Positions 1-64,000 of a stretch of DNA of 64,000 bases are shown piece by piece. Position 1 is the first letter of the stretch. Each line of letters starts with the position of its first letter. Where the stretch lies: the NCBI GenBank assembly GCA_003971905.1, contig RSEE01000004.1, positions 682,001-746,000 of the forward strand. The letters run 5' to 3'. The DNA comes from Moniliella sp. 'wahieum'. Lineage: Eukaryota. Position numbers and translations under genes: made by a program. Below the pieces are notes generated by a model, which worked only from the letters and a program-made list of their open reading frames with translations, was not told the origin of the DNA and did no database searches.

Positions 1-322
1 GCCCTCTCCTACCTCCGTGCTGGCCAGACAGATAGGCAGGGACGGGTGCTCGGGAGAAGAAGCCGCGGTGGCCGCTCGGTTGCTGTGGGCCGACGCGCCG
101 ACGGCTGCTCCACGCATCGCCCAATCACCCCGCTGGCCGTCCTCCGCCCGGCGCAGGGCACGGGGGCAAGTGACCTTGGCGGCGGGCGGGCGTGCTGGCT
201 CCCACTGCTGAGCCACCCGAATCACCAATCACCAGTCACCGCCCACACCTGCCCATCCATCCTCCTGCGCTCAGGCCATCGTCCCTCCCGCCTCCATCGC
301 CCGTACGCTGTCGCCGGCCACC

Positions 323-3300
323 ATGCAGGCGCTGCGCGACCTCGTCATCTTCGTCACCGGCGGCCTCACCTCCCCATCTGCCTCGCGTCGCCTGGCTCGT
401 CCATGTCCTCCTCTCCCCTCTCCCGCCCGACCCGGCGGCCGAGTGGGCCGACGACCAAGACGCCCCGCCCGCGCCCGCCCCGCCCCTGCCCGTGCGCGAC
501 GCCCAGCCAACGCGTGACCCCGACTGGTACCTCACCGCCCGCACGTCCTTGCGGACCTGGCACAGCACCGTCCGCCTCAGCGCGGCCAGCCCCACGTCGC
601 TCGTGCGGGCTGGGTGCTGATCCGCCGCCAGTATATGGCGCCCGCCGTCAGCGAGTTGCGTCTCCAGCCCCATTCGTCTTCCCTCGCGCCTTCCCCTCCG
701 CCTACGCCTGACCCCAGTCGTGTGAGCGTAGTGGGTGCCCCCTGGCACCGCGATGCGACGCTGGCTGTGCTGCGCGGGTCGATGCTATCTGTTTGCGCCT
801 GCGCAGCAGGACGACTTGCCCGTCTCGGCGTACGTGACGCCCAAGCAAGCCCAAGCGCCGCTGGTGGACTCGCTGATACCCGTCGCCGCGTTGGACCTCC
901 GGTTTGTGCTGATCGGCTTGCACACCGTGTACGGCGAGGCGCAAGATCCCAGCGAACATATTCGGGAGGGCGTTCTGTACAAACGCAAGAATGCTGTCCA
1001 GCTGCGCACGCACACGCAGGCGTTGGGAGTGTACACGGCCCCGCGCAAAGTGTCGGGTGCGGCTGCCGGCTCCTCGGCCTACGTTTGCTTCTCTCTTGGC
1101 GTCGTCGGGCGCCTCGTTGGATGGTACGGGTGCCGCACCAGGCGCGCCGTCCAAGGCGGTCAAAGCGTTTCTGTTTTGTCCCTCGGCGCCGGCGCTGGAA
1201 GATTGGTATACGGGGATTTATCTTGCGTCGCAGTTGCCCCTAGATGCACTCAGTGGCTTGCGTCTTCCCATCTCGCCGTCGGAGCTGGATGCGCAGATGG
1301 ACGCTGAGGATCCAGCCTGCGCTGCGCTCAACGTCTTGGTCGCCCGACTGTACCGCTCCATTGCACCTACTGCCGCCGCCGAGGCAGGCTTGATCGACAA
1401 GATGATGCGCAAGATCGCCCTGGCGCGCTTGCCTGCGATGCTGACGGACGTGCAGGTGCAGTCGGTCAACTTGGGCTCCTCGCCCCCGGCTGAGCAATTT
1501 GCGCATTGTTCCGCCCGAGGAGCGCCGGGTAGCGGAAGCACCGCTGTTTAAGGGGCTCAGCGCGTCGTCCGAAGCCGAAGATGCAGATGCAGCGTGCATC
1601 GAGATGGCGTTGGTGTTTGATGGCAATGTGCACATGAGCGCGTCGGCAAAGTTGGTCCTGTCCAATGGGTTTTCGTTTAGCTCCTTTTCGCTCGGCAAAC
1701 AGAAATCCGCGACGAACGGCGCTTCGTTGAGTACCGAGGAGGAACGGAAGGCCAATGAAAAGAAGGAGCAGGCCAAGAAGGGCAAAGACAAAAAGGGAGG
1801 CTACAAAGTCAACCTGATGATGGACATTGAGTTTACCCGGATTGCAGGGACGATGCGGTTGCTGGTCAAGCCGCCTCCGTCGGACCGGGTGTGTTTGCGT
1901 TGTCGAGCCGCCCGAATTGGGACTCAAAGTCACGCCGATTGTCAGCTCGCGCAGGTCGGGTGGCAGCCAGCGCTGGACCTCATCGACTCGAAAATCCGTG
2001 AGCCGCCGTACGTTGTCCCCCCCCCCCTCTGCCTTGTTGTTGTGTTTGCGCTACGATGACTGACTGACCTTACTTGCTGGCTCCTCGTGCGGACTCACTC
2101 GGACAGTTTGTCGATTCCATCGTCCTGCCCCAAATGTCGGACATTGCGTTTGCCAACACCCAGGGGCTGCTGCAGCGCGGCGGCTTGTTTGCCGATGCGG
2201 CGCGACCGGGCGCAGCCAATCTGGATGTGGTCCGCAAGATGGCCAAGACGGCTGCTGCGCATGCGGCGCTTCGGTCGGGCGCGGACCAGCACCATCAACA
2301 AAGCATGGTTGGCGCGAAACCGCTTTTCTTCTTCATCGGGGGGTACCGACGATGCCAAGACACCCGAAGGCAGTGTCCTGCCTCCATCGCTTCTTCGACC
2401 GAGACAGGTTCAGCCTCTACCTCGGTCACCGCGCGTGGAATTGGAGACGCAGTGCAGGAGGTTCGGTCGCGGCGCAAGACCAAGTTGGCCCAGGCCAAAC
2501 AGGCGTGGACCGATGCAGCCAAAAACCACCCTTTCTCACGCCGTACGCCCAAGCCTGCCGCCAAGACCAACATGACGGCCGCTGTCGCGGCTGCCTCTGC
2601 GGCGGGCGTGTTGGCAGGCGCGGGGGACTGGGTCGAGCATCAGAAGCGAGTGAGTCGGCACAGGTGCCAGCCAGGACCGATGGGGACACCAAGGTGGCCA
2701 GTGCGCCTCAGGTTGCGACCAAGGATGAATCGTCTGCCCCTCGCCTCGGGTGGGCAAGGGAAGGAGGAAGTGGAGGAGGAAGAAGGGTGGGACGACGTGG
2801 AGCATGACATCCCCGTTCGCGGAGCCGAATCGTCGTCAACTCACTTCGGTAGCCGGCCTAGTTCGGACGATTTAGATGCGGCTCTGGGCTCTGCCTCACG
2901 GGCGTCGACCCACTCGGATGCTCGTCCTAGCGTCGAGAGCACCGAGGCGGCATCGCTGCCTGTGCGCTCGAGCATTCCCGAAAGCGCCAGCGGGAGTGGG
3001 TTCGATGTGCCTTCTACTCCTGCTGCCTCTGCCAGCGAAGACACGCCCCCCGCGGAGGCAGCTCCCACGTTTAAAGAACGGTGGGAACGGGCCAAGGTGG
3101 CCGCCGCCACCGATCGGCGCCACGCCGAGGTGGCCGCCTCCCATGCTCGCAACGCGGTCAAACAGCGCTGGTCGCGTTTCCAGGAAAAGCGTGCCCAGCA
3201 AAGGCGGAGCAGCAGTGGGAGCAGCAGCTCCTCGCCCAGGCCGAAGAAGAACGCTTGGCGCGCTTCCTCAATGCGGGCCAGGACGCTACCCTCGCGCCCA

Positions 3301-4394
3301 CGATGCGCCTCCGTCGCTTCCGACTCGGCCTCGACTGCCTCCACCGCCGCTGCCTCCGCTTCCGCGCCGCCGCCGCTTCTTCGCGCAGTGCGCCTTCGGG
3401 GCCCGTCGAGCACGCTCTGCCGCCGCCACCCCTTCCCTCTCGTCCTGCTCCGCCGCCCTTGCCAAGCCGGGGCGAAAACCAGCTGGCCCCTCCACCTCCC
3501 GTACCAGCTCGGCCGCACCCGGTAGAGAGCACAGGCACCGAGGCATCGCCTACGGCGGAAGAGGGGGAGAAGACGAGGTGCCCCTGGGGGCTCACCCCTC
3601 CCTCCACCCCAACCTTCCCCTCGCCCTCGCCCTCGCCCTCGTCTCCCCTTTCCCGCCGGCTCCCGCCTTCCATGCCCCGCCGCATCGCCAACCCCCTCTC
3701 CCTCGGCACCTACACCTCCCGCCCGCCCAGACCTGGCTCCAGCGACTGCCGAGCTGGCTTCACCCCCTTTGTTGGGGAACCCAGTGCACCCTCTGCCCCC
3801 GCTGTGGCCGCCGAGGCAGTGACCGCACCCGCGGTTGCCCCGAAGCCCATTGCTACTCCCGAGCTCATTGCTGCTCCCGAGCCATTGCTGCTCCCGAGCC
3901 CGTTCCTGCTCCCGAGCCCGTTCCAGCTCCCGAGCCCATTGGCTCCTGAGCCCATTGCTGCTCCTGAGCCCATTGTTGCTCCTGAGCCCATTGCTGCTCC
4001 CGAACCCATTGCGGGCCCATGCCCACCGCAGCTTCTAGGGTCAGTGCAGTATCGGAGCATGTGCCAGGGCTGGCGTCAATCGCTGCAGCCCAGCCAGGCC
4101 CCAGTCCCGAACTGTGGCGACCAACCCGCACACTGTCCTCTGCCCCGGCCCCGGTTGAGGCCCCCGAACTGGCGGCAGGGCCGGACCTAGGAGCGACCCA
4201 ACACGTCACCAAGCCTATTGAGATTGATGCCAAGTCACCCGAGAATGACGCCAAGCCCCTTGAGAGTGATGCCTTTGGAGCCACGAAAGCTTCCGATTGT
4301 CGCATGACCGACGCGGTTTTGGAAGCATTCATCACCAAACTCAAGAGGAATGCCTCAATGCTTCACAAACATCTACCTTACCTGGTGATATATG
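323..4394 (+). CDS. NVJ2: ER contact-site lipid transfer protein, NVJ2/TEX2-like (N-terminal TM, PH-like, SMP domain, long low-complexity tail); frameshifted, end approximate
   Basis: Hydrophobic N-terminus MQALRDLVIFVTGGL; PH-like segment (YLFAPAQQ..EGVLYKRKNAVQL..FLFCPSAPALEDWY); SMP hallmarks ALNVLVARLY, KMMRKIALARLP..VQSVNLGSSPP, IAGTMRLLVKPPPSDRV, FVDSIVLPQMSDI; probable intron ~2008-2107 (GTACGT..CAG). Confidence 0.8.
3838..4011 (+). repeat. 18-bp coding minisatellite (~9 imperfect copies of CCCGAGCCCATTGCTGCT) encoding APEP(I/V)(A/P)
   Basis: Tandem units visible in the sequence; translation APEPIAAPEPIVAPEPIAAPEPIA. Confidence 0.9.
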
Positions 4395-4554
4395 ATATCC
4401 CTACTGCCTCAAGTTATGTTAGTCCCCCCCCCCGCCCCTGCACCACCGACCCGAGGGCGGGCAGAGCGTTTGGTTCGTACTGTGAGCTAGCTGTTACCAG
4501 AATGAGGATACTCAGCTTGTTCATACGTGGTAGTCACATAGAGCAAGGCACGAC

Positions 4555-5695
4555 TTATGCCTCGGCCTGAGCATGGGCCGCCTGCCCAGAGCCCTGCAGC
4601 GATTTCCTTTTTGATCGCTTCCGTCGCCTGCTGCTGAGCTTCCTTTTCGGCCTGGACAGCCGCCCTGTACTCCTCTACTTGACGAGCGCGCGCGGCTGGG
4701 TCAAAGCTGCCAGGAATGTCCAGCTGGAAGCCCGGGCACCAGCGAAAGTAAGTGTGACGTTCTTGAACTTGTCAGCAAACTTGCGCAGCGCCGTAGCGCG
4801 CATGGCAGGGTTGTTATCAAACGCCGTCCCAACGCCTGGCCATTGACCACGGTGGTCCGATTTTCGAAGCGCCCACCTGCTGCTCGATGGCGAGGAGAAC
4901 GGCCAAAATGTTGGTCCGCATCTCGTCAAACGTGTAGTGAAGCCGGCCCGGGTGACCGGCACATTGCCCACTCGGTCCGTGCGCCAGTCCATCGCGCCCT
5001 GGGCCGCCTCGATGGCCGGTTTGAGCTGCTCCGGGTCTTCGAGCGCGGCCACGACGCAAGTTGGGCATGAGACCCTTGGGACCGAGGAAGCGAGCGAGCT
5101 GCTTGTTGATGGCAGGCAAGGCGTGCGTGTCGGACAACACTTTGGTGTAGCCCGACACTTCGCCCGACAGCACCCGACGGAACAGGTCGGGGGTGACAAT
5201 CGTGATGAGCCCCGGGGCATGGAATCGCGCAGCTTGATCGCCTCCTTTCCGACGGGGAAATCGGTGTGCAAGAATCAGGAACTTCTCCGTGGTCTGGCGT
5301 GGGTCCTTGGGTAAGGTCATCTGGCCACGCAGCACGTTGAGCTCGTGCGGGGAAGAAGACTTGGTACCGACATCCAACTTGTACGACAGGTATGGCGACG
5401 ACACGCCATACGCCCACAACGCACGCCACGCCACCTCCAGCGGCACACGGTTGTCCGCCTTGGGCATGCTGGGCGTGCCCTGCTTGGCGAGCTTGCGCTG
5501 CTTGCGACTGATCCGGCTCTGGCCCGCGATTTGGCCACCACGGCCGACGTGCTCAGCGCACGGACGGCGAGTGCGCCGGCAAGCGCAGGCATTGGACGGA
5601 CAGCGGCAGCTACAGGTACGGGGACAGCGACGCGCATCGCCACACGTGGGCACGACGAGCGGGCCATGCTGGCCAGCGAGGGGAGCGCCGGCATG
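4555..5695 (-). CDS. MRPL1: Mitochondrial ribosomal protein uL1m (L1); frameshifted, ends approximate
   Basis: Arg/Ala-rich presequence (..VRALSTSAVVAK), LRGQMTLPKDPR and the L1 signature LARFLGPKGLMPNLRRG. Confidence 0.85.
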
Positions 5696-6268
5696 GTCAG
5701 CGGGGATGGGCCGGGCGACAGGGACAGGTGTGGCAGCCAACGGCGGGGCGCCGTCGAGCGCATGCGAAGAAATGGGCACGGCGCTCACGTAAGCGAAGCT
5801 CTCCGGCGGCGCGCTGCTCACGCGTCCCCCACGCACGATGCGTGACGCCGGAAGGACGCTGGATGTGCAATGTTCAAACGCAAACACCACGGGGGGACAT
5901 TTCAAAAGTGCGAGCCTTGCTGTGCGCCTCGGAACGCATGCCTTAGGATCCACAGGAGGGAGGGAGGTTAAGGTTCCCTGGAGTGTACTGTAGCCATCCC
6001 GCTTGAATATTACGATTGCACTCTTCACTCCCAAAGGAATCCTTATCCTGCCCCCCGATCGGCGGGGACTGCCACCCACTGTGCTGTTGTTCTTATAACG
6101 AAGGGGGAAAATTGAGGGGTCAATTCCTGGCATGTTTTCAGGAAGAGGGGTTTGGAAAGGATGATGCGATCCGAGAAACATTCATATACTGGCATCTGAG
6201 ATCCGAGCAAGCAGGGGAGATACACTGAAGTTACACAGTGTCAAAGATGATGGGAGGGCAAGAACTGC

Positions 6269-9200
6269 CTAGGTGTAAATCTTAAAAGTGAGCTTGTTGA
6301 CCTCGGGACCCTCGGTCTCCTGGAACAAGTCCAGCTTCTCGAGGAAGTGGGTGGGGAAGCTGATGAGCGAGCCGCGGATACCGGACAAGCGCTGCTTGAT
6401 GTAGCTAGACGGCATTGTCGCATCCGCCACATGGCCCCGCTTCTGCGGCGGCTGGGGATAGAAGGTGTAGTACTAGTAGTAGAAACGCACAGGAAATTAA
6501 AGAGAAGAAAAAAAGTTAGCACGTATATGGGCACAAAAAGACAGATTCCTAACTCACATCCTTCCAATCCAGCACCGAATCGTCCGGAACGGGGTGGAAA
6601 AGCTCGGCGTATATGGCGGTATTTTCCTGCACCTGGGCATTCCAAGTGGCGAACAAGTCGTCCGATAGCGGATCGGCCACCCGTCGCTCCCATTCGTCCT
6701 CTTGTTCGTTCCCCGTCTCACGCGAGGGGTCGGGGTTGGGGTGCGGAGCGGGACCATGGCATCCGTCGGATAGCTGGCGGCAGTATCGGCATTGCATTCT
6801 TGCGGAGCAATCCAGCCGAGGTGCTGACGCCAGAGGAAGCGACGGAACGAGGCGGCAAACTTGGATGCCTCGTACGGCTCCCCATCCATCGTCGACGCAA
6901 ACATGTCCGAATCCTCAATCACCACCGCCACTTCCGAATCCCGATCGCCGCACATAGACCGGTCGTTGATGTTTGCGGAACCGATAATGACCCGACGGTC
7001 GTCAACGATCATCAGCTTGGAGTGGATGTAGGTTTCTCGGTGACGTAGTTGTCCTTCTCGTCTTCCTCCCCGGCCCAGTACTCGTCGACGGTGCTGGGCT
7101 GGCCTTCGAGAATGTTGCTGGCGATCGAAGCGCGCTGTTTCGTCAGGAACGAGTGCGCTGAACTGGGACAGGACGCGGTCTGCGTCCGCAGCCGTGGGAG
7201 GGAGTGGGATCGGCTTGAGCTCCGGCGGCTTGTCTTCCTCATGGCTCTTTGCTTCGGCCTTGGCAGCAATGGCGCCCAACAACGACCGCGGTTCTTCCGA
7301 TCCCTCTTCGCGGTGCGCTCCTCGGGCTGCTGTGGGGACTGGTGTTCATCCTCTAGACTCTTCTCGTGGGCCTTGGCAGCAATGGCTGCCAAGATCGACC
7401 GACGCTCTTCTGAACGTTTCGCCTTGATCCTCGCCGCCCCATCGGACAGCAGCTTGAACTTTCCAACAAGGACGATTCGGGTGCAATGCGCTGCCCACGA
7501 CGGCCGTTCATCTCATCCACCTCCTGCACTGAACGGATGGTGACCTCAGGATGGTCCTTGTACCACGACGCCGAGTCTTGCGGTAAATCGCCCAGACACT
7601 GTTTCTCATACGATGCCTCCATTCCCACGTACGACACGCCACTTTCCTGCTCGGCACGTGCAATGCTGGGGCCATCGTAGAGAATTCGGTCCATAGCACG
7701 CAGGTTGTAGAAGGAGATATAGTCATCGGGGTTGACACCGGCCTGCTGCAGCAGCCCAAAGATGGACGTCGGGCCACGGCAGATGCTACGGTACTGGTAC
7801 GCCATGATCGCCAGCAGTCCGTCCGCCTTGTCCAAGTCGCCGGCGAAGCAAGGAATGCAAGGAATGCAGATCATCACACGGACTTGGTTCCCTCCCTGGC
7901 AGCACGGAGGATGCGGTGAACCAATGCTTGGCCCAGCTGGTTTTCAATTTCTTTATCCTCGGGCGAGGTGGCAGTGATAAAGAATTGGTTTTCAATGTAA
8001 ATGCAATGCTCGGCTTCCTCGATCAATTTGCAGTAGGCCGTCTGGATCGAGCATTCCTTTAGAATCCCGAGCTCCAATCCGCCGACGAACGCACCATTTG
8101 GATCTTGCACGTTCCATTCGAAGGCCAAGGCGCATGGGGCGTCTGATACGGCACCCGGCTCGGCGAAAAGGGGTGCAAAAACTTTTCGCCCACCTGCTCC
8201 CACTGGGTAGTGAGTGGATGGGCTCGCACCTCGGGGTACGCCGCTCTACATCCTCCACCCGCAACGCGCCGTGGGGCAAGGCGAGCTGGGTATACTTGCT
8301 GTCGTCCTTGTACTCCGGGGTGGTGGTGAGGACAAAGTTCCACCGCTCCACCACGTGCCGCGCCATATCCAGCGCGACGGGGCCAACGATGGTGACGTGC
8401 ACATCGTGCCACGGCATGCGCGGCACGGTCAAGCGGCTCTGGTTGTTGCTCAAATAGTCGGTCACGTTTTGGAAATCCTCAATGCGCGAATTGTTGTAGT
8501 CTTGGCCGGGGAAGAGCGTGCGTTGCATGTCGGACGGATGCACGTCGGCCAACGGGTGCGAGTGCGTGTCCCACCGTCCAAAACACAGATCCAACCCGCC
8601 CACACAGACCGCATGGTTGTCCACCAACACTACTTTCTGTCACGATACGCACAGCATGATGGAAATGGTAAGTCTCATCCGTCGCACACCACTTTCTCCT
8701 CTCCTCTTCAACCTCTTCTTTTCTCCTTTCTCCTTTTCCCACAGCAGCCACGGAAGCCAAGGTACATACCTCGTGGTGCGACCAAAAGAGCGTAGTGGAA
8801 GCAATGTGGTCCGGGTGGCGCAGGGCCTGCATGTTGGGGTGGAGGCTGTTGATAGTCGACAGTGTGGCGGGAACTGTTGGAGGCCGTCTGGGTAACTTCC
8901 TCGTAGACAATGATGCGGATCTTGACGCCGGCCTCGGCCTTGCGCTGCAAAAGCCGGTCCAGACGGTACTCGGATAGAGTGCCGGCGGGCGGCGCAGATA
9001 TACTACCAAAGAAATAAGGAGAAAAGGGTCAGTTGCGTTCCATATCCTCCGCAAAAGAAAAGGCGCATTAGGGAGAGAGAGAGATAACGAGATGAACGAA
9101 AACGGCGTACGCTCGGGGGAAAGCCACCAGTCAAAGATGACAATCACGTCCTGGGCATTCTCTAGGATTTCGACACGGCCCAAAAGTAGTCGTGGCCGTC

Positions 9201-9423
9201 GGAGTACCATTTGGCCTGGTTGTGGTGGCGCTCGGGCGCAAAGGACTGGAAGCGATGGGAGTTTGATGGCCTGGAGGCGTGCGTCGGCAGCCTGCTCCTT
9301 GCTGCTGTCGTGGCGGCTGTCGGGATTGAGCAGTGCGGTCGCTCCGCTGGTCAGACGCTCGACGTTGGCGGCGATGGTGCTGGGGTCGAGCTGGTGGGCG
9401 ATGGTGTTGAACAGCTGGGACAT
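6269..9423 (-). CDS. Phospholipase D, fungal type lacking PX/PH domains; several introns and frameshifts
   Basis: Two HKD motifs: WSHHE|KVVLVD (split by an intron ~8638-8762) and YIHSKLMIVDDRRVIIGSANINDRS; also DWWLSPE, GGLDLCFGRWDT, RMPWHDVH, IYIENQFFI; C-terminus NKLTFKIYT*. Confidence 0.93.
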
Positions 9424-10781
9424 GGTGGCGGAGGGGGAGGAGTAGGGTGGTGGTAGAGAGGGGGGGAGGCAGAGAAGGTGTGGGGCACAGCGCAAAGGGG
9501 GGTTATGAGCAGGCGAGGCGGAGGATGGCGTGCGCTTTCCAGGGGCTCTGTGTGCGAGTACACTTTGGGGCTGTATATAGTGGTCGTATGCGGCGGCTGC
9601 TTCCCTGGCCTGTGCCGGCGAGGCGCTGCAGGGTGCACCGTGCATGTCGCCTGCAAGGGCGCGGCCGCGTGGGCAGAGACACACTGGCGTGCTGCCTCCG
9701 CAGGCGGCGCTGGCCGCCTGCTGCCCCGGCACTGCGCCCCTCTTGGCTGGTCGGCTGCTCCACCGGAGCGAAAGCTACTGAGGGAGTGGGCTGTATATAT
9801 ACGCGACAGGGCTACACGCGGCTGCAGGGGAAGCCCCCTTGGTGGCCAGCCTGTCCCGCTCGTCTGTCCCTCTGGTTACTTCCCCTTGGTCTGTGCACTG
9901 CCCCTTGTTTTGAGCCTCAGGCCTCAGGAGAGCTTCATCTCACCCCCCATGGCGTCTGTCCATGTTCCCCGCGCCCTGCTGGTGGATCCGATCATTCTTA
10001 ATTGCCAAACGTGTCCAATAACGAACAGTGGGCATCTCCGTACTCCGCATACAGCCGACGTGCTCTTGCCGCCAAAAACCCAAAGATCGACGCTTGCCAT
10101 GCGTTCCTTAGGTCGAGATACACTGGTGAAACCAATATATCCGAGGGTCCCCAGTAACTCTGGCGCAAACGCAAAACAAATGAATTGGTCCATAAGACCG
10201 AAGGGGTTTTCGATTTGGCATACCTTTCAATGGACTTTATTGAGTACGTGTTTTTGTTTTGACGTAGTGGTGTGGCTGTGGGATTACGACGAGGAGAGGG
10301 GACGATGGCCCCTGTCGTAGTACATTTTGCGCCACTGTGATTCAAAAGTTGAAGCAACAGAAGGCCGATGATCACCTTTTCTCCTATGTCGGCCGTGTCA
10401 TTCCGTCATATTAGCTAGTAGCTCACGATGAGTTCGGCCCATTCAATACCTGTACTAGCAGTGGGCGTCCCTTGTCCTATCCTCGTGCCTGTGCGTTCCC
10501 GGTGACCGGTGAGGCGGTGAGGTCACGTGTAGTTCAGGGTGCGCGTGTGGATGAGGATTGAAATGAAATGACGCCCGGGCAGAACCCTAGCGTTGCGCTC
10601 CAATTGTCACATGTGGGATGGGGGGGCGCCCCCAACTGACGCCGTGCGGGCGCTGCGCCCATTAATAATGGAGCCGCGCAGGGTAGGATGGCCCAGGCCG
10701 CCCACCACGCTACGCTGCCACCTGCCCTCTCCCTCTGCCGGCCGCTCCGCTTCTGCCACCACCGCATCTGCCGCTTGGGCC

Positions 10782-11797
10782 ATGGTCTTGCGCTTGTCCC
10801 TTCTGTTGCCCTCCGGCACGGCGCGCTCCGCCCAGCCGTGTTGCTTCCGCGCATGGCCTACGCCCCGGCGCGTCTCCCGCTTCCTTGGCCTCCCTCCACA
10901 CCTCCTCCACCACTCCCGCCCAGGTGCACGAGCCGCCAGCGACCGAGGGCGCGACATCCACGACAACCACGTATGGGACGCGATCCAGCGGCAGGAAGCC
11001 GAGAACCCGCATGATCCAGCCGACAACCCGATTTGGAAGCAGGACAAGGAACTCGTAGATGCGACGGTGGTGCTGCAAGAGAGTGGGACGACGCATGTGA
11101 CCAGTGTTCACCGCCAAACTCGTTTCTTTGCCGGCGAGGATCTTAGCGGCCAACCCAAAGCTGTCCGTGGGGGCATCCCAGGCTTTGTCTACCCTTCGCA
11201 AGACCCGGAGAACCCCGAGCCGCTCTGGCCCGACTGGGCCAACAAGCCCTCGATGTCAGAGCGCTGTTTAAGCATGCGTTCCTCACGGAAATTGCGCGGG
11301 GTATGCTGGTTGTCTTGGCCAACTTTTTCCGTCCGCCGTACACCATCATGTACCCGTACGAAAAGGGTCCGTTGAGCCCTCGCTTCCGTGGTGAACACGC
11401 CCTGCGGCGCTACCCTACCGGCGAAGAGCGATGCATTGCCTGCAAGCTCTGCGAGGCCATCTGCCCAGCCCAGGCCATTACCATTGAATCGGAGGCGCGT
11501 GCCGATGGGGCAAGGCGTACTACCAAGTACGACATTGACATGACCAAGTGCATCTACTGTGGCTTTTGCCAGGAGGCGTGCCCGGTGGACGCGATTGTCG
11601 AGACGCAAAACGCCGAGTTCTCGACCGAAACGCGCGAGGAGCTCATGTACAACAAGGAGAAACTCTTGGCTAATGGCGACCGCTGGGAGTCCGAATATGC
11701 TACCAACCTCAAGCAGGTACGCCCTTCCCTCACATGCGGATTGCGACTGGAACTAATCACTTCTCTACTGCTCTTACAGGACCACCTGTATCGTTGA
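10782..11797 (+). CDS. NDUFS8: NADH:ubiquinone oxidoreductase TYKY/23 kDa Fe-S subunit
   Basis: [39 protein letters not shown] and [12 protein letters not shown] (2x 4Fe-4S); intron ~11717-11779 before DHLYR*. Confidence 0.97.
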
Positions 11798-12386
11798 TAG
11801 GCATCGCTTCCTTTGTTGCAATGATTACATTCTGCTCTCTCCGGCTACTGGCGTTGATATATGGCAGGATGGGGCATAACATGTTCCGGCACTTGGGGGG
11901 CAGCCGGCGCAGGAGAGAGGAGCGAGCTTGAGAAAAATGAAGGGTGGAGACCTTGACGGGCGAATGAGGTTGAAGGTTGAATGGACGTGGAGTGGTGGCG
12001 ATGGTGCTTGGGACCATACCCCCCGAGCTTCGTCTGCTTTACCCATCGTCACTGGCGCTATCGTCAACGCCGCATACGCGTGATCATTGATGCGTGTGTA
12101 CAAAGTGGCTAGCGGCCAAGTTGCCTTCACGCTTCACGCGTCACGCTTCAAACTTGGAGCTTCCAGTTTCAAGTTGAAGTTTGGCTGTTAAATGATAGCT
12201 AGGGTTACGAAGATACTGCCCTCGTGCTGGATGGGGTTCATCCATTTCAAAAATCAGGGTTGCGCATCTACCTTCTGCGCGCGCCCAAACAGTTCCTGCC
12301 GAACAACCACAACGGGAAACCACAACACGGCCACAGCCACAGCCACACCACCATCTCCTCCGTGTTCGTCTTCGTCTCTGGCGGCC

Positions 12387-14813
12387 ATGTCATCCACTGT
12401 GTTTTCTCTTGCGGGCCAAAATCTTAGCTCGACTCGGCGGAGGACATTCGTCCGTACGCCGATCAACTGGCTGCGCTCCCTGCTGTCACTGAAATCCACC
12501 TCGGCGGCAACACCCTGGCGTGGCTGCTGCTGAGGCCCTGGCGACCGTGATTGGCACCAAAAAGACGCTCAAGGTATGCTATCCCTCGTTTTTTCCTTGA
12601 CGGGAAAGATGGAGCGAGCTGCTGACTTCTTTCCCTCGCTCTTTGGCTAGGTTGCCGATTTTGCCGACATTTTACTGGGCGCCTCATTTCTGAGATCCCA
12701 GATGCGCTTCGGGCGCTGTGTGGTGCTTTTGCCCACCTCATCTCCTCCGGTGGTGCGTTGGAAGAGGTAGATCTGTCGGACAATGCGTTTGGTGGGCGCA
12801 GCGTTGAGCCTCTTGTTCCACTCCTCGAGCTTTCGCCTTACATCAAGGTGCTAAAACTGGCCAACAATGGGCTTGGCCCTGAGGCGGTGCGGTCGTGGCT
12901 GATGCTTGACGCGAGGTGCAGAGGAGGCGAGGTTGAAGGGGTCCCCATCTCAGTTGCGAGTGATCGTCTGCGGGCGGAACCGACTCGAGGATGGCAGTTC
13001 GTCCAACTGGGCCAAAGCGCTGGCGAGCCATGGCGCACTGGAGGAGGTGCGCCTGTACCAGAACGGGATTCGGATGAAGGGCATCGAAGCGATTGTCTTG
13101 GATGGCTTGGCGAAGAACCTCAACCTGCGTATCATTGATCTCCAGGACAACACCGCCACTCTTCGGGGCGCCCGGGCTGTGGCCAAGGCGCTTCCCAACT
13201 GGCCGCACCTCACTGAACTTCAACTGAGTGAGACGCTACTTCGCCCGCGCGGGGGACGAATGGTGATCGAATCTCTGTCCAAGGGGTACAAGGCGATGAC
13301 CAAGATTGGCCTGGCATTTTGTGATTTGGGTCCGGACAGCATTGCCGGTCTGTCAGATGTGGTACGGGCCATGCCGGCGCTGGAACATGTGGACGTGAAC
13401 GGCAACTTTGCTGAGGAGGATGGGGCCGAGCTGGAAGCACTCCGTGAGGCGCTCGAGGCCATTGGGCGAGCGGATGCGTTGGCCGAGACGGACGAGATGG
13501 ACCCAGAAGGTCTGGAGGATCTCTCCGAAGATGAGGACATTAGCGATCGCGAAAGTGAAGACGAAGCCGAGGCCCAAGAGCCTCCTCCTGCCCCCGTTGA
13601 TGAGGACGACGAGCTGGCAAAGCGGCTTGGTGCTGTTGGTTTGAACGATGTCAAGCCGTCTGCTGTCTTCAGCTTGGCTGGGCAGGGGCTCAGGCTCGAT
13701 TCTGCTGCTGACATGGAGCCGCATCTCAAGTTGTTACGTTCCCAGCAAGGCGTGGAGGAGATCATCCTGTCGGGAAACACGATTGGGGTAGGTGCCGCTG
13801 AGGCACTGGCAGAAGTTATCAAAACCTTGCCGACGCTCAAGAAAGTCAACTTGGCCGACATTTTCACTGGCCGTCTGATTTCTGAGATTCCTGATGCTCT
13901 CCGGGCCTGTGCTTGGCCCTCACAGCATTGTCCCACCCCATGGGAGCTTGGAGGAAGTGGACTTGTCGGACAACGCGTTTGGCGGTAGATCGGTGGAGCC
14001 ATTGGTGCCTCTTTTGGAAGTGGCGCATTCGCTGCGTGTGCTCAAGCTGGGCAACAATGGCCTCGGTCCCGAGGGAGGCGCTGTCGTGGCCAATGCACTG
14101 GCCCGTGGGGCCCAGCAGGCTCGCAAAGATGGACAAACGTCCAAGTTGAAGGTCCTCATTTGCGGCAGGAACCGTTTGGAGAATGGTAGTGCTGCGGCCT
14201 GGGCTACTGCTCTGTCAGCTCATGGTGAGCTGGAAGAGGTACGGCTCTACCAGAACGGAATCCGTATGGAGGGGATCGAGACCATTGTCTCCGCCGGTCT
14301 GGCTGTCAACAAGACCCTCAAGGTGGTGGATCTGCAGGACAACACGGCGACGCTGCGGGGAGCCAAGGCGGTGGCCAAGGCCTTGCAACAGTGGCCTGAG
14401 CTGGAGGAGCTGCAATTGAGTGAGACGCTCTTGCGTCCCAAGGGTGCGGCTTTGGTTGTTGAGGCCCTCCGCACTGGCGGACACAAGAACTTGCGCCGGC
14501 TTGGCCTTGCGTTCTGTGACGTGCCTGCTTCGACATTGGCCACTCTTTCGCCTTTGATCAAGGAGCACAAATGGGCCCTCGAGCACATTGATGTGAATGG
14601 GAACTTTGCCGAGGAAGAGGGTCCGGAGATCGAGTCTTTGCGAGAAGCTCTTGCATCTATTGGGCGGGAACATGCTTGGCAGACACGGACGAAATGGACC
14701 CTGAGGGAGAAGACGACCTGTCGAGCGACGAAGATGTCTCCGACCACGAGGATGACACAGAACCGGCACCTGCTCCTGAGGTGAGCAAGGCGGTAACTTC
14801 GGCGTCCAAGTAA
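12387..14813 (+). CDS. RNA1: Ran GTPase-activating protein with two complete LRR GAP domains in tandem
   Basis: Each half carries VFSLAGQ, ADIFTGRLISEIPDALRA, EEVDLSDNAFGGRSVEPL, CGRNRLE(D/N)G, LEEVRLYQNGIR, DLQDNTAT and an acidic tail; intron 12574-12650 in the first half. Confidence 0.93.
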
Positions 14814-15060
14814 TCGTGACGGTCTTTTGCCTGTTACCTATTAATCACCTACCTATCCTCCGTTACCCACATCATCACCCTGACGCCACTGGACTGTCGT
14901 GTTTTTCCTGTTGCTCATGCCTACCTGGACCCTTTAGGGTCTGCCAGCATGATGCAGATTGCTCGTTGAAGAATTGGCACTGAAGAATAGCCGGACGGTT
15001 GTAGTAGATGAATGATGGCAGCCGAAAGAGAAGACAAATGCAATGTCCACGTAGTGCCAC

Positions 15061-16272
15061 TCAGGCAAACACGACCGTCTTTGCGCCGTTGGGCAGGACG
15101 CGGTGCTCAGCCATCCAGCGTACGGCGCGGCTGAGCACGCGGGCTTCAATGTCCGCACCAATCTGTACCAGATCGGAGGGAGAATCCGAGTGAGCCACAC
15201 GTTCCACGTCCTGCTCGATAATTGGCCCCTCATCCAGATCGGCAGTGACGAGATGGGCAGTAGCACCAATGATCTTGACCCCACGGTCGTATGCCTGATG
15301 GTAAGGCTTGGCGCCCTTGAAGGAGGGAAGGAAGGAGTGATGAATGTTGATAATCTGACCCGAGAGGGCTGTACAAAGCTTATCGCTCAAAATTTGCATG
15401 TAGCGTGCCAGCACGAAGCTCAACGTCATATTTCTTGACCAGCGCCATAAGTTCCTCTTCTTGCCACTCCTTCGTTTTCCCCGAAGCGACATCAATCGGG
15501 AGGTGGTAAAAGGGAATTCCATGCCGCTCCGCCAGCGACTGGTACGTCGCATGGTTCGAGACAATCAGTGGGATATCAATAGGCAGCGTGCCCGAACTGT
15601 GGCGGAAAAGAAGGTCATTAAGGCAGTGACCAATCTTGCTGACCATAATGAGTGTACGGGGGCGAGCATCAGCGCGGTGAAGGTGGAAGTTGACGTCGTA
15701 GGGACTGGCCAAGAAACGGGCAAAGTCGCCTCGGAGCTCGGCCATGCGGGCTTCGCGCATCGTCTCGGCCTCTGCCGGGTCAGAGGGAGTAGCACCGCGA
15801 GGAAGCAGCCCCGTGGCATGAACGCGCATGAAGAACCGATTTGTCGTGGGATCGCCAAACTGATCCGAGTTGATAATGTTAAAGCCACGCTGGGCCAAAA
15901 AGCCGTGACAGCATAAACTATGCCGCTCTGGTCTGGGCAAGCGAGCGTCAAGATAATGTTGTTCACCTCAGGGTTCTGCTTGCGCTTTGGGTTGGCGGTC
16001 GTCTTGGACGGCTTGGGCAGGGGCGAGGGGAAGGAAGGGGCGGAAGCAAGAGAAAGAGACTTCAGGTCCTCCGCGTCCTTCTTTTGTCGCTGCGCTTGCT
16101 CCAGATGGCTTTCTGGGTGTTCAAGATCGGCCAAAGAGCGGATGGAGCGGGCCAAGAATGGAAATTGAGCAAGCTGAGGTGCAGCGATTGCCCTAGAGGG
16201 TAGGGCGCGCACCGCAGAAGAAGGAATGCGGCAGGAAGTCGCCAGTACACGGGAAGAAAGCAGCGTCATCAT
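15061..16272 (-). CDS. purU: Formyltetrahydrofolate deformylase (ACT + formyltransferase) with probable mitochondrial presequence
   Basis: [81 protein letters not shown]. Confidence 0.96.
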
Positions 16273-17138
16273 CGTGGCTCCAGAGAGAGAGTGAACGAAG
16301 AAGAATAGCCAGGAAGTTGGTGGTGGTGAAGGTTATGATGGCGATAGTACCCAGAGTCACTTGCACGGAGATAGGCCACCATTTCTCCGCCAAGAAAAAA
16401 ACTCTCCGCCGCGTCCCGTGTTGCGTAGTACTATCGATCGGCGGGTACACTCGCCGACGTTTTAAAAAAGGAAAAGCTGGCGCTCCAGCACATCCACCAA
16501 CATGCTGCATGAATCGTCTCCACGACTCCCATCTACCCTTCATCGGTTCTGGTACCTGTGAACGCCTTTCTCACCAAAGTGTAGTCGGTTACATTGGTGC
16601 AAATCTGCTACTCGTAGATCATAAAGCGTCCGCGAGAGTATAGGTGAGAGATGGGCTGCTGCAGAGAGCCAACAGGAGGAAATCTCGTGAAGCTTTTGAA
16701 GGGCCTGAAGAAGATATTGGGGGGCATGCAGTCTGGGATCAATCAAGGTAGCGAGCACCTTGCGTCTTGCGCCCACTGGTACTGATCAATGATCGATGAT
16801 CGAGATGAGATACCCAGCCAGGCCAGCCCGTCGGCCCTGATCCAGACCGAGTACGAAGGTGTGCAACTGAGTACACTGACATCTGACACTGAGTACTGAC
16901 GCGTGACGGACGATTGGCGGCGCGGCAATTAATTGGTCCGCTGTTCCAGCACTAATAATCCACGTCGGCGGAACCAGGGCGGTTGTGCTGGGTTCGGGCG
17001 CAATAATAAGCCACTACACTTGGCCTGTGCCAGGGGGGCACACGCAACCCTACGTTGCTTGTTCCAGCAACGCACATCTTCTGGGCCCTCCCGTCCAACG
17101 CACACCATACCCTCCCCATCCACGTATCCATCAACGCC

Positions 17139-17971
17139 ATGTCCGCCGACAAGTTGCCCCAGGTGCTCAACATCACTGAGGAGGAGGTCAAGCTCTTCCT
17201 GGCTGCCCAGACCCACATTGGCACCACCAATGTGACCAAGGACATGGAGTCCTACATCTACAAGCGCCGTGCTGACGGCGTGCAGCTTATCAACCTCAAC
17301 AAGACGTGGAGCAAGATCGTCCTCGCTGCCCGCATCCTTGCTGCCGTCGAGAACCCTGCCGACATTTGCGTCATCTCGGGTCGCCAGTACGGCCAGCGTG
17401 CTGTGCTCAAGTTCGCCTCGAACACGGGCGCTACTGCGATTGCCGGACGCTTCACCCCCGGTACCTTCACCAACTACATTGTCCGCTCCTACAAGGAGCC
17501 CCGCGTGATTGTTGTCACCGACCCCCGCGTTGACCACCAGGCCATCCGCGAGGCGTCCTACGTCAACATCCCCGTCATTGCCTTCGCCGACGCTGACGCT
17601 CCCCTCAAGTTTGTCGATGTGGCTATTCCCGGCAACAACAAGGGCAAGCACTCGGTCGGCCTTCTCTGGTGGCTCCTCTGCCGTGAGGTCCTCCGCCTCA
17701 AGGGCACCGTCTCGCGCACTGAGCCGTGGAGCGTCATGACCGACATGTTCTTCTACCGCGACCCCCAGGAGATCGAGGCTGAGCAGCAGGCTGCTGCCGA
17801 CGCCAAGGCCGCTGCCGAGCGTGAGGCCGAGGCTGGCGAGCTTGGCGAAGTTCTCCCTGCCACGGGCGCCCCGAGGCTGCCGCGCTCGACTGGAGCGAGC
17901 AGGCCACCGGCGCTCAGGACTGGGCCGCTGACGCTGCCCCCGCTGTCCAGCCCATCACCTCTTGGGAGTAA
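17139..17971 (+). CDS. RPS0: 40S ribosomal protein uS2 (S0/SA), intronless; tail frameshifted
   Basis: [69 protein letters not shown]; strong codon bias. Confidence 0.98.
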
Positions 17972-20184
17972 GTGTCTCCCCGGGAGACTGGGAAGAACCA
18001 ACTCGATAGGCCTGTCCGTCCTTTTCCGATGTGTGACGGTCTGTTGAGTGTCTTAAGCCATGGCGACGGTGACGTCCTCAACGGCCAATCATCTTCCCTG
18101 CATGCTCTTGCTTCAACTCTCTGCCGTGAGATGGTGCAGGATCATGTCCGTTTGGAACCCCCCAAAATATGCATGCCTCATGCCCATGTTCGCTAGTAGC
18201 CCAGTCTGTAGGAAACATCCCGGGCTCTCAATTGTCCTGAAACGTGGTTTTGCACACTCATTGCTAGCACCGTTCGCGCCAGTACACTGAGCTGCGGAAC
18301 CAATGCTTGCCTCGTACTTGCCTCTGTCACCAGCCATCAGCCAGTTCTTACAACTGGTGTGCCATGTACCTTGCGCGTGCCCGTGCCCGTGCCTTCCGTC
18401 GTGTACCCGAAGCTCAATGCCAGCTTGACGCGCTGGTACAGCTCTGCCCAAAAGGCCTATCCCATATGGATTTTTCTTCTGCCCGCCAGACCATATATTC
18501 TTCAACACTTGTCGTGTTCAACGACGACAGTGTCACTCGCCCCTGTTGCCTTTGAGCCACACTTGTTCTTATTCATCTCATTTACTGAATGCTCCGCTTT
18601 TTCCGAAGAGAGGATCGATGTACGGGCATTGTATTCCTGGGCCGTCACTTTGCAGCAGTACCACTCCCGTCCTTATCCGACGCTCCTCGGCCGCTGGGGG
18701 GGGAGGGCCTGCGCGTGGCCGTCCGACGTGGCGAGAGACACAAATAATCCAATCGCTTACGCATATCTCGTGCATCTCACGTCTAATATACCAATCCATA
18801 CCTCTTCTGTCCCTCCATACTACGGCAAAGAAGCAACATAGTGGGCACAAAAGTAAGGTGCCCGTTGGATTCGGGGACGCACAGTGTATGTCTGTAGCAT
18901 CTTCCAGCCGACGGAGGAGGCGCTTTTCCTTGCAAATTATAAAGCAGTACAGAACGGCACGTGTATAGCGGGTGGAGCGCGCGTGGCCACAGGGTATGTG
19001 CCACGTTTCCGATGGCGGGGTTGGGCATGGGGGCAGTGCTTATTTACAGGGGCCGAGCTGCTCCAGGCTGCTCCACACTCTGACAAGTTGGAGCTCCTGG
19101 GTGGGCAAAAGGCACCAAAGCGCTTGTCGCTCTCGCTCCTGAAACATCATTATGCACCTCTGTTGCCCCCCCTCTCGCCTTGGCATCATGCATCACATGC
19201 ATCACACCTCACAACGATCTCAGTGCCGATTACCCCCAGGTCTCTCGCCCCCATGTATCATACATAGCAGTGGTGCCTAATTCATACTATTGTATAACGC
19301 GCTATTAACGAGTCCCGCGTTCTGGGGGTAGTACTCAGACGGATTCAGTAAGAAGAGCCCTTCATCGCGGCCTTATATGTACTCACTGCAACGAGTACTG
19401 AAACTGACCTGAACACACCCCGGCAGATCATTAGGATTCTCGCGAGCAGCGTCAACAAAATAGCCCAACAGCACCACCATTAGGGGGAAGAGGGAAGTGT
19501 TCCTTGTTTCAACGAAGCAGAAGGGGGGCGAGCATACGTGTCTTAGTTCGAAAGAGATACCCTGTTCTTTACTAACGTTGCCTAAGATAGTTGAGGAAAG
19601 ATAAGAGGCGCGTTCGATCAATGTGAAGAGAGCGATCGATGACGATGACAGGCCGTTCTGGTACCGATTGTACAGGACCTGCGGGCGACAGACTTGACGC
19701 TTGAGCCTCAAGAGTTACTACGTTGTTCCTACGTTGCTGGCAATCCTGTGGCGTTGTAACATGTGGTGCTTGCGCGCCCTATGTTCCTACGTTATGAGGA
19801 GGGCTAGGGATAGAGGCATGCTATTCACAGGCGTTTCATCACTTATACTTCTTGCGCCTATAGAGGCCCACATTCTTCTATTGACACCCCCCCACCCCCC
19901 CACCTCCCCTCACACATCTTTACCTTACACATTCTTTTCTTTTCCTCCTTTCCCTCCCCCCCCTCCCGCTCCCACCACCAACGTGCAACACAGATACCCA
20001 TCGAGTCTCATCCCACTAAGAGCTGGCCTCAAGAGTGAGTGACACTACCCCTCTCGCCCCGTTTTTCCCTCTCCAACCCATATCCCAGATCAACCTTTTC
20101 ACCTCTTCCTGTCGCCACTTCGCCTACATTGTGTGGCCCATATCACTCTCCTTTTACCGACGTTTGGTGTTACGACTCTCGAAC

Positions 20185-21585
20185 ATGCTAGCCAATCACT
20201 TGTGTTGGGTCTCCACCCTCATTCTCGCCCTCGCCCTTGTGTGTGCCCCCTGCGCTGCAGCGCACCAAGACTCCCTCCACCATCGTCCCAGCCACTTGCG
20301 GAGGGCCAAAGCTGTGTACCCCAACGTGACTGTACCCCACCATAATCGTTTGTCGGGTTACGTTCGCCCAGGCGCGGTTGTTCCCCAAGGTCATGGATCT
20401 CTCACCCGAGCAAAGGGGCTCGGCCGACCGAGCCGCCCTGAGACAGAGCAGGATCCCTCTTCACTTCTATCGCACCAACAGAAGCGGGGGGGAAAGAAAT
20501 ACCGAGGCGTGAATTTGGGAGGGTGGTTTGTGCTTGAGGCATGGATGACCCCGTCCATCTTTAGCCAGTTTGGTGATTCGCGTGTGGTGGATGAGTGGAC
20601 GCTGGGGCAGTACGTCCCGCACAATAAGGCGGTTCCTATCCTCCAATCACACTGGGATAGTTGGCTGCAAGAGACGGATTTCGAGCAGATGAGTCAAGCT
20701 GGGCTTAACCTGGTTCGCATTCCCGTTGGGTACTGGATGTGGGACAAGGACAGTGCCAATGAGCCCTATGTCATCGCGAACCAGACGGCTTATCTCAAGC
20801 GCGGAATCCATTGGGCAAAGAAGTACGGCTTGGAGGTCATGATTGATCTGCATGGCGTGCCTGGATCGCAGAATGGCTTTGACACCTCGGGGCACACCAA
20901 AGAGACGTTCAACTTCCACGATTCGCCTGTCAATGCGCTACGTGCTGTGCGTGTACTCAAACATATTGCCCGCGAGTTTTCCCAACCAGAGTTCAAAGAT
21001 ACGGTGACGATGATTGAGGTTATTAACGAACCGTTGTGCGACCACTCGGATGAATTGCTGGACTATGTGGTTCAATACTACCACGACGCGTACGCGGCTA
21101 TTCGGCAAGTTGCTGGGAACGACATGAAAGTCGTTTTGGCAGATGGATTTCTCCCGCTGTCACAGTGGAATCAGATTTTGGCTAACACGAGTTGGTCTAA
21201 CGTCTTGATCGACACTCATGCCTACCTTCAGTACTACAATGCCAACTTGGGTCGCGAATCTAGCATTCCTTACACCCAAGGTGCTGCGACGAGCGAGTTA
21301 TGCTCGTATCAAACCCTCCTCAACAAGAGCAAGTACCATGTCCTAGTCGGCGAGTTCTCGATGAGTATGCCGTCTTGCCGCACCTGCTGGTCTACCCCCA
21401 TGGCAACATACCCCTTCCTCCAGTCCACCTTCCAGACACAGGCTTCTGTGTTTGAGTCGGCGGCCGCGGGATGGTCGATGTGGGCATACCGTATTGAGGG
21501 TGATGCTCCTGGGTCGTACGAAAGCGGGTTGACCACAGGGTGGATCACCAAAGAACTGGGCCAATACAACTTGGCCAAGTGCTGA
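20185..21585 (+). CDS. Secreted GH5 exo-beta-1,3-glucanase (glucan 1,3-beta-glucosidase)
   Basis: Signal peptide, propeptide ending QQKR, RGVNLGGWFVLEAWMTPS, GLNLVRIPVGYW, IDLHGVPGSQNGFDTSG, catalytic INEP and VGEFS. Confidence 0.95.
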   Translation: MLANHLCWVSTLILALALVCAPCAAAHQDSLHHRPSHLRRAKAVYPNVTVPHHNRLSGYVRPGAVVPQGHGSLTRAKGLGRPSRPETEQDPSSLLSHQQKRGGKKYRGVNLGGWFVLEAWMTPSIFSQFGDSRVVDEWTLGQYVPHNKAVPILQSHWDSWLQETDFEQMSQAGLNLVRIPVGYWMWDKDSANEPYVIANQTAYLKRGIHWAKKYGLEVMIDLHGVPGSQNGFDTSGHTKETFNFHDSPVNALRAVRVLKHIAREFSQPEFKDTVTMIEVINEPLCDHSDELLDYVVQYYHDAYAAIRQVAGNDMKVVLADGFLPLSQWNQILANTSWSNVLIDTHAYLQYYNANLGRESSIPYTQGAATSELCSYQTLLNKSKYHVLVGEFSMSMPSCRTCWSTPMATYPFLQSTFQTQASVFESAAAGWSMWAYRIEGDAPGSYESGLTTGWITKELGQYNLAKC

Positions 21586-22140
21586 TGACTGAGGTTGTGT
21601 GTATACCGAAGATATGTGCTTTCTCTCTTTTTGTTCTTTTCTCGGTTCCCGTACGCAGTACCTGGTGTACTACTTCAGTCTATTCCTTTGGACGTGCTGG
21701 TCGCGTGTTCTTTTTCATCGCCTCACCCTACCCTCTACTAGTGCCTGGTGCACTGCGTTCTTACCTTGCGGCGTGCTGGTTGCGCCTTCCTTTTAATCGT
21801 CTGTCTCTGCTGGCCATGGATTGTCGCTACTAATTTTACCTCTGTTGTGAACGTGGAGTTCTTGCTCCTTATCACATTATGGATAGCTATAGCTCCCCGC
21901 GTGAACCTGGTGGTTACAGTTGAACTCAACGTTGAGATTCTATGAGTGGACATACAACATGCACTAATTTTTCTACTCTCTTGTACTTGTCTTTATCCGA
22001 AGGCAGCAATCTCTCGATGGAAGTAAAGTGAGCCTCAAAATAGGGCGAGAAGAATGACAACGTGTGCTTTTATTTTGCAGAAGGTACGCTTAGACTTCCG
22101 CCACGTACTGAACAGATCCGAGCTGAGATCCCCAAGCTAG

Positions 22141-22909
22141 CTAAGCCTCCACCTCCACCTCCTCCGCATTTTCCCACCATAATGGGCTTCCGAGACCAGA
22201 GGAAGAGATACCGCCCTATTTAGAAAAAAAGTCAGTGAATGTTGGGAAAATGGGTAGGAGAGGCCTGCGGAGAGGGGAAAGCGCAACGTACAGTAATGAT
22301 ATAGGGTGCTTGTCGTGTTGGCACATCTCCCTCTTCAGCTCTTGGTGCGCCTGGTTCATCCTCTGGGAACTCTTCCGCCTCCACGCGGAAGCGTAAGATT
22401 TCTCCGCGGCCAAGATAGGCGCGCTCTTCCTTGGGTACGTCCAGTGCGGCCATTTCGTTGTTGCCTTCGAGGGCAGCGTCCAGGTCTTGGTCGGCCGTCT
22501 CGTCGACGGCGGCTGTGGGAGCCCAGAACCAAGCGTTTTCGGAATGGTCGTATGCTCGTGGTGTGGGTATGAAAGCAGCCGGGATGAGAATGTCGTCAAA
22601 GAAACCGAGGCTGACTTTGATGCGGTGCGGGTCGACGTGGGAGATGCGGCCGACCAGAACTTCTCCGATGGCGGGGCGAAACACAACGAGGCGGAATTGG
22701 GTATGATAGTAGAGTTTGCCGTCGCCCCAGCGCACCTTTCCTACGCCAGATGAGAGCACGTCGTGCACGCACACGCACAGTCCCACGCCAGCAATCACTC
22801 GGTTGGCATACTGTTCATTGATCGAGGCGACAATCGCTTCGTAGGGGGTGAGACGCTGGGCGGATGCGGGCGCTGCGATCACGTCCTCAACCGTTGAGAG
22901 AACGAACAT
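22141..22909 (-). CDS. RPC25: RNA polymerase III subunit C25 (RPC8)
   Basis: MFVLSTVEDVI..INEQYANRVIAGVGLCVCVHD..FRLVVFRPAIGEVLVGRI..SLGFFDDILIP; intron 22216-22291; last exon GGISSSGLGSPLWWE. Confidence 0.93.
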
Positions 22910-23591
22910 GTCCGGTGCACTGCCCGGTCCGCACCGCGTCGTGGCGGTCGACGCGATTCGAGAGGAGGGGGTGAGGAAAGGAGAAAAGGGAGGGGGTGGG
23001 CGTGGCCGGGAGGCTCTTCGCTCGGCCGCCGTCGAACTTGTTGACTTCAACGTAGAGACCTCAGTCTGAGGTCTGAGGCCAAAATGTTGTCGCAACGGGA
23101 GTAAAAAAAGCAGCGGACAGTGGGGGATTACCTAATGCGCAGAGGCAACGTTGTATTAGTGTTGAGAGAAGAGAGCCTGTCGGCTTTGGGATCGGCTCGC
23201 TTTTCCACGTTGTGGGTGTCAGAAACATCACTGGTTTTGCTCCTTCAAGCTTCAGACCCCCGGGCCTGGAACGAAGGAGTAAGAACATCACAGGCTCGGT
23301 CTACCTTTCCATATGCGCCTACATTAACAATCGTTCCGTGGAAATAGCCCGCCATTCGCCACCAAGTCCCGGAAGCGCCGCAAAAGGAAGGTGAGGCTCT
23401 GAACCCGTATGCAGTTTCCAGAGACCAAGTGAGGTACAGTGACTAGTGACCCCATGACACTACATCCATCACCACGCCACTTGCCCTGATGGACCACCAT
23501 TCGCATCGGCGATGGCGGTCAAACCAAGCCGGCAAAACTGATCAGAGTTGCACAGCGTGGTGCCGCAACATGCGGCAGCATCCCGATACCC

Positions 23592-24091
23592 TTAGGCCTT
23601 GGTGAAGTAAGACGCGGCACGGCCCATCAGGTGCAGCAGCACAACCGAGAAAACGAAGGCGACCGACAGACCAAGGACAACGACAGGGTCGCTGATAGAA
23701 TCCAGTTAGCCCGCCCATTCTGCACATAAGAGGGAAAGGATGATGAGAACGCACATAACAAGACCAATGTTGTCGTCAGTGTAGAGCCTGAGCATGGTGT
23801 TGGAGCTGCCGCCGGCGCCGGCAGCACGCGTGCTGTTCGGGCGGTTGGCTGCCTGCTGAGCTGCCCTCCGGCTAAATCAGACCAGAGCAGGACAAACCGC
23901 TATAATGTCAGTATATGGAGTCGTAATGACCAAGGCAGAGACGTACCGCACGGCAGAGGACTTGCTGGCCGCGAGGGCAGCGAGGTTGGGTTGCGCACCG
24001 GTAGCCTTGGCGTCAGCCTTAGGGCGGGGAAGGAGGAGACACATGTCAGTTCAACGCGACACCGTGCAGCAGCGGGAAGAAGACGCACCAT
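23592..24091 (-). CDS. SBH1: Sec61 translocon beta subunit; exons 24091-24089, 24017-23947, 23871-23755, 23691-23592
   Basis: Manual splicing at GT..AG introns with branch sites gives MADAKATGAQPNLAALAASKSSAVRRRAAQQAANRPNSTRAAGAGGSSNTMLRLYTDDNIGLVIDPVVVLGLSVAFVFSVVLLHLMGRAASYFTKA*; not represented in the ORF track. Confidence 0.95.
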
Positions 24092-24390
24092 CGTGTTGGA
24101 GTGGAGGGGGCAGGGGGGAGGGAGAAAGACAGGGAGCGGGCGGTGGGACGGACGACGGCGCCCAGCACGCCCACCACGCGGAGACGATGAGGTGGAGCCT
24201 GGCGTCACGTGTGCGGCGGAAGGGCATTGGAGACTCCCGGGCGATGACTGCCCCCGCGCCGCCCACGCGGTCTTTCCTACCAGGCATGGGCGGAACCAAG
24301 TTTCGGAAGTATGTTTCGGCTGTGCCTTGCCACAAACGGGAATCTACTTCCCCCTCGCGTTCCCCCGCCCCACCACCCCTTGTTTCCGCC

Positions 24391-24677
24391 ATGGCTTTCC
24401 TGTCTGAGGACCAGAAGGTATGAGTACTGCGTAGCCGGTGCGCACGACCCCACTCCCCCCGCTGACTATCCCGCCAGGACTACATCTCGCGTTTCATCGA
24501 GACCGGCAAGAGCATCCTCCACTATGGCTGGATCCCCTTTGTCCTCTACGTGGGCTACACCCGCTCCGTCCCCCAGCCTAGCCTGATGAAGTAGGTGCTC
24601 TCCGCTTCTTCCCCCCTCCGTGCGAGCTTGCTAACTGCTTTCATCCTCTGATACAGACTCATCAGCCCCTGGCCTGA
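24391..24677 (+). CDS. TOM7: Mitochondrial import receptor subunit Tom7; exons 24391-24417, 24478-24590, 24657-24677
   Basis: Spliced product MAFLSEDQKDYISRFIETGKSILHYGWIPFVLYVGYTRSVPQPSLMKLISP(LA)*; HYGWIP signature; one C apparently missing in the last exon. Confidence 0.95.
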
Positions 24678-24851
24678 CACCATCCGTCTCACACGACGGC
24701 CACCTAGAGTCCACCTCCCTTGTATTCTAGTCCCGACTTCCCACTGCTCTACTCATTCTCTTGTTCTCACTCTGTGCAAGGGGTTTTCCAATCGACAAGG
24801 TCCTAGTTGTCGCGTTGATGGATTAGCGACGGGGACAACACAGGCGATCGA

Positions 24852-25982
24852 TCAGAAGTAGTCGGAGGGCAACGCAGTACATGCCAGACTGCTCTTGTCC
24901 TTGGCGTACAAGCGGGCCTCTCGTGCCTCTTGTGATGCCAGCGACTGGAGGCAACGTGGGAATACACCTGTCAGTCTGAGAGAGCCATAGGAAAACCAAA
25001 AAAACAAATGAAGAAGCTTGACGCACCTGTTCTGTGTTCCATTTGAGGTCCATCCACGGTTCTTGCTCGGCCTCCAGGAGAGGGGCAAGAATTTGTTCGC
25101 GCGAGGGGGCACCAGGAGCGGTGAAACTGGCCCCTCGACTATCGGCTGCTTGCTCACGAAGAGAGACTGTGATACTTCGCCCCTTGGCAGAGCTGGAAGT
25201 GGAAGAAGGCTCATCCGTCCCTCGCTGGCCGCATCGTTCAAGTCGAGGTAATGCAAGGACGGAGAGCTGGTGGACACTGTCCAAACTTGACAAGTGCAGA
25301 GCGCCTAAAAAAATTAAGTTAGTCACCACTTTTTCTCATTGAATCCGTCTCGGAAACAGGAGGGGGTTGATAACGAACCTTCATGCATGACGCCCACAAA
25401 GTAGCGTGTTGCATTAGGCACCAAGGTCGACTGCAGTCGGATCTTGTCGAGTTTTTTGCCGCGAGGGCGGGTGGAGGCCGCGACGCCTCCGAGGAAAACA
25501 GATTCGTCGTCGGAATCTAGCTCTTTCTTGACCCGCGCCTTCTTTGGTGCTGTGGCAGCAACAACGTTCGCCCCCATCTCCTGGCCCGCTTCGGAATTGT
25601 ACACTTTGGGTCTCGTGTCGAGGGGCACATCGACTTCCACCCAGTTGGCGCGCGGGCGCCAACGCGCCGCCAAGGATAAGTTTCGTTCGGCGGCCGAAGG
25701 GGGCATGGGAACGCTATCCCCGGCTGGATAGTTAGGATACTGGAACAGCGAGAGCGACTGCTTCGACCCATACGCCGAGGCACGAGAGAGGTAGACTGGA
25801 ATCGAAGTCACCCCTTCTTCGTCCTCCTCTTCCTCCTCCGATTCGCTCACCACCTCCACCCCAACCAGTGGGTCCATGGCGGATGGGGCAGAGACGGTGT
25901 CCATGTCGACATCGGACGAGTCGGTCTCGGCGGTCTCGGCGGCGGGCGCGTTGCGGAAGAGAGGTGGGGCGTCGCTGGACAT
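24852..25982 (-). CDS. RPC37: RNA polymerase III subunit C37 (RPC5, Sin-N domain)
   Basis: IPVYLS..LSLFQYP..ARWRP..VEVDVPLDT..LQSTLVPNATRYFVGVMHEG|ALHLSSLDSVHQL..LHYLD; introns 25305-25378 and 24945-25026. Confidence 0.88.
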
Positions 25983-26339
25983 GTCCAAGAATGGGGGGGG
26001 GGATGGTCGCGTCGAAAAAAAAAGCAGCGGCAAACCCAGCTGGACGCTGGACTAGCAGCACTGCTACATTTCAAATGGCTGCTACCCAGCAAAAAGGCAT
26101 CCGTAACGCAAGAGCCCTGAGATTGGCCGTACTTATATAACGCACGCCCAACCACCGCAACCACACCCGCTCGCCCCCAGCGCTCCATGTATGGCCTGAA
26201 ACACAAAGCACCACCACATACCCATCCTCCGTTCCAGCAACAACTACCATTAGATAGACACATGCACAAAGAGCAAGACAACGCCAACGGCATCTTTTGT
26301 TTGGGGCAAGAGAGCGCGCGGGAAGGGGAGGGGGTTGGA

Positions 26340-29300
26340 GCGCATCATGCCGGGGCGCAACCAGCGAGTTGGATCGTAACAGCACCGGTGGGTCGCGCGG
26401 AACGAGCGAGGCGGGCGCACAGGCCAAATGCCATGCCTGTCCATTGCGCGCGAGCAGCACCGGAGCCGAAACGGGCAAGCGCACCATCTCGGTCCCAGCG
26501 GCAGGCGCCGTCGGCCCGTTGCGGACGCTGGTAGGCCCGGCCAGGCGCTCCCCCAGCCCGTCCAGGTCGGCGAGGTGGTGCGGCGAATCGGTCCGGGGGG
26601 GCAAGGTGAAGTAATCGGTGATTGCCGCCGAGGCGTGAGGGTGAGGGTGGGACAAGAGAGGACCACCACTGCCGGCGCGACGACGATCGTCCGATCCGTC
26701 GGGTTGAGCCCGTGCCGATGGTTTGTCTCGCAATGGGGCCTTGCCCTTGTCGATCGCTGGGCTAGGCAGTCCGTCGAGGTAAGGTGCCGAGTTGCGCTTG
26801 GGCAGGCTCAAACGCTCCCCCGTGCCGTCACCACCGACGGCCGCCGTGGTTCCTGTGGGCTGGCGAGCGGGGGGAAACTCGTGCGGAGACAGGCGGGACG
26901 CCCGTGCTGGGCACGCCCAGTAGGGAAAGAGACCTCTGGGGAGTTGACGACCCCGTTCCTGGAAGGCCAGGCGTCAAGGACGGGGTCCAAGTCCCATTCC
27001 CATTCCCATTCCCGCTCCCGCTCCCGTTCCCATCCCCATCCCATTCGCATTCACATTGCCACTTCCATTTCCGGTCCCGTTGAGACTGGGCGAGAGAGGC
27101 GGGATGCCTAAGACGGGTGCGTCCAAGCTGGAAGGCGGCGAGGAATAAAAGACGGGGAGACCACAACGGGCACACGAAGCTTTGTTCGGTTCCTGCTGGG
27201 GACGCCATCCGCTCCGACGCGCCCGGACCAGGGCGTCAAACGCATCCGCCTCGTCCCTTTGCACCGCCCTCCGCGCCATATCCAACTCGTCTGCCCGCGC
27301 ACGGTACGCAGAGGCGATGGCTTGAACGATAGGCCGAATGTCGGCCGCGTACCGTACGCGGGAGGCTGGATAAGCCACCGCTAAAGGCGCTACCTCTTTG
27401 CTTTCGGTCTCTTGGGGGACGTATCCATACCGTCGCCCCAAAGAGCATGGATCAGAGCAGGGAAAGAGACCTGTTGCCCTACGGGAGCAGCCAAGATGGA
27501 CGCCACCGTCTGCTCGGTCAGCTCGGCGCGGCAGCGGCGGGCCGGGGTGTTCTTGCGTCCCATGCTGCGCTGGGCCAGGGCGACCATATGGTTCAAACTG
27601 ACCAGCGCGGCAACCAGCCGCGTCCATCGGTCTGATGAAGGAGGTTGCCCAGACACCGTTGACGCTTCGGCCGTCGTGATGATCCCCACGGCTCCAGCAA
27701 ACGAAGAGCGTAACGCTTCGATCGAATCGCGTAGCGTCACTTCTCGTTCGCTCATTTGCAGCGCCACGGCCGCCGCCACACTCTGTCCCACCTCTGCGAC
27801 AATCTTGTCGAGCATATCTAATGCCCCATCGGGCCCATGCACCGCATTCGACGCCCATACCAACGCGTTGTAGACGTGGTCCTCCTCCGCCACAGTCACC
27901 ACATGGTCCAAGTCAAACGTGCCCGGCGCAGAGGCCTGAAGAACATTCAACAAAGCCCCCGGCACCAGTCCGCTAACCAAGCTGATGTACAAATTGCCCG
28001 CGTCTGGGGAAGACGGTGGGGGGTCAAGGTGGCGCCTAAAGCTACCACACTGCCGAAGCGTGGGAAGCCGCTTTGGCTGCCTCGGCCGCTTCGGCCGCAA
28101 GTCCTGATCATCTTGGACTCGCCCCGTAGGTGGCTCGGGTGCAGCCCACGGAAAGTAGCATGCCAGATAGGCCAGTTGGGTAGTCTCGGGGGCACTGCTA
28201 AAGCGAATCGAGAACGGCACTTTGCTGCGCAGACGCCACGTCGTCCATCAAGATGGCCGTCTGTGCCACATCCAGCACCACCAACGTTCCAGCTGCCGAG
28301 GCCAGCTGCTGCTCCAGCAAGGTACGCCGTGGGTCGTCACGAGGACACTGTGCAAAGATGGTTCGAATGTCGGTAAAGAACGAGGTGGGATCAACCTCCT
28401 CGGTGCCCGTCGTGCCCACCGTTGCGGTCGTGCCGACGCGCGAAGTAAATCCTTGCTCGGCCTGGGCGTTTTGCAGCACAAGGCCCAAGAGTTTGTCCCA
28501 CACTTTGGCACGGCGGTAACAGCGAGCGAGCAGGCGGGTAAATCCGGCCGCTTCAAACAGAGGGATGAGGGACTCGATGCCGCCTGCAACCGAATTGGCC
28601 AGTAAACTCTCGGCGGCCAGTTCGCGGTCGGCTAGGGTGTCTTCCTCGCCATGCGAAGAAAGACGCTGGAGAATGGCCTTGACCGCTTCGGGGGAAAGGG
28701 TGATGAACTGGGGGTATTTGGGCGTGTTACGGGCGATAAAAATGTCGATCAGCAACCCGGTTGTAGTGGCGGCGTCCGGGCCGTTGGACCCAGCCGCGGA
28801 CGGGACACCCGCCTCGGCAGAAATGGTGAGCAAGACATCGGTGATCTGTTGTCGCGTAATGACCGCCGTATCGGTCTCGTCCAAGTACGAGTCCTCCATG
28901 GCCAGATCAATCACGTCCAGCAACGCTTCCGCATCGAGGGAAAGAAGGATGTGGAGCAGAGGATAGCCAACGGGTGTAGTTGGGTGCTCGGATGGGCGGT
29001 CCGAAGACGAGGAGGAGTGGGGGGCAGAGTGGGTGCAGACTGAGCCCAGTGAGCATCAGTCGGAGCAAACAAGGTGTGGTAGATCTGAGCGCGTGCCTCA
29101 CTCGCCAACGGTTCGCCGAGCGGCCGTTGACTGGGGTACTGGCGCCCGACCAGGCTGACCGAGAGGTAGGAAAAGATCTTGTACGCATTGGCCACGCGGC
29201 GCTCCTCTTCCGCCGCCTCATTCGCCTCGAGATGGAGGAGACGCCGGACAAGGTCGCCCAGCTCGACCAGCGGGGCAGCAAAGTCGTGCAGGCCCTGATT

Positions 29301-32300
29301 GAGGACGTAGACCAACGCATCGTACAGTCCATGGGTTTGGCATACGCCCAAGACCTGATCCAGGTCCAAACAGGCTGCACGTGCCACACCAGCCGCGCCG
29401 CCTCGTCGTACTCCCCCCGGGCGGTATGGAAGGTAAGCAACCGTTGAACCACTTCGGGCGGCAAGGTGGCCATGCGACTCGCCAGGATAAACCGCTCCAT
29501 TTGCGCCACAAACAAGTCTTCGATCCCGGCGTTGGTGTAGCGTTCGTACAGGTCCGACCAGAGGAACTGCGTGTCGCCCAGGTCGAGGCAAGCCTCAGCG
29601 CACGTACGTGCCAACAACTCGAAAAATTCCGTCCGGTCCACCCCCGGCCATCGAGACTGACATGGGTCGAGTCACGGAAACGTTCTTCGCTGAACGCGTA
29701 GGCTGCAGATGCCTGCATCAGCTCGAGCAGGCGCCCACCGACGCGCTCATGCCGTTCCTCCGTGGTGCGGGGGAGCCCGTAACTAAAGAACGGATGGGCG
29801 CCTAGGTAGTACGCCGTGGCCAAGCGGATCGCAGAGATAAAGTTGCCCTGGGACACCAGCGCCAGCAAGTGGTCCGCCCATGACAGCAGCGTGCCTACAG
29901 CGACTTGGCTAGCCGTCTTTGGTTTGGGGGAGGGGGGAAGGTCAGCGATAAGGACTGGGCACAAACAAGGGCGGGGGGAGGGGGGGGGGGGGGGGGGGTG
30001 AAACGTACCAAAACAAACACCCTGTGTCCCGCAATTGCCAAGCTCATCCCGATCGCGAAGCGGGTCGATGGAGGGTAAGGGTGGAGTCCCGCAGTACCGG
30101 GACGGGAGGCAGCCAAGGATGGGCGAGTACTTCAGAGAGCGGGTGCGGGCGAGGGGCAGTGTGGCGCAACGCATGCACTTGCGTATCAAACAAGGAAAAT
30201 GTAGAAGCGCCCACGATGAGCAAGAGCTCGGGGTCGAGCCAACGGAGTGCCAGCGGGGCTTCGGGAAGAGACACGAGGTCGTGCTCAATCAGTTCCACAT
30301 GTTCACCTTGAGCGCTGCCGGAGGAATCCCCCACGGGCCGTCGTGCGGCAGCAACCGACAGTTCGAGTAGAGTTAGCTCAGTGCCCAGCGTACACGCAAG
30401 TGTCGGCCGCTTGCCTTCGGCCGCCGGGCGCCATGCCACGGCCGCAGCCAACAGCTGGACTGGTGGGAGACGACCCGGAAGGCGGTACGTGGGGGGCTTT
30501 GTGTCGCCACCACGTTCGGGCGACTGGCTTGATCGCACAGAGCACCACCTTGTCCGGGGCAGCGATGGCAATGAAGAGGTGGCCATCGCTCAAGTGAGAA
30601 GCAGTGCCGAGCGGGAGAGCGGCCATGTCGAGGATGGTGGAATGAGATTCAGAAGACGAGGCAGGGTAGCGACCAAAGATGCGGAGTGTGTCGTTGGAGC
30701 TGACCCCCAGAATCTTTCCCAGCGAATGGTAGAAATGCCAGTCCAGTGTGGTCCGCCGAGACGATGGCAGTGTGCCGCGCTCCCAGGAAGGACAGACGCA
30801 CAATCCGCGAGCCCGCCAGATGGCCTTCCCTTCGACCGCTGCGAACTGCACTGAGCAGAACGGGGGCAACGTGCCGCAGGGGATCGAGGTTTGGCCAGGT
30901 CCCAGAGAACAATGTGTCCATTGGAATGGCCCACTCCTACAAAGGTGCCATCGTGAGAAAAGGAGAGCGCTGTCACTTCTCCTGGGCGTCGGCCGCTTGT
31001 TTGCCCGCCAAGAGAAGGTGGGCATGAAGATGCTGCGCATACGTAAAGACAAATGTCTCGCCCGACGTGAGACCCACCGCGATGAGCCCATGCGAGGTTG
31101 CAATGGCCGTCGGCGTTGCCCGAGCTCGTGCGGTGGGTCGAGACCCTTGGTGGGCAGTGTCGAGACGAGCTTCGTATTCTTGCTCTGCCATCACCTCCGT
31201 CTCACGTGCGCTGCGCCGCGGGGTGGGGGGAGGGAACGGCCCGGTTGACTTGACGCATGGTGGACCAGTGGAATAGGTCTTGTTGCTCGAGCGCTAGGAG
31301 ATGGGCACCGGCACCTTGGGTCAGGGCACGCCCTTGCCATCAAATGCACGACTGTCAAACTCTTGGGAAACCTGTCCTTGGCTCTTGTCGGCATCCAAGG
31401 GTAGGAGGTGTGCACAGCGTTAGCCGTAGCAAACGAAAGCATACTTACGCTCCCCCTTCGGCTCAAGGGCGCCTCGGAGCACCCCACGGGTAAAACCGGT
31501 TGGAAGGAAGAGCAGAGGTGCCAAGGGTAGACACGCTCCCGCTGCGAGGGCGGGAGGAAGAAACGTTCTCCTCGGTCCGAACACTGGTGATACTGGGTGC
31601 ACGAGAACGGGTGCGGGAGCCAGAACGAGAACGGAACGGGAGCTCGGGAACGGGAGCGGGAACGAGTACGATCTGCTGAGACCGATGGGCCGAGAGAGAA
31701 CGGCACTGCTATTGGCACGGTGCTCGTATCCGACACGAGAGAGCCCGCTCGCAAACGCATTAAGGCCGGAAATTCTTTGGGTCGTTGCCGATCGGCGCGA
31801 ATCTTGTCGGAGCGGACGTGGGAAGGGCAAACTGTTGGTCCAGCCCGGTCACCCCCCTGGGGCCGGAGCTGGGGCCGAGCTGGGCCGAAGCTGGGCCGGA
31901 TCTGGGGCCGAAGCTGGGCCGGAGCTGGGTCCGGACCGATGTGGATGAGGGCGATGGAGATGGTGTGCGGATACTGCGTCCCGAATTGGCTTGTGGAGAC
32001 AGGGCATGGCCTGCTCCCCAGAGGATTTTGGGGAGAGAGTTGGATTTGGGCACTGTGGTGGTGAAGGAGGGCGGGGGGACGTCTGTTCCAATGTCGCGGA
32101 GAAGGCGACCTTACCCCTGATGAGGCCGAGAGATGGGGCGAGGCAGAAGAGGGGGCCGCTGCAGCCTCTGCTACAGGCGGGGACCGCGGAGGCGCCGCAA
32201 GTCGGGCGTTTTGGACAGTAGACAGGCTCTTGGGCGGCAACTGCGCGACGGCGATGTAGCATGCGAAGTGACGGGTACTGGGGCAGGCACTGGGGCATGT

Positions 32301-32856
32301 ACTGGGGCCGGGGCGGACGGCAGATCTTGATCTTGCGAAGGATGAGAACCATCCGACTCTTGCGGCTCCTGCGACAGATGCGACAGATGCGACAGATGCG
32401 GTCCTCCGAGACAGCCTCCGTGTCGGCATCGGATCCAAGGACGTCCTTGAGCTCAGCGAGATAGGCATCGTCCCCATCGTCTTCGTCTGACAGGGAGAGC
32501 GGCGTGTCCTTGGGCAGGCGAGGGGAGGAGACAGATCGGACAAGTCGGCCGATTGCAGTCGATCGACCCTTGGTCCAGGTCATCCGACCCGTCCGACTCG
32601 CCTGACGCATCTGACCCAGGGGTGGCAGCGCTCGTGCTGGATTGGTTCGTGCTGGTGCTGGTGCTGGAAGGGCGGCCCAGGCGGAGGTGGCATCGGTAGG
32701 GCTGGAGGAGCGGGCAAGAGCGGAGAAGAAGCAGCGATGGGAGGCTGCCAACGCCATTGGGCAGGCCGGGAGCGCCGCGGGGTCCTCTTCGTCGGCCGAA
32801 GCGTCAGAAAGGATGTCGGCCAGGTCGCGCTCGTAGGCGCCGTCTTCGTCGGCCAT
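26340..32856 (-). CDS. VPS8: CORVET subunit Vps8 (disordered N-terminus, beta-propeller, alpha-solenoid, degenerate RING); many frameshifts, end approximate
   Basis: PTAIATSHGLIAVGLTSG, VTALSFSHDGTFVGVGHSNGHIVLWDL, LSWADHLLALVSQGNFISAIRLA, LPPEVVQRLL, LDLDQVLGVCQTHGLYDALVYV, GWRP..CARCG. Confidence 0.88.
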
Positions 32857-33173
32857 GGCCAGCGCGGGAGGAGGCAGCGGGACGCGGGGAACGAGGGGGC
32901 GGGGGCGTGAGGCGAGCAGCGAGCGTGTTGGCGTCGGCGTGGGCGTCGGCGGAGGCGGAGGCGCGCGCTCCCCGCTCCACCGCCCGCACCCGATAATCGC
33001 AGCTGCCGCCTCTCGCCCCCTGCCGCCCTCCTCGCACCGGGCGGAATGCCCCGGCGGAATTACCCCTTGTGGGTAGTTGCGCTGGGCCAGCTATACGCAG
33101 GTAGGTGATGCCCTCTCCCGCCTCCTTGCCAGCACCGCCGCCACCACACCCCGCCACCACCACCATCACCACC

Positions 33174-35118
33174 ATGGACGACGGGCAAGCACCAGTGCGC
33201 ACCTCTCTGTGCCCGCCGCAGCTGCGTCCCTGCCCCTGCATCGGACCGCACCAGCGAGTCCGCGTCGCCCAGTATGGGCGGAGCGGCGCTGCCGCGTTCG
33301 ACCTCTCGGGCCGGGTCGGCGGTGCCGTCGTCGGTTGCCGCGGGCGCCCCTATTGGGCTCTCTCTGCCCACCCGAACCACCAGTGCTGGTGGAGGAGGTG
33401 CCAAGAAGAAGAAAGGCGGAAGGCGGCTCAAGGTGGCCTTCCGCAAAACCAAGCTGGCCTAGCGACCTTGGCCGGTCCCAAGAACGCGGCGTACATGCAA
33501 GGCTACTCTCGCGAATTGGACAGCAGTGATGATGAGACGGGTCCCGGGGTAGCGTTTGAGGAGCAAATTATTCTTCGCTTGCCACCCGGTCCCGAGACGG
33601 CGCGCTTGCGCGAGTTGGTCCGGACCCGGGCGCTGGGCGATCCAGGTGCGCCACCGGTCTGGTTCAAGTTTAAAGATTCGCGTCGGGCCGTGGTACGCGT
33701 GGCAGAGCAACTGTTTGCGGCCAAGCTGGTCGATTTGCCCACGATTAGCGAGACGCACAAAACGATGGACAATAAAACTTTGTCAAGTCGGCCGATATTT
33801 CCCAGATGCTGCTTGCCACCCATCGCATCCACGACGAGGCGGAAGCCATGGCCTATACCAACTCTATGGGTCCCACTGTGGACGAGAACGAGGCACGCAT
33901 TGTGGAAGCACTGCAGGCTGAAGTAGATGCCAAGCGCGTGAGGCTGGCTTTGCCCGCCCGTGCCAGGCGCCGGGGCGAGTGGTGGCTCGAGCGGTACGCA
34001 GGCGCATGGCCAGGGAGCCGCGGCCCATGCCGGCTTTGATAAGCGCGACTTTCTCTATCCACATGGCCTGACACCGCCCATGGCATGGGCACGACAGCGA
34101 CGGTTTCCGCCACGTTCTGTCGCGCAACAAGAACGGCGTTCTGAACGAGGTGGATCGTCTGTTGGCCGACGACGACGAGGCGGATGAGGTGGAAACCGAG
34201 CTGATGGACGCAGCCGAGGCCGAGGCAGAAATTGCGGCGGCGGCAGCCGCAGCAGCGGCGCCGCAGGAGGCGGATGGGGACGCGGAAGATGCTTCGGCTT
34301 TGGGCAGCGAAGGGGAGGAGGTGGATCGTGATTTGGCCGCGGCGCTGGATGCTGTGCTGGATGGGGACGACGATGACAACTCGGACGCGATGAGCGCTAC
34401 AGCGTCGGTCACGGCTTCGCTCTTGTCTGGACGCTTGGGCGGGCGCGGCGGCAGCGTTGGTGAAGTGAGCGATGAAGAGGAGGAGGAGGATGACGATGAT
34501 GAGATGGACGATGATCTGTTTGATGGTGCGTCGGGCGCCGACGACGAAGATGGGGATGATGGCGACGATGATGGCAATGAGGAGCTGCACGAGTTCCGCG
34601 CTCGTCAGCGTCAACTGGGCCAAGAGATTCGTGAAATTGAAGCGTTGGTTAAACGGAGGGGGGACGAGTTGGAGCGGCACAAGAACCCGTTGCTCAAGCA
34701 ACGAGCTCAGACCACATTGGACAAGACGCGTGCCGAGTTGGAGGCCAAACGGGCGCAACTGGCGGCCGTGTCGGAAGAACGACGGCGTGCGCGCGCCGAT
34801 CTTGCGGCCGAGCAGGAGGAAGAGGCAGCGCGTGCCGCCATGGCCGCCCAAGCCGACCGGGCCGACTCGGAGCAGCCCGAAGCGCCCGCAGGTCAGGAAG
34901 GAGGCCACCTGCGTCGGAGCCCCGGACGGTTGCTCATCCTACGGCGCCTACCGGCGGCACACCCTCGCCTCCCGCTCATTCCCATTCCCATTCTCATTCG
35001 CATTCCCCCCACGTCAACCTCCACCCTCGCCCCCATGCTTCCCCACACATGCCTGCCCCCGACGGCGTATCTTCCCGAGCCACTGGCTGCACCGCCACCA
35101 TTATCGGTGGCGCCCAGC

Positions 35119-35150
<32 letters not shown>

Positions 35151-35337
35151 ACCGGCCGCAGCGGCTGGCGGCTTGACTGGGGCTGGGATGGATGGGATGG
35201 ACGTGGATGCAGATGCAGATGCAGATGCAGATGCGGATGCGGATGCGGATGCGGATGCGGAGGCGAGGCGGATGTGGATGCCGAGGGAAGCGAGGATGAT
35301 CTGTTTGGCGGGGGGGATGAGTGATGGGGATCGATGA
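33174..35337 (+). CDS. TAF7: TFIID subunit 7 (TAFII55 N-terminal domain, acidic region and coiled coil); frameshifted
   Basis: FEEQIILRLP, WFKFKDSRRAVV, FAAKLVDLPTISETHKT, FLYPHGLTPPMAWARQRRF, KNPLLKQR. Confidence 0.92.
35119..35260 (+). repeat. Coding microsatellites (GCT)n and (GATGCA/GATGCG)n encoding poly-Ala and (DA)n
   Basis: Directly visible. Confidence 0.9.
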
Positions 35338-35419
35338 GGCGGCCGAAGCAAATGGATGTTGGATCGATGAGATGTACACCAGCCTACGTAGTGGAGGGCC
35401 AGCCGATCTCGACGATCGG

Positions 35420-36030
35420 CGATGGATGATGGATGATGGATGGATGATGGATGATCGGCGGCCACCGGACACCGGACGCTGATCACCAATCGATCATCTC
35501 CGACATGGCATGGCGGTGGCAGGCGCGGAGGATGCAGAGGATGGATGATGCATGGTGCATGATGCATGATACATGATGTGTGATGTGCGCGCCGCCTCGG
35601 CAGATGGGTTCGATGTGGCACCCGGGGGCGCTGCCCAGCACAGCCGACCAGAGCACGAGCGGCGCAGGCACAGCGGCATGTTACCCCTCGGGAGGGCGTG
35701 GCGGATGCAGCGGATCGGCAGCGTGTGGTGCCTGGCCGCTGCTCACCGGTGAGCGATGTCCGGGTGGCGGCAGGCGGCGCACGGCGCTGCGGCACAGTGT
35801 GCAACCGCGGGCACCAGGCGCGGGGCCAGTGGGGCGCGAGGGTGGGGCTGCCCCGGGGCTGCGCAGTGCGAGTCGCTGGCACGAGTCACGCCGATCGAAC
35901 TGGGGCCCGGGGCCGAGGAGCAGCAAGGGGCAGCAAGGGGCAGCAAGGGCAGCAAGGGCAGCAAGGGCAGCACGCAGCCCGGCAGCAACGCAGCACGCGG
36001 CAGCACGCAGCACGCGGCGCAGCACGGGGG
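35420..36030. repeat. Intergenic low-complexity tract: (GATG/GAT)n, (GCAT)n, (GCAAGGGCA)n, (GCACGCA)n
   Basis: Directly visible short tandem repeats. Confidence 0.8.
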
Positions 36031-36133
36031 CGCCCGGCGCGGCGGCTGGTGCGCTTGCCATGCAAGGCGCTGCGCTCTGGTTGGCCTGCTGCGTCCACTC
36101 CGCCACGCCTCGGCTGTCCTGTCGGCCAAGTAC

Positions 36134-39100
36134 ATGCCATGCCCCCCGCCGCGCCCCCCGTCGCCCCCGCCTACCACCGCCCCCTCGGCTCCCGCCCGCC
36201 GCCGCCCCCGTCGCTGCCCGCCGCCCTGCCCGCCTCGCTGCCCCCCTCGCTCCCCATGTCCCTCGCCTCGCAGCCACAGCGCCAGCCGCAGCCGTACCCA
36301 CAGTATCCCTCGGCCCATCCCTTCTCCTCCTCGGCCGCCGCCTACGCCTCCCTCCCGCCTGCTACGCGGCCCTCCCCTGTCCCCCCCGCCGCCGCCGCCC
36401 GCATCTGCCCCACCTCCCTTTGCTCCCCGGCCCCACGCTCCTCCTCCCTCGGCACTCGCCAACCGGCGCCCTCCGCCTGGCCCCAGCCCTGCCCGACGCT
36501 CCTCCAGCTCCGCACAGGGCCCTCCCCCCTCGGCATCCGCGGCTGCCGTAGCTGCCATCGGCTCCAACCAATTCTCCTCCCACCCCCACGCCCACCAGTC
36601 CTCCACCTCCGTCTCCTCCACCACCACCTCCACCACCAAGGATTCCCGCCGCTCTTCCATCCGTCGCTTCAGTAACCTCTTCAGCCTCAGAAGGAAGTCC
36701 CGCCACGACTCATCCGACACCCAGAGTGTACCCCCCACCACTCCCACTTCTGCTTCTGTCTCTGCCTTTGCAGCCGCCCTGCCTCTCCAGCTCCTCCGCT
36801 CTCGGGGCGTATCCAGCCAGCGCCCAACGGCGCCACCCCGGGGCCACAAGCTCCGTCCGCCAAGACTGCCACTGCCCCACCCAGTTCTTTTATTCACCCC
36901 TTGAACAAGGCCGCCTATGCCAACGGGTCGGATCAAATGGGTTCCATCATCTCCAGTCCGGGAGCAGGAGCTGCGACAGCGGGACCGGGACCAGCTTTGG
37001 CCCGGGGTGCCTCCGTGCAGCGTCAATCGAGCATCAATTTGCGCAGCTACCGGGCGGACGCAACGCTGCGTCTGCGTCTGCGCCTGCCCAAGGCCCTGCC
37101 GTTGCTGCTGCTGTTGCCTCGCCCGCCGTAGCGCGCCCAGCACCGAATCCCTGTCTACCAACCAGACCAACCAGAGCACCTCCTCCGCTCTGGCCAGTAG
37201 CACTACCTCGGGCGAAGCCGGGGAGCACGTGCCCGCCCTCACACGGGCCCAACTGCTTCAATTTGCCCAAAACATGGGTTTGATCCTAGCGATCCCAACC
37301 TGCCTGTCTACGCGCGTCTGCAGGCGGCAGCCGATGCTGCCATTATCGACGAAAAGGCAGGGGGTGGCGGTGTAGGGGAGCTTGGCCCCGTCCCGCAGAT
37401 CCAGCGCGCCCCACGCCGCCCCCTCCCCCACGCCGCCATCGCCGGACCCAGTCGTTGCTCCGGCTTTGGCCCGTCTGGTTGCCACGGTGCCCATCATGAC
37501 CCATACTGTTCTTCGTTATGCACGGAGCAACACGGGTATCGTTGCAGGGGAGGAGGAGGAGGACTCAATGTTCTTCTCGGCCTCCCAGGACATGACACCC
37601 ACTCCTGCGTACGCTCGAGGAAGCATGCAAATTCTTGGGCGTGCGTTCCGTGGGAAGCGCCCGCGGGAAACACGGACCTATGCCCGTGGCCTGGCGGCCG
37701 TTCTGTCTACTTCCAAACCGGATGTGTTGGCACTCTGGTGCACTATTTGGATGTAGACGACCTGGTGGCCCTGGGCGCGACATGTCGCTCCATCCGTGGC
37801 ACCCTGCAATCTACGCTTGGTCAAAGCTCATCCTTCATCGGTTCCTGGGGCCTGTAGGGTACGAGACATGGCCCTCGCAGCTGCGGGCGCTCAACGAGGC
37901 GATGCACTCGGGGGATGGGTACACTGCTCTGCTCTCCCCTGTGCCGGTAGCTGGGGCCGAAGGCGTGGATCCTGTCCCGCTCACCACGACGGATGTTTGG
38001 CATTACGCCCTGTCGCACGACTTGAAAGGCGAGTATGCTGCGCTAGGCCAGTTGGTTACGCGGTATGGGCGAGAGTGGATCCGCGGTGGATCCGCTTGGC
38101 CCAGCGTACTACCCAGGCGTACAACCGTGTTCTCGCACGCCTTCGCGCTCAACCGCATTGGGACCCGACAGGTGCTGCCGAAGCGGATCCGCGTCGGACG
38201 GGCGAGCTGACGCCTCTGATCCATTTGATTCACTGGGGTCCAGCGGGCAAACGCCGACCTGTGCTGCCTCGGTCGGGTACCAAGGACTCCAACGTGACCC
38301 AGGGAAGAAGTGGGACGGTTTCCCCCTGAGGATGGGCTCGAATGCGGGGCCAAATGAGCGCTCCGTTCGTGCGTGGGAACAAATGGGGCTCAAGCGGCGG
38401 TATGCCGAGGCGCGTGCGCTCGCGACCGCCAGCAAGACGGTAGCCAGTTCAGTGCGAAGCCCCATGCGGTGTTGGATCGCGCGCCTACCTGGCGCGTCTG
38501 GGTGCCTTCTACCAACCCAGCTGGCTGGCTTGAAGATGCCGAGCTAGCGCGTGTGGAAGACGAGTTATCACAAGCGGCGATTCGCGGGCATGCCAGTGCT
38601 GACCACTTGTTGGGGGAGGGCGACGTGGTGTGGGACGTGGCGCTAGGGGCAGAGCGCAACGAGGGCAAGTTTATCTATGACGGCACGTTTGTTCGGTACG
38701 CATTGTCTCCTGTTGTCTCTTTTTTTTGTTCTGTTTTGTATTGCCTAGGTGGGAGAGAGCTGATTCAAGTTGACTGCGTTTTGGTGATAGGGACTTGTCG
38801 TTTACCTTTGATCCGTGGGGCCATTTGCCTTCTGGGTAGATGCCATGTCGTTTCCGCTGAGTTGGTACCAAGGTGTGCTTCGTGCTTCGACGCCGCAACG
38901 TCCCATCATCTTCCTCGATGTACTTCCCTTCCGGGATGAACTGATGGAATCGCTCGTGTTGGCCCAGCAAGTGGTGCAGGGGGACAAGTACGCGATGCAC
39001 AAATGGATGGCGACGGCGACGGCGACCTTGGGACCGAAACCTCCTACCGTTCTCCGGCCGGGATGGACGGGCCACGGTGGTGCGTCTGGTGCAGCAAGTG

Positions 39101-39424
39101 GCGCAGATCCATCCGTCGTGGTACGGCCGGTTGGAATTGCAGTTGGACGGGACGGCCGAAGCGTTGCACGACTTGATTGTCCGGTGTGCTGGCCCATGGG
39201 TGGGCGGGGAGGAAACCAAACGGTTGTTGCAAGCTGTTCTCAATCCCCACTCGACCGTGGCCGATCGTGCGTTGCCGCCGCTTCGCATGCCGCCCGTGCC
39301 CAAGGGCAAGCAAGCCAGCGCCTACGCGTACGCGTTCCCCTTCCACATCCTCCGCTCCCGGTCCAAACCGGCCACGTCGTGCTCCAGCCCGTCACCGTCG
39401 CCACCCGCCGCGCACTGCCGCTAG
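36134..39424 (+). CDS. Uncharacterised protein: Pro/Ser-rich N-terminus, F-box-like motif, globular C-terminal domain; frameshifted
   Basis: Continuous protein-like segments PDV..LVHYLDVDDLVALGATCRSIR, LILHRFLGPVGYETW, GDVVWDVALGAERNEGKFIYDG, WVDAMSFPLSWYQGVLR..PIIFLDVLPF, HILRSRSKP.HVVLQPV; probable intron ~38696-38790. Confidence 0.65.
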
Positions 39425-40625
39425 CCGCTAGCCCTCGCCGGATTGGTTGGTCCGGTCATCCAGCCCCAACCTCCTCCTCCATTTTCCACCCTCTATCCTC
39501 CATCCTCTATCCTCCATCCTCTACCCTCCATTCCCGATCCTTCACCGTGCCCCCAATGCCGCTGGAAACTAACCTTGCCCCCCCTCACACCGCCCTTCTT
39601 TACTCGCTCCACTTGGCGACCCGTACCCCCCTTGCCTTCCCTTACTTTACGTTACCTTCTCTTACCGTACGTTACCTTCGCGTGGTTGGTGACCCACCCC
39701 AGGACCCACCCCAGGACCCAGCCAGGACATGCCCACGGCCCACGACCCCCTCGCACTTGCACGTGTGCACGCTCAGGCTTGACCGCATGCGTCGATGCAC
39801 TTGTCCCGGTCCTGTGTGCCTACCGTACCGTGCCCCGTGCCCCATGCCCCGGCGTCGGGCAGCCGGTGCTGGTAATGTTATTCGTTGATGGTAGATGGAT
39901 GGTAGATGGTAGATGGTTGGTGTTTAGTTTGGTCGGTTGGATGGGTGGGTGGGCGCGTAGCTCTTGGGGCACGGCGCCGTGTCGTCACGTGTCACATGTC
40001 ATTATTTTTTCGCGTCATTCGTCATTTGCGACGCCACTTTCGTCCGCCTGGACTTGGGGACACTGCAGCCCAGGGGCAGGTAAGATACGCGTACGCCTTG
40101 CCGCTTTCCTCTTTGGGTTTGGCCGTGCGGCTCCTCGGCATCGTACGCTCCTTGAAACGGCGGTGGGTGCATTGATGGAAATGGCTCCGCTACAGCAAAT
40201 GGCACTGTTACCTAATCCTCATGGCGCCTGCTGCGGTGCTGTTTGCTTGAACGCTGGAACGTTGGATTGGGCGCTGGGGGATGTGGCGGACGAGCGCCGA
40301 CGGATGCGAGGGGCGGGCAGGGTGTGCGGGTAGGGTTGGGCGTCGATCGTCGATCGAGAGGCTGTGCTGCGCAGGCGGATGCTGCGTGGCTGCACGGAGA
40401 GAGGCGGAGGGTGATGCTGCGGGCGGTGGGTGACGCGGGTTGGATGCGTCAGCGGCGCAGTGGGCGTCCAGCTGAACTCAGCGTAGGCAGCTCAGCGCAG
40501 CTCAGCTGGTCCCCACCACCTAACCACCGCCGCTGGGCATCCATCCGTCGTCCGAAACCCACCCGCCCACACCACACCCACACCCACCCGCAGCCTCCCC
40601 TCCCTCCCCCCGACCACCACCCGCC

Positions 40626-43600
40626 ATGGCTGCGGTCCACCCCGACAGCGACGCCATCCTGGCCACCAACCGCCGCCTGCGCTCCCACTCCTCCGCCTCC
40701 CCCCGCCCCGCCCTCGCCTCCGCCTCCGCCCCCCCGCACCCACACCCACATCCACCCCCCGCGCAGCCCTGTATGCATCCAACCCACGCGCCAGCACCAG
40801 CCTCCCGCGCTTCCCCCCGCCGCCCTGTCGCCGCCCCCGCCCCCGCCCCCTCCCAGCCTCAGCCACTCGAGCGACAGCCTCGGCGCCAAGTTCAAATCCA
40901 TCCTCCGCCGCCGGCCCACCCGCACCACCTCCCATCCCTCCCGCCCCACCTCTCGCGCACGCCCCCCGCCGGCTCCGCTTCCCGTTCCAGCGCTCCTTCA
41001 CGCCCACTGCGTCCCGTGCCGCGTCAACCCCCGCCGGAGCCCCCGGACCCAGTCCAGCCGCTCCAGCCGACCGTGGAGCGGCACTGCGGGGCCCACCCTC
41101 GCTTCCCCTCCCGTCCTTGCTCCGCCTGCTTCGCCAGCACCCTTGCTACCGCACGGCGCCTCGCCCGTCATGACCTTTCCTGAGTTGAGCCATTGAATTT
41201 GGCATGCCGGCGCACCTGCTGCACACACCGGACGCACCTGCCTCGGAGCGAGAGCAGATGTGGTCGCTTCTCCTCTTGCTGCGAGTCCCTTGACCGAGGT
41301 GCCACCATCGGAACACGCCGCTCTTGCGCCGCTGGATCACCTCGCCGAGCCACGCGCGACGTTCTCCTCGCCCCCTGCTCTGTCACACGCCCAGCAGCTG
41401 GCGCACGAGCAAACGCAAGAGCCAAATCAAGAGCAGACGCATGAGCAAAGCAAGAGCCAAAACAAGAGCAAGAGCAAAAGCAAGAACAAGAACAAGAGCA
41501 AGAGCAAGAACAGGAGCACAAGCAGAGAAACAAGAGCAAAGGCAAGGGCAAAAGCAGGAGCACGGGCAGGAGCACGCGCAGGAGCACGCAAATGGCCCCG
41601 AGGCAGCGAACGTGGCCCCGACCGAGACCGTGCCCGAACCGCATGCATCCGAGGCAGGCAGGTCATGGCTACCTACCTCTGAAGTTGGAGCTCTGGGCGA
41701 CACCGCGCCGGAATCCGACCGGAGCCCTTTGCCTCCCCAGCCAGAATTTGCGCTCAATGGAACTTCTACCCCAGACTTGGTTTCCTCCGAACCAGAGCCG
41801 ACGCCCATTTCGGACGCGCCGCATTCGTCTGGACAGGGGGGGTCGCAATTGAACTACGGCCCTTAACCGACACATTGGTCATGTTTGGGCCAACTGCAAC
41901 GACAGTGCGTTACTCGCTCGGTGGTCACATTGTCCTTCGGCTTCCACACGCCCCCCCGAGACCGAGGAGGTGACACCACAGCTTCCTACTCCAACCCATC
42001 ATCCCCCACTACAGCTCCCCTCCTCTTGCTCCGTCCCAAACAGCCGAGCCGGCCAAACCTCCAGGCAAGTATCTCCACATCCAGTCGATTCGTGTCTCCT
42101 TCCTCGGGGTATTCGTGCTACTATGACTTGGTCGGCCGCTTTGGTGGTCTGAAACTGGCAGACAACACGAGGAGTTGCTTCCGTCGCCCTGGCGGTAGCG
42201 TTGCCCAACGCCGAGGCCAACGAAGCTGAGGCAATCCGGCCTCGCATCGAAATTGAGTTCGATCTGTCGGTACCCGGGGCTTTGCCCCAGAGCTACCGCA
42301 CGGCGTTTGGAGCAACGTTTACACCCTCGACGCTGTCGTCCAGTACGCATTTTCCAATCGCTCGCTCGGTCCGCCGCCTCCCAAGTTTGTCCAGACGACC
42401 TCGGCTCGTCTATCCAACTTGCCCGATCAGCTCCCTGCTTCCCGTTCATCTTTGGTCTCAGGAACCGGCTCTGCGACAGGCGATCGCTCCTGCTCCCCAT
42501 TCGCTCAGGATCTCCCCACGTGAGCCAGACCCAGGCCACGCATACGCAGGCATCTTCTATTGCGACGCCCATCATCCCCCGTCTCCCGCACGAATCCTCT
42601 TCTCACGACCTACGTGCCTCCTTGCCACCTACGGCGATGTCGGGCGGCCAAATGGCACTTCCTCTTGGGCTGCTAGTGGCTCCCGGTCCCATCTCGGATT
42701 GGGGGTGGAGGAACCAAAAGAAGGCGCATCGCCTAGCAAGGGAAAAAAGCCCGCCAGCTGGCTCTCGCGTCTCGGACGACGCAAATCAGTTTTCCCGTCC
42801 CCGGGCCTCGGCTCGCCCGACCCATCGTCCTCAGGAGCGATGGCTGCTGCATCGCAATCGCACCACCGCTTGCCCTTTACCCACCAACGGAAGGGAGCGA
42901 CCCGCTTCCCGACGTTTCCATTCCCTCCGCGCCTGGCCGTATGGGCAACGTGGCGCCGGCCCATGGCTCTGTTTCCGATCTTCTTTCGGGCAGGGAGAGT
43001 GCTTTGGGCGGTACAGCCGGGTCGGCTACTTCGCATTCGGTCCGAACCCGCCCGTCAGCTCATGCATTCCTCCCGTCTCCGCCCCGTTGATGATGATGTA
43101 CCTCTCAGCCACGTGGTGGCATCCGGTAGTCGCCGGGGCCGATCGCTTCTGGCTCCCTGGACATCCCTGTGGCCACCGAGACTTCCCGCCCGCCTCCGCT
43201 CCCTCATTCGCCTCCCGCAGGCAGTGGCGTTTTGACGAATGGAACGGTGGACTTCCATCTGCAGGCCTGGTCCCGCTTGCACTGGGTACAGTGGTGCGAT
43301 CCCATGCTTGCACCCAGATCATCCTTGTTCGTCGCTCGCGGGAAATTTTGCCTGTCCCGGTGGCCCGCTTGGCTCATGCAGACATTGGCGCGATCCCAAT
43401 GGACCCGCCGCCGCAGGCGCCCGGACAGGTCGCCGAGGGGGAGACAGAAGAGCCCGTGGTCCGGACCGAATCGCCCCTCCCTCCTTTGCCTCCTGAGGAA
43501 GAGGAAGCGAGAGAAGAACGGCAGGAAGCTAGCCGGGACACGCCCCATACCCCGCTTAGGGAAGAAGGCGCGGATCCTACGACCGCGCCCGTTGTGTCGC

Positions 43601-46526
43601 CCGCCACGCCCATCACGCCGGGCACAGGGTTCCTCACGCCTACTCATCTCCTTCCCCTGCCAAGCTCGCCGCAGGAGGCTGGGTTTGTGACGCCCACCAC
43701 GTCTCCCCTGACGGCTACCAACGAGATCCCTCCTCCTGCTGTTCCCGAACCCGTTCCTGACGACTCGGACGATGATGTCCCTCTCGCGCAACTTCCCAAC
43801 CAAACCCCGTCCCATCCTCCGACGCAGACCACATCGTCCCCCGAAACACAACCACCTGCCCCGTCCGTATCTGCTGGGAGCTTAGGTGCGCTGCTGAACC
43901 AACCTGTGCCGAGCACGGATAAACAACGCGAGTCATTCTCGGCCGGGGCGAGGCGGCGGGCACGTCGTCCCGGCCCGCTGGACCGGTTACGGAGACGAAC
44001 CGCAGTGGTGGCTTGCACTCAGCTCGTTCGGCCGGGGCAGCAGGACTGGGCCCCTCTTCCTCTTCTCCCGATGGAGTGCCCATGCGGCACTTTTGCACCG
44101 TCCCGTGCTCAAGCCACCGCAGGAAGTGTTGGACCCGACGGCCATCGACCCGGCCACGGGACTTGCGCCATCCCACGGGCCTCCAGCATCGTTGCCATTC
44201 ATGCTTACCGTATCCGTTCCAACCCACGTCAATACCTACAAGCCAGCCCGGCCGGGCGAGGCCCAGGACGCGGCCCGTGCCAACCCGTTGCAGTTCATTG
44301 TTCAGGTGGACGTCAATCGGCAGCAACGCGCTTCGGATGTGTGGCGCATGGCCCGCGCCGAGGAGGACTGCGGCTACGAAGGATGGACATTACCTGTGCT
44401 CAATCTGAGCGGCATACGTGTGTATCTTTACCCCCTCCCCCCCTCCTACTGTCTTTGTTTTGTTTTTTGGCTAGTGGTTCCAAGTACTGACCAAGCTGGG
44501 TTTGTGCAGCAACCTGCCCTCGCGCACGTTTTGCTTCAACTTCCACTCCCGCCGCAATCGGACATGACCGTGGCGGACATGCCGATGGACGAGTTGGCTC
44601 GCGCCCAGGCCGAAGCTGAGCTTCACCATTCTCGCGCGAGTGGTCCCACGCTGTACGACCAGCTGCTCCACAAGGGCTTTTCGAGCGAAGTGGTGACGCG
44701 TGTGGTGCCGAACAGAGTCCGGGACCAACCAACGCCGGCTGCAAGAAAACGCCAACATTACCCGTTCCTTTGTCGTCGGTCCTCCTACCACGACGCGCTC
44801 GGACGATCGTCGTCGTCGGACCGAACCTACGCCTACTGCGACCGGATCGAAACACCCGCCACCTGTGCCTGCCAAAGACCGCTCCGCCAGCATGCCCTTA
44901 CCAGCCGCGATGTCGAACGGGCCTGGTGCGTCGTCCAGTTCGGCCACAGCAGGTGCCGCCGCGGCCTTGGGCGCGCCACGGTCCGCATTACTTACTTCGC
45001 CACCACCGGTACTGCCTTTGCTGGATGTACCGGTTGCGCCTGCTGGCACCGGTGCCGAGCCTGCCGAACGACCGCACCGTCGCAGCACACTGTTTGGGAC
45101 CAACTTTGGTCGTCGTCGCTCACCCCCGCGCACTCGCGCCGGGGCGAGTCGACGCCCTTGGCCGTACCGCTCCGCTCTGGTGGCGATGCTTCTTCCACCG
45201 CCGCGGGCGGATGGAGGGGGGCGCGTCGCCCGTCGTTCGCGACCCAAGAGCATGTGGAACCGGTTGAACCCACTGCATGCTTCTTCCTTTGCTTCTACCG
45301 AGGAGGAAGCTGGTGGGTCGGGGAGTGGGACGGGGTCCAGCGCGCCGAGCTGGTCGGACGCGCGTACGGGATCTGGGTCGGGATCTGGGTCGGGATCCGG
45401 GTCGGGGCTTGGGTCTGGCGCTGCCTCCGGCTCGGGGGGTGGGATCCAAGTCGCCTGCCAAGCCGAGTGGGCGCTCTCGTGCGCGCGAGCCGCCTCGGGC
45501 GATTTACCTGTTTGGCGGGAGAACGGGCATGGGGTGGACGTTGCGCGGGGCCGAATGCGGATGGGGATCAGTTTGCCATTGATTGCGTCGCGCGAGTCGG
45601 TGCATGAGGCAGACAACTTGGCCATGGCCCGACGAATCAACCCGCAAGCCACCGAGCCGGACATTGTCGCGCCCTTGCTGATGGCCGACTTTGAAGCCCG
45701 TTTGCCCGCGTGCGACACAAGTTGTCGGTCAAACTCGTATTGGCTTCCCGCCCACCACCAAGGCCGGCCTGGCCTCGGCTGAATGGAGCCAATCCCTCGT
45801 CGTCCGTGCCCATCAGGTTACCGACCCCTTACCCACTGCGCTGCGCAAACACTTTGAACCGCCGTTGCTTCCCCACCACCTCTCTCCCCCGCGCCCAGCG
45901 GGGGCGGGCACGACGCGCCGAGCCCGACACGAATGCTCATGCCTCCGCGGACGCCGATGGCGACGCAGGCGCTGGTGCGCCGCTGATACTGACGCCGACA
46001 CTGACGCTGCGCTGGCACGCCCTGGGTACCATCTTGCCCGCGTACACCCAGCTGTTCCGAGAAGACGGTTCGCGCCTTGCTGACGAAGGGAAGATTTACC
46101 GCGCTACCCGGCCCGCCTGGTGCCGCGCCGACGGTCTCGGTGCCGGCTCGTGCGGTTGCGTGCGGGCCGGCGGCGCGGGTTGGCGCGGGAGCGTGTGGCG
46201 CGTGGGTTGCCTCTGCGTGCGCAGGAGGACGATGCGGAGGACCAAGGCGGCTTGGCAGTCGGTTCCACGATGCGCTGGACGAGGACGAAGGGCACTTGCT
46301 CGACGAGCGCGTGGACGTGGAACAAGATTTGATGGACGAAGCTGACAATGTCGAACGCGCACGCGATCGCGAAGATCATGAACTTGGTTGCCCGATTTGG
46401 CGGAAGAGGTGGCCAGGTCCCACCGCTTCCGCCGGCTGGTACGCCTCGCTCTTGCCCGCCCTCGACTCGCCCTCGGTACGGTCTGCCGCCTCGGCCTGGT
46501 CTAGCCTTGCCTTGCCTTTTGCCTAG
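40626..46526 (+). CDS. Large low-complexity Pro/Ser-rich protein of unknown function (may be more than one gene)
   Basis: Chain of long overlapping + strand ORFs with coding-like composition, (EQ)n and (SG)n repeats, ordered islands (NPLQFIVQVDVNR..GWTLPVLNLSG; LTLRWHALGTILPAYTQLF); probable intron ~44418-44509. Confidence 0.5.
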
Positions 46527-47764
46527 CCTCCGCCTGCATCCCCTCCCCTCCCCTCCCCTCTCTACATCGTTCTTTCTTCTGTTTCAAAAACACCGTCCCT
46601 TTGATTTTATCCCTGTACATGTTCTGCTCCGGTCTTGCTTGGGTGGCGTGGGCTGCCCATTTCCCTTCCCCTTCCCCTTTGCATGGCCGGAGACGCCGGG
46701 AGCGAGTGGGGGCCACAGTGGGGACGCAGCTTGTCCAGCACGTGCCACCGTCTTCCGCGTATAGTTGTGTTCGTTGCCGTTGCCATTGCCGTTGCCGTTA
46801 CCGTTGGGCTGGAAGCTTCATCCGTCTGTCAAGGTGGGACGCGTTGTGTCTGTGTGGAGGGGGGCAGGGGGGCTACGTACCTAAAGGAAGAGCAGAGGCT
46901 TCACGCTTCACGCTTCAAGCAGCCCAGACTGCCATATCATGATGGGGTTTGCCTATGACGTATGAAGAACGCCGACAGACAGAAACAAACGCGGTCCCTG
47001 ATGGGCACAAGATATTCAAGCTGTAGCGAGCGATAGCTCAAAAGATGGCAGGACGGGCACTCAGTACTCAAGGTAGTTATGAAGTGTGCTTAGTCTCTCT
47101 CGGGTACAATGAGTGTTGGGACCCGCGGTCCCGTACTTAGGCCAAGGCGCCTTATCGATTATCACCCTTTGCCCCTTTATTTGACCTCCCAAGCCTCCCC
47201 GTGTATACTCAGGCTTGTACAAACGTTGAACCCCGGTCTCCTCTAGGTGTGGCATAAAGCTTAGACCTTAACCACCACCATCGCCATTGCATGGCTCTTG
47301 ATCACCAGAGGTTCATCACCCAACCCCTTGGGTTCTTCCGGTCTTACAATGAGGCCTAGGAGGCCCCAAGGCGTGGCAACGCAAGGCACATTTGCAACCA
47401 ACTGCCAGTATCTGGGTGCCTGTGCCCTGCTTGGACTGCCATCGTGATCACTGATTATCGATTACCGATTCTGTCCAACCGCGAAACGGGGAAGAGAAAG
47501 ATGAGCTGAGCCGAAGTACTACGACAGTGGCTATGAGTGCGCGGTTGGCTACGCTGAAGACGGTCCCTTGCGCCCTATTGGGCGCTTTGGGCCTAGGAAC
47601 TCCAATGCTTCATTGTCTCGTGTTTCCTTGGTCCAAAGAGAGGCAAGGTGGTGGAACCTGGCTGCTTCCTATGGTGCTTTGATGGTGGAGTAAACAGCCC
47701 CGAGGGTAGCGCTTTCCGACGAGGTCCCCACGACTATTACCTTGCTGTTCTGGAGGTATGTAAG

Positions 47765-47862
47765 GCTTCAATGGGTTAGTGGTTATACACATCGTTGCCA
47801 AGCACGGCGCTAGTCTCCGTCTAAGACATCGATGTGACAGGGGTTCGATTCCCCTTGAAGCA
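47765..47862 (+). tRNA. tRNA-Gly(GCC) with a ~28-nt intron (47801-47828)
   Basis: Acceptor GCTTCAA/TTGAAGC+A, A-box TGGGTTAGTGG, anticodon stem CATCG/CGATG with TT-GCC-A, T-arm GGGG-TTCGATT-CCCC, followed by an oligo-T run; D stem imperfect and T arm appears one base short. Confidence 0.85.
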
Positions 47863-47863
47863 C

Positions 47864-47874
47864 TTTTTTTATTT
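47864..47874 (+). terminator. RNA polymerase III oligo-T terminator
   Basis: T7 run immediately after the tRNA discriminator. Confidence 0.8.
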
Positions 47875-48356
47875 CGTTCTTTTCTTGGGTCGAGTTAGCC
47901 ATCTATACTGCAACCATATCATTGACAGCGCTTATGGCTGAAACAAAGAAACGCTGCGCCTAGCCTGACTCTTTCATCCGGGTGTGTTGCTTGGTAGCGC
48001 CAGCCCGTTTAATGAACAGGGGAATCGCCAGGAGATCGGGACCGTCTGGTGCCCGCCATCCCTTCCGATTCCCTTCCGATGCCATTTCCGAAGTACCCCA
48101 CAAAATGCATAATTCTCCCGTCAAAAGCCACGGGTGGCTGTGTAGCGACTAGGAACGTGTGCGGGATGGCCCGATGGCGAAAGCAAGCGGGTGCCTTACA
48201 ACTTACCGGGATGAAGCACTGAGGGTGGTTAGGGTTACCGGTCCCCGCCGCCCCGACTATTGCCGACGACGGAGAAGCCTTCGGTTTCCAGCCCGCCCAG
48301 GCAGCCCTCACCCCACCTCCACCGCTTTGTGCGTCGCACCTTGGACGATTGAGACG

Positions 48357-49393
48357 ATGGCTGGCGTGCACGCATATGCGCATCTCCTCCCGCCTGCCTG
48401 GAAAGGCGTGATTGCCGACTGGCTCAAGGAGGATTGCCCTTCGTTTGACTGGGGTGGCTATGTGGTGGGAGAGGAGGTGGACGGCGACCTTGTACCAAAA
48501 GGCTGCTGGTGTGGTGGCGGGCGTTCCATTTTTTGATGAGGTGTTCCATCAGGTCGGGTGCACGGTCGAATGGAAGACGCACGACGGCGCGTTCAATTCC
48601 CCCCAAGGCAAGATGGCCGTTGCCCGCGTCACAGGACCGGTTCGCAAATCCTCTTGGGCGAACGGGTGGCCCTGAACACGCTTGCACGTTGTGTCGGGCA
48701 TTGCTACCGCGTAGGTTTCCCCTCTTTTTTTTTGCCTCTTCTGCCCCCCACACACACACAGTTACTCGTGAGCTGACTGTGACTGTGTGATTCTTGTTCT
48801 GGGCGTTAGGTCGGCCAACTTGGACGCCGCTCGGTCCAGTGGGTTCAACGGCATCATTGCCGGTACGCGCAAGACACGCCCGGGTTCCGCTTGGTAGAAA
48901 AATACGGCATGTTGGTGGGTGGAGTGGATGCACATCGGTACGACTGAGCAGCATGGTGATGCTCAAAGACAACCACATTGTGGCTGCTGGTTCGGTCCCG
49001 GCCGCTGTGGCGGCCGCCCGGGGTGGCTGGGTTTAGTGTGCGGATTGATGTGGAGGTGCAAAACGAAAAGGAGGCCGAGGAGGCGATTGCGGCCGGTGCC
49101 GACGTGATCATGCTGGACAACCTCGATGGTCCCGACTTGGGCGCCACGGCCAAACGGTTGCGTACCCAGTTTGGCCGGGAGGATGTCAACGGCATGCATT
49201 GCCCCCAGCTGGGTGCCAGCTCGCTTCCTGCCAAGCAACCGTTCCTCCTCGAGTCCTCCGGTGGCATCACGCTGGCCAACCTGGAATCCGGAGGTCACTT
49301 GGACAATCGATTGACATTGTTAGCACCAGTGCCATCCACCAGTCCACCAAGCACATTGACTTTTCGCTCAAGGTGGACCCTACCCCCCCGTAA
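48357..49393 (+). CDS. BNA6: Nicotinate-nucleotide pyrophosphorylase (quinolinate phosphoribosyltransferase)
   Basis: WLKEDCPSFDWGGYVVG, ILLGERVALNTLAR, IAGTRKT, EKYGMLVGG, LSSMVMLKDNHI, GADVIMLDN, HIDFSLK; intron 48711-48809. Confidence 0.96.
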
Positions 49394-49986
49394 CCCCCAA
49401 GCAAACAATATCGCGCAGGTGAAAATGCATTGAACCTTTTTGGCTTGGCCTTCTTTGGATCCTGGGCAAAACGGACTTGACTCGCATAGTAGAAATTCAA
49501 ACGAGAGAGGGTGGAAGCAACGATCCGCTGGAAAGAAAAAGAGCCATGCCGAGAAAAGAAACCTAAGCCCTAATTAGGCCTTAAGCCCAGTGGAGTGGCG
49601 ACTTCGGCCCTCGGTATTGCGTTGCATATGAGGTCAATCCTGCTGGTTTCCAAAGCCATAACGGCACATCTTTTGTTCCCGAATCTCCTATTGAGCTCTC
49701 CCTATGGTGCGTCGTCTCCCGGCGATGACAGCAGTACCAAGGGTGGGGCAAAAGATATTAGTATCGAATGCCCTCCCGAGCAGGGAGGTAGGGAGGCGAG
49801 AGCAGACTAAATGGGCAGGTACGTCAGAGGAGGAGAGGAGATATGGAATATGCAGAGAGAATGCATGGCGGGCCTGAGAGTAGGTTGGAGGAAGGGAGGG
49901 AAAAGATCCCAAAGCAATGATTGCATCCTTCCCTCCAAGCGGAGAACATGGGGCAATCAAAGTGGGGTTTATTCCGATCCCAGTGT

Positions 49987-50865
49987 TTACTGCTTGAGAG
50001 TCACGCCGTTGGCCTTGGCAGCCACAGGCTTGGGAGCGGTCTTCTTGTACGTCTTGCGGTAAAAGGCGATGAAGAGAACGAGGTAAGAAGACAGGATCCC
50101 GCACCCGGCCCATGCCGCCTGGGGGGCACCGCTGCAGAAACCAAGGTTGGGCAGGATGGAGTCAAAGTACTTGTTGGCGTAAAAGGTGTAGGTGCAACCG
50201 TAGACAAAGAATAGGTCGATAAAGAATTGGGCGATTTGCGACACGGTTACCGCCTTCTTCCAGGGGCAAGGGATGCGGAGGGTAAGAGGGCATAGTAGGT
50301 GTACATGAGAACGTGCACAGTCAGGTTCAGAGCAATCACAATCCACGACACACTCGTCTTGCCCATCAGCTGGCTCCAGCACAGCGCGGCGGTTGCGGCG
50401 TGGTGGTAACATGGAGGAACTGGAGCGGTTTCTTCTTGAGCACGAGGAACACCGTGTCGGCCAGCTCCCAGTACTTGAAGTAGTAATTGACGATGTAGTA
50501 CGTCTCCAAGTGGGCGGTCCAGGCCTTGGGGAGCAGACGGCGTAAAACAGGCCACCGCGGCGGTAGATGGGCAGAACCTCCTCGAGGATAAGAGCCAGCA
50601 AAGGCCGCTACCGAGGTGAGGAGGATGTTGTGAATGAGGAAGATGGCCTTGAAGATGGGGCCCTTGCCAGCGGCGGGGCGGGAGCGCATCAGGGCCTGGA
50701 TACCAAAGATGGTGCTGAGATAGAGCACGGCAGCGGTCACCACCGAAGCGACGGACGAGATGGGGGTCTCGTTGGGCGTCCACTCGATCAGCGAGAGAGG
50801 CGCCTGGGCGCGCACGCTGCCGGGATGGCGGCTACAACCGCATCGTAGATGGGTGTCGAGGGCAT
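49987..50865 (-). CDS. Fatty acid elongase (GNS1/SUR4/ELO family)
   Basis: [77 protein letters not shown]. Confidence 0.95.
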
Positions 50866-51983
50866 GGGCAGGAGGAGTAAGGATGGGGGGGGGGGGGTGG
50901 GGGGCAAACGAAGGGCGAGAAGGCGTAACGAAAGGTGGAGTTGGGAGTGGGTGGACGGGAAGAAGAATGTGGCAGGCCTGCGGGGGACAGCAGGGCGTAG
51001 GGACGAGGGACAAGGGCCCAGCTGCGCGTGTACTGCCCCCGCGCACCGAGCGCAAGGCGTATGGATCTTGAATGGCGCCCTGCCCATCCGCCTGGGCTAC
51101 CCTGACAGCGTGGAGTGCCTGGGGCCGCCCGAGGCGCCACACTGGCCCTGCCAGGCATCTCGGGGTGCTCGGCGATCGGGCATCGCGTGGCGCAGGGGCT
51201 GTGTATTGGATGTGCGCCCTCGTGCGCCCAGTAGCCCCGTGCGCTTCTGCCTCGGACGGCTGAGCGCGCGCTGCTGGGCCGCAGCGCCTGCACGCACTGA
51301 GCGTTGCGTTGAACTCAGCTGCGGTGATCGATGATCTTAGTGCCATAGCGCGGCAGCAAGATGCCCCCGCTGCCTGCTAGCCCTGCCTAACCGGCCTAAC
51401 CCTAGCTCCATCCAGACGGCCTGGGTCAAATTCACATGTCAAAAGGCACATTGATTTAACATTGCAACGGGAGGAAGGCAACACCCGCCCATCGCACTCG
51501 TGTCGGCGTGTCTGCTCGCATCCATCCTCTGGCCGTCCTAGCCTCACCAGTACCTTGATGGGCCCTACACCGGTACTCGGTACCCCATCCCTCCCCTTCC
51601 GGCCGTCCATTGGTCCTTTCGGATGCGCAGCCGAGGATATCCAGCGCACCCGCCCCCTCGCATCGACAGCTTCCGACAGGCTGTAGCTGATTCCAATGCT
51701 GCCGTTGCAGGCCCTTGCCAGGTCGTGACACGTGACACGCGCAGCCCTCCTGCCGCGGCTGGGCAGTGTCCCTCCCAACAGTTTGTCCAGCCCCAATCCC
51801 AATTGAGCCGCCTGTGTTTAAATCCTCTCGCTTATACGCCCCCCAGCACCCGACCCAGCCCGCCGACTCCTCCAACCAAAGTGTTGGGGCCCGCCCGCAC
51901 GGCCCAGCCGCTCCGATGCACCCCATCCCCCCCTCTCTGGCCTGACAACCCTCGTCTTTGCTCCCACCACCACCCCGCCCGTC

Positions 51984-54900
51984 ATGTCTTCCCAGCTGCG
52001 GCTGCGTCATGGCACGACGGTCCGTCGAGCGCACTCTCCCGTGAGCTCACCGCCAAGTGCATCTCCATCATCAACCGCTCCGACCCCGACCTGGTCGAGT
52101 TCATGCAGGCACAGCTCAGCACCATCAGCCCAGCCCAAGGCCCGACCTATGAGCTGCTGGACTACTTTGGCGCCGAGCTAGTTGCCAATTGCAAGGAGGC
52201 CGTCGCCACCGCCCAGGCCCCCTCTGGAAAGAGATGTACGCCTCCACTGCCCCCTGCACCGAGATTGATGCCAAGGGAAACATTATCTACCGCGAAGTCA
52301 AGCGCCAAGGTGTGCGCAAGCTCGAGGCCTACGTCAAGGAAATGGAGACTGGCACCCGCACTGCAGGCACCGTCGCCGCCCAACTCAACACGGAGCGGGC
52401 CCACGAGAACATTAGCAAGCTATGGTCTCTGATCCGCAACGAGCCTTCTGTCAGCAAACTGGGCAAGGCTACCATCAAGAGCTTGTATAATGAAACCATC
52501 CGTTCCCTGGGGCCCCCGCCCCAGTCCAAGCACTTTGTCACCTCGCATCGATCCCGCCGTACATCCGACACGAGCTCGACTGCCGGTCCAGCTTCCGGTA
52601 CTCTTGTCGATGCGCCTCTGCCGGAAGGCCGCCAATCTTTCCTCACTATCCAGCGCAAAGTTGCCGGAAAGTGGCAGCCTTCGGCCAAGCTGACCAGCGT
52701 ATACTTCTCCTTGTTGGACGAGATGGCGCGCGAAGGTCTCACGTTCGAGAACAAGAACGCCTCGTACGTTTCCTCCTTTCCCCGCCAAAGAAGGATGAAC
52801 TAACATATGATTGTTTCTGTTTGGACTGGTAGCTCACCGGTTGGCCGTGGCTCAATCGGATTGGAGATGGTAAAGGGTCTCTTGGCCGGGGGCGCGAAGG
52901 TGGTCATCACCACCTCCTCGTACAGCCGCAAGACGTGTGAATTTTACCAAAAATTCTTCACTGAAGTCGGCTCCCGTGGTTCTTCGCTCACGATTCTCCC
53001 CTTCAATGGATCGTCCAAGCAGGACGTGCAGAACTGGCCGACTACATTTACGACACGATGGGCCTCGACTTGGACTTCGTCTACGCAGGTGCCGCCATCT
53101 CGGAGCAGGGCATGCCCATTGACAATATTGGCGATAAGTCGGAGTTGGCCCATCGTTTGATGATGACCAATGTGATCCGTCTCCTCGGTGCCATCAAGGC
53201 CAAAAAGGAGGCCAACGGGTTTGATTCGCGCCCGACCAGCGTCATTTTGCCCTGTCACCCAACCATGGTCTGTTTGGCTCCGACGGTCTTTACTCGGAGT
53301 CTAAGATTGGTCTCGAGACGCTCGCCAACCGTTGGGCCTCCGAGGGCTGGTCTGACTACCTTTCAATCACGGGTGCTTGCATTGGCTGGGTCCGTGGTAC
53401 GGGCCTCATGGAGCAGAGCAACATCATCGCCCAGGCGTTGGAAAATCTGGGAATGCGAACCTTTAGCCCCGTTGAGATGGCATTCAACCTACTTGGTCTT
53501 TTGCACCCCGTCCTCTCATCCATCTCACAGGTGGAGCCTCTGTTTGCGGATTTGGGCGGTGGATTTGATCGGCTGCCCAACCTGGCTGAGAAGTCGGCTT
53601 CTCTGCGTCAGGGTCTGCAGGAGGATGCGATGTGCAAGCGGATGGTCAACTTGGATGCCTCGGCGGACTTTGTGGTGATCCGTGGTGCAGCGGCGGAGAA
53701 GCTGCACCAAAAGGTATGTCCAGCCCCGTGCAAACTTCCGATTTGCTCCGCCCCCCCTCCCTCCGCGCAAGGAGCTCACCCAACTTGCCCGCCTAGCAGG
53801 CCAACCTGTGACGGATGAGGAACTGGACAAGATTGTGGTCTGCACTGGCTTTGCCGAGGTGGGCCCCTGGGGCTCGTCTCGCACACGTTGGGAGATGGAG
53901 GCGCACGGTGAGTTTACCATGGAGGGTGCGATTGAGATGGCTTGGATCATGGCTTGATCAAGCACCACAATGGTCCCCTCGCAGGTGCGGCAGGCGCCAA
54001 CAGTCCCTACGTGGGATGGGTCGACGCCAAATCGGGCGAGCCGGTGGAGGACAAGGATGTCAAGACACTTTATGAGAAGGACATTCTTGCTCACACGGCG
54101 TCCGCATGATCGAGCCCGAGATGCTCAGTGGCTATGACCCAACCAAGAAGGAGTTTGTTCAAGAGGTTGAAATCACACATGACCTCGAGCCCCTTGAGGT
54201 CTCTGCCGAGGAAGCGGCCAAGTTTAAGCGTGAGCACGGCGACAAGGCAGATGCATGCAAGAAGGTGAGGTATGGCATGTAATGCTCAAGCGTGGAGCTC
54301 GCATCATGGTGCCCAAGGCCATCTCCTTTAACCGTGTTGTGGCGGGCCAGCTACCTACGGGATGGAGCGCGCAGCGCTACGGAATTCCGGACGACATTGC
54401 CAACAATGTGGACCGCATCACGCTCTGGGCCTTGGTCTGCTTGTCAGAGGCGCTGGTCATGTCAGGCTTGGGTGCGAGCGCCTACGAGCTGTACAAGTAT
54501 GTGCACCCCTCGGAGGTGGGTACGTCGCTCGGCTCCGGTATGGGCGGTGTGAGTTCCCTCCACAAGATGTTTGTTGACCGTCGTCAAGAGTCGGAGGTGA
54601 ACAAGGACGTGCTGCAAGAAACGTTCATCAATACCATCGCTGGTGGTGCAACCTTTTGATCCTCTCGGCCTCGGGCCCGGTCAAGATCCCTGTGGGTGCA
54701 TGCGCTACAGGACTTCAGTCGGTCGAGATTGCAGCCGAGACCATTCTCTCAGGCAAAGCCAAGGTCATGATTGCTGGTGGCTTGGACGACTTTGCGAGGA
54801 AGGTTCGTTCGAGTTTGCCAACATGGGTGCTACCTCGAACGCTGTTGAGAGTTGGCTGCTGGGCGCGAGCCTTCGGAGATGTCCCGTCCAACGGCACGCA

Positions 54901-56203
54901 GCCGTAACGGGTTCATGGAATCGCAAGGGGCCGGTGTGCAGATCCTCATGACGGCCCGCCAGGCGCTCAAGATGGGATGCCCCATCCAGAGCATTGTAGC
55001 TTACACCTCGACCCATACTGACAAGCAAGGTCGCTCCGTCCCAGCTCCGGGCCACGGTGTGATGGCATCGGCTGTGCCGCTGCAAAAGGCACTGGCATCC
55101 TGGGGCCTAACAGCCGACGATGTGGGCGTCATTTCGATGCACGGCACATCGACCGTGGCCAATGACAAGAACGAGTCGCACGTGTACAATTCCCTCTTTG
55201 AGCGCATGGACGTACCCCGGGGCTTGCCGTGCCAGTCATGGCCCAGAAGTGGATTCTAGGTCATGCCAAGGGTGGTGCCGGCCTGGGCGTCAAACGGGGT
55301 GATGCAGTCGCTGCTGTACTCGACTGTGACTGGCAACCGCAATGCGGATGACATCTCCCCTGAGCTGCAAAGTACCGCTACTTGCTCTACAACTCCACTT
55401 CGATTCAGCGCACGATGCAGGACCTTCATGCTGGCCTGGTCACCTCCTTTGGCTTTGGTCAAGTGGGCGGCATTGCCCTCTTCCTTCACCCGGCTCATCT
55501 TCTCGGCCGCCTCTCGGACGAACAGTTTGCCGAATACAACCGCTCCGTCGTCGCGACTGGGCAAGACATATGTGCGCATGCACGGCATGCTCACCAAGAA
55601 CGACCTGGTCCGCGTCGAGGACCACCCTCCTTACCCCGCGGGCCTGGAGGATGAGGTGCTGCTCAACCCCAACGCACGTGCCACGGAGCAGGCCGACGGT
55701 ACCTTTGTTTTCCAGCGTCCCTTGGCTCCGGCGCCCGGGAACGAGAAGCCTGCCAGCCTGTGGCAGTGGAAGCCGAGGTGCCCAAGGCGGCGGAGGCTCA
55801 GGCGCAAGAAGCCCAGCTGGCCGGTATGATTGGAGGCGTGCAAGGCGTCGGGATTGACGTGGAGAAGACGAGCACGTTCCCAGTTGACAACGATGCCTTC
55901 CTACGGCGCAACTTTACCCCCGCTGAGTTGGCTTATTGCCGCGCTCAGCCTGACGCTCGTGCTTCGTTCACGGGCCACTTTTGCGCCAAGGAAGCCGTAT
56001 TCAAGGCGATTGGAACGGCGTCCAAGGGCGCGGCGGCAGCCATGGCCGAAATTGAGATCGTTTCGACCCAAGGCCTGCCCCCCCAGGTCAAACTGCATGG
56101 CGCAGCGCTCAAGGCCGCTGGTGACAAGGTCAAGTTTATCGTTTCCGTCTCCCACTCGGACGACCAGGCGATGGCGATCGTTCATAAGGTTGCCATTGTC
56201 TGA
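51984..56203 (+). CDS. FAS2: Fungal type I fatty acid synthase alpha-type chain, KR-KS-PPT only (no ACP); frameshifted
   Basis: [13 protein letters not shown] at the N-terminus; KR GRGSIG and [83 protein letters not shown]; intron 52764-52832. Confidence 0.95.
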
Positions 56204-57431
56204 TCTTGTTTTTGGTCTGGTTAATTTGTCACGTGTCCTCTCCATCCCTGTAGTGGTATCATACGCGCCGCTCCGCTTCTCTCCTGCTCTCGGCCCCTCC
56301 TCGGCCTCTCGGTAATTCCTCTCCCAGTCCAATGTACGTGTTGGCCCCGTAATAGTCAGCGGTTGTTGGTCTAGTTGGGCACCCGGTGGTTGTGTCGTTC
56401 CTGCCTCAAGGGCGCCTCACCCGCTAGGGGGTTTACCCATGTTTTTGTGGGGCACAATCCCTTGGGAGACGGAAAGACGACTCACAGTATAGTTTCGGGC
56501 TTGGAATTAGTAGTTGGTGGATCCGAGCGGAGCTAGGCACGAGGAGAGGCCTTTGGGCGTGAAGCCGAGGACGTGGCTGGAAAGGAACCCGCGCTGGCAA
56601 GGTAATCAATAATCGATCATCGATCATCGCCATGGAAGGAGGAGGCGAAAAGATGCATCGAAGTTCGATGTATATCTCGTCTCGAGATAATTTTTTGTGA
56701 ATAGATGGCCAAGACGAGTTGGACATATTATCTCGTGTTTGGCCCTCAGGGCCTCAGGGCCTGACTAGCTGAACTTCAGGCGGTGGTTTGGGTCAGGTTG
56801 AACGTTGAACTTCAACTCAACGTTGAGTATTGAGTACATTGAACGGTTGAGCCTGTTACTCCCGTGTCACATATGAAGCTTGAAGCTTGAAGATGGCCCA
56901 CGCGCCCACGTCCCATGTCCGCTGTCACAGTGACAGGTCCATTTGACACGTGTGATGCGGGCAATCTCTCAACGCCGCCACATGTCACATGGTCACACTA
57001 TCGCCAAGCTGATGATACTGATGATCGCATAGGTGCCGCTGATGCAGCTGATACAGCTCAGACGAATGAGAAGAACTGAGAGCATCCGCGGCACATCTCG
57101 CATGCTCAGCCCAGCCACACAATGCATTCCCGCACTTCAGCGTATGACACTGGAAGCATCATGCCATCGTGCGCCCCATTGTTTACCCGATGAGATCGAT
57201 AATGAGAGAACTGAGTTAGTGCGTTGCGAGTTGAAACATGCTAGGTACTACGGAAGATGTCTCTGCGACGGCTTTCCGTCAGGTTTTGGAGTGTCATTTA
57301 CACGCCAGCCAAGGCGTGGGTGCAAAAAGGGACGTGCATGAGAGCTTGAACCTGCGTCCCGCTTTTACCGGGGGGGAGGGGGGGAGACTTGACCATGTGC
57401 GCGCCACTTTGCACCACATCCATCGGCATAC

Positions 57432-58616
57432 TTAGAGCAGCAGCGTCGTCTCGGCGATAATGCCAGTGACCTGGTAAGGGTCAATGTTGGACGCGGGACG
57501 GCGGTCCTCAAGGTAGCCCTTGCCCTCGGCGGCAACACTCCTGGGGATACGGATCGAGGCACCGCGGTTGGCCACGCCCGAGGAGAACTGGCCAATGTGG
57601 CCCGTCTCGTGCCGGCCAGTGAGGCGCTGGTCGTTGTCCGCACCGTACACGGCAATGTGCTCGTTGTGGCGCTTGCTCAGCTTCTCAATCGCAGCCTCGA
57701 TGGCCTTAATACCGCCCTCGGCACGGGTCGACTTGGTCGAGAAGTTGGTGTGAGCACCGGCGCCGTTCCAGTCGCCAGGGACAGCCTTGGGGTGGAACGT
57801 GACCTTGACACCCCACTCCTCCGCTACGCGGAGCAGAAGGTAGCGGGCCACAACGAGGTGGTCGCCCATGTCAATGCCAAGGCAGGGGCCTACCTGGAAC
57901 TCCCACTGAGCAGGCATGACCTCGGCGTTGATACCAGAGATGTTGACGCCAGCGTACAGGCAGGCGCGGTAGTGCGACTCGATCAAGTCACGGGCAACCA
58001 CCTTGCCAGCACCCACACCGCAGTAGTAAGGGCCCTGGGGACCGGGGAAACCGTTGGTGGGCCAGCCAAGAGGGCGGTCGTCCTCACCAAGGAGCGAGTA
58101 CTCCGCTCAATGCCGAACCAGGGCCTCGTCCTTGACCTGGTCAAGATCTTCTTGGCGGCATAGCGGTGGTTGGACTTGTTGGGGGGCCGTCGTTGTTGTA
58201 GCACTCGGCCAGAACAATGACGTTGTTGCCGCCACGGAAGGGGTCCGGGAAGTAAGCAGCAGGGCAGGTAAACGTCCGAGTTGCCACCGGGGGCCTGGTT
58301 GGTGGAGGAGCCGTCAAAGTTCCACTCCTTCAAGTCGGCAAGGGACTTGACGGGGCCGTCCAGGGTCGTCGTCTTGCCACGAATATCGCCAAAGCCATCA
58401 ATCCAAATGTACTCGGCCTGCACCTTGTTCCCTGGGGGAGGGCGAGGTAGTGGGCAGCGAGGCCTGTGGGGGGCGGAAGAAAGGAACATTTAGGTTAGGG
58501 CCGGGGGCTGCGGCGCTCCCGGGGAGCCGAAGGACGAAGGACGCCAGCACAAGAGAAGGATTGGGAAGGTACGCACCAGGCTGGCGAACAAAGGGATTGG
58601 GAGGGGCGGCAGACAT
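57432..58616 (-). CDS. GLN1: Glutamine synthetase (type II)
   Basis: [79 protein letters not shown]; intron 58464-58576. Confidence 0.98.
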
Positions 58617-60842
58617 GGCGGTGACGACGGTCAAGGAAAAAAGGAAGAGGTGGTGGTGGGAAGACGTAGCAAGCCAGGATGCGGGGCGGGAAAAAGGGCA
58701 GAAGATTAAATAACCGGATCTGAGAGATAACTAGACGCCTGCAGACGCGGGTGTGCGGAGAGCCGACACTGGCGGGTGCAGGGCCGAATAGGAGAGCACG
58801 CAGCAGGCGCCCGACAGGCTCCGTGCGGGCACGGATTTGCTGGCCACACTGGCGCCTCGCGTGGGCACAAGAGAGCAGGGGGGGTGAGGCGCTACCCGCG
58901 GCGGTGTGCTGGCGGCGACGGCCGGAGACGCACGGGGGCAGTGGGGCGGCGTGTGAGCGGTGAGCGGGGCGCGTGATGGGGCCGGGGACTGGGACGGGCC
59001 GCAAATTCAAATGTTGGACGATTGAAAAGCGGCTGGCCAGCGCAGGCACTGCGGTGTGGTGCGGCGCGCTGCGCCTGGCTGTCGCGTTTGGTTTTTTTGC
59101 ATTTTATCGCGGGTGCACGGAATTGGCGAATTGGCGACGTGGCAAGGCATCCGCCCAGCGCCCGCCCTGGGCCGCCCCGTGCCCGGCGGGTCTGCGCCGT
59201 GCTTACGATCGCAGACCATCGCGACGGCCAGGCACGCGCACGCGGTGGGCGGTGGGCTGCTGTCCCGCTGTCGCTTCTCTCCGCTCCTCCCCCTCGGCCG
59301 CAATGCTACTGCCCCCGCGCCCAGCCCACCCGCCCGTCTGGATATCTATATACCCCTCTCTCCGCCTGCCCGAACCTCGCTCCCTCGGCTCCCTTCGTCT
59401 CCACCTCGTCGTCGTCGGCCCTCCTAGCCGGTTGGGCTCAGCCGGTACCAGCCTCAGTTCAGGGCTTTCGTCCCCGGCTGTCCATCGCCACAGGTTGCTG
59501 GACGCGCGCTGTACCCTGTTGCATGTTCTGCCATCCGGCGGACAGGCTCAGCGGTGAGACCACCCGTCACCGGTAACCAGTCACGTTGCATGACGCATTC
59601 CGCGTACGCGCGTTGGGGCGGACTTAGCTTTTGCCCGTGCTCCTGCTCGCTCACGGTGGTCTCCGTTACTACATACACTACCTTTCACAACCAAACGTCG
59701 TGACGCGTGAACGCGTGCACCCGACCCGTCACGCGTCCTCGATCCTCATCCACCGTTCTTACATTCACCTCCTCCCTTCCCCGCACTTCACTCCAGTTCT
59801 AGGTGAGCACGACGCACACCACATCGTGGTGTGAATGTCCTCATCCGACCGGCCCCGGCCCCAGCCCCAGCCTCAACTCCGACCCACTCAACCTGAACAC
59901 GCCCCCTACCAATCCTTTCCCCGCCCTGTCCGCTGCCTTTTTGCCCCGTTCCTATCTCCGTCTGGCCCCGCTCTTCTGCCTGCTTCCTGATCCACCCGAT
60001 CCACGTTCAGTTTTCCTTTCACTCTTGCTCAGCCCTAAGGGCTGTTGTTCCGCCCCAGAGTCTCCTCTGGTCTCTTTTCTCCATCCACAGTGCATCGAAC
60101 TCATCGATAATCGATAATCGTTAATCACCCGCACTATCATCTCTTCTGTATCACATGTCACATTGCTCCTGTGGAAAAGCTTACGATGGGTGTTCGTCGT
60201 GGCGAGGTGTGCCGACCTCGCTACTACCACAGGATGACTGAACGTCGTATTCGACGAAGGAGCTTCCTTAGGACGGATGTCAACAAGGTGCTTGTGTCTA
60301 TGCGCGCTACGCGCCAATGTTGGCCTAGGGAGCCGGACGGGGAGAAGGATGAGGAGAAGGTGATGGATTAGAGCCAGAGTTGGGTCTGGTACAGAGGCAT
60401 CTATATGAGCCGGAGGATCCCACTTCCACAACGCATTCCATCCTGGATCCTGCCCAGCATGCCGCGTCAGCACGTCAGCCGTCGTGCGCAGCTCGCAGGC
60501 ACGGTCGAAAAAAAAGTACTTAAAATGGGTACGTCCTTACTCGTTCAACAACAGGTCAAGCTCAAGGTCAAGCCGGTCACGTGGAAATGATTTGACAAGC
60601 GACTGCCCTCTCACGCTTCATTCACTCCGATGATCGATGAAGGGGGCAAATGCTGTTCCGCATGTGGGGGCTTACGTCATGCGATATGTGCCCCCAGCAG
60701 CTGGCCACTAGCGGTGTCATCGATCATCGACCATACATCATGCATCATCTAGAATCGAGCCATCGAGCCATCTGCAATCCCCGGTCCGTGCACTTGACAA
60801 TGCATCTCCGGCTTCTTGTCTTCCACCACCTTTGCAGACACC

Positions 60843-61302
60843 ATGGCCGCTCCATCGCAAACCGAGTCCAAGACGCCCCTGTATGCCGCTGCTGACTTTT
60901 GCCTCATTCCGTTTGGAACGGGTTTCATCCTCGTGGGAGCGGAAATCGCTGAGGTGCAGCGCGTCTCGAGTCCTTCACTAGCCAAGGATTGATCTACAAG
61001 CTCCAGTACGTTACCGATTGCCATCGTTTGCTATGGCCTCCTAACGCTGATTCCCTATGTGATTCTTACTCAAAAGTGGATATGGGACCAACCTGGAAGG
61101 CCCCTGGCCGCTTGTGTCGCGCGCCATCGAGGCCTGCCATGAGCGACTGCATGAAAAGGGTGTTCCTCGGATCGCGACTGACATCCGTATTGGGACCAAG
61201 AACCCTGCTCTCGGCTACTCTCCTCCTGAGGGAGGAGAGAACGCGCGCAAGGCCCAAAGCGTTGTCCGTCGCTTGGCTGCCGATAACAAGTCGGAATCCT
61301 GA
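60843..61302 (+). CDS. ECM15: Ecm15 / MTH1187-YkoF thiamine-binding-protein family
   Basis: YAAADFCLIPFGTG..VGAEIAEVQRV..YKLH|GYGTNLEGPW..AIEACHERLHEKGVPRIATDIRIGT; intron 61006-61076; frameshifts in exon 1. Confidence 0.9.
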
Positions 61303-63715
61303 TCGGCCGGATGGAGTTTGCCAGGTGCGGTATCGAATGCAGCACGCTCTGGTAGACTTTTTGGTGTATGCCAATGCACTGATTTCGTCCCAATGCTGAG
61401 GTCTATGCGCCCTTCCCAAGTCAGGGGACTGCTGGACGCCTGACCATTGCTTGGTCTACTTGGCCACTGCCACTTCATTTTGTCACAGGTCATCGTCATC
61501 GTGGGCTTATTCACTACCCGACTGGATGCTTATGCTTGCGTCCTGTGCTGTTGAGAGAGAGGTTGTTTCGCCTTTATAAGGCTAGTAAGCGCTAAGCCCA
61601 TATGATGATGGTGGTCGGGGACTGTATATTGTGCTGCTTAATCTGGCAATCAGGGTGATCCTGATGTGGGACGAAAGGCTTACCTCCTACTCTCGATGTG
61701 GGATTCGATAAGGCGCTCGAGATGTTAAGAAAGATGAAAGAAGAAGATGTTGCTATTTTATGGTTGGAACCTGAGGCCAGTGAGGACTAGTGACATGTGA
61801 CACTAGTGACAGGTCATTAAGCAGTACACACGCCCTTGCCAAGACCTAAAGCTATAGAAGCGTTGCTCCGCAGTTGGGCAAACTCGCAGAACCCGATAGA
61901 GACTGCCGACATCTCGTGGGGACTAGAGAACCCAAAGAGGGACACAATATTGGAGGCTACTATACTCAATCAATTGTCGATTCCCGATCGCTGGCAGGTG
62001 CTGGAGCTGGATCGACATGCAGGCTACAAATGAATGAAGCGGTGAGCGAGAACGTTCACTACTTCACTGGGCCTATAGCATTTTAGTAGTGTAGGGTACA
62101 GGTCACCAACCGTCATACATAGGCCACAGGTCACATTGCATGACAGGCCACACGCATTACAATGTTCATCGATCTCATCACAGGCCGATCACTTGATCGC
62201 AAGATCTGCAGGCTCTGAGTGCTAAGCGCTATCGCTGATCATCGATCGCATGTCACATGTCACATGTATGCCACACTTTTGGCGCTGGGCGCTAGATCGA
62301 TTGTCGATAGTCGACGGAGGGCGATATGGACCTAGCAGGACCAGCCCGGTCAGCGCCGGCGCTCAGCCGGTCAGATCGAGGCCCGATCTCTTGCATCGGG
62401 CCAGCAAGGGGGCAGTGCTGATATGTTTCTCATCACGCGTCACATGCATGTTACACGCCACGCTTATCCTCGCCACCAGCACTAGCCATGCTTCTGACCT
62501 TTACATTGGCAGAACATACCCTATCTGGCTTGCTTTCTTCGGGATGCTCCGTTTGGGACTACGCGAGCCAACAGGACGAACCGGAACGCAGGATCCCGAA
62601 CAGGCATGGTCGATGGTCAGTGTAGCTTGTAGGCTGAGGCGCTGAGGCGCGAAGGCTATGTGGTGCTGGCGTGGCCTGGTGTGGCCCCCCTGAGGCAGCC
62701 TGAGAGGGGAGGCGGCCTGGGCCTAGAGGTGCAAAGCTGCATATCCAACGCGCTGCGCCACTGCTGCGCCTGAGACGGGCAGGCCGCCGATCGCTACACT
62801 GGACGTTGCATTTTGAATCCCGCAGGCCTCATGCCATGCTCCATGCCTTGCACGAGCAGCCGCTGCATGCACTGGCAACAGAGCAGTGTCAATTTGGCTT
62901 GTGCCCTGCCAGAGCACTGCTCCACAGCTGCCACAGCTGCCACACTGCCCTGCGTGGTAGGGCATTGGGGCAGACGGAGGCAGCACACACGCACTCATGC
63001 CCCGAGCTTGGTGGCTGCACGACGATTGCGGAGCTGGGAGCGTGTCTAACTATGTCTGAGCCCACGCTGGGCCAATGCGGGGGCGACAACGCACCCGCCT
63101 CGGTTGCTCTACGCACAGTTCTCCTGCCCTTCCCAGCGGCTCCCATCCGCTCGGAACAACACTCGACGAGGCGCAGCACTGGCCAGATGCAGAACGGCCC
63201 CTGCGCCGTTGTTCCTTCCAGCTTCAACGTACTCATCCTCTCCCACTCGCACAGCCGGGGCGATGGCCTGCGATGCATGTGGCGCTTCCTTCACACCGTG
63301 CGGTGCTGCACTGCTGCAATGACGCCAAGTGCCCCCGTGCCCGCCTGCAGCTGTTCGTTCCTCGACACCCTCGCCATCGTGCCATGCCCCCGGGCCTCTT
63401 GCGAGTTCAGAGTGTGTGGGATACGAGCGGGCTTTCCGAGCCAGTGAGTGACACATAAGGTAAGGTGCCACGCGCCACCCACCCCTCGGCGACAACTTCA
63501 GTCACTCTAGTCACTGTGTCCCATTTTATCTGGCTGCCTTTTCTGACTTTTGTTGGTCCCTCCCCCCGCCTTCCTTTCCTCCACCAGCTCCTGCCCCCAT
63601 CCCTGACCAAGACCCACGTTCGCCTTCCCATCACGCTCTCTACTCTGGACGTCCCCAGTATCTCCCTCTTTTGCTCTCGATTCGCCAACGCCTGCCTTCT
63701 CCCATTCCCGCGACC

Positions 63716-64000
63716 ATGCTGCCTCGGCCACTCGCTGCCGTTGTCACTGCTGTTATTGCGGCTGTGGCAGTCATTGTGCCTGCCCATGCCCACGCTTAAC
63801 AATGTCACTTCTCTCGAAGGCACTTGGTCCAGTGGCTCGGGTAACGTTACTACAGGTCTCTCCTTCTTCAACCCTAGTAATGCCGCTTTCACCATCCATC
63901 ATCTGGGGCGCAGGCCTACTCCTTCACCGACGATGGCTTCTTTGAGCAGGCCAAGTACATCTACACATCGAATGGTGCGTTCCTGTACCCCTTCTTCGCT
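63716..64000 (+). CDS. ROT1: ER chaperone Rot1 (5' part, truncated by the window end)
   Basis: Signal peptide, then NNVTSLEGTWSSGSGNVTTG.SFFNP...AYSFTDDGFFEQAKY. Confidence 0.9.

Follow-up and report, generated by a model that had tools for sequence, protein, structure and literature searches.

A predicted fungal RanGAP with two complete Rna1p-type units in a single chain

Positions 12387 to 14813 on the plus strand of the window (the whole 64-kb stretch of DNA analyzed here, within which the RanGAP gene and its frame breaks were read) carry two complete Rna1/RanGAP units arranged head to tail, each consisting of an LRR domain and an acidic tail. Between the two units there is neither a stop or start codon nor a spacer. 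The favored reading, to which we assign a probability of roughly 85%, is one gene with one intron encoding a two-unit RanGAP that arose by in-frame duplication, with both units active and with the frame breaks being errors of the assembly. The product would be a protein of ~785 residues in which two complete RanGAP units of the fungal (Rna1p) type follow one another. Its probable origin is an in-frame tandem duplication within the gene that took in nearly all of the coding sequence (about codon 2 through the last codon). This event would have occurred in the common ancestor of one Ustilaginomycotina lineage, with purifying selection maintaining the two-unit form since then. An old duplication and a two-unit RanGAP in one polypeptide were already proposed in the original prediction, and this core holds. 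The two complete fused units stand, but their placement in a single reading frame does not, as the assembled sequence requires eight corrections and one intron, all of which had been overlooked.

Frameshift-aware alignment to relatives yields a gene that starts with the ATG at 12387 and ends with the stop at 14811-14813, in agreement with the outer limits of the original prediction, and that contains one 77-nt intron and eight single-base frame corrections, as follows:

12387..12573, plus strand: exon 1, with the start codon and the 62 N-terminal residues of unit 1 (MSSTVFSLAGQNL...TKKTLK), from frameshift-aware alignment to P0003; single-base gaps near 12427 and 12516 (frames 0, 2, 1)
12574..12650, plus strand: intron of 77 nt, GT..AG (GTATGC...CTGAC...TAG), in unit 1 only; the intron state was chosen against P0003
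12651..13484, plus strand: rest of the unit 1 LRR domain (VADFAD-FTGR ... NGNFAEEDG...IGRADALA); single-base gaps near 12670, 12882, and 12905
13485..13655, plus strand: unit 1 acidic tail, ending in the ancestral C-terminal motif DDELAKRLGAVGLNDVK
13656..14675, plus strand: unit 2 LRR domain (PSAVFSLAGQGLRLD ... IGREH), without initiator Met and without intron; single-base gaps near 13906, 13926, and 14675
14676..14813, plus strand: unit 2 acidic tail and stop (LADTDEMDPEGEDDLSSDEDVSDHEDDTEPAPAPEVSKAVTSASK; stop codon at 14811-14813)

At the place in unit 2 that matches the unit 1 intron, the coding sequence is continuous. In P0002 and P0004, the ORFs begin immediately upstream of VAD(L/F)ADIFTGR, as would be expected if an intron sits at the same place in these genes. 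A retro-copied, intron-less unit 2 was considered, given that only unit 1 has the intron, and set aside; the junction lacks a UTR-derived linker. Intron loss after an intragenic duplication would be simpler than a retro-copy.

Both units match 1k5d_C, the S. pombe Rna1p chain from the Ran-RanBP1-RanGAP crystal. Window positions 12906-13646 in unit 1 match its residues 155-381 (E 1e-42), positions 13951-14676 in unit 2 match residues 99-334 (E 2e-49), and the next-best families, ribonuclease inhibitor and other LRR proteins, reach E 1e-16 or worse. In the full-length relative P0003, unit 1 matches residues 4-371 (E 2e-64). The LRR GAP domain thus resembles that of a solved RanGAP over nearly its full length, an acidic tail follows this domain in both units, and the alignments to 1k5d_C predict an eleven-LRR crescent fold. 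Pfam provides no family name for the RanGAP frames, since frames 12906-13988 and 13951-14676 match generic LRR families only, with LRR_6 above the cut-off for unit 2 only. PF27087 is attached to precomputed match lists, and the Pfam scan of the two frames did not return it. A metazoan RanGAP1-type C-terminal SUMO-attachment domain was not detected by Pfam in these same frames, which end ahead of the last 45 residues; the chain itself ends 45 residues after the last unit 2 LRR.

Conservation of RanGAP residues is extensive in both units. Across 86 reference columns, each at least 90% conserved among 111 single-unit fungal RanGAPs, 73 are retained in unit 1, where breaks or gaps affect another three, and 77 in unit 2; the retained columns include FTGR, DNAFG, NNGLG, CGRNRLE.GS, QNGIR, and DLQDNT. 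DLSDNAFG and CGRNRLE(D/N)G occur in both units as originally predicted, but the DIFTGR of unit 1 has to be read across the break at 12669-12670. The FTGR arginine and both CGRNRLE arginines are present in both units of the window protein, P0001, P0002, and P0003; the role of these arginines is described as debated in a preprint (bioRxiv 10.64898/2026.04.28.721414). Conservation suggests GAP activity for either unit, and judged by sequence, both halves look functional, as had been proposed; conservation between species is equal for the two. The original prediction also held that the halves may differ in localization or partners. If both units are active GAP modules, the chain would offer two catalytic sites. 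As with Rna1p, the expected site of action of the protein is the cytoplasm, where it would work with RanBP1 to stimulate GTP hydrolysis on Ran.

The two units are clearly diverged. Across 377 aligned codons, 64.7% of amino acids and 61.0% of nucleotides are identical, and at third codon positions only 35% are. The nucleotide figure is the codon-based one, as the 78% mean column identity of the DNA alignment is not a pairwise identity. The unit pair has a pN of 0.26 and a saturated pS of 0.775. This divergence rules out an assembly stutter, in agreement with the original prediction. When each unit is compared with its counterpart in three relatives, identities to the window for units 1 and 2 are 83.1% and 83.2%, 82.8% and 78.6%, and 59.6% and 63.8%, respectively, and the two units evolve at similar rates.

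Such symmetry bears on the possibility that the fused protein has one working GAP, with the other unit converted by sub- or neofunctionalization into a module for regulation, targeting, or Ran-GTP binding. Where enzyme modules are duplicated in a single chain, just one active site is often retained, and the two units differ in ways that could fit this pattern: at columns at least 90% conserved, an E-to-K substitution is found in unit 1 alone and a K-to-R substitution in unit 2 alone, and the DELA..L C-terminal motif is kept in unit 1 only. However, the rates of change are symmetric between units, and the named RanGAP motifs are intact in both units of the window protein, P0001, P0002, and P0003, with the sole exception of a G-to-Q substitution in P0003 unit 2. 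Moreover, departures from the consensus are mostly common to both units, indicating that most of them predate the duplication. Loss of activity in one unit is thus conceivable but doubtful, and the preferred reading retains two active units.

All eight RanGAP frame breaks are -1 and occur within short runs of bases, and bridging them leaves no stop codon. Like breaks occur in other genes of the window: two in the ELO gene, both -1; one (-1) in the FAS-alpha gene, in the FAS helical domain; and one in the PurU gene, where PDB residues 167 and 168 fall on overlapping ORFs. On the basis of these like breaks, those in the RanGAP gene are read as probable errors of an indel-prone assembly and not as mutations or gene decay. 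The breaks are unevenly spread across the window, since a GH5 frame (20020-21582, 521 codons) contains none. The nearest named matches of the GH5 product are Tilletia proteins at 38-39% identity, and a single closer protein is 73% identical.

Eight breaks in 2.35 kb of coding sequence could alternatively be real mutations in a decaying pseudogene, with a working RanGAP elsewhere in the genome. The uniform -1 shifts in base runs without any nonsense codon, the 83% identity to intact relatives in both units, the similar breaks in other genes of the window, and the retention of the conserved columns in both units all make this very unlikely. If a second single-unit RanGAP does exist elsewhere in the genome, there would be room for a changed function of one or both units. 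The eight single-base gaps will lead to mis-annotation of the RanGAP locus in the present assembly, and the window as a whole shows that polishing of this assembly is needed before any of its genes is called broken.

The junction between the units is itself clean, as no break falls between 12906 and 13904. It lies within a stop-free frame of 361 aa (12903-13988) that runs from the unit 1 acidic tail, ...EDLSEDEDISDRESEDE...DDELAKRLGAVGL, into a second RanGAP N-terminus, NDVKPSAVFSLAGQGLRLDSAAD, so that the stop-free passage described in the original prediction is confirmed. Its claim of a separate acidic tail for each unit is likewise borne out, the tails being read directly as ETDEMDPEGLEDLSEDEDISDRESEDEAEAQE... 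in unit 1 and DTDEMDPEGEDDLSSDEDVSDHEDDTE... in unit 2. The end of the unit 1 tail aligns with the EDKELADEL end of S. pombe Rna1p and with the C-terminal ends of fungal RanGAPs that have one unit (for example, ...TDELASALAKTSLTDAK). Only seven residues separate this ancestral C-terminal motif from the ancestral N-terminal VFSLAGQ of unit 2, leaving no room for an intergenic spacer.

The fusion is conserved among relatives. Uninterrupted ORFs cross the same junction in four of four close relatives, P0001 (83% identical), P0002, P0018, and P0003, all of them ORF calls on assemblies and three of the four N-terminally cut; sharing by relatives, the lineage check suggested at the outset, is thereby established for these four. 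The unit 2 tail ends in the same way in P0001, P0002, and P0018. Just one of five junction segments contains any Met, an unconserved residue in the P0001 unit 1 tail. Two separate tandem genes, with a stop and spacer that an error in the assembled junction conceals, would suit an indel-prone assembly and the out-of-frame ATG at 13648-13650, but they are extremely improbable, given that seven residues between ancestral termini leave no space for a terminator and promoter, that four independent relative assemblies read through the junction with differing linkers, and that unit 2 lacks a conserved Met. The same ATG was considered as a relic start; relatives have other residues there.

In a tree of 41 rows, the window clade is recovered with support of 100/100 and contains one group of first units (98/92) and one of second units (99/91), indicating that the duplication predates the divergence of these relatives. 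The window comes from a Ustilaginomycotina fungus, and its clade sits on a long stem (0.61) within the Ustilaginomycotina single-unit RanGAP group. Rna1 proteins of Moesziomyces antarcticus, Sporisorium, Ustilago, Malassezia spp., Violaceomyces, Thecaphora, and Ceraceosorus have one unit each, as do those of Jaminaea, Sympodiomycopsis, and Meira, which carry long tails. The named Ustilaginomycotina Rna1 proteins, the nearest named homologues, share the N- and C-terminal motifs of the window protein and are 46-52% identical to it by BLASTP (50-54% over aligned columns).

Each window unit aligns along almost the whole of S. pombe Rna1p (PDB 1YRG; in complex with Ran and RanBP1, 1K5D/1K5G). The FTGR arginine, at position 74 in unit 1, is retained in both units, as are CGRNRLENGS, QNGIR, DLQDNT, and an Rna1p-like acidic tail, and unit 1 also has the terminal (E)DKELADEL-type motif. 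Whereas Rna1p consists of one LRR domain and one tail in 386 residues, the window protein has two such units in ~785 residues. A RanGAP duplication also underlies the Drosophila Segregation Distorter system, in which Sd-RanGAP is a separate, C-terminally truncated gene copy that mislocalizes to the nucleus. The original prediction drew this comparison, which does not fit: the window duplication is intragenic and in frame, both units are complete to their tails, and nothing points to drive.

The window protein belongs to the multi-unit architecture, taken here as at least two complete LRR units per chain; its two matches cover positions 8-380 and 7-390 of the 392-residue query unit. Two or more unit matches were found in 13 of the 163 proteins compared. 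Independent multi-unit RanGAPs in P0004, Tilletia, nematodes, ichthyosporeans, and an ostracod show that the architecture is recurrent and not unique. It is less exceptional than the original prediction suggested, as such proteins are present in public protein sets.

Within the same subphylum, P0004 (929 aa, two units) and Tilletia (the T. walkeri fragment P0026 and its cluster mate P0286, with 2458 aa and three units) resemble the window protein in repeating complete RanGAP units in one predicted chain. They differ from the window clade in their breakpoints and in their long, low-complexity spacers. A tree constrained to place P0004 unit 1 among the first units of the window clade is worse by 99 log-likelihood units (p-AU 5e-8), whereas holding the two P0004 units together is not rejected (p-AU 0.35). 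Breakpoints, spacers, and AU tests indicate separate events in P0004 and Tilletia, unless gene conversion erased a shared one. For P0286, the unrelated N-terminal part raises the possibility that gene models were over-merged.

Like the window protein, chains from nematodes, ichthyosporeans, and an ostracod contain whole RanGAP LRR units in series, although most of these records are predicted genes. The nematode forms have two to four units and include Caenorhabditis angaria P0287 (953 aa), the Ascaris suum 'Ran GTPase-activating protein 2' (949 aa), and proteins of Parascaris and Pristionchus, along with three units in Steinernema and four in Mesorhabditis. Two-unit forms occur in the ichthyosporeans Amoebidium and Ichthyophonus and in the ostracod Darwinula. 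Some nematode units are nearly identical, suggesting that some of these multiplications are recent. The Steinernema UniRef record name marks a RanGAP1 C-terminal domain, and in C. angaria P0287 the two units are followed by a long C-terminal extension; the fungal protein has no extension of this kind. Units of the nematode, ichthyosporean, and ostracod proteins group by lineage, far from the fungal clade, indicating independent origins. No common descent of the duplication with the nematode, Tilletia, or ichthyosporean lineages was found, and even for the nearest case, P0004, a shared duplication is rejected by the AU test above.

Text searches of the non-subscription literature returned no description of a two-unit RanGAP architecture. 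Within the portions of the literature visible to these searches, the exact phrase 'two RanGAP domains' did not occur, RanGAP was absent from work on internal duplication, domain duplication, and duplicated domains, and queries combining ran-2, elegans, and LRR domain or Ustilago and Rna1 gave nothing on RanGAP architecture. The accessible excerpts of a preprint on an atypical alveolate RanGAP contain no passage about duplication or architecture.

Nuclear transport is driven by a Ran-GTP gradient whose cytoplasmic end is set by RanGAP, normally a single-domain enzyme in fungi. A broader and rather improbable proposal is that in-frame multiplication of the RanGAP catalytic module is a recurrent, selected solution and that the fungal units work together as a bivalent enzyme. 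If so, at least three gains would have occurred in Ustilaginomycotina (the window clade, P0004, and Tilletia), with others in nematodes, ichthyosporeans, and an ostracod. Units gained so often and retained for so long would imply that RanGAP valency or dosage is under selection. Behind this could lie avidity for export complexes of Ran-GTP in cells lacking a RanBP2-type anchor, or a genetic conflict about the Ran gradient like that of Segregation Distorter. A clade with two complete, equally conserved RanGAP units offers a natural test of enzyme valency or dose, and the Tilletia, nematode, and ichthyosporean multi-unit forms suggest that the answer may be general.

The RanGAP gene of the window (12387–14813, plus strand) codes for a protein with two consecutive Rna1p-like units; both carry the conserved surface motifs and have an acidic tail of their own, and the metazoan C-terminal domain is absent. 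The N-terminal unit (unit 1; 12906–13646) matches residues 155–381 of the S. pombe Rna1p chain in the Ran–RanBP1–RanGAP crystal (1k5d_C; E 1e-42), and the C-terminal unit (unit 2; 13951–14676) matches residues 99–334 of the same chain (E 2e-49). The next-best match after S. pombe Rna1p is human RanGAP1, followed by generic LRR proteins at 1e-16 or worse; Pfam names only generic LRR families for both units. The core of the original prediction, two RanGAP units fused in one gene, is borne out.

The match of unit 1 extends into the final residues of Rna1p, where EDDELAKRL pairs with EDKELADEL, and the same C-terminal motif lies a few residues before the stop in single-unit fungal RanGAPs, such as that of Moesziomyces (...TDELASALAKTSLTDAK). 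Single-unit fungal RanGAPs start with a methionine and three to six residues, then (V/I)FSL.G. At the window junction, DDELAKRLGAVGLNDVK is followed directly by PSAVFSLAGQ, indicating that one full coding sequence runs, with no spacer, into a second that is complete but for its start codon. The simplest origin would be an intragenic tandem duplication reaching from roughly codon 2 through the final codon. The intron of unit 1 is absent from unit 2, which would reflect later intron loss. An out-of-frame ATG followed by TCA occurs at the junction (ATG at 13648–13650), and the identical six bases open unit 1 at 12387; this ATG could be the relic start codon of the second copy or a chance occurrence, and relatives have different residues at this place.

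A stop-to-stop ORF listing under the standard code contains a 361-codon open frame at 12903–13988, which spans the C-terminal two-thirds of unit 1, the acidic stretch, and the N-terminus of unit 2, exactly as first described. The proposed one-frame fusion holds for this junction frame, but the other parts of the two units are found in different frames, and the frame breaks had been overlooked: the rest of unit 1 is spread across ORFs 12192–12533, 12428–12550, and 12626–13138, and unit 2 continues in ORFs 13879–14784 and 14592–14813. The region 12300–14900 was aligned to three relatives by a dynamic programme permitting codons, introns, and one-base frame changes. The best path against the full-length relative P0003 runs from the ATG at 12387 to 27 bases short of the stop at 14811–14813; the alignment to P0002 extends to an alanine at 14802–14804, after which the frame is open up to that stop.

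Intron and frame breaks of the RanGAP gene (P0003 alignment)
12574–12650, plus strand: intron, 77 nt, GT..AG, with a CTGAC branch-like site
near 12427, 12516, 12670, 12882, and 12902–12905, plus strand: one-base deletions in unit 1
near 13903–13915, 13923–13926, and 14672–14675, plus strand: one-base deletions in unit 2

The P0003 alignment places eight one-base deletions in the gene, and the P0002 and P0001 alignments, which cover less of unit 1, contain the same breaks within the covered part (six and five, respectively). The frame steps through 0, 2, 1, (intron) 0, 2, 1, 0, 2, 1, 0, a change of -1 in eight of eight cases, and each break is consistent, by comparison with the relatives, with one base missing from a short run (AA, GGG, TTT(T), GGG, TTT, CCC, AA, TTT). 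Bridging the breaks with X gives 785 codons without a stop codon. The stretch 12906–13904 is free of breaks, and the junction reading therefore rests on clean sequence.

Similar breaks occur in other window genes, as seen in Pfam scans of 131 and 147 stop-to-stop frames.

Window genes broken by single-base changes, with overlapping frames
15064–16332, minus strand: formyltetrahydrofolate deformylase
49990–51376, minus strand: fatty-acid elongase (ELO)
51542–56300, plus strand: fatty acid synthase alpha-like

The elongase is split across three overlapping frames (ELO profile positions 2–119, 119–161, and 168–240 by Pfam); in the aligned DNA, one frame ends and the next starts at 50408/50411 and again at 50286/50277, with a step of -1 each time. 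Frames 51542–52429 and 52153–52800 each carry part of the helical domain of the fatty acid synthase (DNA overlap 52213/52201, step -1). In the deformylase gene, which adjoins the RanGAP gene, PDB residues 19–167 lie in one frame and 168–286 in another, overlapping in DNA at 15416/15423 with a step of +1 or -2; the ORF listing reads as a further -1 step in its N-terminal domain, which phmmer did not confirm. Introns cannot explain such frame overlaps, so these essential genes are broken in the same way as the RanGAP gene, which points to an assembly prone to indels. The GH5 frame at 20020–21582 is open for 521 codons and counts against a uniform error rate. The assembly as a whole looks indel-prone, and frame breaks alone are therefore no ground for calling any window gene a pseudogene. 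The neighbourhood of the RanGAP gene consists of ordinary housekeeping genes.

Neighbouring genes in the window (Pfam)
6557–7345, minus strand: PLD-like protein
11147–11794, plus strand: 4Fe-4S subunit of complex I (NDUFS8-like)
17010–18044, plus strand: ribosomal protein S2/SA
20020–21582, plus strand: GH5 exo-glucanase
22235–23131, minus strand: RNA polymerase III Rpc25
48960–49430, plus strand: quinolinate phosphoribosyltransferase
57435–58106, minus strand: glutamine synthetase

Whether relatives share the fusion had been left open. With the junction-spanning frame as query, a word-indexed search aimed at longer proteins scored 8000 candidates, 17 of which reached E 1e-3 or better.

Relatives with two-unit RanGAPs
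P0001: 679 aa, 80% identical over 93% of the query
P0002: 731 aa, 78% identical over 93% of the query
P0003: 952 aa, full length, two units, long linker
P0004: 929 aa, two units
P0018: 591 aa, end of one unit and a whole second unit; from a similar-length search

All five are open across the junction, and P0001, P0002, P0003, and P0018 share the fusion. The linker residues differ: NDVKPSA in the window, DGGQPAT in P0001, GGAKTHDTS in P0002, and GSGSQTIE in P0018. Only one of five junction segments contains a methionine (in the unit 1 tail of P0001, not conserved), which indicates that unit 2 has no start of its own. Within the long linker of P0003, residues 411–465 match the closing part of a RanGAP unit (query positions 314–373, ...FNGNLAREDGSEPEALRVALD...) and resemble the remnant of an incomplete third unit. 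The closest named proteins are single-unit Rna1 homologues at 46–52% identity from Moesziomyces, Sporisorium, Malassezia, Ustilago, Violaceomyces, Thecaphora, and Ceraceosorus. The window GH5 gene has one close match at 73%, and its nearest named matches are from Tilletia (38–39%). These affinities place the organism in the Ustilaginomycotina.

In Jaminaea, Sympodiomycopsis, and Meira, the RanGAP has a single unit followed by a long low-complexity tail. Such tails have at least 300 residues in these single-unit proteins (P0005–P0009) and in P0286 of a Tilletia cluster, and terminate in a common motif, (F)(K/R)AAFGA(I/V)(K/R/W)EL(L)(F)(K/R), which looks like a conserved terminal helix. The motif is absent from the window protein.

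A quick tree was built from 66 units cut from 47 of 285 proteins, and a careful tree from 41 rows. The 25 rows dropped comprise all nematode, ichthyosporean, and Darwinula rows, P0041, P0045, P0052, P0044, and Austropuccinia, and the half-length rows P0018 unit 1 and P0026 unit 2. The window with P0001, P0002, P0003, and P0018 (the window clade) has support of 100/100 in the careful tree. First units (window, P0001, P0002, P0003) group at 98/92 and second units (the same with P0018) at 99/91, indicating that the duplication predates the divergence of these taxa, whose protein sequences are up to 40% different.

Unit 2 was scanned against 1.84 billion representatives; 7692 proteins reached E 1e-3 or better, and the listing covered 150 of them. 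Among 163 proteins, at least 13 (up to 1600 aa) contain at least two matches that each span 200 or more positions of a unit; names come from cluster look-ups.

Multi-unit RanGAPs elsewhere
Steinernema hermaphroditum: three units
Mesorhabditis belari: four units, partial
Caenorhabditis angaria (P0287): units at 22–375 and 440–730
Ascaris suum, Parascaris, Caenorhabditis sp. 36, Pristionchus: further multi-unit proteins
Amoebidium parasiticum, Ichthyophonus hoferi: ichthyosporeans
Darwinula stevensoni: ostracod
Tilletia walkeri: fragment P0026
P0286 (2458 aa, 90% cluster mate of P0026): three units, 455–830, 968–1364, and 1545–1920

Units cluster by lineage in the quick tree, which argues that the multi-unit forms are independent events. 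The nearest case is P0004, whose units branch beside the window clade in the careful tree. With groups chosen after the tree was seen, forcing P0004 unit 1 into the first units of the window clade costs 99 log-likelihood units (p-AU 4.6e-8), and the test does not reject a grouping of its own two units (p-AU 0.35); gene conversion between units could mimic independence. Most multi-unit RanGAPs elsewhere are gene predictions, and P0286 looks like a partly over-merged gene model; the Amoebidium EukProt record carries an assembled-transcript-style name (comp11814_c0_seq1). Within P0019 (Steinernema), P0020 (Mesorhabditis), and P0026/P0286 (Tilletia), the three or four units are nearly identical (quick-tree end branches 0.008–0.06), which reflects either very recent amplification or homogenisation if it is not an artefact of assembly or gene modelling. 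P0044 (1184 aa), filed under the fern Adiantum nelumboides, groups tightly with Meira-type fungal RanGAPs (quick-tree branch 0.03), and the GH5 protein P0341, under the same fern name, falls among mostly fungal GH5 matches; together they suggest fungal contamination in that assembly.

The two window units share 64.7% amino-acid identity. Their pN of 0.26 against a saturated pS of 0.775 indicates long-standing purifying selection on both. Identities to relatives are alike for units 1 and 2: 83.1 and 83.2% (P0001), 82.8 and 78.6% (P0002), and 59.6 and 63.8% (P0003). Across 86 columns at least 90% conserved in 111 single-unit fungal RanGAPs (360–470 aa), unit 1 keeps 73, with 10 changed and three on breaks or gaps, and unit 2 keeps 77, with eight changed. 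Five changes (D to E, Q to A, E to D, D to A, and L to T) are common to both units and the relatives, and are thus older than the duplication. The FTGR arginine is residue 74 of unit 1, the same number as S. pombe Arg74. This arginine and both CGRNRLE arginines are kept in units 1 and 2. Their catalytic role is debated (bioRxiv 10.64898/2026.04.28.721414).

This is an ordinary enzyme of a known family, RanGAP, and architectures comparable to the two-unit form sit unremarked in public protein sets. No description of a multi-unit RanGAP was found in the literature searched, whose limited coverage is not proof of absence. The analogy once drawn to Segregation Distorter does not hold. Both units are probably active (probability about 0.6); specialisation of one unit for a regulatory role is rather unlikely. 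Valency itself may be the property under selection. The window protein would serve this fungus as its cytoplasmic RanGAP. Each chain would have two catalytic sites, and both would be expected to bind Ran-GTP and, with RanBP1, trigger its hydrolysis.
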